A model generated the notes under the pieces. That model was not told the origin of the DNA. It saw nothing but the letters and a program-made list of their open reading frames with translations, and made no database searches. 24,000 nt of DNA from Paenibacillus faecis. GTDB lineage: Bacteria > Bacillota > Bacilli > Paenibacillales > Paenibacillaceae. Below, one piece after another: positions 1 to 24,000 of the stretch; position 1 is the stretch's first letter; the number at the start of each line of letters is the position of its first letter. Location: NCBI RefSeq assembly GCF_008084145.1, contig NZ_VSDO01000004.1, positions 300,202 through 324,201 on the forward strand. The letters run 5' to 3'. The position numbers were made by a program, and so were the translations under genes.

Positions 1-326
1 CGAAATCATTCGTCGGGAGCGACGGGCTGCTTTTATTGGACAAATACAATATTAACAAGGCTTTTATGGCCGCAACGGGCGTCTCGATCACCAGCGGTCT
101 CACCAATTCCGACGTGTTGGAATACGAGATCAAGAAGCGGGTGGCCGAGAAGGCGAATCAGCTGATCCTGCTGGCGGACGCGTCCAAATTCGGCCGTTCC
201 ACCCTGCTGACCTACTCGCCGCTGGATAAGGTGGATGCGGTCATTACCTCGCCGGGAATCCCGATGGAGTATGCAACCTATTGCGAAGAACACGGCATTG
301 CCGTCCATATCGCCGAAGAAGAGTAG
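1..326 (+). CDS. DeoR/GlpR-family transcriptional regulator, C-terminal effector (DeoR-C) domain only; the 5' end lies outside the window
   Basis: The frame is open from nt 3 to TAG 324-326, so the TTG at 36 in the ORF track is internal. The translation ...[68 protein letters not shown]... is typical of the DeoR C-terminal sugar-phosphate-binding domain. Confidence 0.75.
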
Positions 327-358
327 AGCACAGAAATATTGAAGGAGGGCGGATTATT

Positions 359-748
359 ATGCCGTTATTGCGTTTTGATGTGATTAAAGGAAGAGATGAA
401 GCTGGTTTGCGCAAACTGCTGGACACGGCACATGAAGCGATGGTGGAGGCGTTTGGCGTTCCGGTCCGCGACCGCTACCAAATCGTTCACCAGCATGAAC
501 CTTACGAGCTGGTGATTGAGGATACGGGCCTCGGTTTTACCCGCAGCCGGGATGTGGTGCTCATCAGCATTGTCAGCAAGACCCGGACCGTGGAGCAGAA
601 ACAGAAGCTGTACGCGCTGTTGGCGCAGAGGCTTGAGGCGGAATGCGGCCTTTCTCCGCAGGACCTCATGATTTCGATCACCGAGAACGGAGAAGCCGAT
701 TGGAGCTTCGGGCTGGGAGAAGCCCAGTTTTTGACCGGCAAATTGTAG
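359..748 (+). CDS. Tautomerase-superfamily protein (4-oxalocrotonate tautomerase-like, about 129 aa, Pro-1 after Met removal)
   Basis: ATG 359 lies 9 nt after GAAGGAGGG (341-349). The N-terminus MPLLRFDV... has the catalytic Pro-1 signature. The longer ORF-track start at 281 overlaps the DeoR gene and has no RBS. Confidence 0.8.
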
Positions 749-768
749 ATTGGACTCACGAAAAAAAA

Positions 769-803
769 GTCCCCTCGACCCATAAGGTTGAGGGGGCTTT
801 TTG
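769..803. terminator. Bidirectional rho-independent terminator between convergent genes
   Basis: The stem CCCCTCGACC (771-780) pairs with GGTTGAGGGG (786-795) with one G-U. An A8 run lies on the left and T5 on the right, between the tautomerase stop (748) and the AraC stop (804). Confidence 0.6.
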
Positions 804-1709
804 CTACACTTGGACTTTGACCACCGGCGTACATAAAAAAGTCAGTTGCAATTCGGGAGGAACGCCGTGGTTTTGATACCATTCGTAATTGGGCCTGGAA
901 GGGTCCGCCCGCCAGCCGCTGTCCGGCAGCCATTCCTGCATCCAGCGGTCCCAGGTCGGGCCGATTTCCTCCGAGGAACCGAAGTGAACGGTTACGGCAT
1001 ACAACCCTTCGGGGATCGTGTATTCGTCCAATCCATACCGATTGTCGAAGTCGGGGCTTACGGCCATGGCGGCGTAAGACATTTTGTCCTCCACCGGTAT
1101 CGCGTCGGCATGATCCGGGAACACGGACATCATTTCCTTAGCCTGTGCGTATAGACCATGCTGTCCAAGAATTTGGTGGAATTGCTCCCACACCCGGGGC
1201 AAACCCCAGTAGTCCCCGACATTTCGCAGGCCGACGATGCGTTTTGGGGCAAAAGCGGTGATTTTCGTCTGCATGATATTCACTCCTTCGGGATTGAGGT
1301 AGAACCAATAGGCAGGTCGATGCTCACTGTAGTGCAGGCCCGCGGAGGAATGGAGAACGCCATTCCAAAACGGCAGCCTTCTCGCTTCGCTGGGCGTCAA
1401 GCCATAGATCCGCTTGAACGCCTTGGTGAACGCCTCCGGCGTCTCGTAGCCCGAGTCCAGCGCGATGGTCGTTACATCGGCCGAGGAGTGCCGCAGGAAG
1501 TGCATCGCCCTTTCCATCCGCAGCCGCTTCAGGCACGCGTGCACATTCTCCCCGGTAAGCTCGCGGAACTTCCGGTGAAAATGATAGGGCGAGGCATGGA
1601 CCTCCTGCGATATTTGGCGGAAATTCAGCGGTTCATCCAGCGCACCCATGATTCGGAGGATGGCTTCCTCCACTCTTCGGTGCCAGTCGATCTTCGTATT
1701 GGTTCTCAT
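804..1709 (-). CDS. AraC-family transcriptional regulator with C-terminal GyrI-like effector-binding domain
   Basis: The N-terminal AraC HTH region reads ...ISQEVHASPYHFHRKFRELTGENVHACLKRLRMERAMHFL...GYETPEAFTKAFKRIYGLTPSEARR. The C-terminal half is GyrI-like (...GLRNVGDYW...YAVTVHFGSSEEIGPTWDRWMQEWLP). The ATG at 1709 (MRTNTK) follows GAGAGGTG; the alternative start is at 1721. Confidence 0.85.
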   Translation of the reverse strand: MRTNTKIDWHRRVEEAILRIMGALDEPLNFRQISQEVHASPYHFHRKFRELTGENVHACLKRLRMERAMHFLRHSSADVTTIALDSGYETPEAFTKAFKRIYGLTPSEARRLPFWNGVLHSSAGLHYSEHRPAYWFYLNPEGVNIMQTKITAFAPKRIVGLRNVGDYWGLPRVWEQFHQILGQHGLYAQAKEMMSVFPDHADAIPVEDKMSYAAMAVSPDFDNRYGLDEYTIPEGLYAVTVHFGSSEEIGPTWDRWMQEWLPDSGWRADPSRPNYEWYQNHGVPPELQLTFLCTPVVKVQV

Positions 1710-1785
1710 AACACCTCTCATGATAATCCTAAAGGGAGAGTTTGACCTGTCCGCGGTTGCGGATTTGTGTAGCAGCTCGTTTTTT

Positions 1786-1980
1786 CAAATTAACGGGAAA
1801 ACCTCCCGTTAATTTGGTGCCTATGTGGCTGCAGAGGTGAATTACCTGGAAAATCTCCCGCTAATTTGTCCGAAATGGCCCATTTCTTAGGCCGAGGCGC
1901 GAATTAGATGGAGTTTTTCCAGTTAATCGGACTCAAGGGTCAAGAGCGGCAAGTTTAACGGGAGTTTTTCCCGTTAAATT
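1786..1980 (+). repeat. Repeat family 1, copy A: about 195-bp array of four palindromic modules (TTAACGGGA-N4-6-TCCCGTTAA and variants)
   Basis: Modules are at about 1790-1813, 1841-1866, 1903-1927 and 1954-1977. The copy aligns end to end with 3548-3745 (same orientation) and with the reverse complement of 17592-17786. Confidence 0.85.
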
Positions 1981-2132
1981 CTACATATCGGCAAAGCTCT
2001 CCTTCCTCTGATAGGTATGGCATTGAAACTTCGTTTTCCAACGCGCAAATAGTAGAATAGAATAGAATAAGTTGGAACTTGTAACACATAGTCAAGCAGG
2101 AACAAATAGTATTAACGAGAGGATGTAATATA

Positions 2133-3518
2133 GTGCCAGCCCCGAATGCGCAAATTTCTCCCAGACTGATTTCATTATTAACGGATCGACCTTTATCGGA
2201 TATCCCCGAAAGTCCGTCTGCGTCTCATCTTCCGGGAGCCCTGACCAAGCTCATCAATAGAAACCGGAAGAAGTTTGAAGCCTACTCCGAGCCCAACAAG
2301 CAAACTCTGATTTGCGGCCACTGCGGCAGACAAGGCCAGTATGATCTTGGACAGATCTTGTTTGATCCAGAACAACAGGGGCGGGATGCCGAGGAATCTA
2401 TAACGGCCGACTCAGCGGCGAACGATGGAGATATGTTCAAACATTTTCAAGCAACGGGCTACTTTCGCTGCAAGCATTGTAATGGTGCGGGGAACTGGGC
2501 TGTAAAGAACCCGCTTTTTCTTATGGTTTACCTGCTAAAGATGAATGCCGACCCCATGGAAGAGCAGGCGAATTTTAGGATAGGAAAAACGGCCCTTCAC
2601 GACGGAACCTCTTTTCAATGGGTGACCGATGCGGAAGAGCATCTGCTCGATTTGCTCGCGGACCCGGACCCTGAGCAGGCCGGATTCCTGTGGAACCGCT
2701 TAGGCAACCTGTATAAACAAGGGAAAAGACCGGAGCTGGCGGCCGCGGCCTTCGAAAAATCCCTTCAAGCCGATCCGGCTCAAGCCGAATCCCACTTCAG
2801 TCTGGGACTGCTGTTGGATCAAATTCGTGAAAACGAGAAAGCGGCCTACCACTATAAGAAGCATTTGATCAGCGCCAAATATGATCGAAGAATGGATATC
2901 CTCGATTTAAGGCAGATGATGGCTGCGGCACTGCGGGCCCTGACCGGTATCCATCTGCGAACCGATGGCGGCATTGAAATCATGCCGACAAAGGAGGATG
3001 TCACTGTTTTGGACCCGTATGGAGAGACAGCAGCGGGTTTCGGTTTGGCGGAAGATAATGGCGAGTCGTTGCCTGAGCATTTGGAAATGGATTTCGATCT
3101 TATTCCGGATCAGTTGGAATCCTTTTATCCGGTAGCTGAAATGTACTTGGGGAACAGGAGGGAGGAGATACCGGAAAAGTATCGGACTTTTGACGCGATG
3201 ATCGCCAAAACACGAAAAGAGGCTGAGGCCCAGCCGGAGAGCAGGTCAGCGGCACGTCAGGCCAAATCCGGTAGAACAGTCATCGTAACCGTTAAATCGG
3301 AAGAACAGGCCGCTAAAATCTCCCGAATTTGCGAAAAATACGATTTGGAGTGTATCATAGGGATCGAATTTTTCGAGGATTTAAGCGATTTACGAAAGGC
3401 GTTGACCGAAAAGCTGTCTCCGTCCAATATTTATGAACCTTGTCCCTGCAACAGCGGCAAGAAGTTCAAATTCTGCTGCGCAGCCAAGCTGAAAAAGTTT
3501 GATTTGGACGAGTTTTGA
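2133..3518 (+). CDS. Hypothetical protein with N-terminal CxxC...CxxC zinc ribbon, central TPR-like repeats and a C-terminal SEC-C metal-binding motif
   Basis: GTG 2133 lies 8 nt after GAGAGGA. The translation contains CGHCGRQ...CKHCNG, the TPR-like stretch FLWNRLGNLYKQGKRPELAAAAFEKSLQADPAQAESHFSLGLLL, and the C-terminal CPCNSGKKFKFCC (SEC-C motif). Confidence 0.7.
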   Translation: MPAPNAQISPRLISLLTDRPLSDIPESPSASHLPGALTKLINRNRKKFEAYSEPNKQTLICGHCGRQGQYDLGQILFDPEQQGRDAEESITADSAANDGDMFKHFQATGYFRCKHCNGAGNWAVKNPLFLMVYLLKMNADPMEEQANFRIGKTALHDGTSFQWVTDAEEHLLDLLADPDPEQAGFLWNRLGNLYKQGKRPELAAAAFEKSLQADPAQAESHFSLGLLLDQIRENEKAAYHYKKHLISAKYDRRMDILDLRQMMAAALRALTGIHLRTDGGIEIMPTKEDVTVLDPYGETAAGFGLAEDNGESLPEHLEMDFDLIPDQLESFYPVAEMYLGNRREEIPEKYRTFDAMIAKTRKEAEAQPESRSAARQAKSGRTVIVTVKSEEQAAKISRICEKYDLECIIGIEFFEDLSDLRKALTEKLSPSNIYEPCPCNSGKKFKFCCAAKLKKFDLDEF

Positions 3519-3547
3519 AGAAAGTAGCCAGGGACACACGGCTTTTT

Positions 3548-3745
3548 GATCAGATTAACGGGAATTGTTCCCGTTAATCTGATGCCTATGCGGCCGCAGA
3601 GGCAAATTACCTGGAAAACCTCCCGTTAATTCGCCGGAAACCATGTGTATCGGTGTTTGGGCCGTAAATTAGATGGAGTTTTTCCAGTTAAATCGGAATC
3701 AAGGGCCAGGAGTGGAAAATTAACGGGAGGTTTTCCCGTTATTTA
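3548..3745 (+). repeat. Repeat family 1, copy B (same orientation as copy A)
   Basis: GATCAGATTAACGGGAATTGTTCCCGTTAATCTGATG ... AAAATTAACGGGAGGTTTTCCCGTTATTTAAC is collinear with copy A at roughly 80 percent identity by eye. Confidence 0.85.
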
Positions 3746-3840
3746 ACTGGAAACTGGTTAAGTATGAAAATGAAAATGAAAATAGTGCAGATTTCAGTTG
3801 TAACTTAAGGCGTTTATGTTAAGAAAACAGGAGGGCTACC

Positions 3841-5073
3841 ATGCCGGAACATCCGCAATTCAAGGAATTTAAGGAGCAGCTCAAGGCGTTGATTCGCCGC
3901 CATTCGGACCGGGGCTTCTTGCCTTACGGCGGCAGTAATCGGGTCGGTGCGGAAATGGTGGCGATCCTGGAACAAGCCGAAGCTATGGACGACCCCGTCC
4001 TGGCTTTTGATATCGAGATTATGTTGGTTAAGGAAGGAATCAAACTTCTTTCCCACGCCGATGATTCATCAGGGTCCCTGGGAGAAGCGATCCGTTTCAG
4101 CAGCCAAGCGCTTGCCGCCCTATGCGAGACGGCGGATGAAGCTAACCGGAAATACTTTTTCGAAACCCTTCTCAAGACTGCCAAACTTCAGGGAATGAGG
4201 GATTGGGCCGATTTTGGCTTTCGTCTGTTAAAAGCCGCGGTCGTGTTGGTTCGCGATGAAAAGCAGGCGCAAAAAGTCTACGAGGTGTGCGGAAGTTTCG
4301 GGACAACGTTTAGCGGCTCCAAATACCCGGATGAGCATTTGATCACTTATCAGATTGTGGAGCGGCTTGAGGGACCGGAGGCGTCAGACCGGTACCTGAT
4401 GAAGAATCTGGAAGTGTTCGAGGTCAGGGAACTGGCCGTCAACAAGGCGTTGGAAAGAAAAGACTATGCGTTGGCCGAGCAACTATGCGTTCAGGCGATG
4501 TCCCAAAGAAAAGAGTGGGGTGACCGCAACCTCAAATGGGCCCAATTCCTGGAGTCGATCTATACGGAAACCAACGACTCAGAGAAGCTGGAGGAGGTTG
4601 TTCATTACATCCTGCTCCTTGGCAAAACATTGTATTACCCGAAGCTTAAGCTGCTTTATGAAGCGAAGGGGATTTGGGAGCAAAAACGGGAGCCGCTGCT
4701 GCAAGAGCTTTCCACACAGCTTATGTCTCAGGATTACGCCTCCCTGCTGAATCAGGCCGGAGAGTTTGAGAAGTTGCTGGACCTTCTCCGTGAGCGCAAG
4801 TATCTAATTCAGTACTACGGGAAGCGGGTAGCCAAGGATTTTCCGGAAGAGACTTATCTTCTGTATGAGGCGTTTATTTTGGATCAAGCGAAGGAGGCGA
4901 CGGAGCGAAGAAGGTACAGGGAAACCTGCAAGCTTCTCCAAGAATACTTTGAGGCGGGTGCCCGGGAGGAGAGTCTGCGGTTGCTGGACCGGTTGAGTGA
5001 GATGTATCCGCGGCGCCCGGCCATGCAGGACGAACTGGACAAGCTCAAGAAGAAGCTGGAGAAGCGGAAATAG
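3841..5073 (+). CDS. Hypothetical all-alpha (repeat or TPR-like) protein, 410 aa
   Basis: ATG 3841 follows AACAGGAGGG. The ORF is long and uninterrupted with a K/E-rich helical composition. I could not recognise a catalytic motif or family. Confidence 0.65.
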   Translation: MPEHPQFKEFKEQLKALIRRHSDRGFLPYGGSNRVGAEMVAILEQAEAMDDPVLAFDIEIMLVKEGIKLLSHADDSSGSLGEAIRFSSQALAALCETADEANRKYFFETLLKTAKLQGMRDWADFGFRLLKAAVVLVRDEKQAQKVYEVCGSFGTTFSGSKYPDEHLITYQIVERLEGPEASDRYLMKNLEVFEVRELAVNKALERKDYALAEQLCVQAMSQRKEWGDRNLKWAQFLESIYTETNDSEKLEEVVHYILLLGKTLYYPKLKLLYEAKGIWEQKREPLLQELSTQLMSQDYASLLNQAGEFEKLLDLLRERKYLIQYYGKRVAKDFPEETYLLYEAFILDQAKEATERRRYRETCKLLQEYFEAGAREESLRLLDRLSEMYPRRPAMQDELDKLKKKLEKRK

Positions 5074-5108
5074 CGGAGATCCTTTCCTTCAAGCACAAGG
5101 ATCTCCGC
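5074..5108. terminator. Hairpin between convergent genes (possible bidirectional terminator)
   Basis: GCGGAGATCC (5074-5083) pairs with GGATCTCCGC (5099-5108), a perfect 10-bp stem with a 15-nt loop. The T-tract is weak or distant, so confidence is moderate only. Confidence 0.45.
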
Positions 5109-5121
5109 GCCGCTCTCGTTT

Positions 5122-5958
5122 TTACGAGGACAACTCCACCTCATCGGCATTGGGACTAACCTCGTCCCCGTACCGCTCCAACGCTTTGGTGGACGCCTCC
5201 AGCATTCTCCGCTTCAAGTAGTCGCCCTCCAGAATCCGCACCCGTTTGCCGAGAAAACGGATTTTGGACAGGAGATACTCCACCTCGTCCCCCAGAACGC
5301 AGACGCGGAGGCGATAGGTGCCTTGCTCTTCATCGTATTCGACGGTTTTCTCGAAGCAGGAAAAAGCGTACAAAATGCGCGACAACTCTTTGTGGTATTC
5401 CCGGACCACCTCCAGGACGGTTTCCGTCTTTCGCGAGTCCAGCGTCCGGGCGATTTCCTCATAGACCTGGTCGGCGGCGGCCGGGTCCAGCGGTTCGGGG
5501 GCGATGGAGATCAATTTGCTCAGCCGGGTGCTCATGAGGGCATGGCGGCGCAGATCGTACCAGAGCAGATACCACTCCCTTTTGACCATGGAATATTCCA
5601 GCTTGTAAGCAAGCCCCGAACGATCGGGCTGTACCCGGCCGCGCTTGACCTGGAACGAGATCCGGATGCCGCTCCGCTCGACGATATGTCGGCGAAGGAT
5701 GCGCAGCAGCGGATGATAGACCTGTTTCTCCGCGCTTTTCGCCTTTTCGGTCAGATAATCGGAGGTGCTCAGCTCCTCTATGCTTTGCAGCAGCCCCTGC
5801 AGCTTTTGCCGGGTTTCCGGGGTAAAGGCCTCTTCGGCCGCCGGATGCTTCAGCATTTTTTTCAGCCAGGCCCGTTCGTGCGCGGTGACCATAAACGTGC
5901 CGGAATCGTCCAGACGGGAGATGACCTGGTAGTTAAAAATTTTCTCAAACGGATTCAT
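5122..5958 (-). CDS. WYL-domain protein (279 aa) without an obvious N-terminal HTH
   Basis: The WYL core reads ...LAYKLEYSMVKREWYLLWYDLRRHALMSTRLSKLISI. The C-terminal WCX-like region reads ...LLSKIRFLGKRVRILEGDYLKRRM. The ATG at 5958 (MNPFEK) follows GGAGAT and overlaps the upstream gene by 14 nt; the ORF-track start at 5988 lies inside the upstream gene. Confidence 0.75.
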   Translation of the reverse strand: MNPFEKIFNYQVISRLDDSGTFMVTAHERAWLKKMLKHPAAEEAFTPETRQKLQGLLQSIEELSTSDYLTEKAKSAEKQVYHPLLRILRRHIVERSGIRISFQVKRGRVQPDRSGLAYKLEYSMVKREWYLLWYDLRRHALMSTRLSKLISIAPEPLDPAAADQVYEEIARTLDSRKTETVLEVVREYHKELSRILYAFSCFEKTVEYDEEQGTYRLRVCVLGDEVEYLLSKIRFLGKRVRILEGDYLKRRMLEASTKALERYGDEVSPNADEVELSS

Positions 5959-7264
5959 AATAGGCCTGAATCTCCTTCCACTCGGCAATCATTTCGCGGC
6001 GAAAATAAAGCGGTTCGAGCACCTCGCAGCTGGAGCCGAAACTCCGAAGCCACGGCTTGATTTCGGTTGTGCCGTTAACCTTGATCTCGTAGATGAAGCT
6101 CTCCTCTTCCTCGGCGACGATTTGCCCCCATTGACCTTGCAGCAGGACGCGCTCCCTGACAAAGTTGGGTTCGAAATGACCGGGATTGAAAAAGCGGGCC
6201 CGCACCGTAACCGGCCGTCCGGTATCGAGCAGCCAGCTGTACCTCATCCTCTCCTCCAGTGCGGCCGCTTTCTCCGCAAATACCTGCTCGGCCACCGGGT
6301 CCTCCTCCTCGAGCTGGGTCATCCCTTCCATCCGGTATTTGCGGATGCCCTCTCTGCCGGAGGCGAGCAAATACCAGCGCCCGTATTGGTGATCGTAAAC
6401 GACCTTCAGGGGGAGGGTCTTCTCCAATTTCCCTTCCGATTCCCGTTCGAACAAGGGATTCGTATTTTGCGCGGCGTAACTTTTGTCGGCTTTGGGCGAA
6501 AAATACAAAAACCGCACCCGCCGCCGGTGCCGGATCGCGTCCAGAAGCGTGAACAAATGCGCCTCATCCAGAATCCGCGAATAATAGTGGTATTTATACA
6601 AAAAATGGTCCAGCGCCAGTGGCTCGGCCTGGTTTCGCAGCAGGTGCTTCTTTAGGCCGTCGCGGAGAAGATATCCCTGAACGGAGGGGATCTGCGTATT
6701 GGCCATCACATCCACGAAGTCGTACAGGTCGTAAAGCTCCTCTTCCGTCAATTCCCGCACCAGGTCGTTGTCCAACCGGTAGCGGTAGGGGCGGGAGGCG
6801 GACTCCTTGCGGATGACACCGACCTCTTCCAAATATTTCAGATCCGACCGAATCGTCTTCTCGTCGGGGAGCGGGATGTCGGCGGGGAGGCTGCCGCAGC
6901 AGTAGTCCATCAGCTCCATCGCCGTCAGCGCCTGGTCGTTCAGCGCGGCCAGAAGGAGCGAGTAGCGCACCGATTCCGATCCCTTCAGCGATTTCGCGCG
7001 GAACAGAAAGAGCAGCATCGGGTCGGCCGACTCGTAGTAATTAAAGCGGATCGCCTCCGCGAATTCCTTGCTCTGCTCCTGCGGCAGCTGCTGATACATC
7101 GTGCCGACGATATCCTTCAGCCGGCGCAGCGTCTTGTCGAACGTATGGACGGAGATACCGAGACGTTCGGCGAATTGCTGCCTGCTGTAGGCCCCGCTGG
7201 TCAGCACGAGCATCCGCAGAAACTGGATTTCCTTATCGAAGCTTTCTTTTGCCACCTCAACCAC
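5945..7264 (-). CDS. HTH-WYL-WCX transcriptional regulator (PafB/PafC, BrxR, CapW-type architecture), 439 aa
   Basis: The N-terminal HTH reads YSRQQFAERLGISVHTFDKTLRRLKDIV. A second winged-helix-like segment reads LTAMELMDYC...IRSDLKYLEEVGVIRKE. The WYL core reads VVYDHQYGRWYLLASGREGIRKYRMEGM. The C-terminal WCX reads IKPWLRSFGSSCEVLEPLYFRREM. The start is GTG 7264 or GTG 7255. Confidence 0.8.
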   Translation of the reverse strand: MVEVAKESFDKEIQFLRMLVLTSGAYSRQQFAERLGISVHTFDKTLRRLKDIVGTMYQQLPQEQSKEFAEAIRFNYYESADPMLLFLFRAKSLKGSESVRYSLLLAALNDQALTAMELMDYCCGSLPADIPLPDEKTIRSDLKYLEEVGVIRKESASRPYRYRLDNDLVRELTEEELYDLYDFVDVMANTQIPSVQGYLLRDGLKKHLLRNQAEPLALDHFLYKYHYYSRILDEAHLFTLLDAIRHRRRVRFLYFSPKADKSYAAQNTNPLFERESEGKLEKTLPLKVVYDHQYGRWYLLASGREGIRKYRMEGMTQLEEEDPVAEQVFAEKAAALEERMRYSWLLDTGRPVTVRARFFNPGHFEPNFVRERVLLQGQWGQIVAEEEESFIYEIKVNGTTEIKPWLRSFGSSCEVLEPLYFRREMIAEWKEIQAYYESV

Positions 7265-7273
7265 CTGTTTCCT

Positions 7274-7287
7274 GATTATGTATAATC
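7274..7287. promoter_or_regulatory. Perfect palindrome GATTAT-GT-ATAATC in the 38-nt gap upstream of the HTH-WYL gene (candidate operator or internal promoter)
   Basis: It is the only symmetric element between the VWA stop (7303) and the WYL start (7264). It contains TGTATAAT on the + strand and CATAAT on the - strand. The function is inferred only. Confidence 0.25.
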
Positions 7288-7302
7288 CTATTTTAACAGG
7301 CG

Positions 7303-9126
7303 TCAGTCCATTCGGAAAACTTTGCCCTTGGGCACGAAGGGAAGATGGTGGCCTTTCGGAATCAGGAAAGCGTGCTCGCGGCGGATGCTCACCCGGTCGC
7401 AGTAGCCGTCCGTGATGATCAACAACGGGCCGCTTTTCGGAAAATCCCCGGCATGCTCGAGCAGATCGATGGCCGGCTGCAGGATTGTTCCGCCCCTGCC
7501 TTTGACGGAGACGCGGTCCGCAATCGCTTCCGGCGCGAGGTATCCTTGATCATAGACGGCCGCGTCGCAAAACACGACCCGGACGAGCGGCACATCCCGG
7601 GCCATGCTGTAGCTGGCGATCGCCCCAAGGGCCTTGCCCAGCAGCTTGGTGTCCATGGAACCGGAGGTATCCAGAACCACCCCGAAGGTGCGGCCGTCCT
7701 CGGCTCCCGCATCCGGCACCCAGCGGGGGCGGGGAATATCGGGGGTGGACGCTTGCCGGCGGCTGATCCTGGCGTAAGTCCGGACTTTTTCCAGCGGGGA
7801 AAAGTAGTTGTCGAACCACTTCGCCAGTTCCACGTCCCACAGGATCGGGGGCTGGGACAAGGCCCGGATCTCCTCGATCAGACCCGCCGGCAGGAAGCCC
7901 CGGTTTTGGTCAAAATGATAATCGAGCCCTTGGCTAAGACAGCTCCGATAAAATTCATCCAGTGTCAGCCCGTCTTTTCGGTCCCACCAATCGGGGACCT
8001 TCGGCTCCAGAATATCGCCCGTTCCGACGCCGCGAAAAGTCGCGACTTTCCGGTACAGCCGCATGTCCGTGACGATCCGGTCGTAAACGGATTCCGCCGA
8101 CAGTCCTTTAAGCTCCGGGTCATGCAGGCCTCCCACCCGCGGAAAGGCGCCCAACCCCATTTCCATAAGCCACCCGTTGATGACATAGTCGCAGGCGACA
8201 TTCCACAGATAGGGGTCACGCCCTTCCGCGCGGGCATGGTGCCGTAGTCCGACGTGCAGAAATTCGTGGGCGAGCACAAAACGGCATTCCTGCTCGTCCA
8301 GCCCGGCTGCAGGGTTGACGTAGATTTCCTTGGCCTCGGCATCGACGGCGGCCACCGAAATCGACAGGCGGGTGCAGAGCAGAGGATCCTCAATGATCCG
8401 GAAGTCCGCCGCCATCGCGCCCATCAGCGGGTAACTGCTGACAAACCAGTTACGGGCTTTCATTGCGGGCGTTAAAATATCGCGGTTTGCGCCGAGGTAA
8501 GCTTCATATCCCGCCGATACGTTGACCGCGCTCGTCACGGCCATGGCGAGCCCTTTGCCCAGCAAATCCTGCCAGTTGACGTTCTTGTTACCCCAGTAAG
8601 AGCGGTCGGAAGCCCTTGAGCTTAGGAGCATATCCTGGTGTCCGGGCCCAGCCGTGCCCAAGTTATGAAAGGAAGGGGGAAGCCCCTGGTCGATGAAGCT
8701 GCGATAGAGATCTTCTTCGGCCCCCTTTCCGGAAGGGATCTCTACCGACCCGTTCATCCCCTCAGGGGGCTTGCCCAGCCGCATATCGTATAGAAACTTG
8801 GCGATAAAAGCGTCGCAGGCCGTGTTCCACATGTCCTGCCGTTCCATTACCTTGAAATGCCCGAAACCTAGATGCAGAAGAGCATGGGCCAGAATGTAAA
8901 TCCATTCTTCGGGCAGGGCCCTGCGTTTCGGATGAACATGGATATACCCGCTGCTTGTCGTGACCGCCCAGCCGTTATCCGGACAGAGATTGCCCTCCAT
9001 GCGCACAAAATGAGCGTGCGACGCGAGCGGGGCAAACATCGGGTGACGGGAGATAAGCCGCAGCCCCTCCTCATAAGCCCGTGTGGCCGGGTCCATTTCT
9101 CCGGATTTTTGTTTTTGTTTTCCCAT
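7303..9126 (-). CDS. VWA-domain protein with two tandem DUF2201-type putative metallopeptidase modules (partner of the MoxR ATPase), 607 aa
   Basis: There is an internal duplication. Module 1 reads LAHALLHLGFGH...WNTACDAFI, with HALLH at nt 8872-8886 and the Glu lost. Module 2 reads LAHEFLHVGLRHH...WNVACDYVI, with HEFLH at nt 8254-8268. The C-terminal VWA carries the MIDAS motif VVLDTSGSMD (7657-7671). The ATG at 9126 lies 6 nt after the stop of the upstream ATPase gene. Confidence 0.85.
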   Translation of the reverse strand: MGKQKQKSGEMDPATRAYEEGLRLISRHPMFAPLASHAHFVRMEGNLCPDNGWAVTTSSGYIHVHPKRRALPEEWIYILAHALLHLGFGHFKVMERQDMWNTACDAFIAKFLYDMRLGKPPEGMNGSVEIPSGKGAEEDLYRSFIDQGLPPSFHNLGTAGPGHQDMLLSSRASDRSYWGNKNVNWQDLLGKGLAMAVTSAVNVSAGYEAYLGANRDILTPAMKARNWFVSSYPLMGAMAADFRIIEDPLLCTRLSISVAAVDAEAKEIYVNPAAGLDEQECRFVLAHEFLHVGLRHHARAEGRDPYLWNVACDYVINGWLMEMGLGAFPRVGGLHDPELKGLSAESVYDRIVTDMRLYRKVATFRGVGTGDILEPKVPDWWDRKDGLTLDEFYRSCLSQGLDYHFDQNRGFLPAGLIEEIRALSQPPILWDVELAKWFDNYFSPLEKVRTYARISRRQASTPDIPRPRWVPDAGAEDGRTFGVVLDTSGSMDTKLLGKALGAIASYSMARDVPLVRVVFCDAAVYDQGYLAPEAIADRVSVKGRGGTILQPAIDLLEHAGDFPKSGPLLIITDGYCDRVSIRREHAFLIPKGHHLPFVPKGKVFRMD

Positions 9127-9132
9127 AATCGA

Positions 9133-10194
9133 TCAGGCTTCCTTCTTCTGCACAAGTCTGGGCAAGTCCCGAACGATCTCCACCAGGAACCAATCCGGCA
9201 GACTCTCGCCGGCTTCGTCCCTGGCCACGGCCAGTTGGGCGATTTCGAGACTGATCGCGCTTAAATTTTTGAGCAGGGCCTTGGCGCGGTGGGCCAGCTT
9301 CTTATGATGTTCGGCGAGCGCGTCCTTGGATTCCGGCAGCTCCTTGATCAGGTGAGCCCGGAAAGACTGGGCCATAAAGTAAAGCACATCCCGGTCCTCC
9401 GGCTGGTGGGGCCAGTTCGCTCCGCCTTCGATAATCTCATGCAGCTTGTATTTATAATGGCTTTGCTTATAAAAAGCCTTCAGCTGCCCGGCGTGATGCG
9501 GCGATAGACAGCCCGTAGCAAGCACTTCCAGGGTATCCGGCCGCAGCCGATCCCCGTATTCCTTCAGCGCATCGCTTAACATATGCCACGATCTTGGCGT
9601 GGAGAACGGTTCCTCGTGCTTCGGCGGCTGAACCCACAGATGATCCGGGCGCGTCTCGATATATTGAATGACCAGGGGGTGGAGCTCGTTCTCGTAAGCC
9701 CACTCCAGCCATTCGCGGTGGGAAACCTTAAGCTGCACATGAAACATGCGGTTCATGAGCGCGGACGACATCGGCTTCACAATCGCGCTGTCCTGCGCCC
9801 GGTTTCCGGCTCCAATGACGACCGAGCCTTCCGGCAGACGGTATTCGCCGACGCGTTTTTCCAGAATCAAGCTGTAAAAAGCTTTCTGTACCTCGTGCGT
9901 GCAGGCGTTCAACTCATCCAGAAACAGGCAGTACGGCTCGTTTCGGGCGATCATGCTCGGCGGGCAAAACCGGCTCACCCCGCCGACGATTTGCGGCACC
10001 CCGATGAGGTCTTCCGGTGCCAGCTGGCTGCCGAGCAGCGAGACGCAAGGCAAGCCGACCAGATCGGCAAACCGCTGAACCAGCGAGGATTTTCCCACGC
10101 CCGGCGGCCCCCAGATAAACACCGGGCGGACGACGGCTACGTTTAATAGCAGCTCCATTAATTGCTTGGATGTTACAGAGGATGAAATATTCAT
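9133..10194 (-). CDS. MoxR-class AAA+ ATPase (CbbQ/NorQ/AAA_5-like), 353 aa
   Basis: Walker A reads FIWGPPGVGKSS (nt 10087-10110) and Walker B reads CLFLDELN. The sensor and Arg-finger region reads VIGAGNRAQDSAIVKPMSSALMNRM. It is immediately followed by a VWA partner, as in CbbQ/CbbO and NorQ/NorD pairs. Confidence 0.85.
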   Translation of the reverse strand: MNISSSVTSKQLMELLLNVAVVRPVFIWGPPGVGKSSLVQRFADLVGLPCVSLLGSQLAPEDLIGVPQIVGGVSRFCPPSMIARNEPYCLFLDELNACTHEVQKAFYSLILEKRVGEYRLPEGSVVIGAGNRAQDSAIVKPMSSALMNRMFHVQLKVSHREWLEWAYENELHPLVIQYIETRPDHLWVQPPKHEEPFSTPRSWHMLSDALKEYGDRLRPDTLEVLATGCLSPHHAGQLKAFYKQSHYKYKLHEIIEGGANWPHQPEDRDVLYFMAQSFRAHLIKELPESKDALAEHHKKLAHRAKALLKNLSAISLEIAQLAVARDEAGESLPDWFLVEIVRDLPRLVQKKEA

Positions 10195-10236
10195 GCTTTA
10201 TAATGATTTCCTTCCCTAAAAATTAACGTTATGAAC

Positions 10237-10245
10237 ATGATACCA
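10237..10245 (-). promoter_or_regulatory. Possible extended -10 (TGGTATCAT on the - strand) for the moxR-vwa-wyl operon
   Basis: The reverse complement of 10237-10245 is TGGTATCAT, about 40 nt upstream of ATG 10194. There is no convincing -35. Confidence 0.25.
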
Positions 10246-10431
10246 TAGGGTCCTTGAGGCGCAGGCCCGAAAAGATGGCTATACCCGTTTTGTCCCAAAA
10301 GGGGCCGGTTGCCGCGGACGGGACGGGGAGGAACCTTGGTCAGCGGTCGGCACCTCATTGGAGTTGTAATTAACCCGAGAGGGCTAACGCCTGTAACAGC
10401 CTTCCTCTGAAACCGGGCAGGGGGATAAGTG

Positions 10432-10640
10432 AATAAGAGCCTTTTGCGGCGCGATTTTGTCGAATTTGGCTCTTTGGCGTGAAATAGCGGTCTTTTGGGG
10501 CCTTATTTTAGAGAAAGTCGGGCAAAAACCGGATTTTGGGCTCGCACCAGAGAAATAAGGCCCTTTCTGGCCGCTATTTTTCCCGAAAACGCAAATCGGG
10601 CCGAAATAGCGGCCCAAAATGCCGCTATTGTGGCGGGCGG
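10432..10640 (+). repeat. Repeat family 2, copy 1: about 210-bp structured element built from AATAGCGG/CCGCTATT and AAATAAGGCC/GGCCTTATTT inverted units
   Basis: It aligns collinearly with 18576-18784 in the same orientation, for example ATTTTGTCGAATTTGGC, GAAATAAGGCC and GGCCGAAATAGCG. It contains nested inverted repeats, for example AAATAGCGGTC...GGCCTTATTT against AAATAAGGCC...GGCCGCTATTT. Confidence 0.8.
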
Positions 10641-10805
10641 CCGGGCGGACCGGGGAATTGGCGGCTCGGATCGATCGGCTCGTCACCATCCCCCTCAAAA
10701 ACCGGCTAAATTTTCCCCTCGTAATACTTTTGCCATGTTCGCGCGCGTAAAAATGAGCGAAGATAGGTTCACAAGGTCATCGCCGCAAGGGGACGGCCGA
10801 GTGAG

Positions 10806-10941
10806 ATCTTCGAGGCGCCTGGACGGGATCCTTCGCCTTTTAAGCGACTGGCCGTTGGTTCGAATCCAACTTCCGCCTAACGGCGGAATAGCTCAGAGGT
10901 AGAGCAGTTTATGTGACCTGTCCGCCTTTTTCCTCGAAGAT
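10806..10941 (+). ncRNA. yrlA: Y RNA 1, YrlA-type: Ro-binding-like basal helix plus a circularly permuted tRNA-like domain
   Basis: The basal stem ATCTTCGAGG (10806-10815) pairs with CCTCGAAGAT (10932-10941). A second stem pairs GGACGGG (10821-10827) with CCTGTCC (10918-10924), across the internal loop CGCCT / GCCTTTTT. Inside are a T-arm GTTGG-TTCGAAT-CCAAC (10854-10870), a closed acceptor-like stem TTCCGCC-TAAC-GGCGGAA (10871-10888), then TA and a D-arm GCTC-AGAGGTA-GAGC (10891-10905). It sits directly upstream of rsr. The exact 5' and 3' ends are unknown. Confidence 0.8.
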
Positions 10942-10965
10942 GAGTTGCATCAAATGCAGGAACGC

Positions 10966-11064
10966 GCGCGAGGCGCCTGAGAGGGTTACTTCGACTAATT
11001 AGGGATTAGTAATGATCGTGCCGGAGGGCACAGCAGCCTTCTCAACAAGCTTTCTTCCTCGCGC
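10966..11064 (+). ncRNA. Y RNA 2 (small, YrlB-like): same basal architecture with no tRNA-like module
   Basis: GCGCGAGG (10966-10973) pairs with CCTCGCGC (11057-11064). GAGAGGG (10979-10985) pairs with CCTTCTC (11037-11043). It shares the 5' motif GAGGCGCCTG...GGGTTACTTCG with the neighbouring Y RNAs. Internal hairpins are ACTAAT-TAGGG-ATTAGT and GTGCC-GGAG-GGCAC. Confidence 0.6.
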
Positions 11065-11090
11065 ACCCGTTCCCAGCACATCTAAATAAT

Positions 11091-11205
11091 ACCGGTGAGG
11101 CGCCGGGGCGGGTTACTTCGCCATCCAAGCGCACTTATGGAATTACCGGGCTTTACGGCAGGTTCGACTCCTGCACCGAACCCGCCCCTCTTTTTCCTCA
11201 CCGGT
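11091..11205 (+). ncRNA. Y RNA 3: same basal architecture plus a T-arm-like hairpin
   Basis: ACCGGTGAGG (11091-11100) pairs perfectly with CCTCACCGGT (11196-11205). GGGGCGGG (11105-11112) pairs with CCCGCCCC (11181-11188), across the loop CGCC / TCTTTTT. It has the GGGTTACTTCG motif and the T-arm-like GCAGG-TTCGACT-CCTGC (11158-11174). Confidence 0.65.
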
Positions 11206-11267
11206 GTTATCTAAATATTCCGTTGGGCGTCATTGCACTCACACACGGATATAGGAGGTTATTTAAA

Positions 11268-12773
11268 ATGAGTTTCGCCCAAAAATTGTTCGGTCCGTTC
11301 AGACCGACCACTCGCAACAAAGATCATTATCCCGCTTATACGCGGTCTGCGGAGGAACAGTACCTGCAGACTTTGCTGACCAATACGATGAGCAATACGT
11401 TTTATGCCGATCAAAAAGAACTCCTGAGCGATGCCGAGCAGCTCCACCATGAAATGGCGGCGGCCAACCCGACGTTTATGGCAAAAGCGCTCGTGTTCGC
11501 CCGCAACACCGGCCTGATGCGCCTGCAGCCGATCTTCGGCTTGGCGGTGCTCTCGGCCTACCGGCCGGATTTGTTCGCCAAGGTGTTCCCGCAGGTCGTG
11601 CGGATTCCTTCCGACCTGTTCGACTTCCTGACCATTCTGAAGGGTCAGGGTCGGGGCGAGGGCGGCCGTGCGGTCAAGCGCCAGGTGAACCACTTCCTGG
11701 CCGGCGTCAGCGAATACTGGGCCGTCAAATACAACGGCCGCGGCCGCGGCTACAGCCTGGGTGACGTGATCGCCACGGCCCATCCGAAGCCGGCGGACTT
11801 GAAGCAGCAGGCGCTGTTCCGGTACCTGCGCGGCTGGGAGGCCGACCTCGAGCTGCTGCCGCAGGTGGCGGCGCTGGAGCGGCTGAAGCGCGCCGCGAGC
11901 GAAAGCGAGCAAATCGAGTGGATCGGCCGCGGCAAGCTTCCGTACGAGACGGTCACCGGCGCGATTCAGCCGACCAAGGCCGTGTGGGAGGCGTTGCTGT
12001 ACCAGATGCCGACCTTTGCGCTGCTCCGCCACCTGAACGCCCTGCAGCGGGCGGGCGTCCTCGACGACAAGCGGAACCTGGACTACGTCATCGCGCGGTT
12101 CAACGATGAGGAGGCGCTGCGCAAGGCGCGCATCCTGCCGTTCCGGTTCGCGACGGCGTTCCGTCAGGTCGAGCATCCCGATCTGCGCGACGCGATGCGG
12201 GACGCGGTGGACCTGACTTTCGGCAACCTGCCGGATTTGGGTGAGGACACGGCGATTTTCCTGGACATCTCCGGCTCGATGGAGGGACAATACCTGGAGA
12301 CCGGTTCGGTATTTGCCCTGGCCCTGTATAAGAAGACGCAGGGGAACTCGCTGTTCTGGCTGTTCAACCACGAGGTCCGCGACGCGAGACCTTCGAAGCG
12401 CGACAGCATTCTCGGCCAGGCGCAGCATATCCGCGCCGGCGGCGGGACCGATACCGGTGCCCCCGTGCGCAAGCTGCTCCTGGAGCGCAAGCGGGTGGAC
12501 CAGATCATTATCATTACGGATGAGCATCAAAACACCGGCAGCCCGTTCTACCGGGAGCTGGCCCAGTACCGTGCCGCCATCAACCCGGAAGTCAAGGCGT
12601 TCATCGTGGACATCGCTCCTTACCGGTACGCGATGGTGCCGGAAATGGACCGCAACACCTTTTACATCTACGGTTGGAGCGACACGGTCCTGTCCTACAT
12701 TGCCCAGACGCTGCAAGGCTACGCGTCCATGACGAAGCAAGTGGATGCCATGGACCTCGACAAGAAGGAGTGA
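11268..12773 (+). CDS. rsr: Ro60 orthologue Rsr (TROVE domain + C-terminal vWA with MIDAS), 501 aa
   Basis: ATG 11268 lies 9 nt after GGAGG (11254-11258). The N-terminal TROVE-like sequence reads ...YLQTLLTNTMSNTFYADQKELL...AKALVFARNTGLMRLQPIFGLAVL. The vWA MIDAS reads AIFLDISGSM...GGGTDTG...IIITDE. It is flanked upstream by Y-RNA-like genes. The ORF-track TTG at 11223 has no RBS. Confidence 0.9.
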   Translation: MSFAQKLFGPFRPTTRNKDHYPAYTRSAEEQYLQTLLTNTMSNTFYADQKELLSDAEQLHHEMAAANPTFMAKALVFARNTGLMRLQPIFGLAVLSAYRPDLFAKVFPQVVRIPSDLFDFLTILKGQGRGEGGRAVKRQVNHFLAGVSEYWAVKYNGRGRGYSLGDVIATAHPKPADLKQQALFRYLRGWEADLELLPQVAALERLKRAASESEQIEWIGRGKLPYETVTGAIQPTKAVWEALLYQMPTFALLRHLNALQRAGVLDDKRNLDYVIARFNDEEALRKARILPFRFATAFRQVEHPDLRDAMRDAVDLTFGNLPDLGEDTAIFLDISGSMEGQYLETGSVFALALYKKTQGNSLFWLFNHEVRDARPSKRDSILGQAQHIRAGGGTDTGAPVRKLLLERKRVDQIIIITDEHQNTGSPFYRELAQYRAAINPEVKAFIVDIAPYRYAMVPEMDRNTFYIYGWSDTVLSYIAQTLQGYASMTKQVDAMDLDKKE

Positions 12774-12779
12774 TCCCCT

Positions 12780-13577
12780 ATGACCCAGGAATCGTCCGAA
12801 TTCCGCCCCGTCATCCTGAACGAGCTTCGGCGCATTGAAGAGCAGGAAGGGGTTCGTATTCTGTACGCCTGCGAGTCGGGAAGCCGCGCTTGGGGCTTCC
12901 CTTCGCGGGACAGCGACTACGATGTCCGGTTTCTTTATATCCGGCCTCTGGACTGGTATCTATCCATTTTTGAGGGACGGGATGTGATCGAGCGGCCGAT
13001 CAGCGATCAACTGGACATCAACGGTTGGGACTTGAAGAAGGCCTTGCAGCTATTCCGCAAATCGAACCCGCCCTTATTGGAATGGCTGTATTCTCCGATA
13101 CAATATTTGGAGAAGTATTCCGTGGCGGAGCAGATCCGCCGCATATCCCCGCTGACGTTTTCGCCAAAATCATGCATATACCATTATCTCAACATGGCGA
13201 AGGGGAATTTCCGGGGATACCTGCAAGGGGAACGGGTGAAGATCAAGAAGTATTTCTACGTACTGCGGCCGGTGCTCGCCTGCGGCTGGATCGAGAAGCA
13301 CAATACGATGCCTCCGGTGGAGTTCGATAAACTGGTGGAGGACTTGATCCCGCCGGAAAGCGCACTGATGGATGCGGTTCAACGCCTGCTTGCTCGCAAA
13401 AAAGCCGGGGAAGAGCTTGATCTGGAGCCTAAGTTGACCGCCATCCACGAATATTTGGAGGAGCGCTTGGATTACTTCGAGGAGGCGGCCGCCCAATTCA
13501 GGACAGAACCGTTGCAGCTCGAAGACGAGCGGTTGGACGCCCTCTTTCGCTCCGCCTTGCGCGAGGTATGGGCGTAG
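12780..13577 (+). CDS. Pol-beta-superfamily nucleotidyltransferase (RlaP-like, RNA-ligase/repair-associated NTase)
   Basis: The NTase motif reads LYACESGSRAWGFPSRDSDYDVRFLY (GS...DxD). The ATG lies 6 nt after the rsr stop, with GAAGGAG upstream. The family assignment is from memory of the PF10127-type sequence pattern. Confidence 0.75.
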   Translation: MTQESSEFRPVILNELRRIEEQEGVRILYACESGSRAWGFPSRDSDYDVRFLYIRPLDWYLSIFEGRDVIERPISDQLDINGWDLKKALQLFRKSNPPLLEWLYSPIQYLEKYSVAEQIRRISPLTFSPKSCIYHYLNMAKGNFRGYLQGERVKIKKYFYVLRPVLACGWIEKHNTMPPVEFDKLVEDLIPPESALMDAVQRLLARKKAGEELDLEPKLTAIHEYLEERLDYFEEAAAQFRTEPLQLEDERLDALFRSALREVWA

Positions 13578-13623
13578 AGGCGGGCAACCGCGTACATATT
13601 TTCACATTGGAAGAAGGTTCATT

Positions 13624-14892
13624 ATGGCTATCGTACAGGTTACATCCACGAATCCGAAGTTTTCATTTTTGATCAAGAAAAATCCGCAATCCGGTATGCA
13701 GCTGCGCTCGGTTCGCAAAGGGACGGCGTACGGCTGGTATAGCGGTGAACAGACCTTTAACGTGTATTTTAAAGACGCGGACAACGATATTTCGTATAAG
13801 CAGCATGAGGGGGAGACTTTCGAGTACCTGAACGTGTCGAGATACAATACGCCGCTGTTTCCGTTGAACGCGATCGGCGAGTTCTTTTCCGCTCCGTTAA
13901 AAGCGCGGCATGAGCAGGATACGGAGGGGTATGAGCATACCTTTTTCATCAATATGATTCATATCGAACGGTTGCCGTATATCGATTTTTTCAAGAAGCA
14001 CTTGCAGGATTTCTCATTCGAAATCACCCACCGGGCGCACAAAAGCTATGCCCTGACCGTTAGGACGCACAAAAGCCTGTACCAGCTCCTTCACGCGGTG
14101 AGCGTATTGTGCTTGTTCCTGTCGATGTTCGGCAATGAGCACGTGGATATTTCGGACAGCATTCTGGACAAATACATCAAGAGCCTCCATGTGATCGACG
14201 CGCCGTTTTACATTCGGAGCTTGTTCGTACGGAATTTTCTGGCTTCCCGGGACCGGTTCAAAAAATACAAGGCGGAGCTCGAGAAGACGGACCGCTACAG
14301 CATTCGCTTTGCTTTTGGCGGCACGGCGCTGCAGCGGCGGAACTACATCGGAAGCGCGCTCGCTTTTGACAAGTCGATTCTCGACGTGGGCTGCGGGGAA
14401 GGATTCTACGCGATTCCTTTTGCCGGAAAAATCGAAGGCAGCTATTACGCGGTCGATATCAACGAGGAGCTGTTGGAGCAAGTCCAGCGGAAGGCCGCGC
14501 GAAAAGAGCTGGACAATATCATCACGTTCGCTTCGATCGATCTTTTTCTGGAGAGCTACAACGGGGAACGGGTCGATGTGATTTTGACCGAGGTCATCGA
14601 GCATATGAGCCAGGAGGAAGCGGAGCGACTGATCCGGCAAATCTGCGGGCAGGTGGATTTCGACCGGTTGATCATCACGACGCCGAATGCCGACTTTAAC
14701 CGCTATTATGAGTTGGAGGGTTTCCGGCACGACGATCACAAATGGGAGCTGGGCGGAGCTTCGTTCCAGGCCTGGATCGGCGATCTGTTGAAGCGCTTCG
14801 CGAACTTGCAGTATGAATTTGTGGCCATCGGCGACGAGGTCGACGGGATCACCACGACCCAAGGGGTTATTTTGAAGAGAGAGGGGGCCTGA
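13624..14892 (+). CDS. hen1: Bacterial Hen1, RNA 3'-terminal ribose 2'-O-methyltransferase
   Basis: The N-terminal Pnkp-activating domain begins MAIVQVTSTNPKFSFLIKKNPQSGMQ... The C-terminal SAM-methyltransferase carries ILDVGCGEGFYAIPFA, the metal motif LTEVIEHM and ...FRHDDHKWE. It ends 3 nt before pnkp. Confidence 0.9.
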   Translation: MAIVQVTSTNPKFSFLIKKNPQSGMQLRSVRKGTAYGWYSGEQTFNVYFKDADNDISYKQHEGETFEYLNVSRYNTPLFPLNAIGEFFSAPLKARHEQDTEGYEHTFFINMIHIERLPYIDFFKKHLQDFSFEITHRAHKSYALTVRTHKSLYQLLHAVSVLCLFLSMFGNEHVDISDSILDKYIKSLHVIDAPFYIRSLFVRNFLASRDRFKKYKAELEKTDRYSIRFAFGGTALQRRNYIGSALAFDKSILDVGCGEGFYAIPFAGKIEGSYYAVDINEELLEQVQRKAARKELDNIITFASIDLFLESYNGERVDVILTEVIEHMSQEEAERLIRQICGQVDFDRLIITTPNADFNRYYELEGFRHDDHKWELGGASFQAWIGDLLKRFANLQYEFVAIGDEVDGITTTQGVILKREGA

Positions 14893-14895
14893 TCC

Positions 14896-17517
14896 ATGGA
14901 GATCCGGACGAAGGTTCATACGGTTTTTATGCTGATCGGCTCTACCGAATGCGGCAAAACCACGTTCGCCAAGGAAGTGTTGGTTCCGGGGCTGCGGTTT
15001 GAAGATCGGGACAAAAACATCAAGGCCAACGTGCAATATCTGTCCTCCGACCAGATTCGCCAGGAGGTGCTCGGCCATGATTACGACAAGTACGACCAGG
15101 TGATGCTGGAGGCCAGCGAGCAGGCGTTTCATCTTCTGTTCGAGCGGTTGAAAATGGCGACTTCTTTTCCGGTCAACGCGGAGTTCGTGGTGGTCGATAC
15201 CACCGGGTTGTCCGAGGATTTCCGGGCCAAAGTGAAGGATATCGCCTATCGGAACAATTACAATCTGGAAGCGATCGTGTTCGATTACCGGAAGCGGGAC
15301 GATTACTACGCCTCGGAGCGCTCGAAGAAGCTCATCACCAACCATATCAACCGGCTGAAAAAAGAGGTCCTGGGCTCGCTGGCCCGCGAAGGGTACGACA
15401 AAATTCATAAGGTGCGGGCTAAGGATTTTTACCGGTCCGAGGAAGGGAAGGCGAATCCGGAATACCGCGTCGTCATTGAAAATCTGGAGGATTATCTGGG
15501 CGGCGTTCTCCCGCAGGATCAGCAGTATATTATCATCGGCGACGTCCATGAATGTGTAGGCGATTTGCAGGGGCTGCTGCGCGACCACGGCTTCGGGCTG
15601 GAGGACGGCAGGCTGTCGGCGCCCGAGCGATTGCGGCGGACGAAGATCGTCCTGGTGGGGGACTGGATCGACAAAGGCCGGCAAACGAAGGAGATCATCG
15701 AATTCCTTTACGAAAACCGGGAGTATTTCTACTTTGTGCTCGGCAACCATGAAAATTTTGTGGGCAAATATTTGAACGGGGAAATTCAGGGCGCCGATCA
15801 TGAACTGGTCCGCTCGTATTTCGACTCGATTGAGGTATTGCGCAGCGATGCGGAACTTCTGGAGAAATTCCGGCAACTGGTGTCGCTGTCGAAGCCGTTT
15901 TACCGGTATGTCGGGGTCCAAGGTCCTTCGTTTTATGTCACCCATGCGCCGTGCCGGAAAAAATACATCGGGAAGCTGGACACAAACTCGGCGCGGCACC
16001 AGCGGAATTTCCGGATCGACCGGGAGGCTCCGCTCGAGGAGCAGCTGGCCTTTCTGGAGGAGGAAGCGGTGTCCAATCATCCGTACCATGTGTTCGGACA
16101 TATTGCGGCGAAGCAGCCGTTCCGCATCCGCAACAAAATCCATATCGATACCGGCAGCGTTCACGGGAATCAGTTGACTTCGGTCGGCATCTCGTACAAA
16201 CCGTTCCTGAAGTCCCGCAAGTCCGCCCAGGCGGTCATCGGGGGAGGGGAAGAGCTGAAGACGCTGTTCAAGCGGGAGCGGAAGGTGTCGGTGGCGGACC
16301 TGGAAGAGGACGAAATCCGCCGGCTGCATTACTGCTCGCGGCATAAGATCAACTTTATCTCCGGGACGATGTCGCCGGCCGATAAGGACGAAGCGAGCGG
16401 CGAGCTGGAGTCTCTGGAGCGCGGACTGGCTTATTTCAGGGACCGCGGCGTGACGCAAGTCGTACTGCAGCCCAAATATATGGGCTCGAGATGCAATGTG
16501 TATCTGCATAAGGAGCCGGAGCGTTGCTTTGCCGTCAGCCGGAACGGATACAAGATCAATCAGGTGGACTTGTCGGAGATCTTCGGCAAGCTGCTGCGGA
16601 AGTTCGGCGCCTATATGGAGGAGCGTCAGATTGCCATGCTTATGCTGGACGGGGAGCTCCTGCCGTGGAAGGCGCTGGGCGAAGGCCTGATCGAACGGCA
16701 GTTTAAGCCGATCGGGGCAGCGCTGGAATCCGAGCTTGCGTTTCTGCGGCATAACGGCTTCGAGCAGGCGTTCGGGAAGCTGCTGGAGGACTATGAAGCG
16801 AGCGGCTTTGAGCAGGACCAGTTCCGCGTTTCGAAGTCCGCCCTGAGCGACAAATACGGTCCGAGCGTGTACCAGAACTACAAGCATGTTCATGAGCTCC
16901 GCGACACCTATGTCCCGCTGGAAGAACATGTCCAAGCTTACGAGACCTATAAGCGTCAGTTGGAATGGTATGCGGCGGACGGCGAAGGCGAAGTGGAGCT
17001 GGAGTTGGAGCTGGAGCTGGAGTACAAACCGTTTGCCCTGCTCAAAATCGTCTACGAGGACGGGCGGGAGCAATTGCCGGATTGGACGACGTCCGACATG
17101 TACGGGTTCCTGTCGGAGGACGAAGCGCTGGCGCTGGACTTGTCCGCGCCGGACAGTCTGGAGCAAGCGGAGCGGTACTTCGCCGAACTGACGCTGGAGA
17201 AGCATATGGAGGGCGTCGTTATCAAACCGGAGGTGTGGACCGGCGCCACCGTGCCTTACATGAAGGTGCGGAACCCCGAGTACCTGTCCATCATCTACGG
17301 CTACGACTACCGGTTCCCGCACAAGTACCGCAAGCTGCTCAAGCAAAAGAACATCAGCCAGAAGCTGCGCGCCTCGCTGAACGAGTACCGGCTCGGGATG
17401 AGCCTGCTGGGCGTTCCTTTCGCCGACATCGCCCCCGGGCACGCGGCGTATCAGGAAATCGCCGCCAACCTGCTGTTTGAAGTGGCGCAGGAGAAGGCCA
17501 TCGATCCGCGGCTGTAA
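14896..17517 (+). CDS. pnkp: Polynucleotide kinase-phosphatase-ligase Pnkp (trifunctional RNA end-healing and sealing enzyme), 873 aa
   Basis: The kinase P-loop reads GSTECGKTT (aa 15-23). The calcineurin-type phosphoesterase motifs are IIGDVHEC, GDWIDKG and GNHE. The adenylyltransferase/ligase domain carries QPKYMGSR (Lys about 527). The length and domain order match Clostridium thermocellum Pnkp. Confidence 0.9.
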   Translation: MEIRTKVHTVFMLIGSTECGKTTFAKEVLVPGLRFEDRDKNIKANVQYLSSDQIRQEVLGHDYDKYDQVMLEASEQAFHLLFERLKMATSFPVNAEFVVVDTTGLSEDFRAKVKDIAYRNNYNLEAIVFDYRKRDDYYASERSKKLITNHINRLKKEVLGSLAREGYDKIHKVRAKDFYRSEEGKANPEYRVVIENLEDYLGGVLPQDQQYIIIGDVHECVGDLQGLLRDHGFGLEDGRLSAPERLRRTKIVLVGDWIDKGRQTKEIIEFLYENREYFYFVLGNHENFVGKYLNGEIQGADHELVRSYFDSIEVLRSDAELLEKFRQLVSLSKPFYRYVGVQGPSFYVTHAPCRKKYIGKLDTNSARHQRNFRIDREAPLEEQLAFLEEEAVSNHPYHVFGHIAAKQPFRIRNKIHIDTGSVHGNQLTSVGISYKPFLKSRKSAQAVIGGGEELKTLFKRERKVSVADLEEDEIRRLHYCSRHKINFISGTMSPADKDEASGELESLERGLAYFRDRGVTQVVLQPKYMGSRCNVYLHKEPERCFAVSRNGYKINQVDLSEIFGKLLRKFGAYMEERQIAMLMLDGELLPWKALGEGLIERQFKPIGAALESELAFLRHNGFEQAFGKLLEDYEASGFEQDQFRVSKSALSDKYGPSVYQNYKHVHELRDTYVPLEEHVQAYETYKRQLEWYAADGEGEVELELELELEYKPFALLKIVYEDGREQLPDWTTSDMYGFLSEDEALALDLSAPDSLEQAERYFAELTLEKHMEGVVIKPEVWTGATVPYMKVRNPEYLSIIYGYDYRFPHKYRKLLKQKNISQKLRASLNEYRLGMSLLGVPFADIAPGHAAYQEIAANLLFEVAQEKAIDPRL

Positions 17518-17529
17518 TGACGATGCACA

Positions 17530-17567
17530 AGAGCCTGAACCGCCGGGAGGGGGTTCAGGCTCTTTTT
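17530..17567 (+). terminator. Rho-independent terminator of the rsr-pnkp operon
   Basis: AGAGCCTGAACC (17530-17541) pairs perfectly with GGTTCAGGCTCT (17552-17563), a 12-bp stem followed by TTTT. It lies 13 nt after the pnkp stop. Confidence 0.8.
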
Positions 17568-17591
17568 GGGGCATCCGTGCCGCTCTGAATA

Positions 17592-17786
17592 TTATTAACG
17601 GGAAAACCTCCCGTTAATTTTCCGCTCTTGGGCGTTGGATTCGAAATAGATGGAAAAGTTCCATCTATTTTACGCCCAACCGCCGAGATACATTGGTTTC
17701 GGCTAAATTAGCGGGAGGTTTTCCAGCTAATTCGACTTTGCAGCCCAATAGGCCCAATTTAACGGGAGGAAATCCCGTTAGTTGGG
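17592..17786 (-). repeat. Repeat family 1, copy C (inverted relative to copies A and B), followed by a degenerate duplicated ~60-nt unit to about 17880
   Basis: The reverse complement aligns along its full length with copy A (...GAATTAGCTGGAAAACCTCCCGCTAATTT..., ...AAAATTAACGGGAGGTTTTCCCGTTAATAAT). It contains the perfect 12-bp palindrome AAATAGATGGAA/TTCCATCTATTT. The unit at 17760-17819 recurs in diverged form at 17820-17879. Confidence 0.8.
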
Positions 17787-18020
17787 ACTATGGCTCCGCA
17801 AAACGGGTTAGTCACCTCGTTAACGGGAGGGAGTGCCGCTAGCCGGGATACTTGTCCCGCAAGACGGGGAGTCACTCATGATGATCGGAGGGATTCCCGT
17901 TAGCTGGGCGCTGGTACTGGGTACTGGCTACTGGGTGATAATTCATGGCTTCCTGTATCCCCAGCCGGCGCTCCGGCGCCTCCGGATTCATTTGGTTGGC
18001 GGCCTGCTCGTTGTTTGGAC

Positions 18021-18413
18021 TTACGCCCCGGTTTGCCCTTGCTGTTTCAACAGATCGCGGATTTCCGCGAGCAGCGCTTCCTCCTTGGACGGTTCGGGCG
18101 GGGCTTCCGGCTTCGGCGCCTCTTCCTTCCGTTTGAACCTGTTGAGTCCTTTCACAAACAGGAAAATGGAGAAAGAGATAATGAAGAAATCGATGACGGT
18201 CTGCAAAAAAGCGCCGTACAACAATTTCGTTTCCCCGTATTGAAAGATCAGGTCCTTGAAGTCGATGCCGCCCATCAAAATCCCGAATAGGGGCATCAGC
18301 ATGTCATTGACCAGGGAAGTTACGATTTTTCCGAAAGCGCCCCCGATAATGACCCCGATGGCCAGATCGAGGACATTGCCCTTCAGGGCAAAGGCTTTAA
18401 ACTCTTTCCACAT
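18021..18413 (-). CDS. mscL: Large-conductance mechanosensitive channel MscL
   Basis: [42 protein letters not shown]... is a textbook MscL N-terminus with TM1. ATG 18413 lies 9 nt after AAAGGTGGG; the ORF-track start at 18437 overlaps that RBS. Confidence 0.9.
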
Positions 18414-18575
18414 TCTAGTAAACCCACCTTTTTTCATATATTACAGGCAGTATACCATATAAGGTGTAGGGGAGAAATCCATAGCCATGGCGGAACGGAC
18501 GGGACGGGGCCTTTGCGAATGTACGGAAGGTGGTGCATACGGCGACCACTGTCTCCTGTTGGAGCTGGGCGGAGG

Positions 18576-18784
18576 AATAGCGGTCATTTGCGCCGTTATT
18601 TTGTCGAATTTGGCTAATCGGAGGAAAATAGCGGCCTTTTGGGCGCTTATTTTGGGGTAAAACGGGCCAAAACCTGATTTTGGGGCCGGTGAGAGGGAAA
18701 TAAGGCCTTTTTTGACCGCTATTTTGCTCGCGGAGCCGAATTTGGCCGAAATAGCGCCTCAAAAGACCGTTATTTGCGGCGGGG
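18576..18784 (+). repeat. Repeat family 2, copy 2 (same orientation as copy 1)
   Basis: It is collinear with 10432-10640. It lies in the divergent mscL/kptA intergenic region and ends 44 nt before the candidate kptA promoter. Confidence 0.8.
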
Positions 18785-18827
18785 AACGAAAGTGCAGCGG
18801 GAGCGGGACGACAAAAAGATCCGCCGC

Positions 18828-18856
18828 ATGACCTTCCGGTTCAGGGGAGTTATAAT
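18828..18856 (+). promoter_or_regulatory. Candidate sigma-A-type promoter for the kptA operon
   Basis: ATGACC (18828-18833), a 17-nt spacer, then a perfect TATAAT (18851-18856), about 75 nt upstream of the kptA ATG. Confidence 0.4.
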
Positions 18857-18930
18857 GCAATCAAGGACAGGTTGGTAGAATCCGCCAACAGAACAATCAC
18901 AGCACAACCAACAGAACGAAGGGGGTGAAC

Positions 18931-19488
18931 ATGATGCTGGATTCAAATTCGGAGAAAGGGCTCAGCAAGCTGATGAGCAAAATGCTCCGCCATACCCCGG
19001 AGGAATTCGGCCTTCAACTGAGTCCCGAAGACGGGTCGTGCGCGATGGACACGTTTCTCCAGGCGGTCACGGCCCAGCGGCGGTGGTCCTGGGTACGGCG
19101 CGAAGATGTGGAGCAGGTCGTCCGCAACTCCGATAAGCAGCGTTACATCATCGAGAATGACCGCATCCGGGCCAGATACGGCCACAGTCACACTCGGGTG
19201 CAGTACGCTCCGGCCGAGCCTCCCGCCGTGTTATACCACGGAACGAACCGGAAGGCGCTCCCGGCCATACTCCAGGAAGGACTTCGCCCGATGACGCGGC
19301 AATATGTCCATCTGTCGGAAGGGACGCATTTCGCCACGCTGGCGGGGAGCCGCCGAGGAGAGCTAGTCATCCTCCGGATCAATACGCAAAAAGCGAGGGA
19401 GGCGGGCGTGAGCTTTTACTTCGCCGGGAATGAAGTATGGCTGGCCGATCGGATCCCGCCGGGATGCTGCGAAATGGACGGAACCTAG
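18931..19488 (+). CDS. kptA: RNA 2'-phosphotransferase, Tpt1/KptA family
   Basis: The translation reads LSKLMSKMLRHTPEEFGLQL...RYGHSH...VLYHGTNRKALPAILQEGLRPMTRQYVHLSEG. This carries the Arg-His-Arg-Arg catalytic-tetrad context of Tpt1. ATG 18931 lies 5 nt after GAAGGGGG; the alternatives are 18925 and 18934. Confidence 0.85.
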   Translation: MMLDSNSEKGLSKLMSKMLRHTPEEFGLQLSPEDGSCAMDTFLQAVTAQRRWSWVRREDVEQVVRNSDKQRYIIENDRIRARYGHSHTRVQYAPAEPPAVLYHGTNRKALPAILQEGLRPMTRQYVHLSEGTHFATLAGSRRGELVILRINTQKAREAGVSFYFAGNEVWLADRIPPGCCEMDGT

Positions 19489-19547
19489 CCGTTCCGCGGA
19501 CCGCGGCGGATTTTACCCATGACATAACTGCGGAGGTTGTACGGAAA

Positions 19548-20465
19548 ATGAAATTTGTGTTTTGTTCGGACCCTTTGGACGAGAAGGCTCCGGACATGGA
19601 GTACTTGCGGGAATATGAAACCGCCCGCGGGCTTGGCGCGGACGTTTATTTGATCTCTTTGGAGGCGCTGCTGGAGGGCGGCGCGGAACGGGCGGTCCGG
19701 CGCCTGCCCGTTTTTGAAACGCGGGAAGTGTTTGTATACCGGGGCTGGATGCTGAAGCCGGATGATTACGAGCGCCTTTATCAGGCTCTATCGGACAAGA
19801 ACGCCATCCTGATCAATTCGCCCGAGGAATACAGGAATGGGCATGAATTCCCTTATGCTTACGAAGCCATTAAGGCGGTGACCCCTTTCAGTATATGGGT
19901 TCCCAAGGAGGAGCTAAACGAGGGTTTGACCCCGCTCTTTGAAAAAATGGACGTCTTCGGGAACAAGCCTGTTCTGGTCAAAGACTATGTCAAATCAAGA
20001 AAGCACGAGTGGGATGACGCCTGCTTCATTCCGGACGCCTCGGATCGGGAGGGGGTCCGCAGAGTCGCGGAGAATTTCCTCAACCGCCAAGGCACGGATC
20101 TTAACGGAGGACTTGTCATCCGGGAGTTTGCGGCTCTCGCCGGACTGGGCGTGCACCCGAAGAGCGGGATGCCGCTGGCCCAGGAGTACCGGTTGTTTTT
20201 TCTGGACCATCAAATGATCGCCTGCATGGACTATTGGGATGAAGCGGCTTATGAACACGAAAGCCGGGCTGATTCGACGCTCGCCCCTTTCCTGAAGGTG
20301 GCCGAGAGGATCGAGAGCCGTTTTTTCACAATGGACCTGGCCAAGACAGCCGGCGGGGAATGGCTGGTGATCGAGGTGGGCGACGGACAGGTTTCCGGCC
20401 TGCCGATTCAGGCGGATGCGGCGTATTTTTATAGAGCAATCATAGAAGGATTGGCGAAGGGGTGA
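19548..20465 (+). CDS. ATP-grasp-fold protein (probable; resembles the R2K/DUF4343-type ATP-grasp family)
   Basis: ATG 19548 (MKFVFCSDP...) follows GGAGG (19532-19536). The central region reads ...NKPVLVKDYVKSRKHEW... and the C-terminus reads ...FFTMDLAKTAGGEWLVIEVGDGQVSGLP, which is typical of ATP-grasp metal-binding strands. The family call is from memory, not a search. The ORF-track start at 19437 overlaps kptA. Confidence 0.55.
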   Translation: MKFVFCSDPLDEKAPDMEYLREYETARGLGADVYLISLEALLEGGAERAVRRLPVFETREVFVYRGWMLKPDDYERLYQALSDKNAILINSPEEYRNGHEFPYAYEAIKAVTPFSIWVPKEELNEGLTPLFEKMDVFGNKPVLVKDYVKSRKHEWDDACFIPDASDREGVRRVAENFLNRQGTDLNGGLVIREFAALAGLGVHPKSGMPLAQEYRLFFLDHQMIACMDYWDEAAYEHESRADSTLAPFLKVAERIESRFFTMDLAKTAGGEWLVIEVGDGQVSGLPIQADAAYFYRAIIEGLAKG

Positions 20466-20473
20466 GGGAAGAG

Positions 20474-21349
20474 ATGCGTATCGACAGCAGAATTAAAGGC
20501 GGAGTATACGGCGTGGCCGTCGGGGATGCTCTTGGCGGAACGACCGAATTTATGAGTGCCGGCGAAATTCGGGCGCAATACGGGTACTTGCAGCAGATCA
20601 TCGGGGGCGGAGTTTGGGGGCTCGCGCCCGGAGAAGTCACGGACGACACCATGATGACGTTATGCGTCGCCGAAGGGATTTTGCAAAACCCGGCCGACCC
20701 GGAGGAGCAGATCGGGCGTCTTTTTCTGGAGTGGTACCAATCCCGGCCGAAAGATATCGGAAACATTATCCGTCACGTTTTTGAACACTACGAGGACAGT
20801 TGGAAGGAGGCCGCTTTCTACGCGCACGTGGATCTCGGGCAAAGCGGCGGGAACGGCTCTCTGATGAGATGCTTGCCCGTAGCTTTGGCCTACAGGGAAC
20901 CGGCCGATATCGACAAGGTGACGGTGATGCAATCGCGGATGACGCATTATGACCCACGGTGCAATGAAGCCTGCGTCATCTATAACCGGATCGCTTACCG
21001 CTTGCTGTGCGGGGAAGAGCTCGGGGACGCCATCCGGCGCGAGGCCGCCGGGACGGAATACGAAGGGTTGATCGAACGGGAGCCCGATTGCGAACCGAGC
21101 GGGTTTGTGGTGCATACGTTTCGCTGGGTACTGCATATTTTGCTGACGGCTCCGGATTTCGGCGCCGTAGTCGAGCGGGCCGCCAACCTTGGCGGGGATT
21201 CCGACACGATCGGAGCGATCGCGGGCGGACTGGCCGGGATTTATTTCGGTTACGAAGGCATTCCGTCAAAATATACGGAAGCGATCTTGATCAAAGAACG
21301 GTTGGAGAGGGTTGCAAGCCGGTTGGCACAGTTAAGAGGTGCGCTGTAA
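20474..21349 (+). CDS. ADP-ribosylglycohydrolase (ARH/DraG) family protein
   Basis: The translation contains GGVYGVAVGDALGGTTEF...GEVTDDTMMTLCVAEG...GNGSLMRCLP...NLGGDSDTIGAIAGGLAG, covering both metal-binding Asp clusters of the ARH fold. The start is ATG 20474, or GTG 20462 overlapping the upstream stop. Confidence 0.85.
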   Translation: MRIDSRIKGGVYGVAVGDALGGTTEFMSAGEIRAQYGYLQQIIGGGVWGLAPGEVTDDTMMTLCVAEGILQNPADPEEQIGRLFLEWYQSRPKDIGNIIRHVFEHYEDSWKEAAFYAHVDLGQSGGNGSLMRCLPVALAYREPADIDKVTVMQSRMTHYDPRCNEACVIYNRIAYRLLCGEELGDAIRREAAGTEYEGLIEREPDCEPSGFVVHTFRWVLHILLTAPDFGAVVERAANLGGDSDTIGAIAGGLAGIYFGYEGIPSKYTEAILIKERLERVASRLAQLRGAL

Positions 21350-21438
21350 ACAATACGGCGAATTTCCTGAATTTCCTAAAATTAGGGCTATGAGATCCGA
21401 AATATATATCTAAAGAATATTAGAGATGAGTGACCGGA

Positions 21439-22161
21439 ATGCTATCTATCGCCATTTGCGACGACCAGGCCCTGGATTGCCTCAAGTTTTCGGGAAAGGT
21501 TCGCGCTATTTTGCAAGAAGCGGGTGTTGCCCATAACATTAAGCAATTCCTATCGGGGGCGGCTTTAATGGAGTCGGCGTGCGCGTTCGATCTTGTTTTT
21601 TTGGACATCAAAATGGAGCGGTTGGACGGATTAACGACCGCCGCCTTGATGAGAAAAAGGAACCGGCCTTTTCTGCTCGTATTTATTACGGCTTACCGGG
21701 AATATGTTTACGAGGCCTTCGACGTAGAGGCCTTTCATTATCTCGTCAAGCCTGTCGACGACGGAAAGCTGGCCAAGGTGCTTCTGGCGGCGGTTGATAA
21801 ATGCTTGAACGGCGAGAGGGAAGAAGGGTATATGGTCGTAACCCGAAACCGGGAGGCCATAAAACTGGCTTTGGACGATGTGATTTACTTTGAAATTAGC
21901 GGGCGCGTGATCAAAGCACACTGCAGCAATCGCGTGGTGGAATACTACGATCAGATTGGCGCTTTAGAGGAGAGACTCATCGGGCGGAGCTTTTTTAGAT
22001 GTCACAAGAGCTTCCTTATTCATCTAAAGCATGTAGTGAGTTTCGACAAACATGAAATTCTGATGGACAACGGGGACAGGGTCTTACTGTCCAAACGCCG
22101 ATACAAAGAGTTTACGGAAGCGCTTCTGAAATATTTGAAAAAAGAAGGCGGCATGATATGA
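21439..22161 (+). CDS. LytTR-family response regulator (REC + LytTR DNA-binding domain)
   Basis: The REC domain reads MLSIAICDDQ...DLVFLDIKMERLDG...HYLVKP. The C-terminal LytTR domain reads ...IYFEISGRVIKAHCSNRVVEYYDQIGALEERL...FFRCHKSFLIHLKHV. The alternative start is GTG 21430. Confidence 0.85.
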   Translation: MLSIAICDDQALDCLKFSGKVRAILQEAGVAHNIKQFLSGAALMESACAFDLVFLDIKMERLDGLTTAALMRKRNRPFLLVFITAYREYVYEAFDVEAFHYLVKPVDDGKLAKVLLAAVDKCLNGEREEGYMVVTRNREAIKLALDDVIYFEISGRVIKAHCSNRVVEYYDQIGALEERLIGRSFFRCHKSFLIHLKHVVSFDKHEILMDNGDRVLLSKRRYKEFTEALLKYLKKEGGMI

Positions 22162-23528
22162 GCTTCTGGTTCTTCGCCAAATGCCTTGTGTTAGGCCTTT
22201 ACGGAGTTGGAATTTTCCTTTTTTGCCACAGGGTGCTCGGGACCAAGGGTTCGCCAAGAACAGCGGCCGTCGTGCTGGTCCTGTATGAAATCGGCTTTGA
22301 TTACTTGCTTCTGAACAGAGTGCTCGGCGTAAATTATTTTGTGGCGGTGACCTGCTCCTGGTTGGGACTGCTGCTGCTGATCCAGCTCTTGTTTAGAGGC
22401 AACCCCGCTCAGAAGCTGGCTATAGCTATGGTGTTATACGTCATTCAACAGCTTACCGCGTATGCGGTTGTTCCACTGCTGACACGAAGTGTGGATGTGA
22501 TGTTTGATCACTATGATGCGGTGACGCCATATTATATCAATTACTGGATCAGCACGCTTCGCTATGTGGTCTGCCTTGCTCTTCTCCATGTCATTTCCCG
22601 TCGTTGCTCCGCTTTGGGCGGCAATCTTCCGCACCGAATTTCCGCGCTTCTGCTGCTTCCCATGGCTTTTATCGTGCTGGCGTTGGAATTAGCGGCGTAT
22701 GTATTCAACACCAAACAGTTTTTTCATCTGCTCTACGTATACAAAGCTGACCCGCTGCCACTGTGGTTTTTCCAGTTTGCCGATCCGGCCGTGCTGTTCC
22801 TGCTATCCGGACTTGGCCTTGCGGCAAGCTTGAAGCTCGTCTTCGGGACCGACCACGCGATGGTTCAGCTCATGAACGAGCAGCGCCTGGCCTTGCAGAT
22901 AGCGCATTATCAGGCTCTGGAGAACCAGCACAAGGAATTGCGGCATATCCGGCACGATATGAAAAATCATGTGATCAGTCTCATGGGTTTGCTGGAAGAC
23001 CACCGTGTGAACGCCGCCCAAGTCTATTTGAACCGCCTATCCGAAAAAAGCGGGTTGCTGGCGGATTACGCAACAACCGGGAACCCCGTTGCCGATGCGA
23101 TATTATACGTTAAGGGGCAGGAGGCAAGGGAGCATGGCATCGATTTTCAATGCGACCTGCACGGGCCTGGGCTTTCCGGGATCGCGGATTTTGATCTTAG
23201 CGTCATGCTGGGCAATGCGCTGGATAATGCCATAGAGGCTTGCAACCGGATCAAGCAGCCGGACCGGCAGAAATTTGTTCGGATTCAGACCGGGGCCGCC
23301 AAGCACTTTTTTATATTGGAAATCAGGAACAGTATGGAATACGCAAGGGACCCGTCCGCGGTTCTATTAACCCGTAAGGTCCCAGCCTCATGGCACGGCA
23401 TGGGAATGGCCGGCATGAAAGCCATGGTGGAGAAGTATCGGGGGACGATGAATATCGAGTTGCAGCCCGGGGTGTTCTGTCTCTCCCTTATGCTGCCCTT
23501 GGCAAACAGGCAGGCCGACCGTTCATGA
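22158..23528 (+). CDS. Membrane sensor histidine kinase, GHKL ATPase (AgrC/LytS-like HPK10 class)
   Basis: ATG 22158 overlaps the response-regulator stop (ATGA). The N-terminal half is multi-pass hydrophobic. The H-box reads LRHIRHDMKNH, the N-box LGNALDNAIEA and the G-box HGMGMAGMKAMVEKYRG. Confidence 0.8.
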   Translation: MSFWFFAKCLVLGLYGVGIFLFCHRVLGTKGSPRTAAVVLVLYEIGFDYLLLNRVLGVNYFVAVTCSWLGLLLLIQLLFRGNPAQKLAIAMVLYVIQQLTAYAVVPLLTRSVDVMFDHYDAVTPYYINYWISTLRYVVCLALLHVISRRCSALGGNLPHRISALLLLPMAFIVLALELAAYVFNTKQFFHLLYVYKADPLPLWFFQFADPAVLFLLSGLGLAASLKLVFGTDHAMVQLMNEQRLALQIAHYQALENQHKELRHIRHDMKNHVISLMGLLEDHRVNAAQVYLNRLSEKSGLLADYATTGNPVADAILYVKGQEAREHGIDFQCDLHGPGLSGIADFDLSVMLGNALDNAIEACNRIKQPDRQKFVRIQTGAAKHFFILEIRNSMEYARDPSAVLLTRKVPASWHGMGMAGMKAMVEKYRGTMNIELQPGVFCLSLMLPLANRQADRS

Positions 23529-23620
23529 CATGCAGGCGGCCGGTTATGACGGGATGCTTTAGTTTCCTTCCTTTTTCGTCGAACATAATCGTAGATTTTG
23601 TTGAAAGGAGGGACTTGGAA

Positions 23621-24000
23621 TGAGTATTTTACCAGCCGGCGTCATGCAGGGATTGATGAGAGCATCCTCTTCCATGAAAATGGCGGATGCGTCCATGGGG
23701 GTATATCGTTGGGCGAAAGACAGCAAACAATATGACATCATGGACAGAGCGGCGGGCTATGCCTCCGTCTCCATGAAGGAGGCCGAGGCCCACAGCAAAG
23801 AGGCCGGGAAAGCGCTGGAGAAAGACCAGCGGGAGAAGCGGGCTAAGGAAAAAGCGGAGCGCGAAGCGGCGCTTGAGAAGCACCGCCAGGAGGCGGCGGC
23901 CGCCCGGGAAGCGGAGATGCGGAGGCAAAACGCAAGCAAGCCGGAGGCCGTGGACAACGGCGGTACCGGACAAGCGGAGCAGAGCCTGCCTGGCGGCCCG
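23621..24000 (+). CDS. Hypothetical protein with a charged, coiled-coil-like K/E/A-rich region; the 3' end lies outside the window
   Basis: ATG 23621 lies 8 nt after AAAGGAGGG. I read the frame by hand and it stays open to nt 24000 (MSILPAGVMQGLMRASSSMKMADASMGVYRWAKDSKQYDIMDRAAGYASVSMKEAEAHSKEAGKALEKDQREKRAKEKAEREAALEKHRQEAAAAREAEMRRQN...). It is absent from the ORF track, presumably because no stop is reached. Confidence 0.5.

Follow-up and report, generated by a model that had tools for sequence, protein, structure and literature searches.

The 24,000-nucleotide stretch of Paenibacillus faecis DNA analyzed here (hereafter the window; GCF_008084145.1, NZ_VSDO01000004.1:300202-324201) carries an RNA-damage repair island built from three separable modules. 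Eight protein genes, three Y RNA-like genes, a divergent intergenic region of about 1 kb and a terminator are all present. The gene content and its division into two divergent units, which an initial annotation had proposed, were confirmed by Pfam and PADLOC searches and by ORF coordinates. The features are as follows:

5122-5958, minus strand: WYLb, a short WYL + WCX-like protein (PADLOC WYL model, E 1.8e-10, residues 77-259)
5945-7264, minus strand: WYLa, an HTH + WYL + WCX transcription factor (Pfam WCX 6e-13, WYL 3e-8, HTH_11 4e-4)
7303-9126, minus strand: VWA protein with two zincin-like modules and a C-terminal VWA/MIDAS domain (Pfam DUF2201_N in two stretches, DUF2201)
9133-10194, minus strand: MoxR/AAA_5-type AAA+ ATPase (Pfam AAA_5 3e-12)
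10237-10247, minus strand: extended -10-like box TATGGTATCAT, lying about 45 nt ahead of the ATPase start codon (conservation)
10481-10634, no strand assigned: AATAGCGRC repeat cluster, direct and inverted (three exact copies)
10706-10767, plus strand: conserved control element, candidate WYL operator and promoter (k-mer enrichment, alignment)
10808-10939, plus strand: Y RNA-like gene 1, YrlA type, with T-arm- and D-arm-like hairpins (Rfam YrlA, fold, covariation)
10966-11064, plus strand: Y RNA-like gene 2, YrlB-like, lacking a tRNA-like arm (fold, homologues)
11088-11208, plus strand: Y RNA-like gene 3, with a T-arm-like hairpin (fold, covariation)
11268-12773, plus strand: Rsr, a Ro60-like TROVE + vWA protein (Pfam TROVE 5e-16, vWA_Ro60 2e-6, both above gathering)
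12780-13577, plus strand: RlaP Pol-beta nucleotidyltransferase (Pfam RlaP 1e-98)
13624-14892, plus strand: Hen1 (Pfam Hen1_N 3e-106, methyltransferase domains)
14896-17517, plus strand: Pnkp, kinase - phosphatase - adenylyltransferase/ligase (Pfam AAA_33, Metallophos, PNKP_ligase)
17530-17567, plus strand: intrinsic terminator of the repair operon (GC-rich 13-bp stem, then TTTTT, read directly)
18925-21349, plus strand: KptA/Tpt1 - R2K ATP-grasp - ADP-ribosylglycohydrolase (ARH) module (Pfam)

The gaps separating the genes for Rsr, RlaP, Hen1 and Pnkp are 6, 46 and 3 nt, and those on the minus strand are 6 and 38 nt with one 14-nt overlap, the overlap assuming the ATG at 5958 as the WYLb start. 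These ORF coordinates match the spacings claimed earlier (3-46 nt on the plus strand; 6 nt, 38 nt and a 14-nt overlap on the minus strand), as well as the divergent region of about 1 kb, which spans 10195-11222, or up to 11267 with the ATG at 11268 taken as the Rsr start. The predicted terminator at 17530-17567 is also present; its stem (AAGAGCCTGAACC/GGTTCAGGCTCTT) closes a 10-nt loop and is followed by the T5 run, and a consensus terminator scan did not report it because the loop limit of that scan is 8 nt. The content assigned to 5122-17567 stands, but the island probably reaches past this boundary to the KptA-R2K-ARH genes, a probable third unit. These genes also occur within or beside the repair cassettes of four other loci (L001, L002, L121 and L155).

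The proposed plus-strand operon of Y RNAs, Rsr, RlaP, Hen1 and Pnkp is supported by the domains and motifs of its products. The rsr ORF opens at a TTG at 11223, with the ATG at 11268 as the probable start, as in the L001 orthologue, which begins MSFAQKLFG. The TROVE domain (59 bits; cut-off 23) is followed by a vWA_Ro60 domain (28.3 bits; cut-off 27.7), and the NCBIfam equivalog for Rsr scores 88 bits, far under its cut-off of 900. Hen1 joins a ligase-activating N-terminal domain to a 2'-O-methyltransferase and is encoded 3 nt from pnkp, whose product has all three domains, with a P-loop (GSTECGKT), the GDxHE/GNHE motifs (GDVHE, GNHE) and the KxxG motif (KYMGSR). The NCBIfam equivalogs TIGR04075 and TIGR04074 do not reach their cut-offs (194 bits vs 750, and 73 bits vs 340); thus, the Pnkp/Hen1 pair of the window belongs to a divergent subfamily. 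The kinase and phosphatase activities of Pnkp heal broken RNA ends, which Pnkp also seals, and Hen1 2'-O-methylates the RNA junction, which protects it from being cut a second time; Rsr-Y RNA is a scaffold for the handling of structured RNA. From their domains and motifs, the window proteins are predicted to heal, seal and 2'-O-methylate RNA in this way.

Three Y RNA-like genes had been recognized upstream of rsr, and this was borne out by folds and homologues for all three units and by covariation for units 1 and 3. Each folds into a terminal stem, an asymmetric internal loop and a second stem (z-scores -2.4, -2.45 and -4.0 for units 1, 2 and 3), with tRNA-like arms on units 1 and 3; the locus therefore has the adjoining Y RNA genes, with terminal stem, internal loop and tRNA-like domain, that mark an Rsr/Ro60 system. 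Homologues of unit 1 lie upstream of rsr in 19 other loci, of unit 2 in five and of unit 3 in six, and compensatory changes were found in 18 of the 35 pairs of unit 1 (14 loci) and 11 of the 28 pairs of unit 3 (seven loci). Rfam at gathering score reported nothing for the three units; in E-value mode, YrlA (RF02553) matched unit 1 at 10812-10931 (39 bits, E 9e-7; gathering 69) and did not match units 2 and 3.

Two known systems offer organizational parallels. In the Salmonella rsr-yrlBA-rtcBA locus with its divergent regulator RtcR (Hughes et al. 2020, PMC7790460), as in the window, genes for Y RNAs and Rsr accompany those of an RNA ligase system, and divergent from them is the gene of a transcription factor that senses a ligand, a property predicted for the WYL pair. 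Unlike that locus, the window has a Pnkp/Hen1 ligase and a WYL pair as regulator, with RlaP and an AAA-VWA pair added, and lacks RtcR, any sigma-54 enhancer-binding protein, RtcB and RtcA. A Pfam search of the window ORFs found neither RtcR (a CARF-AAA+-HTH sigma-54 activator) nor RtcB or RtcA, and RtcR was not found in relatives that use RtcB either. The Pnkp/Hen1 RNA repair and methylation system of Clostridium thermocellum and Anabaena, reportedly described by the Shuman and Huang laboratories, likewise has neighboring pnkp and hen1 genes, a kinase-phosphatase-ligase Pnkp and a Hen1 with N-terminal and methyltransferase domains; the window pair differs in being divergent in sequence, lying downstream of the Y RNAs, Rsr and RlaP, and being tied to WYL regulators.

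WYLa has HTH, WYL and WCX regions, its HTH_11 match being marginal (Pfam 4e-4), whereas WYLb has only the WYL and WCX-like regions matched by the PADLOC model. WYLb also carries a WYLLWYD motif; it gave no Pfam match and no recognized HTH, and no detectable sequence match to any solved structure was obtained. WYLb comes after WYLa in nearly all of 63 related loci. A divergent RNA-repair gene lies less than 1.5 kb upstream of WYLa in 43 of 47 evaluable metagenome loci, which supports the regulator slot assigned to the pair in the initial annotation, and 46 of the 47 have a repair gene somewhere in the locus. The cassettes on the opposite side shuffle among RtcB-RlaP, Rsr-RlaP-Hen1-Pnkp and SPFH(-RlaP). 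Thus, WYLa-WYLb is a dedicated partner of shuffling RNA-repair cassettes. The AAA-VWA pair is found in only one of the 63 WYLa loci examined, and for this reason we assign the WYL pair to the repair cassette rather than to AAA-VWA. The minus-strand operon put forward previously is therefore right in its gene set but is not a single unit; it consists of two separable modules, the WYL pair and AAA-VWA.

A conserved element of about 60 bp (10706-10767) lies between WYLa and the cassette at these loci, typically 90-100 bp from the WYLa start. It consists of an A/T box, CGTAATACTTTTGCCATGTTCG, a spacer of 9-10 nt and AAATGAGCGAAGATAGG, and points toward the repair operon; about 45 instances could be aligned, and CCATGTTC occurs in 29 of 39 WYLa-divergent intergenic regions vs at most six in shuffles. 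At L001 and L002 the position normally taken by WYLa is occupied by AAA, whose start is 119 and 92 bp, respectively, away from the element. These patterns suggest that WYLa and WYLb regulate the cassette of the window and its relatives, presumably by binding this element and responding to a ligand. The mycobacterial DNA damage response is activated by PafBC, a WYL heterodimer. Like PafBC, the window pair is encoded by two neighboring WYL-WCX genes and is predicted to act at promoters that have a -10 box and a specific element upstream but no good -35 box; it differs in that WYLb lacks an HTH and the predicted regulon is RNA repair.

The AAA-VWA pair forms a distinct module of two highly conserved genes and is facultative to the island. 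The ATPase has Walker A (GPPGVGKS) and Walker B (LFLDE) motifs and is of the AAA_5/MoxR class. The earlier designation as CbbQ/NorQ-like was not sustained: the best PDB sequence matches are midasin AAA domains (3e-9), and we rejected a specific CbbQ/NorQ assignment in favor of a MoxR/AAA_5-like one. CbbQ_C did not match, and the bpMoxR model fell below its cut-off. Six nucleotides away, the adjoining gene encodes a VWA protein with a complete MIDAS (D486, S488, S490, T547, D573) that is invariant in 50 sequences. Of the two metallopeptidase-like modules attributed to this protein, the second is an intact zincin, HELLH..H (H287-E288-x-x-H291...H296), but the first, HCLLH..H, is a degenerate HxxxH without the catalytic Glu; H81/H85/H90 and H287/E288/H291/H296 are all invariant across the 50 sequences. 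A PDB sequence match links the protein to the minigluzincin selecase MJ1213, and its AF2 model (pLDDT 79) matched only VWA, integrin I and Rea1-MIDAS folds. With Walker A/B, HExxH and MIDAS residues invariant, the pair is predicted to be catalytically competent. The two genes adjoin in 77 of 80 genome loci (tblastn), several of the others being cut or short contigs. Protein sequence identity stays at 55-87% across eight or more phyla, and no more than 282 clusters at the 50% level match at E<=1e-30, which fits a conserved cellular target.

An AAA_5-type ATPase adjoining a VWA protein with complete MIDAS is also the arrangement of NorQ/NorD, CbbQ/CbbO, RavA/ViaA and midasin/Rea1, the last of which uses its MIDAS domain to remodel the pre-60S RNP. 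By analogy to NorQ/NorD, CbbQ/CbbO and CoxD/E, the pair might act as an activase or metal-insertion chaperone that loads or restores the Mn2+/Ni2+ sites of RtcB or of the Pnkp phosphatase, or remodels Rsr through the vWA/MIDAS of Rsr, without proteolysis. RtcB and Pnkp are metal-dependent and Rsr itself has a vWA domain, both of which would suit this role. Published work also places characterized MoxR-VWA pairs in cofactor insertion and enzyme reactivation. We nevertheless consider this explanation improbable: the partner ligases are unrelated and their metal sites differ, the association is not bound to Rsr (L002, L064, L146 and L151 have none), and a pure metallochaperone role leaves the invariant HExxH motif unexplained. 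Unlike the known MoxR-VWA pairs, the VWA partner of the window has two zincin-like modules, one with intact HExxH, and it has no nearby gene for Rubisco, NO reductase or fumarate reductase, the substrates known for those pairs. An AAA+ protein with a zincin-vWA fusion does occur in group 2.2 jumbo phages, as a MoxR - metallopeptidase-vWA pair for which a role in virion assembly has been proposed (Iyer et al. 2021, PMC7824862), and in phage N4 (gp24/gp25). The phage proteins differ from the window pair in having one zincin module and about 25% identity, and the distant phage homologues (N4 gp24/gp25, PA5oct) have no RNA-repair neighbors, which counts against a link of AAA-VWA to repair.

Across genomes, adjacency of AAA-VWA to rsr, hen1/pnkp or rtcB recurs in many genomes and in varied arrangements, which argues against strain-specific chance. 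A neighborhood census placed the WYL pair near repair genes (43/47), but found repair genes within 10 kb at only 14 of 81 AAA-VWA genome loci, usually as the directly adjacent gene. In the remaining loci, about 67, the pair stands alone, with no recurring neighbor theme among the genome loci compared. Six of nine further homologues have repair genes nearby, and one of the three without them is beside Wadjet. The arrangements include prfH-rtcB-AAA-VWA with 0-4 nt gaps (L146/L147; prfH by TIGR03072 above cut-off), AAA-VWA-rtcB (among the further homologues), AAA-VWA-hen1-pnkp (L064), AAA-VWA-Y RNA-rsr-rtcB-WYLa-WYLb (L012, L015) and, in one further homologue locus, AAA-VWA divergent from a T4 Rnl1-type/Pnk/Hen1 cassette. 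The pair is found beside four unrelated RNA ligase families. In the window locus and L089, the AAA, VWA, WYLa and WYLb genes are co-directional in differing order. Repair-linked loci concentrate in two Firmicutes clades; independent linkage events are therefore far fewer than loci.

The large share of solo loci with heterogeneous neighbors raises the possibility that AAA-VWA is an independent, mobile stress chaperone-protease module, brought beside repair genes by shared insertion hot spots rather than a shared pathway. It would also account for L081, the closest relative of the island (about 79% nucleotide identity), which has the whole island without AAA-VWA, making the pair an indel. Nearby conflict genes (Wadjet, AbiEii-like AAA_21, toxin-antitoxin pairs, Imm32/SUKH immunity genes) point the same way, as does the box at 10237-10247, which is kept upstream of AAA in the window locus, L001, L002, L003, L005 and solo Brevibacillus loci and appears to give the pair its own promoter. 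Because this box is shared with solo loci, co-regulation of AAA-VWA with the repair operon is plausible only. We regard an independent module as unlikely, though it deserves serious weight, given that the pair forms tight co-directional operons with 0-60 nt gaps (prfH-rtcB-AAA-VWA, AAA-VWA-rtcB, AAA-VWA-hen1-pnkp), that linkage persists over at least eight arrangements and four ligase families, and that no other functional theme recurs: about nine of the 22 most recurrent non-core neighbor clusters are RNA-repair families, and the other neighbors are heterogeneous.

The same conflict-system neighbors, the distant phage homologues and the common use of WYL factors to govern defense systems could instead suggest an anti-phage or abortive-infection effector, switched on by RNA damage to degrade host or phage proteins and having no part in repair. 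This seems very improbable. PADLOC defense models gave no match to the VWA protein and, for AAA, only E ~3e-3 to IetA over the P-loop region, which is not beyond chance; the extreme sequence conservation is atypical of defense sensors or effectors, and the WYL pair is bound to repair cassettes and not to AAA-VWA.

We therefore favor, with moderate confidence, a WYL-regulated RNA-damage response with a facultative AAA+/MIDAS-zincin accessory, and consider AAA-VWA likely to be functionally linked to RNA repair. The genes present, the structured RNAs, the synteny counts, the conserved motifs and the conserved element are observations; the ligand, the operator role, the substrate and the proteolysis are inferences. 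One promoter region would drive the three Y RNAs, Rsr (a Ro60-like ring protein), RlaP, Hen1 and Pnkp. WYLa (HTH-WYL-WCX) and WYLb (WYL-WCX, no HTH) would bind the 10706-10767 element and respond to RNA breakage products, by analogy to PafBC-type WYL activators and to RtcR, whose CARF domain senses cyclic-phosphate tRNA halves. Here the AAA+/VWA pair is inserted with the regulator genes on one side and the control region on the other, which places the WYL genes immediately after it. On damaged RNA, RNPs or ribosomes, the pair probably acts on an obstructing protein by remodeling or cleaving it: the MIDAS site may grip an acidic residue of a hypothetical conserved protein target, the AAA+ hexamer may pull on this target, and the intact HExxH module may cleave it, and its removal would then let end-healing and ligation proceed.

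More tentatively, the pair could act at the protein level as a hitherto unrecognized part of RNA and ribosome repair in bacteria. It would work as an extractor-protease powered by ATP, freeing broken tRNA or rRNA complexes of a bound ribotoxin, a stalled factor or a trapped ribosomal or RNP protein and so permitting resealing by whichever ligase is present (RtcB, Pnkp/Hen1 or Rnl1-type). If true, it would be the bacterial counterpart of Cdc48-Vms1 in eukaryotic ribosome quality control or of Rea1/midasin in pre-ribosome remodeling. The placement of AAA-VWA within the prfH-rtcB operon of L146/L147 resembles the PrfH-RtcB2 ribosome rescue and repair system and is a direct contextual tie to the repair of toxin-damaged ribosomes; unlike that system, the window has neither prfH nor rtcB, and neither an AAA nor a VWA partner figures in the published work (PMC9304027, PMC9223846).

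So far, nearly all work on bacterial RNA repair has dealt with the nucleic-acid enzymology by which ends are healed, sealed and methylated. Because AAA-VWA occurs beside four unrelated ligase families and in a prfH-rtcB operon, our data suggest that a protein-remodeling or proteolytic step is likewise required when toxin-damaged RNA is repaired, and the pair is a concrete and genetically tractable candidate for it. In the literature found, from a search whose range stopped short of the key 2016 survey, no paper links the AAA+/VWA pair to RNA repair, and that tie is new relative to it; WYL factors as sensors governing RNA repair are already a published prediction. WYLa/WYLb and their control element of about 60 bp are a candidate RNA-damage-sensing circuit in Firmicutes, the counterpart of proteobacterial RtcR, with defined DNA sites and proteins usable for binding and ligand studies.

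The intergenic region also holds the AATAGCGRC repeats, within a 487-bp spacer that has no homologue in L081, L089, L001, L002, L098 or L111. Three exact copies lie in this spacer and one at 18627, vs 0.42 expected by chance, and the spacer at the corresponding place in L081 has three copies of the motif.

Profile searches and an ORF listing recovered every gene named in the initial annotation, which had described a divergent RNA-damage island in which a repair operon (Y RNAs-Rsr-RlaP-Hen1-Pnkp) faces a single MoxR-VWA/peptidase-WYL-WYL operon. The gene gaps (6, 46 and 3 nt on the plus strand; 6, 38 and -14 nt on the minus strand), the divergent spacer of ca. 1 kb and the terminator also agree with that description. 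A length-greedy ORF call swaps Hen1 and Pnkp for a 1186-aa ORF antisense to both (14014-17574, minus strand), which has relatives in 0 of 81 loci and is almost certainly a composition artefact; six-frame HMM searches recover both genes.

Features of the island (window coordinates, strand, description)
5122-5958, minus: WYLb, ATG at 5958 (PADLOC WYL model, E 1.8e-10; no Pfam match)
5945-7264, minus: WYLa (HTH_11 + WYL + WCX)
7303-9126, minus: VWA protein, 607 aa (DUF2201_N, two copies, then DUF2201)
9133-10194, minus: AAA_5 ATPase (profile search)
10808-10939, plus: Y RNA-like unit 1 (YrlA match, fold, covariation; tRNA-like arms)
10966-11064, plus: Y RNA-like unit 2 (common fold layout)
11088-11208, plus: Y RNA-like unit 3 (fold, covariation; tRNA-like arms)
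ORF from 11223, likely ATG 11268, plus: Rsr-like TROVE + vWA_Ro60 protein (profile search)
12780-13577, plus: RlaP (profile search)
13624-14892, plus: Hen1 (profile search)
14896-17517, plus: Pnkp (profile search)
17530-17567, plus: terminator of the repair operon (13-bp stem, then T-run)
18925-21349, plus: probable third unit, KptA/Tpt1 RNA 2'-phosphotransferase, R2K-clade ATP-grasp and ADP-ribosylglycohydrolase (ARH)

The third unit begins 1.4 kb past the Pnkp terminator, with mscL (18021-18437, minus strand) in between. Because the same KptA, R2K and ARH genes lie within or beside the repair cassettes of four comparison loci (L001, L002, L121 and L155), the island probably extends beyond the limits first assigned to it. 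A LytTR response regulator and a GHKL histidine kinase (21430-23528, plus strand) directly follow the ARH gene; nothing ties either to the island.

At the Rfam gathering score, no Y RNA was matched in the window or in six related loci, and the three Y RNA-like units were assigned instead from their folds, covariation and Rfam searches in E-value mode. In the latter, unit 1 scores 39 bits against YrlA (gathering score 69; E 9e-7). All three units share a terminal stem of 8-13 bp that takes in the GAGG of a conserved 5' GAGGCGCC motif, an asymmetric internal loop (CGCC vs UUUUU) and a second stem of 8-10 bp. Homologues upstream of rsr were found in 19, 5 and 6 other loci for units 1, 2 and 3, respectively, and RNAalifold detected compensatory changes at 18 of 35 pairs in unit 1 and 11 of 28 in unit 3. 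The three genes proposed from the initial reading do encode structured RNAs of Y RNA type, whose divergence keeps them below the Rfam threshold.

To place the WYL genes, a WYLa alignment was used for a metagenome scan that returned 63 loci, the six-frame translations of which were then searched with HMMs. WYLa is followed by WYLb in almost all of them. Among the 47 evaluable loci, defined as those whose upstream sequence reaches 1.5 kb or more, 43 have a divergent RNA-repair gene ending no more than 1.5 kb from WYLa, and 46 contain a repair gene at some position. The cassettes facing WYLa vary, and include RtcB-RlaP, Rsr-RlaP-Hen1-Pnkp, RlaP-Hen1-Pnkp, SPFH(-RlaP) and Rsr-RtcB-KptA, among others. 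The earlier placement of the WYL pair in the regulator slot is borne out by this recurrent position, and its membership in the repair cassette as a predicted regulator is well supported. Later papers of the Aravind laboratory describe module shuffling as a trait of RNA repair systems, which fits the cassette variation, and already propose WYL factors as RNA-end sensors controlling RNA repair, so the idea behind the regulator assignment is not a new one. No relevant literature was found on Pnkp and Hen1 together with WYL. In logic, the repair operon and its WYL genes are like Salmonella rsr-yrlBA-rtcBA/RtcR, except that Pnkp/Hen1 and WYL replace RtcB and RtcR, and the combination belongs to an already known class of shuffling systems.

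A candidate operator/promoter for the WYL proteins emerged from k-mer enrichment, with CCATGTTC present in 29 of 39 WYLa-divergent intergenic regions vs no more than 6 in shuffles. Aligned instances of this control element give the consensus A/T box - GTCGTAATACTTTCGCCATGTTCG - N10 - AAATRAGCGAWGATAG, oriented toward the repair operon in every case and usually 90-100 bp from the WYLa start; the window copy (10706-10767) lies ca. 40 nt before Y RNA 1. A sigma-70 consensus scan detected no promoter in the divergent region. With its TG-N-TAGA-like -10 region and its lack of a good -35 box, the element resembles activator-dependent promoters, of which PafBC targets are an example. The element was also observed ahead of SPFH/band-7 cassettes (L002 16968, L003 14276, L005 15623, L083-L084, L135-L136 and L139), where another conserved transcript start, GATAGAACCTGTAAGA, comes after it. 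The 2016 RNA-repair survey is said to mention a band-7-associated tRNA-like RNA, and the GATAGAACCTGTAAGA transcript may be this RNA. Separately, direct and inverted AATAGCGRC repeats occupy 10481-10634, within the 487-bp spacer that separates the AAA gene from the control element, with a further copy upstream of kptA (18627-18635; four exact copies in total vs 0.42 expected). They also fill the equivalent spacer of L081 (9554-9736), the closest relative of the island, though the two spacers do not align. We rejected this repeat as a general WYL operator, as it clusters only in the window and L081 and is rare in the other ca. 140 loci; the repeats may be an operator specific to this lineage or an element of REP type.

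The remaining minus-strand genes, encoding the AAA_5 ATPase and the DUF2201 VWA protein (AAA-VWA), behave differently from the WYL pair. L081 is collinear with the window from WYLb to KptA at ca. 79% nucleotide identity and lacks 7274-10718, that is, AAA-VWA and the 487-bp spacer; AAA-VWA is present in only 1 of the 63 WYLa loci. The proposed MoxR-VWA-WYL operon thus consists of two separable modules, of which AAA-VWA is facultative. A forward census gave 80 genome loci (81 with the window), in which AAA-VWA is the sole invariant core amid heterogeneous neighbours. Of the 22 non-core neighbour clusters that recur most often, approximately 9 are RNA-repair families (RtcB, Rsr, WYLa, WYLb, KptA, SPFH, RlaP, R2K and ARH). 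The synteny first seen in the window recurs elsewhere: with sensitive HMMs and added ligase families, repair genes were found within 10 kb of AAA-VWA in 14 of the 81 loci, window included, and RNA ligases lie near it in six of nine further homologues (64-67% identity).

Arrangement of AAA-VWA and repair genes (> and <, gene direction)
Window: AAA>VWA>WYLa>WYLb, divergent from Y RNAs-Rsr-RlaP-Hen1-Pnkp
L089: Rsr<, then WYLa>WYLb>AAA>VWA>, then <Pnkp
L001: Rsr-RlaP-KptA-..-R2K<, then AAA>VWA>, <RtcB, then WYLa>WYLb
L002: Hen1-Pnkp-KptA..R2K-ARH<, then AAA>VWA> ... <RtcB-..-SPFH
L003, L005: KptA<, then AAA>VWA
L009: AAA>VWA ... WYLb<WYLa<, then RtcB>SPFH
L012, L015: AAA>VWA>Y RNA>Rsr>RtcB>WYLa>WYLb
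L064: AAA>VWA>Hen1>Pnkp
L007: AAA-VWA with divergent Rnl1-type ligase and Pnk/HD cassette

The further homologues include one prfH-rtcB-AAA-VWA-NTase arrangement with gaps of 0-4 nt, in which prfH is bona fide (TIGR03072, 223 bits vs a cut-off of 167), AAA-VWA-rtcB in three lineages, one T4 Rnl1-type/Pnk-HD/Hen1/kinase-phosphatase cassette, and one PF09414 ligase with Rsr at 6-8 kb. The other three have no repair gene nearby, and one of them adjoins Wadjet. In a neighbour-joining tree, the repair-linked loci concentrate in one Paenibacillaceae and one Clostridia clade, plus L009, and links outside Firmicutes are looser. In L002 (Paenibacillus sinensis), the interval from the VWA gene to rtcB holds a BsrG-family RNA (12023-12268, plus strand; Rfam RF01412, 68 bits, above gathering). 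Clostridial AAA-VWA loci are often near immunity genes against polymorphic toxins (Imm32, SUKH/SMI1), YoeB/RelB toxin-antitoxin pairs or Wadjet (JetABCD) genes (L144 7559-7843; L148 13210-14355; L151 11417-11942; L157 9909-16587), and therefore sit in conflict-type genomic neighbourhoods.

The large majority of AAA-VWA loci have no repair gene within 10 kb, as would be expected were the pair independent of repair and merely co-located with it. We nevertheless judge such hitch-hiking rather unlikely, because four unrelated ligase families adjoin the pair, the operons are tight, the linkage persists through rearrangement, and no other neighbour theme recurs; a functional link to RNA repair is, on balance, the reading we favour. 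The solo majority suggests that AAA-VWA acts self-sufficiently on a conserved cellular target, and that repair islands recruit the pair only in some lineages. No conserved partner was found among 117 heterogeneous flanking proteins of solo loci (Pfam scan), and ARAGORN detected no linked tRNA-like gene in the window and 60 loci. We found no literature joining DUF2201 or MoxR-VWA proteins with Pnkp/Hen1, RtcB, PrfH or Ro60, although the 2016 survey may already mention such a connection, and the finding should be of solid interest to specialists in RNA repair and ribosome rescue.

The VWA protein is 98% identical to a metagenome protein and 87% to one from Paenibacillus macerans, which places the window in Paenibacillus. 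Its conservation is extreme, at 55-87% identity across Bacillota, Cyanobacteria, Acidobacteriota, Chloroflexota, Planctomycetota, Myxococcota, Desulfobacterota and others. In a set of 1.84 billion proteins, just 282 cluster representatives (50% identity) reach E<=1e-30. Invariant in 50 sequences are H81/H85/H90 of module 1 (HCLLH, without Glu), H287/E288/H291/H296 of module 2 (HELLH), and a complete MIDAS (D486-x-S488-x-S490...T547...D573). Module 2 has a sequence match to the minigluzincin selecase, and the only folds matched by an AF2 model (pLDDT 79) are those of VWA, integrin I and Rea1-MIDAS. Walker A and B motifs are present in the ATPase, for which midasin AAA domains are the best PDB sequence matches. 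From this architecture we tentatively propose an extractor-protease, in which the AAA+ motor, the MIDAS grip, and the intact zincin and inactive zincin-like modules would carry out ATP-driven protein extraction and cleavage; judging by the prfH-rtcB context, damaged ribosomes or translation complexes may be where the pair acts. That the pair is instead an activase or metallochaperone seems improbable, and a role as a defence effector more improbable still. Distant phage homologues, an AAA+/single-zincin-VWA pair, are N4 gp24/gp25 (L161 3718-6086) and their relatives in 263 phage records; another example is PA5oct (L160 5971-7155). Neither N4 nor PA5oct has repair neighbours, and the homology is so distant that they are of little use as an independent test. 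The widespread annotation of the phage VWA-zincin protein as 'HNH endonuclease' looks like a propagated misannotation. In 2021, the laboratory responsible for the RNA-repair survey termed a phage MoxR-metallopeptidase-vWA pair 'previously unrecognized' and gave it a role in virion assembly (PMC7824862).

An extended -10-like box, TATGGTATCAT, lies ca. 45 nt upstream of the AAA start (10237-10247) and is also present in L001, L002, L003, L005 and solo Brevibacillus loci; being common to linked and solo loci, it suggests that AAA-VWA brings its own promoter. WYLa begins only 38 nt behind the VWA gene, from which we infer that one transcript covers AAA-VWA and the WYL genes of the window. The distance from the AAA start to the control element is 119 bp in L001 and 92 bp in L002, which puts AAA in the slot that WYLa normally holds, and co-regulation of AAA-VWA with the repair operon is plausible.

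Next to WYLb, a 410-aa ORF (3841-5073, plus strand) has no Pfam or PADLOC match and is missing in L081 and L001. Two genes from WYLb lies a TPR protein with a terminal SEC-C zinc motif (2133-3518, plus strand). Three loci with nothing else in common also have SEC-C-motif proteins directly beside AAA-VWA, a sample too small to judge, and an 83-aa SEC-C protein (L146 6297-6548) lies just upstream of prfH-rtcB-AAA-VWA.

Follow-up and report, generated by a model that had tools for sequence, protein, structure and literature searches.

Classical MoxR–VWA systems, such as CbbQ–CbbO, NorQ–NorD and RavA–ViaA, are for the most part chaperones for cofactor insertion or activation rather than proteases. 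Midasin (Rea1) acts on an RNP, pulling proteins off pre-60S ribosomes. Minigluzincins are soluble zincins of minimal size that are related to the catalytic cores of M48/M56. Jumbo phages carry a pair of a MoxR ATPase and a metallopeptidase–vWA protein, for which a role in virion assembly has been proposed (Iyer et al. 2021, PMC7824862). In Deinococcus deserti, a radiation-induced operon of MoxR and CoxE-like VWA type (Deide_18690-18730) is induced together with RtcB (PMC4007540, PMC5552922). Our literature search found no biochemically characterised DUF2201 protein and no published account of a two-module form of such a protein or of its association with RNA repair.

The window analysed here, a stretch of 24,000 nucleotides from Paenibacillus faecis, encodes on its minus strand an AAA_5/MoxR-like AAA+ ATPase of 353 aa (9133..10194) and a DUF2201-family protein of 607 aa (7303..9126), which starts 6 nt past the ATPase stop codon. 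The ATPase and the VWA-peptidase protein are an obligate pair. The ATPase gene adjoins a DUF2201 gene on the same strand in 119 of the 128 loci with enough upstream sequence, with gaps mostly between -11 and +25 nt, and the operonic pairing with a VWA/MIDAS protein that is characteristic of the MoxR class is thus present.

The ATPase matches the Pfam family AAA_5 (PF07728) with 47 bits against a cut-off of 22. Walker A (GPPGVGKS, residues 29-36, nt 10087-10110), Walker B (LFLDELN, residues 90-96, nt 9907-9927) and sensor-1 (GAGNRAQD, nt 9790-9813) are intact and conserved in 47 homologues, as is typical of an AAA+ core. The first-pass annotation had called the protein a MoxR AAA+ ATPase. The AAA_5 domain and the VWA partner agree with this name. 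However, the closest solved sequences in a single-sequence phmmer search are the AAA modules of midasin (E = 3e-9), followed by AFG2 and NVL, and CbbQ, NorQ and RavA are not among the best 60 solved-sequence matches. The bpMoxR model scores 21.6 bits, below its cut-off of 27, and there is no NCBIfam match. Judged by these profiles, "MoxR" appears to be a loose label, and AAA_5 the robust assignment. Shared AAA_5 ancestry alone may account for the similarity to midasin, a caution that counts against the reading preferred below.

The 607-aa protein consists of a pseudo-zincin module, an active-type zincin module, a helical linker and a VWA/MIDAS domain, in this order. DUF2201_N (PF13203) is found in two stretches (E = 1.2e-27, 97.6 bits, cut-off 23.2), and DUF2201 (PF09967) matches the C-terminal VWA domain at a borderline 26.9 bits against 26.4. 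Both exceed their gathering scores, and close homologues are labelled "DUF2201 family putative metallopeptidase" by NCBI. The usual DUF2201 architecture comprises one N-terminal peptidase-like module and a VWA-like domain. Because two N-terminal modules are present here, the protein is an architectural variant inside the family. The duplication is not due to chance because the first and second halves align by BLASTP with 28% identity over 166 aa and an E-value of 4e-11.

Module 1, a degenerate zincin-like module supported by self-BLAST (about residues 10-170, 8617..9099, minus strand), contains the motif LAHALLHLGFGH (residues 79-90, nt 8857-8892), in which H81-A82-L-L-H85 (HALLH) is followed by H90, and then WNTACD (residues 100-105, nt 8812-8829). 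The AlphaFold pLDDT is about 90 over this module. Module 2, of the active type (about residues 215-360, 8047..8484, minus strand), is marked by invariant HExxHxxxxH and WNxACD motifs. It carries LAHEFLHVGLRH (residues 285-296, nt 8239-8274), in which H287-E288-F-L-H291 (HEFLH) is followed by H296, and WNVACD (residues 308-313, nt 8188-8205). Module 2 thus has the HExxH signature of zincins, and module 1 lacks it. The conserved helical linker (residues 361-477, 7696..8046, minus strand) contains invariant columns, shows a drop in pLDDT and includes a near-invariant SRRQxxTPDIPRP segment immediately ahead of the VWA domain. The VWA domain (residues 478-607, 7306..7695, minus strand) contains the MIDAS motif D486-T-S-G-S490 (DTSGS, nt 7657-7671) and the distal MIDAS residues T547 (within nt 7474-7494) and D573 (within nt 7402-7416). 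Consistently, its AlphaFold model matches integrin I domains, the CLCA1 VWA domain and the Rea1/MDN1 MIDAS domains, each with a Foldseek probability of 1.0, which agrees with a VWA fold bearing a complete MIDAS. Because the pTM of the whole 607-aa model is just 0.44-0.45, the arrangement of the domains relative to one another is not predicted.

The split between a dead and a live module holds throughout the family. Among 174 homologues with 45-98% identity, the position of the catalytic Glu in module 1 (residue 82) is never Glu; it is Cys in 135, Ala in 24, Gly in 7 and Ser in 6. H287-E288-x-x-H291 of module 2 is kept in 173 of the 174. HExxHxxxxH, WNxACD and DTSGS are invariant in this set, and so are T547 and D573 in 64 homologues. 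In several deep branches all His ligands of module 1 are lost and the rest is conserved. Homologues in four separate clusters at 50% identity carry inteins with LAGLIDADG endonucleases, whose insertion point within WNxACD is exactly A311|C312; functionally critical sites are typical intein locations. The pattern of conservation shows strong constraint on the catalytic-type residues of module 2 and on the MIDAS. The extra degenerate N-terminal module marks a sub-clade of at most 282 of the 8,695 representative clusters.

The first-pass annotation had also described the internal duplication with HALLH, HEFLH and WN-x-ACD, the pseudo-active/active tandem, the C-terminal VWA domain with DTSGS, the upstream ATPase with intact Walker motifs, and an Rsr with a vWA MIDAS of its own about 1 kb away on the other strand. 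All of these are borne out, as are the three Pfam families that it had named for a profile search (PF13203, PF09967 and PF07728). Rsr, the Ro60 orthologue (11268..12773, plus strand; Pfam TROVE and vWA_Ro60, NCBIfam Rsr), carries its MIDAS DISGS at nt 12264-12278, and 1,073 nt separate its likely ATG at 11268 from the start of the ATPase gene. Three tandem Y-RNA-like genes (10808-10940, 10964-11066 and 11093-11206, plus strand) occupy the divergent intergenic region ahead of rsr. Their Rfam match, to YrlA, reaches 39 bits (E = 1e-6) where the gathering score is 69, and all three fold as a terminal stem, a loop and a stem (z = -2.6 to -3.1). A scan for promoters and terminators performed no better than on shuffled sequence. 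Downstream of rsr on the plus strand are the genes for RlaP (12780-13577; Pfam RlaP, E = 1e-98), Hen1 (13624-14892; Hen1_N, E = 3e-106) and Pnkp (14896-17517; PNKP_ligase, Metallophos and AAA_33), probably transcribed with rsr. They are followed by Pfam-assigned genes for the Tpt1/KptA RNA 2'-phosphotransferase (18925-19488), an R2K ATP-grasp protein (19437-20465) and an ADP-ribosylglycohydrolase (20462-21349), also on the plus strand; other loci of the Paenibacillaceae likewise have Tpt1 and R2K close to the pair. On the other side, 38 nt downstream of the DUF2201 gene and on the same strand, lies the gene for an HTH-WYL-WCX transcription regulator of 439 aa (5945..7264, minus strand; Pfam WYL and WCX, PADLOC WYL). 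It is overlapped by 44 nt by the gene for a second, shorter WYL-like protein of 288 aa (5122..5988, minus strand; PADLOC WYL, E = 2e-10), a protein conserved in loci L001-L003 and L006.

The neighbourhood of the pair was surveyed in 150 loci from two independent samples, genomes and metagenome contigs. RNA-repair genes are found near the pair in 35 of the 150 loci, within 3 kb in 33 of these, and both samples contribute (18/66 genome loci and 17/80 metagenome loci). RtcB is the most frequent (19 loci), followed by Pnkp (14), Hen1 (10), Rsr (9), RlaP (8), Tpt1 (6) and RtcA (5), and it is the top Pfam family among immediate neighbours outside the Paenibacillaceae. The Nitrosospira locus L023 reads Rsr-YrlA-RtcB-RtcA-RlaP-Hen1-ATPase-DUF2201-Pnkp on one strand throughout. 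Clostridial loci L014 and L016 have the order pair-Rsr-RtcB-WYL, and in Faecalibacterium L045 a WYL gene is followed by pair-RtcB and a gene for an RF-1 domain protein (PrfH-like). That RtcB-PrfH acts as a ribosome-repair module has been proven (PMC9304027, PMC9223846).

These neighbourhoods bear on the view that the pair is a general stress/chaperone or defence-island cassette that has landed beside mobile RNA-repair operons and shares no pathway with them. About 77% of the loci (115/150), including every cyanobacterial one, have no RNA-repair gene in the available flanks, and the neighbours cover 215 Pfam families. Single-module DUF2201 relatives are common in phages (458 records, plus BFVD matches), and some copies of the pair are plasmid-borne (L026). 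However, not only in L023 but again in L086 and L087, Hen1 and Pnkp flank the pair within one operon and in the same orientation, and the gap to RtcB is just 0-7 nt in L045, L047, L120 and L130. The association extends to at least five phyla, is scattered over the family tree and comes in at least six gene orders, and flanks of about 2.1 Mb contain 71 RNA-repair gene matches, by our estimate far above the expectation of a handful per genome. In addition, PADLOC defence-system models match neither the ATPase nor the DUF2201 protein and recognise the WYL regulators only. Mere adjacency is therefore unlikely. The functional link to RNA repair proposed in the first-pass annotation has comparative-genomic support, but because most loci have no RNA-repair gene nearby it is facultative, and the pair is a recurrent accessory of RNA-repair operons rather than a core member. 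Because the pair works without such neighbours, its core target need not be RNA-related.

The reading that we prefer, quite plausible if tentative, is that the pair would be an accessory of RNA-repair cassettes that serves in remodelling and proteolysis, driven by ATP and mediated by the MIDAS. The two genes would encode one machine, in which a hexameric AAA_5/MoxR-like ATPase acts via its cognate VWA/MIDAS partner; module 2 would be a catalytically competent zincin, and module 1 a decayed copy, most likely for binding or regulation. We infer that the MIDAS site would capture an acidic residue on a protein target, that the ATPase would then remodel or extract the captured protein, and that module 2 would cleave it. 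The target may be a protein that blocks or causes the RNA damage, such as a ribotoxin or a protein that is caught on tRNA, rRNA or ribosomes when these are broken. As a mobile, self-contained cassette, the pair would have been repeatedly recruited into operons of the RtcB type and the Pnkp/Hen1 type, with or without Rsr and Y RNA, to supply the ATP-driven protein-handling step of the RNA-damage response. In the window, it would be co-transcribed with the two WYL regulators and would face the Y RNA-rsr-rlaP-hen1-pnkp operon over a shared control region. The nearest solved relatives of the ATPase (midasin, AFG2 and NVL) strip proteins from RNPs, which argues for this reading; the predominance of chaperones over proteases among classical MoxR–VWA systems argues against it. 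The position of the pair beside RNA-repair genes hints at an unrecognised ATP-driven step of protein removal or cleavage in RNA repair.

A more specific and doubtful form of this reading makes the pair a bacterial two-protein counterpart of midasin fused to a protease. Working on damaged tRNA or rRNA or on stalled ribosomes, the AAA_5 ring and its MIDAS adaptor would detach a protein for cleavage by the zincin module. Candidates for this protein include a ribotoxin that has bound, a ribosomal factor, and a protein that is trapped or cross-linked. If so, clearing the protein first would be an unrecognised step common to RtcB-type and Pnkp/Hen1-type repair.

It is also conceivable, though distinctly unlikely, that the pair serves as a metallochaperone, inserting or exchanging metal in repair enzymes such as RtcB or the calcineurin-like phosphatase of Pnkp. 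By analogy with NorQ/NorD, CoxD/CoxE and BchI/BchD, the His-rich site of module 1 without its catalytic Glu would be a metal-holding site. H81, H85 and H90 are kept in module 1, and together with the Cys that predominates at the Glu position they would form a closed site of four ligands. Among the neighbours, metal enzymes are the commonest (RtcB, Pnkp with its Metallophos domain and a stand-alone Metallophos protein in L044), and metal insertion is described for known MoxR–VWA pairs (PMC9976466, PMC13036017). However, a pure metal carrier would not need the invariant catalytic-type Glu of the module 2 HExxH, several lineages have lost all the His ligands of module 1, and most loci have no metal-enzyme neighbour.

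The first-pass annotation had suggested Rsr as one possible partner: the ATPase would engage the Rsr MIDAS, either alone or in addition to that of its cognate VWA protein, and would thereby govern the Ro-Y RNA particle by loading, unloading or proteolysis. Two MIDAS-bearing VWA domains do lie in the window locus, L014 and L016 have Rsr immediately after the pair, L023, L077 and L086 have both in one operon, and no partner of the bacterial Ro vWA domain was found in the literature searched. However, Rsr occurs at only 9 of the 150 loci, mostly alongside the commoner RtcB or Pnkp/Hen1, and the ATPase always has a VWA partner of its own. RtcB or Pnkp is present at every Rsr locus except L012 (Rsr 6.7 kb off, on the other strand), so that Rsr cannot be told apart from them as the partner, and we regard this proposal as highly improbable. 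Scarcely likely either is a regulatory protease modelled on IrrE/DdrO and ImmA/ImmR, in which module 2 would cleave the adjacent WYL regulators upon RNA damage to turn the repair operon on: WYL regulators adjoin the pair in the window, L001-L003, L006, L014, L016 and L045, the divergent control region has 26-nt inverted repeats, and Peptidase_M78 (IrrE N-terminal-like) weakly matches the HExxH region of homologues, but this match (E about 1e-3) is below the cut-off, and WYL genes are present at just 6 of the 66 genome loci and at none of the 84 loci of the second sample. Proteases of the IrrE type, moreover, require no AAA+ ATPase and no VWA domain.

Among solved structures, modules 1 and 2 match only the minigluzincins selecase (MJ1213) and proabylysin. 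Module 2 matches selecase with an HMM E-value of 2e-4 and a Foldseek probability of 0.99 (29% identity and 2.7 A over 76 aa) and proabylysin with a probability of 0.89, but for the peptidase fold Foldseek gives weak E-values (0.1-0.2). What they have in common is a strand-helix arrangement bearing HExxH. However, minigluzincins are stand-alone proteins of about 110 aa, the match is limited to the strand and active-site helix region, and the third-ligand region differs, with HExxHxxxxH plus WNxACD in the window protein. CLCA1-type proteins likewise combine a zincin and a MIDAS-bearing VWA domain in one chain, and the VWA domain of CLCA1 ranks with the best structural matches of its window counterpart. 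However, CLCA1-type proteins are eukaryotic, secreted and self-cleaving and have no AAA+ partner. The D. deserti operon resembles the window pair, by description, as a MoxR–VWA unit that is stress-induced in that organism. In contrast, its VWA protein is of the CoxE-like family, no peptidase modules are reported and it does not adjoin repair genes. The phage pair likewise has the DUF2201_N and DUF2201 VWA families paired with an ATPase. However, the phage and common bacterial DUF2201 forms have one peptidase module in 380-450 aa, are about 25% identical and align only to residues 183-577 of the window protein, and the virion assembly proposed for the phage pair differs from the RNA-repair context here. 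The window pair resembles the MoxR-class pairs in the tight coupling of a helix-2-insert AAA+ ATPase gene with an intact-MIDAS VWA partner. In contrast to CbbO, NorD and ViaA, the window partner bears two zincin-like modules, which implies proteolysis rather than cofactor insertion or activation, and RNA repair takes the place of respiration or Rubisco as the context. Midasin gives the best solved-structure sequence match of the ATPase, and its MIDAS is also matched by the window VWA domain. Whereas midasin is a single chain of about 5,000 aa with six AAA modules and no peptidase, the window has an ATPase with one module, and the MIDAS lies in another protein along with the zincin modules. The action of midasin on an RNP fits the RNA- and ribosome-repair context of the pair.

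The AAA_5 ATPase gene and the DUF2201 gene form one unit, and the link of this unit to RNA repair is recurrent yet facultative. The ATPase gene is the same-strand neighbour of the DUF2201 gene in 119 of the 128 loci whose upstream sequence extends for 1.3 kb or more, and the gap between the two genes is mostly -11 to +25 nt. HMMs made for Rsr, RtcB, RtcA, RlaP, Hen1, Pnkp and Tpt1 were searched against every ORF of 150 loci, consisting of 66 one-genome-per-species contigs, 80 metagenome contigs and 4 viral contigs. At least one repair gene lies within 10 kb of the pair in 18 of the 66 genome loci. Consistently, the independent metagenome sample gives 17 of 80 loci, with median flanks of only about 3 kb. 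When all loci are combined, a repair gene is found near the pair in 35 of 150 (RtcB in 19 loci, Pnkp in 14, Hen1 in 10, Rsr in 9, RlaP in 8, Tpt1 in 6 and RtcA in 5), within 3 kb in 33 of these, and the common denominator is the two ligation systems, RtcB and Pnkp/Hen1. When the Pfam families of 143 immediate neighbours outside Paenibacillaceae were counted without bias, RtcB ranked first of 215, and the repair-linked loci are dispersed across the family tree. The flanking DNA, about 2.1 Mb, contains 71 repair-gene matches, which by our informal estimate is far above chance, given that a genome has only a handful of these genes. The first-pass annotation had tied an ATPase-VWA machine to RNA repair; this tie gains real support from the 35 loci, but 115 of the 150 have no repair gene nearby, including all cyanobacterial loci. 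A neighbour cluster, c1_273, appeared at the top of the conserved neighbours (18 loci), but it is Pfam-less, has members of 132-1,494 aa and is probably a clustering artefact.

Gene orders around the pair vary by lineage. In a Nitrosospira locus (L023), the order Rsr-YrlA-RtcB-RtcA-RlaP-like-RlaP-Hen1-ATPase-DUF2201-Pnkp is found on a single strand, and the YrlA scores 80 bits, above the Rfam threshold. This stretch of the Nitrosospira MAG (1304-14375) is a very complete RNA-repair operon, in which a single transcription unit combines the two ligation pathways and encodes two RlaP-type nucleotidyltransferases. The Hen1-pair-Pnkp order is also present in L086 and L087, whereas two clostridial loci (L014 and L016) have the order pair-Rsr-RtcB-WYL and a Planctomycetota locus (L027) has RtcB-pair. 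In a Faecalibacterium MAG (L045, about 5215-10951), a divergent WYL-WCX regulator is followed by ATPase-DUF2201-RtcB and a gene for an RF-1-domain (PrfH-like) protein, as is also seen in L047. RtcB together with PrfH has been shown by experiment to rescue and repair ribosomes (PMC9304027, PMC9223846), and in these two loci the pair is directly joined to this module. L045 also carries three tandem MMR_HSR1-type GTPase genes upstream. In six further loci (L009, L051, L053, L054, L064 and L065), which are Competibacteraceae-type loci plus one Cohnella locus, a gene of the RNase II family (RNB) is found upstream, at a distance from the pair of 0.75-1.1 kb in five of them and 4.1 kb in L009. This neighbourhood may be a second RNA-related context of the pair.

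The pair could be an unrelated mobile neighbour of the repair genes. However, it is found inside operons and the association is replicated in the second sample, which makes this explanation rather unlikely. We tentatively favour, at a little under an even chance, a self-contained cassette for ATP-driven remodelling and proteolysis that has been repeatedly acquired by RNA-repair operons. Bacterial RNA repair as described consists of RNA-end enzymes (RtcB, RtcA, Pnkp/Hen1 and Tpt1), scaffolds (Rsr with Y RNA) and PrfH for ribosomes. To our knowledge, an ATP-driven protein-remodelling or proteolytic component is missing from this picture, and the pair is a lead on such a possible missing step. 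The RtcB-type and Pnkp/Hen1-type systems have broken RNA in common but differ in their chemistry, so that a common accessory more likely handles protein than RNA ends. The insertion of the cassette in repair operons of several phyla suggests that removal or destruction of proteins is often part of the response. Literature searches (MoxR, vWA, RtcB, Rsr) found no report of an association between the pair and RNA repair; they did not cover Burroughs and Aravind 2016 (NAR 44:8525), reportedly the main survey of RNA-repair neighbourhoods.

The 607-aa DUF2201 protein (7303-9126, minus strand) was first read as a duplicated metallopeptidase-like module followed by a VWA domain. All the sequence features then described are confirmed. 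Profile analysis agrees, with Pfam DUF2201_N matching the N-terminal modules in two stretches (E = 1.2e-27) and the DUF2201 VWA-like family also matching. The two modules are true paralogues (28% identity over 166 residues, E = 4e-11). Module 1, the degenerate copy, carries LAHALLHLGFGH/WNTACD at residues 79-105, and module 2, the active-type copy, carries LAHEFLHVGLRH/WNVACD at residues 285-313; the MIDAS motif DTSGS is at residues 486-490. The family was aligned as 174 homologues of about 600 aa from Bacillota, Cyanobacteria, Armatimonadota, Planctomycetota, Pseudomonadota, Acidobacteriota, Actinomycetota and other groups. The catalytic-Glu position of module 1 is never Glu in these homologues (Cys in 135, Ala in 24, Gly in 7 and Ser in 6), and the dead/live pattern is family-wide and no peculiarity of the window protein. 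H81, H85 and H90 of module 1 are retained in most lineages, but in the deepest branches (L046 and L051-L057), among them the RNB loci L051 and L053, the His residues too are lost altogether. Module 2 is invariant at H287-E288-x-x-H291-x-G-x-x-H296 and W308-N309-x-A-C312-D313, as are the MIDAS D-T-S-G-S and the distal T547 and D573. Which residue stands in for the Glu (Ala, Cys, Gly or Ser) does not correlate with RNA-repair context and is explained by lineage alone. A decayed module kept beside a live one throughout a family offers a clean case for studying pseudo-enzyme/enzyme partnership. NCBIfam and PADLOC have no model matching the ATPase or the DUF2201 protein, and nothing relevant was found on DUF2201 in the literature searched.

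Module 2 is also a target of inteins. An intein of about 350 aa with a LAGLIDADG homing endonuclease lies exactly between A311 and C312 in homologues from four separate 50%-identity clusters (P0123, P0179, P0188 and P0194), within the invariant WNxACD at window nt about 8191-8196. The junctions, marked by slashes, read '...YLWNVA/CFPAG...LVHN/CDYVIN...'. Inteins typically occupy functionally critical sites, and so their position indirectly supports WNxACD as an element in the live active site. These homologues of about 960 aa had been considered as ATPase-DUF2201 fusions, but ATPase similarity is absent and the extra 350 aa is the intein. No earlier report of inteins in DUF2201 proteins was found in the papers searched.

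In the full-length AlphaFold model (mean pLDDT 83, pTM 0.44), the individual domains are predicted confidently but their relative arrangement is not. The C-terminal domain has a predicted VWA fold, matching integrin I, the CLCA1 VWA and the Rea1/MDN1 MIDAS domain, all with probability 1.0. Residues 1-470, modelled separately, give just two meaningful PDB matches, both minimal metallopeptidases with weak E-values of 0.1-0.2: proabylysin (4JIU, probability 0.89) and selecase (4QHF, probability 0.99, 2.7 A over 76 residues, 29% identity). Selecase is also matched by the family profile at the sequence level (E = 2e-4). Assignment as a putative peptidase, mainly from motif conservation, is reasonable.

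The 353-aa ATPase (9133-10194, minus strand; Pfam AAA_5) has the intact Walker A (GPPGVGKS) and Walker B (LFLDELN) motifs originally described, and the AAA+ motifs are kept in 47 homologues. MoxR-type systems are organised as an ATPase and a cognate VWA/MIDAS partner. The proposed MoxR class stands in so far as an AAA_5 protein occurs with such a partner, but the bpMoxR score is under the cut-off and an NCBIfam model is absent. Among solved proteins, the AAA modules of midasin/Rea1 come closest in sequence (E = 3e-9), AFG2/SPATA5 and NVL come next, and CbbQ, NorQ and RavA are absent from the best 60 matches. Judged from sequence, 'AAA_5 ATPase with cognate VWA/MIDAS partner' would be the safe label and 'MoxR' a loose one.

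All steps of the following mechanism go beyond domain content, conservation and neighbourhood and are inferred. The ATPase would be a hexamer, and the DUF2201 protein, with its zincin modules and MIDAS site, would be its adaptor. The MIDAS would capture an acidic residue on a protein target, on which the ATPase would exert force and which module 2 would cut, while module 1 would serve as a non-catalytic partner for binding or regulation. The ribotoxin itself is one candidate target, and a protein trapped on damaged tRNA, rRNA or the ribosome is another. By analogy with NorQD and CoxDE, the pair might alternatively be a chaperone that inserts metal into RtcB or into the phosphatase of Pnkp, with the His/Cys site of module 1 holding the metal; this is unlikely, given that the catalytic Glu of module 2 is invariant and that module 1 has lost its His residues in some lineages.

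In the window, the pair is at the border of a large RNA-repair island. Four genes are closely packed head to tail on the minus strand, ATPase first: a 6-nt gap separates it from the DUF2201 gene, which is followed after 38 nt by a gene for an HTH-WYL-WCX regulator (439 aa, 5945-7264) and then by one for a WYL-like protein (288 aa, 5122-5988; PADLOC match) that overlaps the regulator gene by 44 nt. Scanning 4900-11400 for promoters and terminators gave no excess of sites over shuffled sequence, and the operon structure is therefore read from gene spacing alone. Across a 1.07-kb divergent spacer, the plus strand carries three Y-RNA-like genes, rsr (ATG at 11268), rlaP, hen1 and pnkp. Genes for a Tpt1/KptA RNA 2'-phosphotransferase, an R2K-clade ATP-grasp protein and an ADP-ribosylglycohydrolase (Pfam matches) follow in a row 3' of pnkp (18925-21349, plus strand), an NAD/ADP-ribose-linked extension also present in Paenibacillaceae loci L003-L007. 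A 1,186-aa ORF antisense to pnkp (14014-17574, minus strand) can almost certainly be dismissed as a mere shadow of that gene. The closest locus, L001 of P. sanfengchensis, encodes proteins 95-98% identical to those of the window. Conservation of two plus-strand genes on the island flank, encoding a TPR protein with a C-terminal SEC-C/SWIM-like metal-binding motif (2133-3518) and a 410-aa protein without family match (3841-5073), is limited to this nearest relative. TPR proteins are named accessories of RFH-RtcB systems in a 2019 list that also includes Pol-beta NTase genes and from which MoxR/vWA is absent (Burroughs and Aravind, PMC6514570).

Imperfect inverted repeats of 26 nt, based on AAATAGCGGCC / GGCCGCTATTT, cluster at 10481-10634 in the divergent spacer that separates the ATPase gene from the Y RNA and rsr genes, and are candidate operators of the WYL regulators. 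The back-to-back WYL genes, one full and one short, recall PafB/PafC, and their two products would replace RtcR as regulator of the RNA-repair island. An IrrE-like regulatory protease targeting WYL regulators, another reading by analogy, is improbable, there being too few loci with WYL genes. The three tandem Y-RNA-like genes (10808-10940, 10964-11066 and 11093-11206, plus strand) each start with ...GAGGCGCC, end with the complementary ...CCTC(G) and fold into a terminal stem, an internal loop and a second stem (z = -2.6 to -3.1). Rfam detects no Y RNA in the window at the gathering threshold; at the E-value threshold only the first copy, which alone has a tRNA-like module, matches YrlA (39 bits, gathering score 69), so all three genes would escape standard annotation. 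Rsr has the MIDAS (DISGS) that the first-pass annotation proposed as a site of ATPase action in Ro-Y particle control, an improbable and unsupported model in that Rsr occurs in only 9 of the 150 loci and, except in L012, together with RtcB or Pnkp/Hen1.

The two-module form is a small, mostly bacterial sub-clade of a much wider family. A HMMER scan of 1.84 billion representatives gives 8,695 clusters at E <= 1e-3 and only 282 at E <= 1e-30. Phage relatives (458 records, about 25% identity) match only residues 183-577, consistent with BFVD structures of 380-450 aa, which indicates that the common form has a single peptidase module. Just three full-length two-module copies are found in viral contigs, so phages are not the main carriers of this sub-clade. 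The DUF2201 superfamily, uncharacterised so far, comprises about 8,700 clusters (50% identity), and the pair gives a first lead to its function.

Related arrangements are known. A MoxR and metallopeptidase-vWA pair of jumbo phages has a proposed role in virion assembly (Iyer et al. 2021, PMC7824862). A radiation-induced MoxR/CoxE-like VWA operon of Deinococcus deserti, co-induced with RtcB, is a loose precedent with another VWA family (PMC4007540, PMC5552922). Judged against these, the architecture and genomic context appear to be new, whereas the AAA+/VWA partner theme is already known and the pair represents no new kind of system. Midasin strips proteins off pre-ribosomes. Although the likeness of the ATPase and VWA domain to midasin may merely reflect the shared AAA_5 family, it fits a protein-stripping role for the pair.

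Follow-up and report, generated by a model that had tools for sequence, protein, structure and literature searches.

The question raised by this locus is what is encoded in the 400 bases located just 5' of rsr, in an RNA-repair operon of Paenibacillus. An earlier note on the same DNA, made from the letters alone, had proposed three tandem Y RNAs, the first of them a tRNA mimic. We found three structured small RNAs in this stretch, all on the plus strand. The genes of the window (the whole 24,000-nucleotide, or 24-kb, stretch of DNA that was analyzed) that define their surroundings are the following.

5945..7264, minus strand, divergent HTH-WYL-WCX regulator (Pfam WYL, WCX, HTH_11)
7303-10194, minus strand, inserted gene pair MoxR-AAA and DUF2201 (metallopeptidase/VWA), which parts the WYL gene from the array
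11268..12773, plus strand, rsr (bacterial Ro60 orthologue), its ATG 62 nt past module 3 and preceded by GGAGG
12780..13577, plus strand, rlaP, RNA-repair-associated nucleotidyltransferase of the Pol-beta family (Pfam RlaP, 1e-98)
13624..14892, plus strand, hen1, RNA 3'-end 2'-O-methyltransferase (Pfam Hen1_N, 3e-106, and methyltransferase domains)
14896..17517, plus strand, pnkp, polynucleotide kinase-phosphatase/ligase partner of Hen1 (PNKP_ligase, 3.5e-33, Metallophos, AAA_33)

The rsr product matches Pfam TROVE (4e-16) and vWA_Ro60, as well as the structures of Deinococcus radiodurans Rsr (PDB 2nvo, 1.6e-19) and Xenopus laevis Ro60 (1yvp, 5e-17). Farther downstream there are genes for KptA/Tpt1, an R2K ATP-grasp protein and an ADP-ribosylglycohydrolase, and as a consequence of this neighborhood of repair genes the region can be considered an RNA-repair island. 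RlaP extends damaged 3' ends of RNA with further nucleotides, and Hen1-Pnkp heals, methylates and seals broken RNAs. Burroughs and Aravind reportedly described in 2016 the association of Ro and Y RNAs with several RNA-repair systems.

The three modules have the following locations; the class names are explained below.

10806-10941, plus strand, module 1, class A, YrlA-type, 136 nt
10966-11064, plus strand, module 2, class B, Y-like, 99 nt
11091-11205, plus strand, module 3, class C, Y-like, 115 nt

All three are built on a common scaffold: the terminal helix ends in GAGG/CCUC and is followed by an asymmetric internal loop, after which come a G-rich inner helix and the sequence GGG-YUAY-CUUCG. 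The terminal helix is ATCTTCGAGG/CCTCGAAGAT in module 1 (10 bp), GCGCGAGG/CCTCGCGC in module 2 (8 bp) and ACCGGTGAGG/CCTCACCGGT in module 3 (10 bp). The 5' side of the internal loop is CGCC, with one additional T in modules 1 and 2, and its 3' side is pyrimidine-rich. The inner helix, 7-10 bp with one strand rich in G and the other in C, is GGACGGG/CCTGTCC in module 1, GAGAGGG/CCTTCTC in module 2 and GGGGCGGG/CCCGCCCC in module 3; it is followed by GGGATCCTTCG in module 1 and by GGGTTACTTCG in the other two, and then by a distal part that varies. The 5' strands can be summarized as one invariant block, GAGGCGCC-N-G...GGG-N-U-N-CUUCG. Unconstrained minimum free energy (MFE) folds reproduced this blueprint in 3/3 modules, with z = -3.3, -2.9 and -3.3 relative to dinucleotide shuffles, and an automatic search for helix partners returned the same module boundaries as the earlier note, every listed helix and motif of which is present where it had been placed.

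To compare the modules with those of other species we used 22 rsr loci from Paenibacillus, Cohnella and Gorillibacterium (Paenibacillaceae), whose Rsr proteins are 68-98% identical to that of the window, the 98% being that of P. sanfengchensis. Each locus includes one to three modules with the common 5' block, all of them 5' of rsr. The modules sort into three discrete classes and their order, A, B, C, rsr, is invariable. The arms V, T, capped acceptor-like and D are all present in class A, whose members are 129-143 nt long. Class B modules measure 68-108 nt and contain plain hairpins. Those of class C (104-119 nt) combine a V-like hairpin with a GGG-containing element and with a T arm, GCAGGUUCGAcUCCUGC, that hardly varies among 14 loci. 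The terminal helices also form class-specific families, AUCAUCGAGG or UCGUUGAGG in class A, GRAGCGAGG in class B and GCCGGYGAGG in class C, and these vary by paired substitutions. The repertoire A-B-C was found in eight sources (the window, L001, L002, L003, L006, L009, L011 and L021), A-C in five that include several Paenibacillus and Gorillibacterium, A-B in eight, mostly Cohnella, and B-C in one (L017). L010 has a single A/C chimera with a mismatched terminal helix, the 5' strand of which derives from A and the body and 3' strand from C. The class B module of L006 is truncated to 68 nt, and the P. glycinis locus (L011) includes four RNAs. Since B and C are each absent from some lineages, neither of them is indispensable.

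Covariation was counted in one MAFFT alignment per class. In class A (20 sequences) 97% of the pair cells are standard pairs and 18/37 pairs changed on both sides; the corresponding values are 96% and 7/16 scaffold pairs for class B (16 sequences), and 97% and 8/26 pairs for class C (14 sequences). In all three classes none of 500 column shuffles (0/500) matched the observed values, and pairing fell to 35-65% when the partners were slid by 1-3 columns. Covariation in orthologous loci, on which the earlier note had staked its proposal beforehand, is thus present in classes A, B and C. The compensatory changes between paralogues that had been described in the window extend well beyond it: over 49 distinct modules of all classes the inner helix is 98-100% paired while its pairs alternate between GC, AU, UA and CG. 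These cross-class statistics were taken straight from the helix coordinates because the MAFFT alignment of all classes (A5) shifted class C by one column on the 3' side of the inner helix; an alignment made without the window (A6) is in register. Modules A and C are 68-88% identical between species, about as conserved as the rsr coding DNA (72-84%), and the 17-24-nt spacers between modules are only 14-60% identical and not conserved.

These data bear on the possibility that only module 1 is functional and that modules 2 and 3 are degenerating duplicates, a view close to the graded series, or snapshot of duplication and decay, of the earlier note. The absence of B or C from many lineages, the truncated class B module in L006 and the chimera in L010 speak in its favor. 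On the other hand, classes B and C can each be recognized down to 68-72% Rsr identity, their terminal helices are class-specific and carry compensatory substitutions, the A-B-C order is fixed, and class C, with its near-invariant T arm in 14 loci, is conserved to the same extent as rsr DNA while the spacers are not. We therefore consider decay very unlikely and see no support for the graded series: the classes of modules 2 and 3 are discrete, each with helices and an effector domain of its own, and are conserved down to 68% Rsr identity in the midst of unconserved spacers.

The elements of module 1 are listed here, all on the plus strand.

10806-10815 with 10932-10941, plus strand, terminal helix
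10812-10819, plus strand, conserved 5' motif GAGGCGCC
10820-10827 with 10917-10924, plus strand, inner helix
10833-10847, plus strand, V-like hairpin
10854-10870, plus strand, T arm GTTGG-TTCGAAT-CCAAC
10871-10888, plus strand, capped 7-bp acceptor-like stem TTCCGCC-TAAC-GGCGGAA
10889-10890, plus strand, UA (TA) dinucleotide
10891-10905, plus strand, D arm GCTC-AGAGGTA-GAGC

Module 1 includes the V, T, capped acceptor-like and D arms in the order that defines YrlA, with the UA linker and tRNA-type loops, and its 3' end lies 327 nt 5' of the rsr ATG on the same plus strand, well within the ~4 kb that is used as the limit for YrlA. The Rfam YrlA model (RF02553) aligned with it at 39 bits and E 5e-7 over model positions 1-114, placing the T, acceptor and D arms correctly. 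With this end-to-end alignment and a TROVE/Ro60-vWA ORF downstream, the proposal of Y-RNA paralogues beside rsr, the first of them YrlA-type, holds, and from its sequence and predicted fold module 1 is a canonical YrlA. The check with covariance models that had been suggested came out in two parts, a full-length fit of the YrlA model and a score that does not reach its gathering score of 69 bits. A search of the window at Rfam gathering thresholds gave no match, and the YrlA gathering score was reached in none of 11 related loci. As the alignment is full-length and has an E of 5e-7, we read the low score as that of a divergent clade beyond the reach of the seed. The model misses the whole clade as well as the phage arrays described below, which leaves the Y RNAs of Firmicutes and viruses under-annotated.

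The T stem pairs completely (100%) in 20 class A orthologues and the D stem does not vary among them, and the acceptor-like stem has 7 bp that are 97% paired, with compensatory changes in 6/7 pairs. By analogy to M. smegmatis, the conserved 7-bp acceptor stem of class A may permit a cut by RNase P and the addition of a CCA end, rendering a two-piece Y RNA. The permuted tRNA described in the earlier note is present as a layout. It is also the published definition of YrlA, with the order V-T-AS-D given by Chen 2014 (PMC4201824) and the wording of a circularly permuted tRNA with a capped acceptor stem given by Wang 2018 (10.1101/312249), and therefore it is not special to this locus.

Module 3 lacks the acceptor and D arms; besides a GGG-containing element it has a V-like hairpin and one further hairpin.

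11158-11174, plus strand, T-arm-like hairpin of module 3, GCAGG-TTCGACT-CCTGC

The distal part of module 2, probably the effector part, consists in the MFE fold of two hairpins, ACUAAU-UAGGG-AUUAGU and GUGCC-GGAG-GGCAC, with neither a T arm nor a D arm. The MFE folds of both modules agree with what had been noted before, namely that module 3 keeps only a T-arm-like hairpin and module 2 neither arm. Class B comprises two subtypes whose internal hairpins covary, and module 2 is of the Paenibacillus subtype. Modules 2 and 3 matched no Rfam family at E<=10 apart from a chance-level match to tRNA-Sec; in the region of the window as a whole the only matches at this level were YrlA, tRNA, tRNA-Sec and one minus-strand match to Plastid-psbl-rps4 3'UTR. 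They have the 5' motif of YrlA and lie next to it, and module 3 has in addition a T arm. There is no public YrlB model, and by this likeness of descriptions the most fitting name for the two is that of YrlB-like companion Y RNAs. The results support the three modules as real, conserved Y-RNA-type RNAs, one canonical YrlA and two shorter relatives.

The specificity of the scaffold was examined with covariance models. Model R2 was built from 37 modules of other species, excluding the window and its near-identical relative L001. Run on the 24-kb window with filters off it gave exactly three matches, module 1 at 88 bits (3e-20), module 2 at 55 bits (4e-12) and module 3 at 95 bits (4e-22); the next best match on either strand of the window had E = 0.48. 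A joint scaffold model, R1, returned 61 matches when both strands of the window and the 22 loci (311 kb) were searched, and every one of them lies 5' of rsr on the strand of that gene. The strong R1 matches in metagenomic and viral loci are all on contigs that also have an rsr match, with the exceptions of L054 and L145, and they adjoin rsr on its strand, with the exceptions of L175 (>3 kb upstream) and one match in L147 (>4 kb downstream). In L054 the module is directly 5' of hen1, and the examined stretch of this contig has no rsr match. At the viral rsr loci 39/39 R1 matches are on the rsr strand, and in two of them (L176 and L199) the modules are 3' of rsr. The viral rsr genes were found only by an alignment-based scan; a scan of the viral contigs with the window Rsr as single query gave no match.

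If the modules were tRNA pseudogenes, or generic intergenic repeats such as REP-like sequences or remnants of mobile elements, their position near rsr would be a matter of chance. What recommends this explanation is the near-threshold score of part of module 1 with the Rfam tRNA model (28 bits, gathering score 29), the 31.9 bits reached by its L002 orthologue, and the real tRNA clusters close to the Cohnella arrays. However, in that alignment the V hairpin of module 1 is misread as an anticodon arm. Module 1 has no anticodon arm, and the predicted Rsr-binding stem stands in its place; ARAGORN found 0 tRNA or tmRNA genes in the window, and the GAGGCG...CYUC scaffold is unlike a tRNA. The confinement of the scaffold to the rsr strand beside rsr, with no match elsewhere in 311 kb, and the covarying helices also argue against this origin, to which we give almost no credence.

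Upstream of the array two conserved blocks were found, ~40-85 nt 5' of module 1.

10720..10740, plus strand, conserved 21-nt element CGTAATACTTTTGCCATGTTC, ~65 nt upstream of module 1
10753..10767, plus strand, second conserved block ATGAGCGAAGATAGG, from the alignment of 20 upstream regions

The 21-nt element occurs once in the window, where 0.01 copies are expected by chance, and once per locus, just before the Y array, in 20/22 related loci; it is conserved in the aligned upstream regions of class A. Probably it acts as promoter or operator for the array and the rsr operon as a whole, and the second block may belong to that operator or correspond to a -10-like element. Next comes a short leader, in which positions 10775-10798 may form a hairpin capped by GCAA. 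When the conserved upstream element was inspected by eye for the spacing of SigA, SigD, sigma-54 or ECF-like promoters, no sigma factor could be assigned to it. A sigma-70 consensus scan of positions 10150-11350 found no promoter on either strand, and no terminator-like site was detected on the plus strand of this region downstream of 10502. In 17/22 loci a WYL gene of opposite orientation lies upstream of the array, in 7 of them as its direct neighbor, and the HTH-WYL-WCX product is a candidate sensor or regulator of the operon. Because the upstream element is found in 20/22 loci, the WYL gene is conserved, and no promoter or terminator was detected within the array, the data suggest that a single regulated promoter drives array-rsr-rlaP-hen1-pnkp and that the RNAs are freed by processing.

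The same arrangement could be that of an mRNA leader, in which the modules would act in cis as autoregulatory sites for Rsr or as attenuators and would never be released to act in trans. They are indeed on the rsr strand, immediately 5' of the gene and 62 nt from its ATG, and a single conserved promoter-like element stands ahead of the array, inside which neither a promoter nor a terminator was detected. This explanation does not account for the Cohnella loci, in which the modules are ~2 kb upstream of rsr with tRNA genes in between, nor for the modules that are 3' of rsr in the viral loci L176 and L199 or 5' of hen1 in L054. In addition, the Y RNAs of Salmonella are located 3' of rsr, and those 5' of rsr in M. 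smegmatis are processed and bound in trans (PMC4201824). An exclusive role as leader is therefore unlikely in our opinion, although a leader role and a trans-acting role could coexist.

The Cohnella loci also have a fourth class of module (D), as well as real tRNA clusters near the arrays, and some phage rsr genes have adjoining arrays of up to ten modules. Both side observations may be more worthy of study than the window.

The preferred reading, three Rsr-associated Y RNAs that are co-expressed with the repair operon, has in our estimate a probability of about 0.8. A point to be reconciled with it is the Rsr recognition motif. The published motif is GNCGAA, and all three modules of the window have GGCGCC. 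Compared to GNCGAA(N0-1)G, the window sequence GGCGCCUG retains GNCG and the last G, with CC in place of AA. Orthologous modules have GGCGAA, GGCGCA, GGCGCC, GGCGTA and other versions, and GAGGCG is invariant in 49/49 modules. Judging from these sequences, the motif appears to be relaxed to GNCG in this clade of Paenibacillaceae, where the AA would be dispensable.

A possible sequence of events can be outlined. One precursor RNA would start just 3' of the 10720-10767 element and run on into rsr, and it would be cut to render RNAs of ~136, 99 and 115 nt. The 5' and 3' ends of each RNA pair into a long stem displaying the invariant GAGGCG on its 5' strand, which would be the form that the GNCGAA(N)G recognition motif takes in this clade and, by homology, would be bound by the ring-shaped Rsr. 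To judge from the homologous complexes of X. laevis and D. radiodurans, Rsr would contact each RNA along the 5' strand of its terminal and inner stem, which is conserved. The distal ends could then serve as alternative adaptors or gates, either tethering Rsr to partners or blocking its RNA-binding surfaces, and the obvious candidates for such partners are PNPase, RlaP and Hen1-Pnkp. PNPase is a known partner of Rsr in Deinococcus (RYPER complex).

The conservation of three differing distal modules argues for non-redundant roles. A division of labor in which each class docks Rsr to an enzyme of its own (RlaP, Hen1-Pnkp or PNPase), or gates its own class of damaged RNA, is a speculative extension that we regard as doubtful. 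If true, the array would be an interchangeable set of adaptors for RNA triage, between repair and destruction, with the WYL sensor as the switch, and the variable repertoire, the tRNA clusters in Cohnella and the ten-module phage array would reflect diversification of adaptors under ribotoxin conflict. [quoted passage not shown] Regardless of such roles, the locus presents up to four conserved Y-RNA classes beside Rsr and three biochemically defined repair enzymes in what is probably one transcription unit. With RlaP, Hen1 and Pnkp encoded alongside the classes, it is clear which proteins to consider as partners, and both pull-downs and reconstitution should be easy to set up.

A full-text literature search found no paper on a Y RNA with Rsr in Paenibacillus. 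The arrangement itself, multiple Y RNAs 5' of rsr and derived from one precursor, has been known since 2014 from M. smegmatis, and the modules are new examples of it; the locus extends a known arrangement and overturns nothing. Three aspects appear to be new, as far as can be judged from sequence comparison: that the companion Y RNAs form conserved classes across a bacterial family, that this clade would not need the AA of the Rsr motif, and that the partners are RlaP, Hen1 and Pnkp with a WYL regulator, instead of RtcB and RtcA with RtcR.

Compared to the YrlA RNAs described to date, for which the GNCGAA(N)G and YUAY motifs and the occurrence of several Y RNAs per rsr locus have been reported (PMC4201824), module 1 has the same order of V arm, T arm, loop-capped acceptor-like stem, UA and D arm, a predicted Rsr-binding stem formed from both ends and followed by YUAY, and T and D loops that resemble those of tRNA in sequence. 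It differs in that this clade of Paenibacillaceae pairs GAGG with CCUC in the terminal stem and has the CGNN of the motif in the internal loop. The operon partners also differ, RlaP, Hen1 and Pnkp here rather than RtcB and RtcA. The 7-bp acceptor-like stem of module 1 is like that of M. smegmatis YrlA and unlike that of Salmonella YrlA.

A close parallel is that of M. smegmatis, in which YrlA and the T-arm-bearing YrlB are located 5' of rsr and are cut from a common precursor, and in which Rsr binds both (PMC4201824). In the two loci alike, at least two Y RNAs precede rsr on its own strand, and one of them mimics a whole tRNA, with 7 bp in the acceptor stem; the shorter second RNA, YrlB, keeps a possible T arm as module 3 does. 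There are two RNAs in M. smegmatis and three here, and the classes described here come from comparative analysis alone. D. radiodurans Yrn1 and Yrn2 resemble the array in that several Y RNAs lie upstream of rsr and in that a Y RNA tethers Rsr to an effector; Deinococcus Y RNAs are moreover co-transcribed with a tRNA, which recalls the Cohnella loci. They belong, however, to a separate lineage, with a Ro-binding helix that is conserved on both strands and T and D elements that are oriented differently. Finally, the system described in 2020 (PMC7790460) also has Rsr and Y RNAs inside an RNA-repair operon with a divergent ligand-sensing regulator upstream. That operon encodes RtcB/RtcA, is controlled by the CARF-AAA+ sigma-54 activator RtcR and has its Y RNAs 3' of rsr, whereas the locus analyzed here has Hen1-Pnkp and RlaP, an HTH-WYL-WCX protein in the place of the regulator, and its Y RNAs 5' of rsr.

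The Y-RNA array of the window lies in an island that includes a conserved bipartite element and two further groups of genes:

10720-10767, + strand: conserved bipartite element CGTAATACTTTTGCCATGTTC ... ATGAGCGAAGATAGG, 5' of the array
7303-10194, − strand: gene pair for a MoxR-type AAA ATPase and a DUF2201 metallopeptidase/VWA-like protein
18925-21349, + strand: genes for a KptA/Tpt1 RNA 2'-phosphotransferase, an R2K-clade ATP-grasp protein and an ADP-ribosylglycohydrolase

The bipartite element was found 5' of the array in 20 of 22 loci, and the Paenibacillus glycinis locus (L011) has a second copy 3' of rsr (L011:7564-7584). The element does not match the sigma-70 consensus, and the divergent WYL regulator may use it as an operator. 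The gene of this regulator lies directly next to the array in seven other loci; the MoxR-AAA/DUF2201 pair is inserted between the two only in the window and the related loci L001, L002 and L004. At the other end, the KptA/Tpt1, ATP-grasp and ADP-ribosylglycohydrolase group starts about 1.4 kb 3' of pnkp (no ORF of at least 150 amino acids was found between 17518 and 18924) and carries the island's theme of RNA repair and ADP-ribose further.

Cohnella and P. glycinis have a fourth Y-like class, named D, approximately 2 kb 5' of rsr. The class D terminal helix has the sequence AUCAUGGAGG/CCUCCAUGAU, and the module also has a long hairpin and one that resembles a T arm. Class D modules were located at:

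L012:4001-4121
L013:3964-4084
L014:4052-4176
L015:4036-4155
L016:3964-4087
L020:4077-4196
L022:2802-2923
L011:3532-3639 (P. glycinis, which therefore carries the four classes D, A, B and C)

The sole module of the Paenibacillus oceani locus (L010:1128-1241) is chimeric. It combines a class A 5' terminal strand (ATCTTCGAGG) with the body and 3' strand of class C (CCTCGCCGGT), and as a consequence the terminal helix is partly mismatched. This structure looks like the product of a deletion in which the conserved GAGGCG blocks of classes A and C recombined.

The metagenome contig RCUN01002314.1 also carries a class A module of the YrlA type (L054:3191-3327, 88 bits), directly 5' of hen1-pnkp. Since no match to rsr or rlaP was found across this 5.8-kb contig, the arrangement hints that linkage of a Y RNA to Hen1-Pnkp does not require a neighboring Rsr gene.

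Phage rsr genes are often adjoined by tandem Y-like arrays, and in the viral rsr loci L173-L201 all 39 hits of the Y-RNA scaffold covariance model are on the rsr strand. The arrays include:

L027:2606-4218 (the same as L174:2305-3917): ten Y-RNA-like modules in tandem on one strand, immediately preceding a phage TROVE/Rsr gene on that strand (L027:4302-5804)
L175:76-866: six modules, then a tmRNA gene and tRNAs
L176:5503-5866: four modules, 3' of rsr
L199:5739-6354: five modules, 3' of rsr
L177:3446-3968: three modules, with tRNA genes interspersed

The ten-module array, from the 224,466-bp viral contig IMGVR_UViG_3300009671_000009, is flanked by tRNA genes and HNH endonucleases. About four of its modules are YrlA-like, with T, capped acceptor and D arms, one has D-like and T-like hairpins in reversed order, and the remaining ones are short. 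Two modules match Rfam YrlA at only 33-34 bits, and the gathering score of this model was reached in none of the 15 viral rsr loci tested.

With the Rfam tRNA model, the stretch of a class A Y RNA that holds its V and T elements (L002:5562-5618) scored 31.9 bits, above the gathering score of 29. The YrlA-type RNAs of this clade are therefore open to mis-annotation, and automated pipelines can call them tRNA or pseudo-tRNA.

The window includes no tRNA genes. In other loci, clusters of them are found within the RNA-repair locus, on the same strand and between the class D and class A modules:

L012:4633-4970
L013:4601-4938
L014:4665-5001
L016:4600-4937
L015 and L020: three tRNAs
L011:4379-4784
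L022:3619-4959: 14 tRNAs

The clusters include His(GUG), Gln(UUG), Glu(UUC) and Asn(GUU), and that of L022 additionally Lys, Asp, Pro, Ile and Trp. This content suggests a supply of spare tRNAs coupled to repair, because the clustered isoacceptors are largely the targets of known anticodon nucleases such as colicin E5, gamma-toxin/PaT and PrrC.

Follow-up and report, generated by a model that had tools for sequence, protein, structure and literature searches.

A KptA, R2K.3 ATP-grasp and DraG-like ADP-ribosylhydrolase gene trio as a possible end-processing arm of an RNA-repair island in Paenibacillus faecis

The role of KptA/Tpt1 in bacteria has been a puzzle for about 25 years. In a 24,000-nucleotide stretch of Paenibacillus faecis DNA, analysed here as a whole and referred to as the window, a KptA gene stands near a Pnkp/Hen1 RNA-repair cassette together with an ATP-grasp gene and an ADP-ribosylhydrolase (ARH) gene. 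This raises the question of what the three genes do and whether they belong to the cassette. The trio and its promoter candidate are located as follows.

18828-18856, + strand: promoter candidate of the trio, ATGACC-17 nt-TATAAT (10 of 12 positions in a consensus scan)
18931-19488, + strand: KptA/Tpt1 RNA 2'-phosphotransferase, 185 aa from ATG 18931 (PF01885, E 2.7e-39)
19548-20465, + strand: R2K.3-clade ATP-grasp, 305 aa, ATG 19548 after GGAGG (PF14243 R2K_3, E 4.1e-38)
20462-21349, + strand: DraG-like ADP-ribosylhydrolase (PF03747, E 1.5e-66, 225 bits)

The genes for KptA, the R2K.3-clade ATP-grasp and the DraG-like ARH are arranged head to tail on the + strand. The earlier note had listed three co-oriented reading frames of the Tpt1/KptA, ATP-grasp and ADP-ribosylglycohydrolase families; positions and families were confirmed, the latter by the matches to PF01885, PF14243 and PF03747. 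A KptA start at ATG 18931, 5 nt after AGGGGG (18920-18925), is likely; GTG 18925 is open too. The gap of 59 nt between KptA and R2K.3 (19489-19547) was found as claimed. A second gap of 8 nt exists only if ARH starts at ATG 20474 (291 aa). With GTG 20462 (295 aa), the start picked by gene callers for ARH orthologues (295 aa), the gene instead overlaps the R2K.3 stop by 4 nt (GTGA). The claimed TATAAT promoter candidate was recovered, although the consensus scan alone was not above chance (1 observed versus 2.2 expected). The promoter is probably real because TGACC-N17-GTTATAATGCAAT is kept in three lineages, the window, Paenibacillus sp. A14 and the metagenome locus L089, despite diverged flanks.

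KptA scored 135.5 bits against PF01885 (cut-off 26), with residues 10-175 aligned to positions 3-176 of the 177 in the profile. The nearest solved structures in the PDB were 9ld4 and the C. thermocellum Tpt1 (6e3a/6ede), at E-values of 1e-34 to 1.5e-35, and the motifs LRH, IRARYGHS and RQYVHLS align with solved Tpt1 structures. Among 11 orthologues, R22, H23, R84 and R125 never vary, and R82 is kept in at least 90%. The catalytic Arg-His...Arg...Arg tetrad is present, its residues being mapped by motif and not by structure; in RslTpt1 it consists of R16, H17, R64 and R119 (PMC6097658). The equivalog cut-offs of NCBIfam (NF002014 and others) were missed, with 177.5 bits at best versus 239. By sequence, the protein is a member of the Tpt1 family and not an equivalog of the curated NCBIfam subgroups. 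Tpt1/KptA canonically acts on a 2'-PO4 junction (PMC6097658). Terminal 2'/3'-PO4 groups are removed by a Firmicute Tpt1, with accumulation of a 3'-P-ADPr intermediate (PMC6573784), and some members of the family can add an ADP-ribose (ADPr) cap to 5'-P ends, efficiently in a subset only (PMC6182162).

The nearest solved structure for ARH was DraG (2woc, E 1.4e-47). Its segments GDALGGTTEF, TDDT, RPKDIGN and GGDSDT align with the 2woc motifs (GDALG..TEF, TDDT, RP.D.GN, GGD.DT), and the di-metal site motifs are present. The cut-off of the DraG equivalog TIGR02662 was missed (206 versus 337 bits). The nearest relatives of ARH are the arginine-ADPr hydrolases DraG and Tri1; ARH3 and SCO5809, for which activity on phosphate-linked ADPr has been demonstrated, are less similar. 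A domain search of the window revealed neither DraT nor any ADP-ribosyltransferase besides KptA. The ARH gene is retained across over 100 protein clusters of the Paenibacillus group, and in L083 and L088 (L numbers denote compared loci) orthologues stand by themselves in unrelated surroundings.

The middle protein had to be classified as RNA-ligase-like or R2K. It matched PF14243 with 131.6 bits (cut-off 26.3) and R2K_2 more weakly. In 61 homologues, K145, K149 and K152 of the RAGNYA-strand segment KDYVKSRKHEW are invariant, as is E276-x-G278-D279, the diagnostic ExGD that replaces ExN in the last strand. An AF2 model (pLDDT 93.3, pTM 0.89) predicted a well-conserved pre-ATP-grasp domain and an overall ATP-grasp fold. 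Among the best 50 of 1128 Foldseek matches of this model to the PDB were ArgX/LysX, ITPK1, PsnB, Ddl and RimK, those to ArgX, LysX, Ddl and RimK covering the whole length (TM 0.55-0.68, probability 1.0); none of these 50 was a nucleotidyltransferase-type RNA or DNA ligase. A profile search of the PDB with the sequence gave no ligase and nothing else relevant. As no such ligase was among these 50 best matches and the protein is strongly acidic (pI about 5), identity as a nucleic-acid ligase was rejected. Profile and model matches place the protein in R2K.3, as an amidoligase/kinase-type ATP-grasp. No assay of any R2K.3 member was found in the literature. Of the R2K clade, only the eukaryotic eIF2 assembly factor CDC123 has been studied, an ATPase that acts on the translation GTPase eIF2 (PMC12860950).

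The region 5' of the trio contains the following features.

5122-5988, - strand: 288-aa partner, in the group of island regulators and cofactors (Pfam)
5945-7264, - strand: WYL-WCX regulator (Pfam)
7303-9126, - strand: DUF2201 vWA-metallopeptidase (Pfam)
9133-10194, - strand: MoxR AAA (Pfam)
10812-10931, + strand: YrlA-like Y RNA with tRNA-like module, 5' of Ro60
11223-12773, + strand: Ro60/Rsr, with TROVE and vWA_Ro60 domains
12780-13577, + strand: RlaP nucleotidyltransferase (RlaP, E 1e-98)
13624-14892, + strand: Hen1, N domain and methyltransferase (Hen1_N, E 2.7e-106)
14896-17517, + strand: Pnkp, with kinase, phosphatase and ligase (PNKP_ligase, Metallophos and AAA_33 domains)
17529-17564, + strand: probable terminator, a hairpin after Pnkp (inverted repeat I6 with arms of 16 nt that are 94% complementary) and then TTTTT
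18021-18437, - strand: mscL, an intervening gene outside the system (PF01741, E 7e-44)

The RNA-repair island is complete in the window and comprises WYL regulators, MoxR-vWA, the YrlA-like RNA, Ro60, RlaP, Hen1 and Pnkp. Hen1 and Pnkp are intact, lie 1.4 kb 5' of the trio and adjoin each other with the spacing (3 nt) and orientation typical of the Pnkp/Hen1 pair. The regulator and cofactor genes of 5122-10194 also flank KptA operons of relatives. The YrlA-like RNA matched Rfam RF02553 (YrlA) over its full length (1-114) with 39 bits and E 9e-7, below the gathering score of 69; it reached 28 bits with a tRNA model (cut-off 29), and ARAGORN detected no tRNA. With the PADLOC defence-system models, KptA, R2K.3, ARH and Pnkp gave no match and Hen1 only a generic methyltransferase match. 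In the window itself, the terminator, mscL and a separate promoter lie between the Hen1-Pnkp cassette and the trio, and mscL was correctly named by the earlier note as the sole gene between Pnkp, which ends at 17517, and KptA. Among the loci compared, mscL occupies this position solely in the window, A14, L086 and L089; in the window it is flanked by palindromic repeat arrays. The gene order of the window recurs in Paenibacillus sp. A14 and one Logan contig.

In other Paenibacillaceae, the operon order is Hen1-Pnkp-KptA-(TatD)-ARH, with TatD between KptA and ARH in most loci of relatives. Pnkp lies directly 5' of KptA in at least 10 loci (L002, L064, L087, L090, L092, L095, L097, L149, L188, L189), and Pnkp-mscL-KptA is found in the window, L081 and L089, with a Pnkp remnant in L086. 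KptA and ARH share an operon in about 10 loci (window, L081, L002, L004, L085, L086, L089, L186, L188, L189). The P. durus operon (CP009288) runs Hen1-Pnkp-KptA-ARH, and its last two genes share 4 nt. The claimed link to Pnkp/Hen1 is borne out by these neighbourhoods: since KptA and ARH recur in Hen1-Pnkp operons of relatives, they are regular members of that system. Comparison of gene orders shows KptA and ARH as regular operon partners of Hen1-Pnkp and R2K.3 as an occasional add-on. It likewise shows Hen1-Pnkp-KptA-(TatD)-ARH as the ancestral order, with mscL having split the operon and R2K.3 having taken the slot of TatD in the lineage of the window. An adjacent ARH is missing at about half of the Paenibacillaceae KptA loci; KptA-Pnkp operons of L092, L095, L097 and L149 have no neighbouring eraser, and NADAR stands in place of ARH in L064 and L148.

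Conservation of the trio as such did not hold up. R2K.3 stands beside KptA in only four lineages; strict adjacency of all three genes is confined to the window and A14, its nearest relative, and the two further lineages, P. sinensis and Gorillibacterium, have an extra gene inside the trio. In an unbiased KptA-anchored sample, R2K.3 was adjacent to KptA in none of 19 Paenibacillus-type loci, and KptA and ARH occur without R2K.3 in L085, L086, L089, L186, L188 and L189. Because R2K.3 is a stand-alone gene with unrelated neighbours in about 85% of 97 loci, its tie to the pathway is facultative. The gene directly 3' of R2K.3 is ARH in the window, L002 and L004, NADAR in L064, KptA in the cyanobacterial loci L039 and L078, and a microbial PARG with a 4-nt overlap in the viral contig L172. 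R2K.3 is tied to RNA repair by Ro60-R2K.3-PARG in a viral contig and by an Archease-Rnl-RtcB-R2K.3 operon in Ktedonobacter. GNAT is the commonest 5' neighbour (7/74 loci).

We give an even chance to the reading that the three genes form a small operon, driven by a separate promoter, and provide the YrlA-Ro60-RlaP-Hen1-Pnkp island with an NAD+/ADP-ribose arm for end processing, in which R2K.3 is an accessory. KptA would use NAD+ to remove 2'- (and 3'-) phosphates left on broken RNA ends or junctions, which would otherwise block sealing by Pnkp and methylation by Hen1. Side products would include dead-end phospho-ADP-ribose adducts, such as stalled 3'-P-ADPr, 5'-P-ADPr caps placed on 5'-phosphates made by the Pnkp kinase, and an ADP-ribose cyclic-phosphate as by-product. 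ARH would hydrolyse the ADPr-phosphate linkages and give back ligatable ends. R2K.3 would be an optional accessory of the ATP-dependent amidoligase/ATPase type, acting on an ADP-ribose- or repair-linked protein or small molecule. This assignment is favoured by the identity of the island, the intact catalytic motifs of KptA and ARH, the promoter footprint, the operon partnership, the published Tpt1 and hydrolase chemistry and the ADP-ribose- and repair-linked neighbours of R2K.3. Against it count the DraG/Tri1-like character of ARH, its solitary occurrence in L083 and L088, and the absence of ARH from about half of the KptA loci. The phosphatase of Pnkp itself can heal 2',3'-cyclic ends, so the need for KptA is left without explanation. 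ARH-like and macrodomain hydrolases reverse phosphate-end ADPr made on RNA by KptA, and a Deinococcus ligase-PARG-HD-Pnk operon follows the same logic (PMC11833690). Phosphate-end ADPr RNA is reportedly not a substrate of NADAR (PMC11833690), which substitutes for ARH in L064 and L148; this also counts against the end-processing role.

Three other explanations are each considered unlikely. In the first, option (b) of the earlier note, KptA adds a 5'-phospho-ADP-ribose cap to broken RNA and ARH is the dedicated decapper; until repair takes place, the cap would either shield 5'-P ends against RNase J-type decay or serve to mark them. The tight coupling of KptA and ARH, including the overlap in P. 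durus, argues for it, as do the known capping activity of Tpt1 (PMC6182162), the reversal of phosphate-end ADPr by ARH-like hydrolases (PMC11833690) and the Pnkp kinase of the same operon as source of the 5'-P acceptor. Capping is efficient only for a subset of Tpt1 enzymes, however (PMC6182162), many KptA-Pnkp operons lack an adjoining eraser (as in L092, L095, L097 and L149), TatD and R2K.3 are left without explanation, and the physiological relevance of phosphate-end ADPr is unproven (PMC11833690). Published biochemistry makes it plausible that ADP-ribose is written and erased at nucleic-acid ends (PMC6182162, PMC6573784, PMC11833690), with only KptA and ARH of the trio as candidates for such a role.

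In the second, the joint target of R2K.3 and the DraG-like ARH would be a protein of the translation apparatus that carries ADP-ribose, put there for instance by an attacking phage or toxin ADP-ribosyltransferase; they would repair or modify this protein, and KptA would be a mere neighbour from RNA repair. This would suit the affinity of ARH to arginine-specific DraG/Tri1, the action of CDC123 on eIF2 (PMC12860950), the protein targets predicted by Burroughs et al. 2015 from R2K.3-ARG-R2K.2 operons (PMC4431377) and the structural neighbours LysX/ArgX, RimK and PsnB, all of which act on protein or peptide carboxylates. GNAT as the commonest 5' neighbour of R2K.3 also speaks for it, and the acidic R2K.3 would fit a basic protein partner. 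However, ARH of Paenibacillaceae is linked far more often to KptA than to R2K.3, the cyanobacterial R2K.3 (L039, L078) adjoins KptA without any hydrolase, and KptA is the sole ADP-ribosyltransferase within the window.

In the third, R2K.3 landed between KptA and ARH by local rearrangement and has no functional tie to them; the same unstable spot would have gained mscL, repeats and a LytTR two-component pair. The stand-alone occurrence in most of 97 loci, the absence from the 19 unbiased loci, the repeat arrays on either side of mscL and the restriction of the strict trio to the window and A14 are consistent with this. It is opposed by independent recurrences in varied arrangements and phyla (L002, L003, L004, L006, L064, L029, L039/L078, L054, L172) and by three non-homologous ADPr hydrolases just 3' of R2K.3, mostly with 4-nt overlaps. 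Seven co-occurrences with KptA were seen in 80 windows of 17 kb, versus less than 0.1 by chance in a rough estimate with assumed inputs.

We consider it quite improbable that R2K.3 uses ATP to write a reversible mark and is thus the missing counterpart of KptA and the ADP-ribose hydrolases, which would be the erasers. As an RNA 2'-OH kinase, an activity that is pure conjecture, R2K.3 might place a 2'-phosphate that would immunise repaired RNA against transesterifying ribotoxins, analogous to the 2'-O-methyl of Hen1, with KptA as eraser as in the ArkI/KptA pair. As a carboxylate-hydroxyl ligase, it might form an ester between the carboxylate of a protein or amino acid and either ADP-ribose or an ADPr-capped RNA end, an NAD+-independent path to an ADP-ribosyl ester later removed by ARH, PARG or NADAR. 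If true, R2K.3 would be a new class of RNA-repair or ADP-ribose enzyme, and the presence of KptA, ARH, NADAR or PARG 3' of R2K.3 in unrelated lineages would be explained.

Option (a), a yeast-like pathway parallel to Pnkp/Hen1 in which an ATP-grasp RNA ligase would make a 2'-PO4 junction, KptA remove the 2'-PO4 and ARH clear the ADP-ribose product, is compatible with the gene order and the canonical KptA substrate (PMC6097658) but was dismissed as highly improbable, because R2K.3 is a carboxylate-ligase/kinase-type ATP-grasp with a full pre-ATP-grasp domain, is acidic and has no ligase among its sequence and best structural matches, TatD or nothing normally fills its slot, a Trl1-type cyclic phosphodiesterase is absent from the window, and Pnkp already supplies the ligase of the island.

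Among known systems, DraT/DraG regulatory ADP-ribosylation is similar in that DraG is the best sequence and active-site motif match of ARH; it differs in the missed equivalog cut-off, the lack of DraT in the window and the location of ARH in an RNA-repair operon. The R2K.3-ARG-R2K.2 and R2K.3-GNAT operons share the ATP-grasp family, its lysines and ExGD, and an ARH directly 3', whereas the trio locus has no R2K.2 or GNAT. Their description states that no further R2K.3-linked genes were seen; links to KptA, Pnkp/Hen1, RtcB/Archease/Rnl, Ro60, PARG and NADAR are unmentioned there (PMC4431377). The R2K.3 family hereby gains a first RNA-repair and ADP-ribose context.

Reversible phosphate-end ADP-ribosylation of RNA/DNA (writers TRPT1 and SCO3953; erasers ARH3, SCO5809, macrodomains and PARG; PMC6582358, PMC11833690) likewise combines a KptA-family transferase with an ADPr hydrolase, including a hydrolase within a nucleic-acid repair operon. 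Its writers and erasers are encoded apart, whereas KptA and ARH of Paenibacillus are translationally coupled and the ARH is DraG-like, not ARH3-like. KptA-TatD-ARH could be a non-homologous analogue of systems in which a phosphotransferase is followed by enzymes that open and remove ADPr-linked phosphate, but the trio locus has no 2H or macro domain and no Trl1-type ligase. In tRNA Up47 2'-phosphorylation, ArkI is the ATP-using writer and KptA the NAD+-dependent eraser, a precedent for a physiological KptA substrate outside splicing; ArkI has a protein-kinase fold, belongs to thermophiles and is absent here (PMC9095486).

The Runella slithyformis cluster also has a bacterial Tpt1 beside end-healing and ligase genes, and a role of Tpt1 in a bacterial repair pathway was likewise inferred from it (PMC6097658). 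Its partners are HD-Pnk, an inactive-looking ligase and an MTase-HIT fusion, without ADPr hydrolase, TatD or ATP-grasp, and RslTpt1 has no terminal phosphatase activity (PMC6573784). The earlier expectation of a long-missing context for bacterial KptA is partly dated, as the Runella and ArkI studies had already described such contexts (PMC6097658, PMC9095486). No description of the KptA-(TatD/R2K.3)-ARH extension was found in the literature; Burroughs and Aravind 2016 (NAR 44:8525) may show parts of it. The Pnkp/Hen1 cassette as described in 2009 (summarised in PMC6097658) consists of two genes. Both are present here, and relatives carry KptA and ARH as extra cistrons. Since KptA is a regular cistron of this tractable operon and is coupled to an ADP-ribose hydrolase, its role becomes testable through RNA ends, ADPr adducts and ribotoxin phenotype.

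The three open reading frames described in the earlier note were found in the window as follows:

18931–19488, + strand: KptA/Tpt1 (PF01885, E 2.7e-39), most likely starting at ATG 18931 after AGGGGG
19548–20465, + strand: R2K.3 ATP-grasp (PF14243 R2K_3, E 4.1e-38), starting at ATG 19548
20462–21349, + strand: DraG-like ADP-ribosylglycohydrolase, ARH (PF03747, E 1.5e-66), starting at ATG 20474 or GTG 20462

The gap of 59 nt described earlier follows from the ATP-grasp start at ATG 19548. The second gap, given as 8 nt, holds if ARH starts at ATG 20474, and is replaced by a GTGA overlap with the upstream stop codon if it starts at GTG 20462. Terminator-like matches within the R2K.3 frame were at chance level (5 found versus 5.9 expected). 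As had been claimed, mscL (minus strand) is the sole gene separating Pnkp from KptA. Pnkp is followed by a hairpin and T-run terminator (17529–17564), and the TATAAT promoter candidate at 18828–18856, with 10 of 12 consensus positions, is by itself not significant. A TGACC-N17-GTTATAATGCAAT element is kept in three lineages, the spacers being otherwise diverged. Downstream of ARH, an 80-nt AT-rich spacer without a terminator-like site precedes a LytTR response regulator and a GHKL histidine kinase (21430–23528); this pair is limited to the window and Paenibacillus sp. A14, and is missing from loci L086 and L089.

The trio closes, on the 3' side, a complete RNA-repair island whose other elements are, in order:

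first, on the minus strand: a 288-aa protein, WYL-WCX regulator
next, on the minus strand: DUF2201 vWA-metallopeptidase, MoxR ATPase
10812–10931, + strand: YrlA-like Y RNA (Rfam YrlA model, 39 bits, E 9e-7)
after the Y RNA, in this order: Ro60/Rsr, RlaP nucleotidyltransferase, Hen1, Pnkp

The YrlA-like RNA lies just 5' of Ro60/Rsr and has a tRNA-like module embedded. It was detected by a permissive search and spans the full length of the Rfam model, yet its score is below the gathering score of 69. At the gathering threshold Rfam gave no match anywhere in the window, and ARAGORN called no tRNA, the tRNA-like module included. PADLOC gave no defence-system match among the trio proteins. A 1186-aa antisense frame overlying Hen1 and Pnkp (14014–17574, minus strand) was rejected as a gene, being an artefact of GC-rich coding on the opposite strand.

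Conservation of neighbours was examined by anchoring on R2K.3, ARH and KptA in turn. An unbiased metagenome scan yielded 19 loci with a Paenibacillus-type KptA; Pnkp was located directly 5' of KptA in 6 of these, TatD followed KptA in 4, RlaP or Rsr adjoined it in 2, ARH was present in 2, and R2K.3 in none. Loci of further relatives were examined by targeted look-up:

Cohnella: KptA-TatD-ARH
P. puldeungensis: mscL(-)-KptA-TatD-ARH, with a Pnkp remnant
locus L087: Rsr-RlaP-Hen1-Pnkp-KptA-TatD
locus L186: KptA-TatD-(small ORF)-ARH
locus L188: Hen1-Pnkp-KptA-TatD-ARH, with overlapping cistrons
P. durus: Hen1-Pnkp-KptA-ARH, KptA and ARH overlapping by 4 nt

More than 100 Paenibacillus-group clusters have an ARH orthologue (65–79% identity). 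In the closest relative, sp. A14, gene order is identical to that of the window; P. rhizosphaerae and one Logan contig carry ARH without its trio partners. In one KptA subgroup with RlaP-Hen1-Pnkp-KptA operons (L098, L099, L100 and L149; example L149:10541–11083), a gene for a UDG-superfamily (Mug-like) glycosylase is located directly 3' of KptA.

Distant KptAs (about 40% identity) were found in very different contexts, with SUKH-like and polymorphic-toxin-like genes. At 25 such loci (L128–L168, gut and other metagenomes) a small immunity-protein-like gene precedes KptA, with a weak SUKH_5 match (E 2.9e-4; 21 bits, below the Pfam cut-off of 27). At 17, frames are repeated several times per locus and resemble filamentous-haemagglutinin/polymorphic-toxin repeats by eye alone. 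These contexts would suggest a conflict-system role for the distant KptAs, unlike the repair context of the window. KptA, NADAR (E 5e-53) and RlaP are consecutive once, on a low-GC metagenome contig (L148:9986–12234), a further case in which KptA is combined with an ADPr hydrolase and a repair NTase.

Among 80 species-level genome loci of 17 kb each anchored on R2K.3, KptA was present in 7, Pnkp/Hen1 in 3 and ARH in 2; outside the KptA, ARH and Pnkp loci no prevailing R2K.3 neighbourhood was seen. The informative gene orders were:

P. sinensis: Hen1-Pnkp-KptA-X-R2K.3-ARH
P. forsythiae: Hen1-Pnkp-R2K.3
Gorillibacterium: KptA-TatD-R2K.3-ARH
locus L006: R2K.3-NTase-KptA-TatD
locus L064 (Paenibacillus periandrae): Pnkp-KptA-TatD-R2K.3-NADAR
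loci L039 (cyanobacterium) and L078: R2K.3 and KptA adjacent, KptA 38–40% identical to that of the window

The ARH of Gorillibacterium massiliense (L004:8927–9812) consists of two overlapping frames, owing to a frameshift or sequencing error. Pnkp of P. periandrae (L064:1114–5768) is broken by an insertion of about 4.6 kb with three frames (233, 683 and 525 aa), and KptA and TatD are each divided into two. A basic conserved protein of about 95 aa without Pfam match (motif MSRSVKKSPVWTDH...GKWYRKLFCSW; example L064:7482–7829, minus strand) was found in L001, L002, L003, L006, L007, L008, L064, L091 and L186, divergently just 5' of R2K.3 or, in relatives, between TatD and ARH; the window lacks it.

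What is conserved is the unit Hen1-Pnkp-KptA-(TatD)-ARH, set in an island that also has WYL regulators, RlaP and either Ro60 or Band-7/RtcB. The sub-lineage of the window underwent an insertion of mscL and repeat arrays 3' of Pnkp, after which the distal genes gained or retained their own promoter. KptA-TatD-ARH is retained in L086 and L089 of this sub-lineage, and TatD is replaced by R2K.3 in the window and A14. Two palindromic-repeat arrays bracket mscL (17590–17910 and 18570–18780), one with TTAACGGGAGG..CCCGTTA units about 61 nt apart and the other with AATAGCGG..CCGTTATTT units; both resemble REP/MITE-type elements and would mark where the operon was split by rearrangement.

The pattern of downstream neighbours in a wider set of 97 loci (80 genomic and 17 viral) is a second, independent signal for R2K.3. 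In this set the gene directly 3' of R2K.3 encodes an ADP-ribose (ADPr) enzyme in 6 of 66 cases (ARH 2, KptA 2, NADAR 1, microbial PARG 1), and junctions with such genes are mostly 4-nt overlaps. The window and A14 (L081/L082) stand outside the set and are further ARH cases. Three non-homologous ADPr hydrolases (ARH, PARG and NADAR) sharing one slot are a classic displacement pattern. The most frequent 5' partner, GNAT (7 of 74 loci), had already been reported in 2015, in a paper whose authors stated that they saw no additional linked genes (PMC4431377).

In Ktedonobacter, R2K.3 is the last gene of an RNA-ligation operon (Archease, ATP-dependent RNA ligase (PF09414), RtcB and R2K.3 in K. robiniae, L054:3890–8906); in K. 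racemifer (L048) a 712-aa frame lies directly 5' of R2K.3, with Rnl and RtcB another 6 kb or so in the 5' direction. On viral contig IMGVR_UViG_3300045741_000433 (L172:3729–12143), a nucleoside-deoxyribosyltransferase-like/Nudix (Nudix/SLOG) fusion is followed by Ro60, R2K.3, microbial PARG (4-nt overlap), a vWA protein and an NMNAT-like cytidylyltransferase, which looks like a viral NAD/ADPr-RNA module. On large viral contigs R2K.3 adjoins a gene for RNase HII, a metallophosphatase or a 3'-5' exoribonuclease-like protein. The GenBank phage collection gave a single weak match to R2K.3, which is therefore not common in isolated phages.

Judging from conserved residues, KptA and ARH look active: KptA retains the Arg-His...Arg...Arg positions, and ARH all DraG metal-site and catalytic motifs. 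With 206 bits against a cut-off of 337, ARH falls short of a DraG equivalog, and DraT/DraG nitrogenase regulation was rejected, DraT being absent from the window and the context wrong. An obligate KptA-ARH toxin-antitoxin pair was likewise rejected, as many KptA operons lack ARH.

Tpt1 of the Firmicute C. thermocellum uses NAD+ to strip 2'- and 3'-phosphates from RNA termini, with build-up of a 3'-phospho-ADPr RNA intermediate (PMC6573784). Certain Tpt1 enzymes attach ADPr to 5'-phosphate ends, a reaction that leads to a dead end (PMC6182162). KptA-made phosphate-end ADPr on RNA is reversed by ARH-like and macrodomain hydrolases, not by NADARs (PMC11833690). From the observed gene linkage we infer a phosphate-end chemistry in which the kinase of the operon would make 5'-phosphates, and substrates would bear 2',3'-cyclic, 2'- or 3'-phosphates. 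KptA would serve as NAD+-dependent end healer, ARH would clear its adducts or by-products, and TatD may trim ends or open ADPr cyclic phosphate. R2K.3 would be an optional ATP-dependent accessory, tied to ADPr chemistry or to a translation-apparatus protein; CDC123, the sole studied R2K member, is an ATPase assembling eIF2 (PMC12860950). There are caveats: Pnkp's own phosphatase puts the need for KptA in doubt, the window ARH is DraG-like and so of the arginine-ADPr type, NADAR in the place of ARH is a misfit for the phosphate-end model, and ARH and R2K.3 are each found alone in many genomes.

Three rival readings are each considered unlikely, and about equally so: purposeful capping and decapping by KptA and ARH, a protein-directed R2K.3/ARH pair, and R2K.3 as a passenger, against which the downstream-neighbour signal speaks. 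The earlier proposal of the ATP-grasp as an RNA ligase, with KptA and ARH clean-up, is highly improbable and was rejected because of the R2K.3 features, structural matches without a listed nucleic-acid ligase, and the acidity of the family.

The ATP-grasp of the window bears the hallmarks by which Burroughs et al. recognise R2K.3 (PMC4431377), namely KDYVKSRKHEW with the invariant lysines and an ExGD motif. Its confident AF2 model (pLDDT 93.3) matches protein- or peptide-acting carboxylate-amine and carboxylate-hydroxyl ligases (ArgX/LysX, PsnB, MdnC, RimK), as well as Ddl and the inositol-phosphate kinase ITPK1 (TM about 0.5–0.7); no nucleic-acid ligase is among the structural matches listed. 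A sequence-profile search of the PDB gave chance matches only. Family members are strongly acidic, with a median pI of 5.1 and a net charge near -13.

The literature search turned up no published link between R2K.3 and either KptA or RNA repair. The Hen1-Pnkp-KptA-(TatD)-ARH operon appears undescribed in the literature searched (2016 RNA-repair survey excluded), as do, within the same scope, the links of R2K.3 to KptA, ADPr hydrolases and RtcB operons. Modular RNA-repair islands as such, and the components of this one, are already known, and the Deinococcus ligase-PARG-HD-Pnk operon follows the same logic as KptA-ARH in an RNA-repair operon (PMC11833690).
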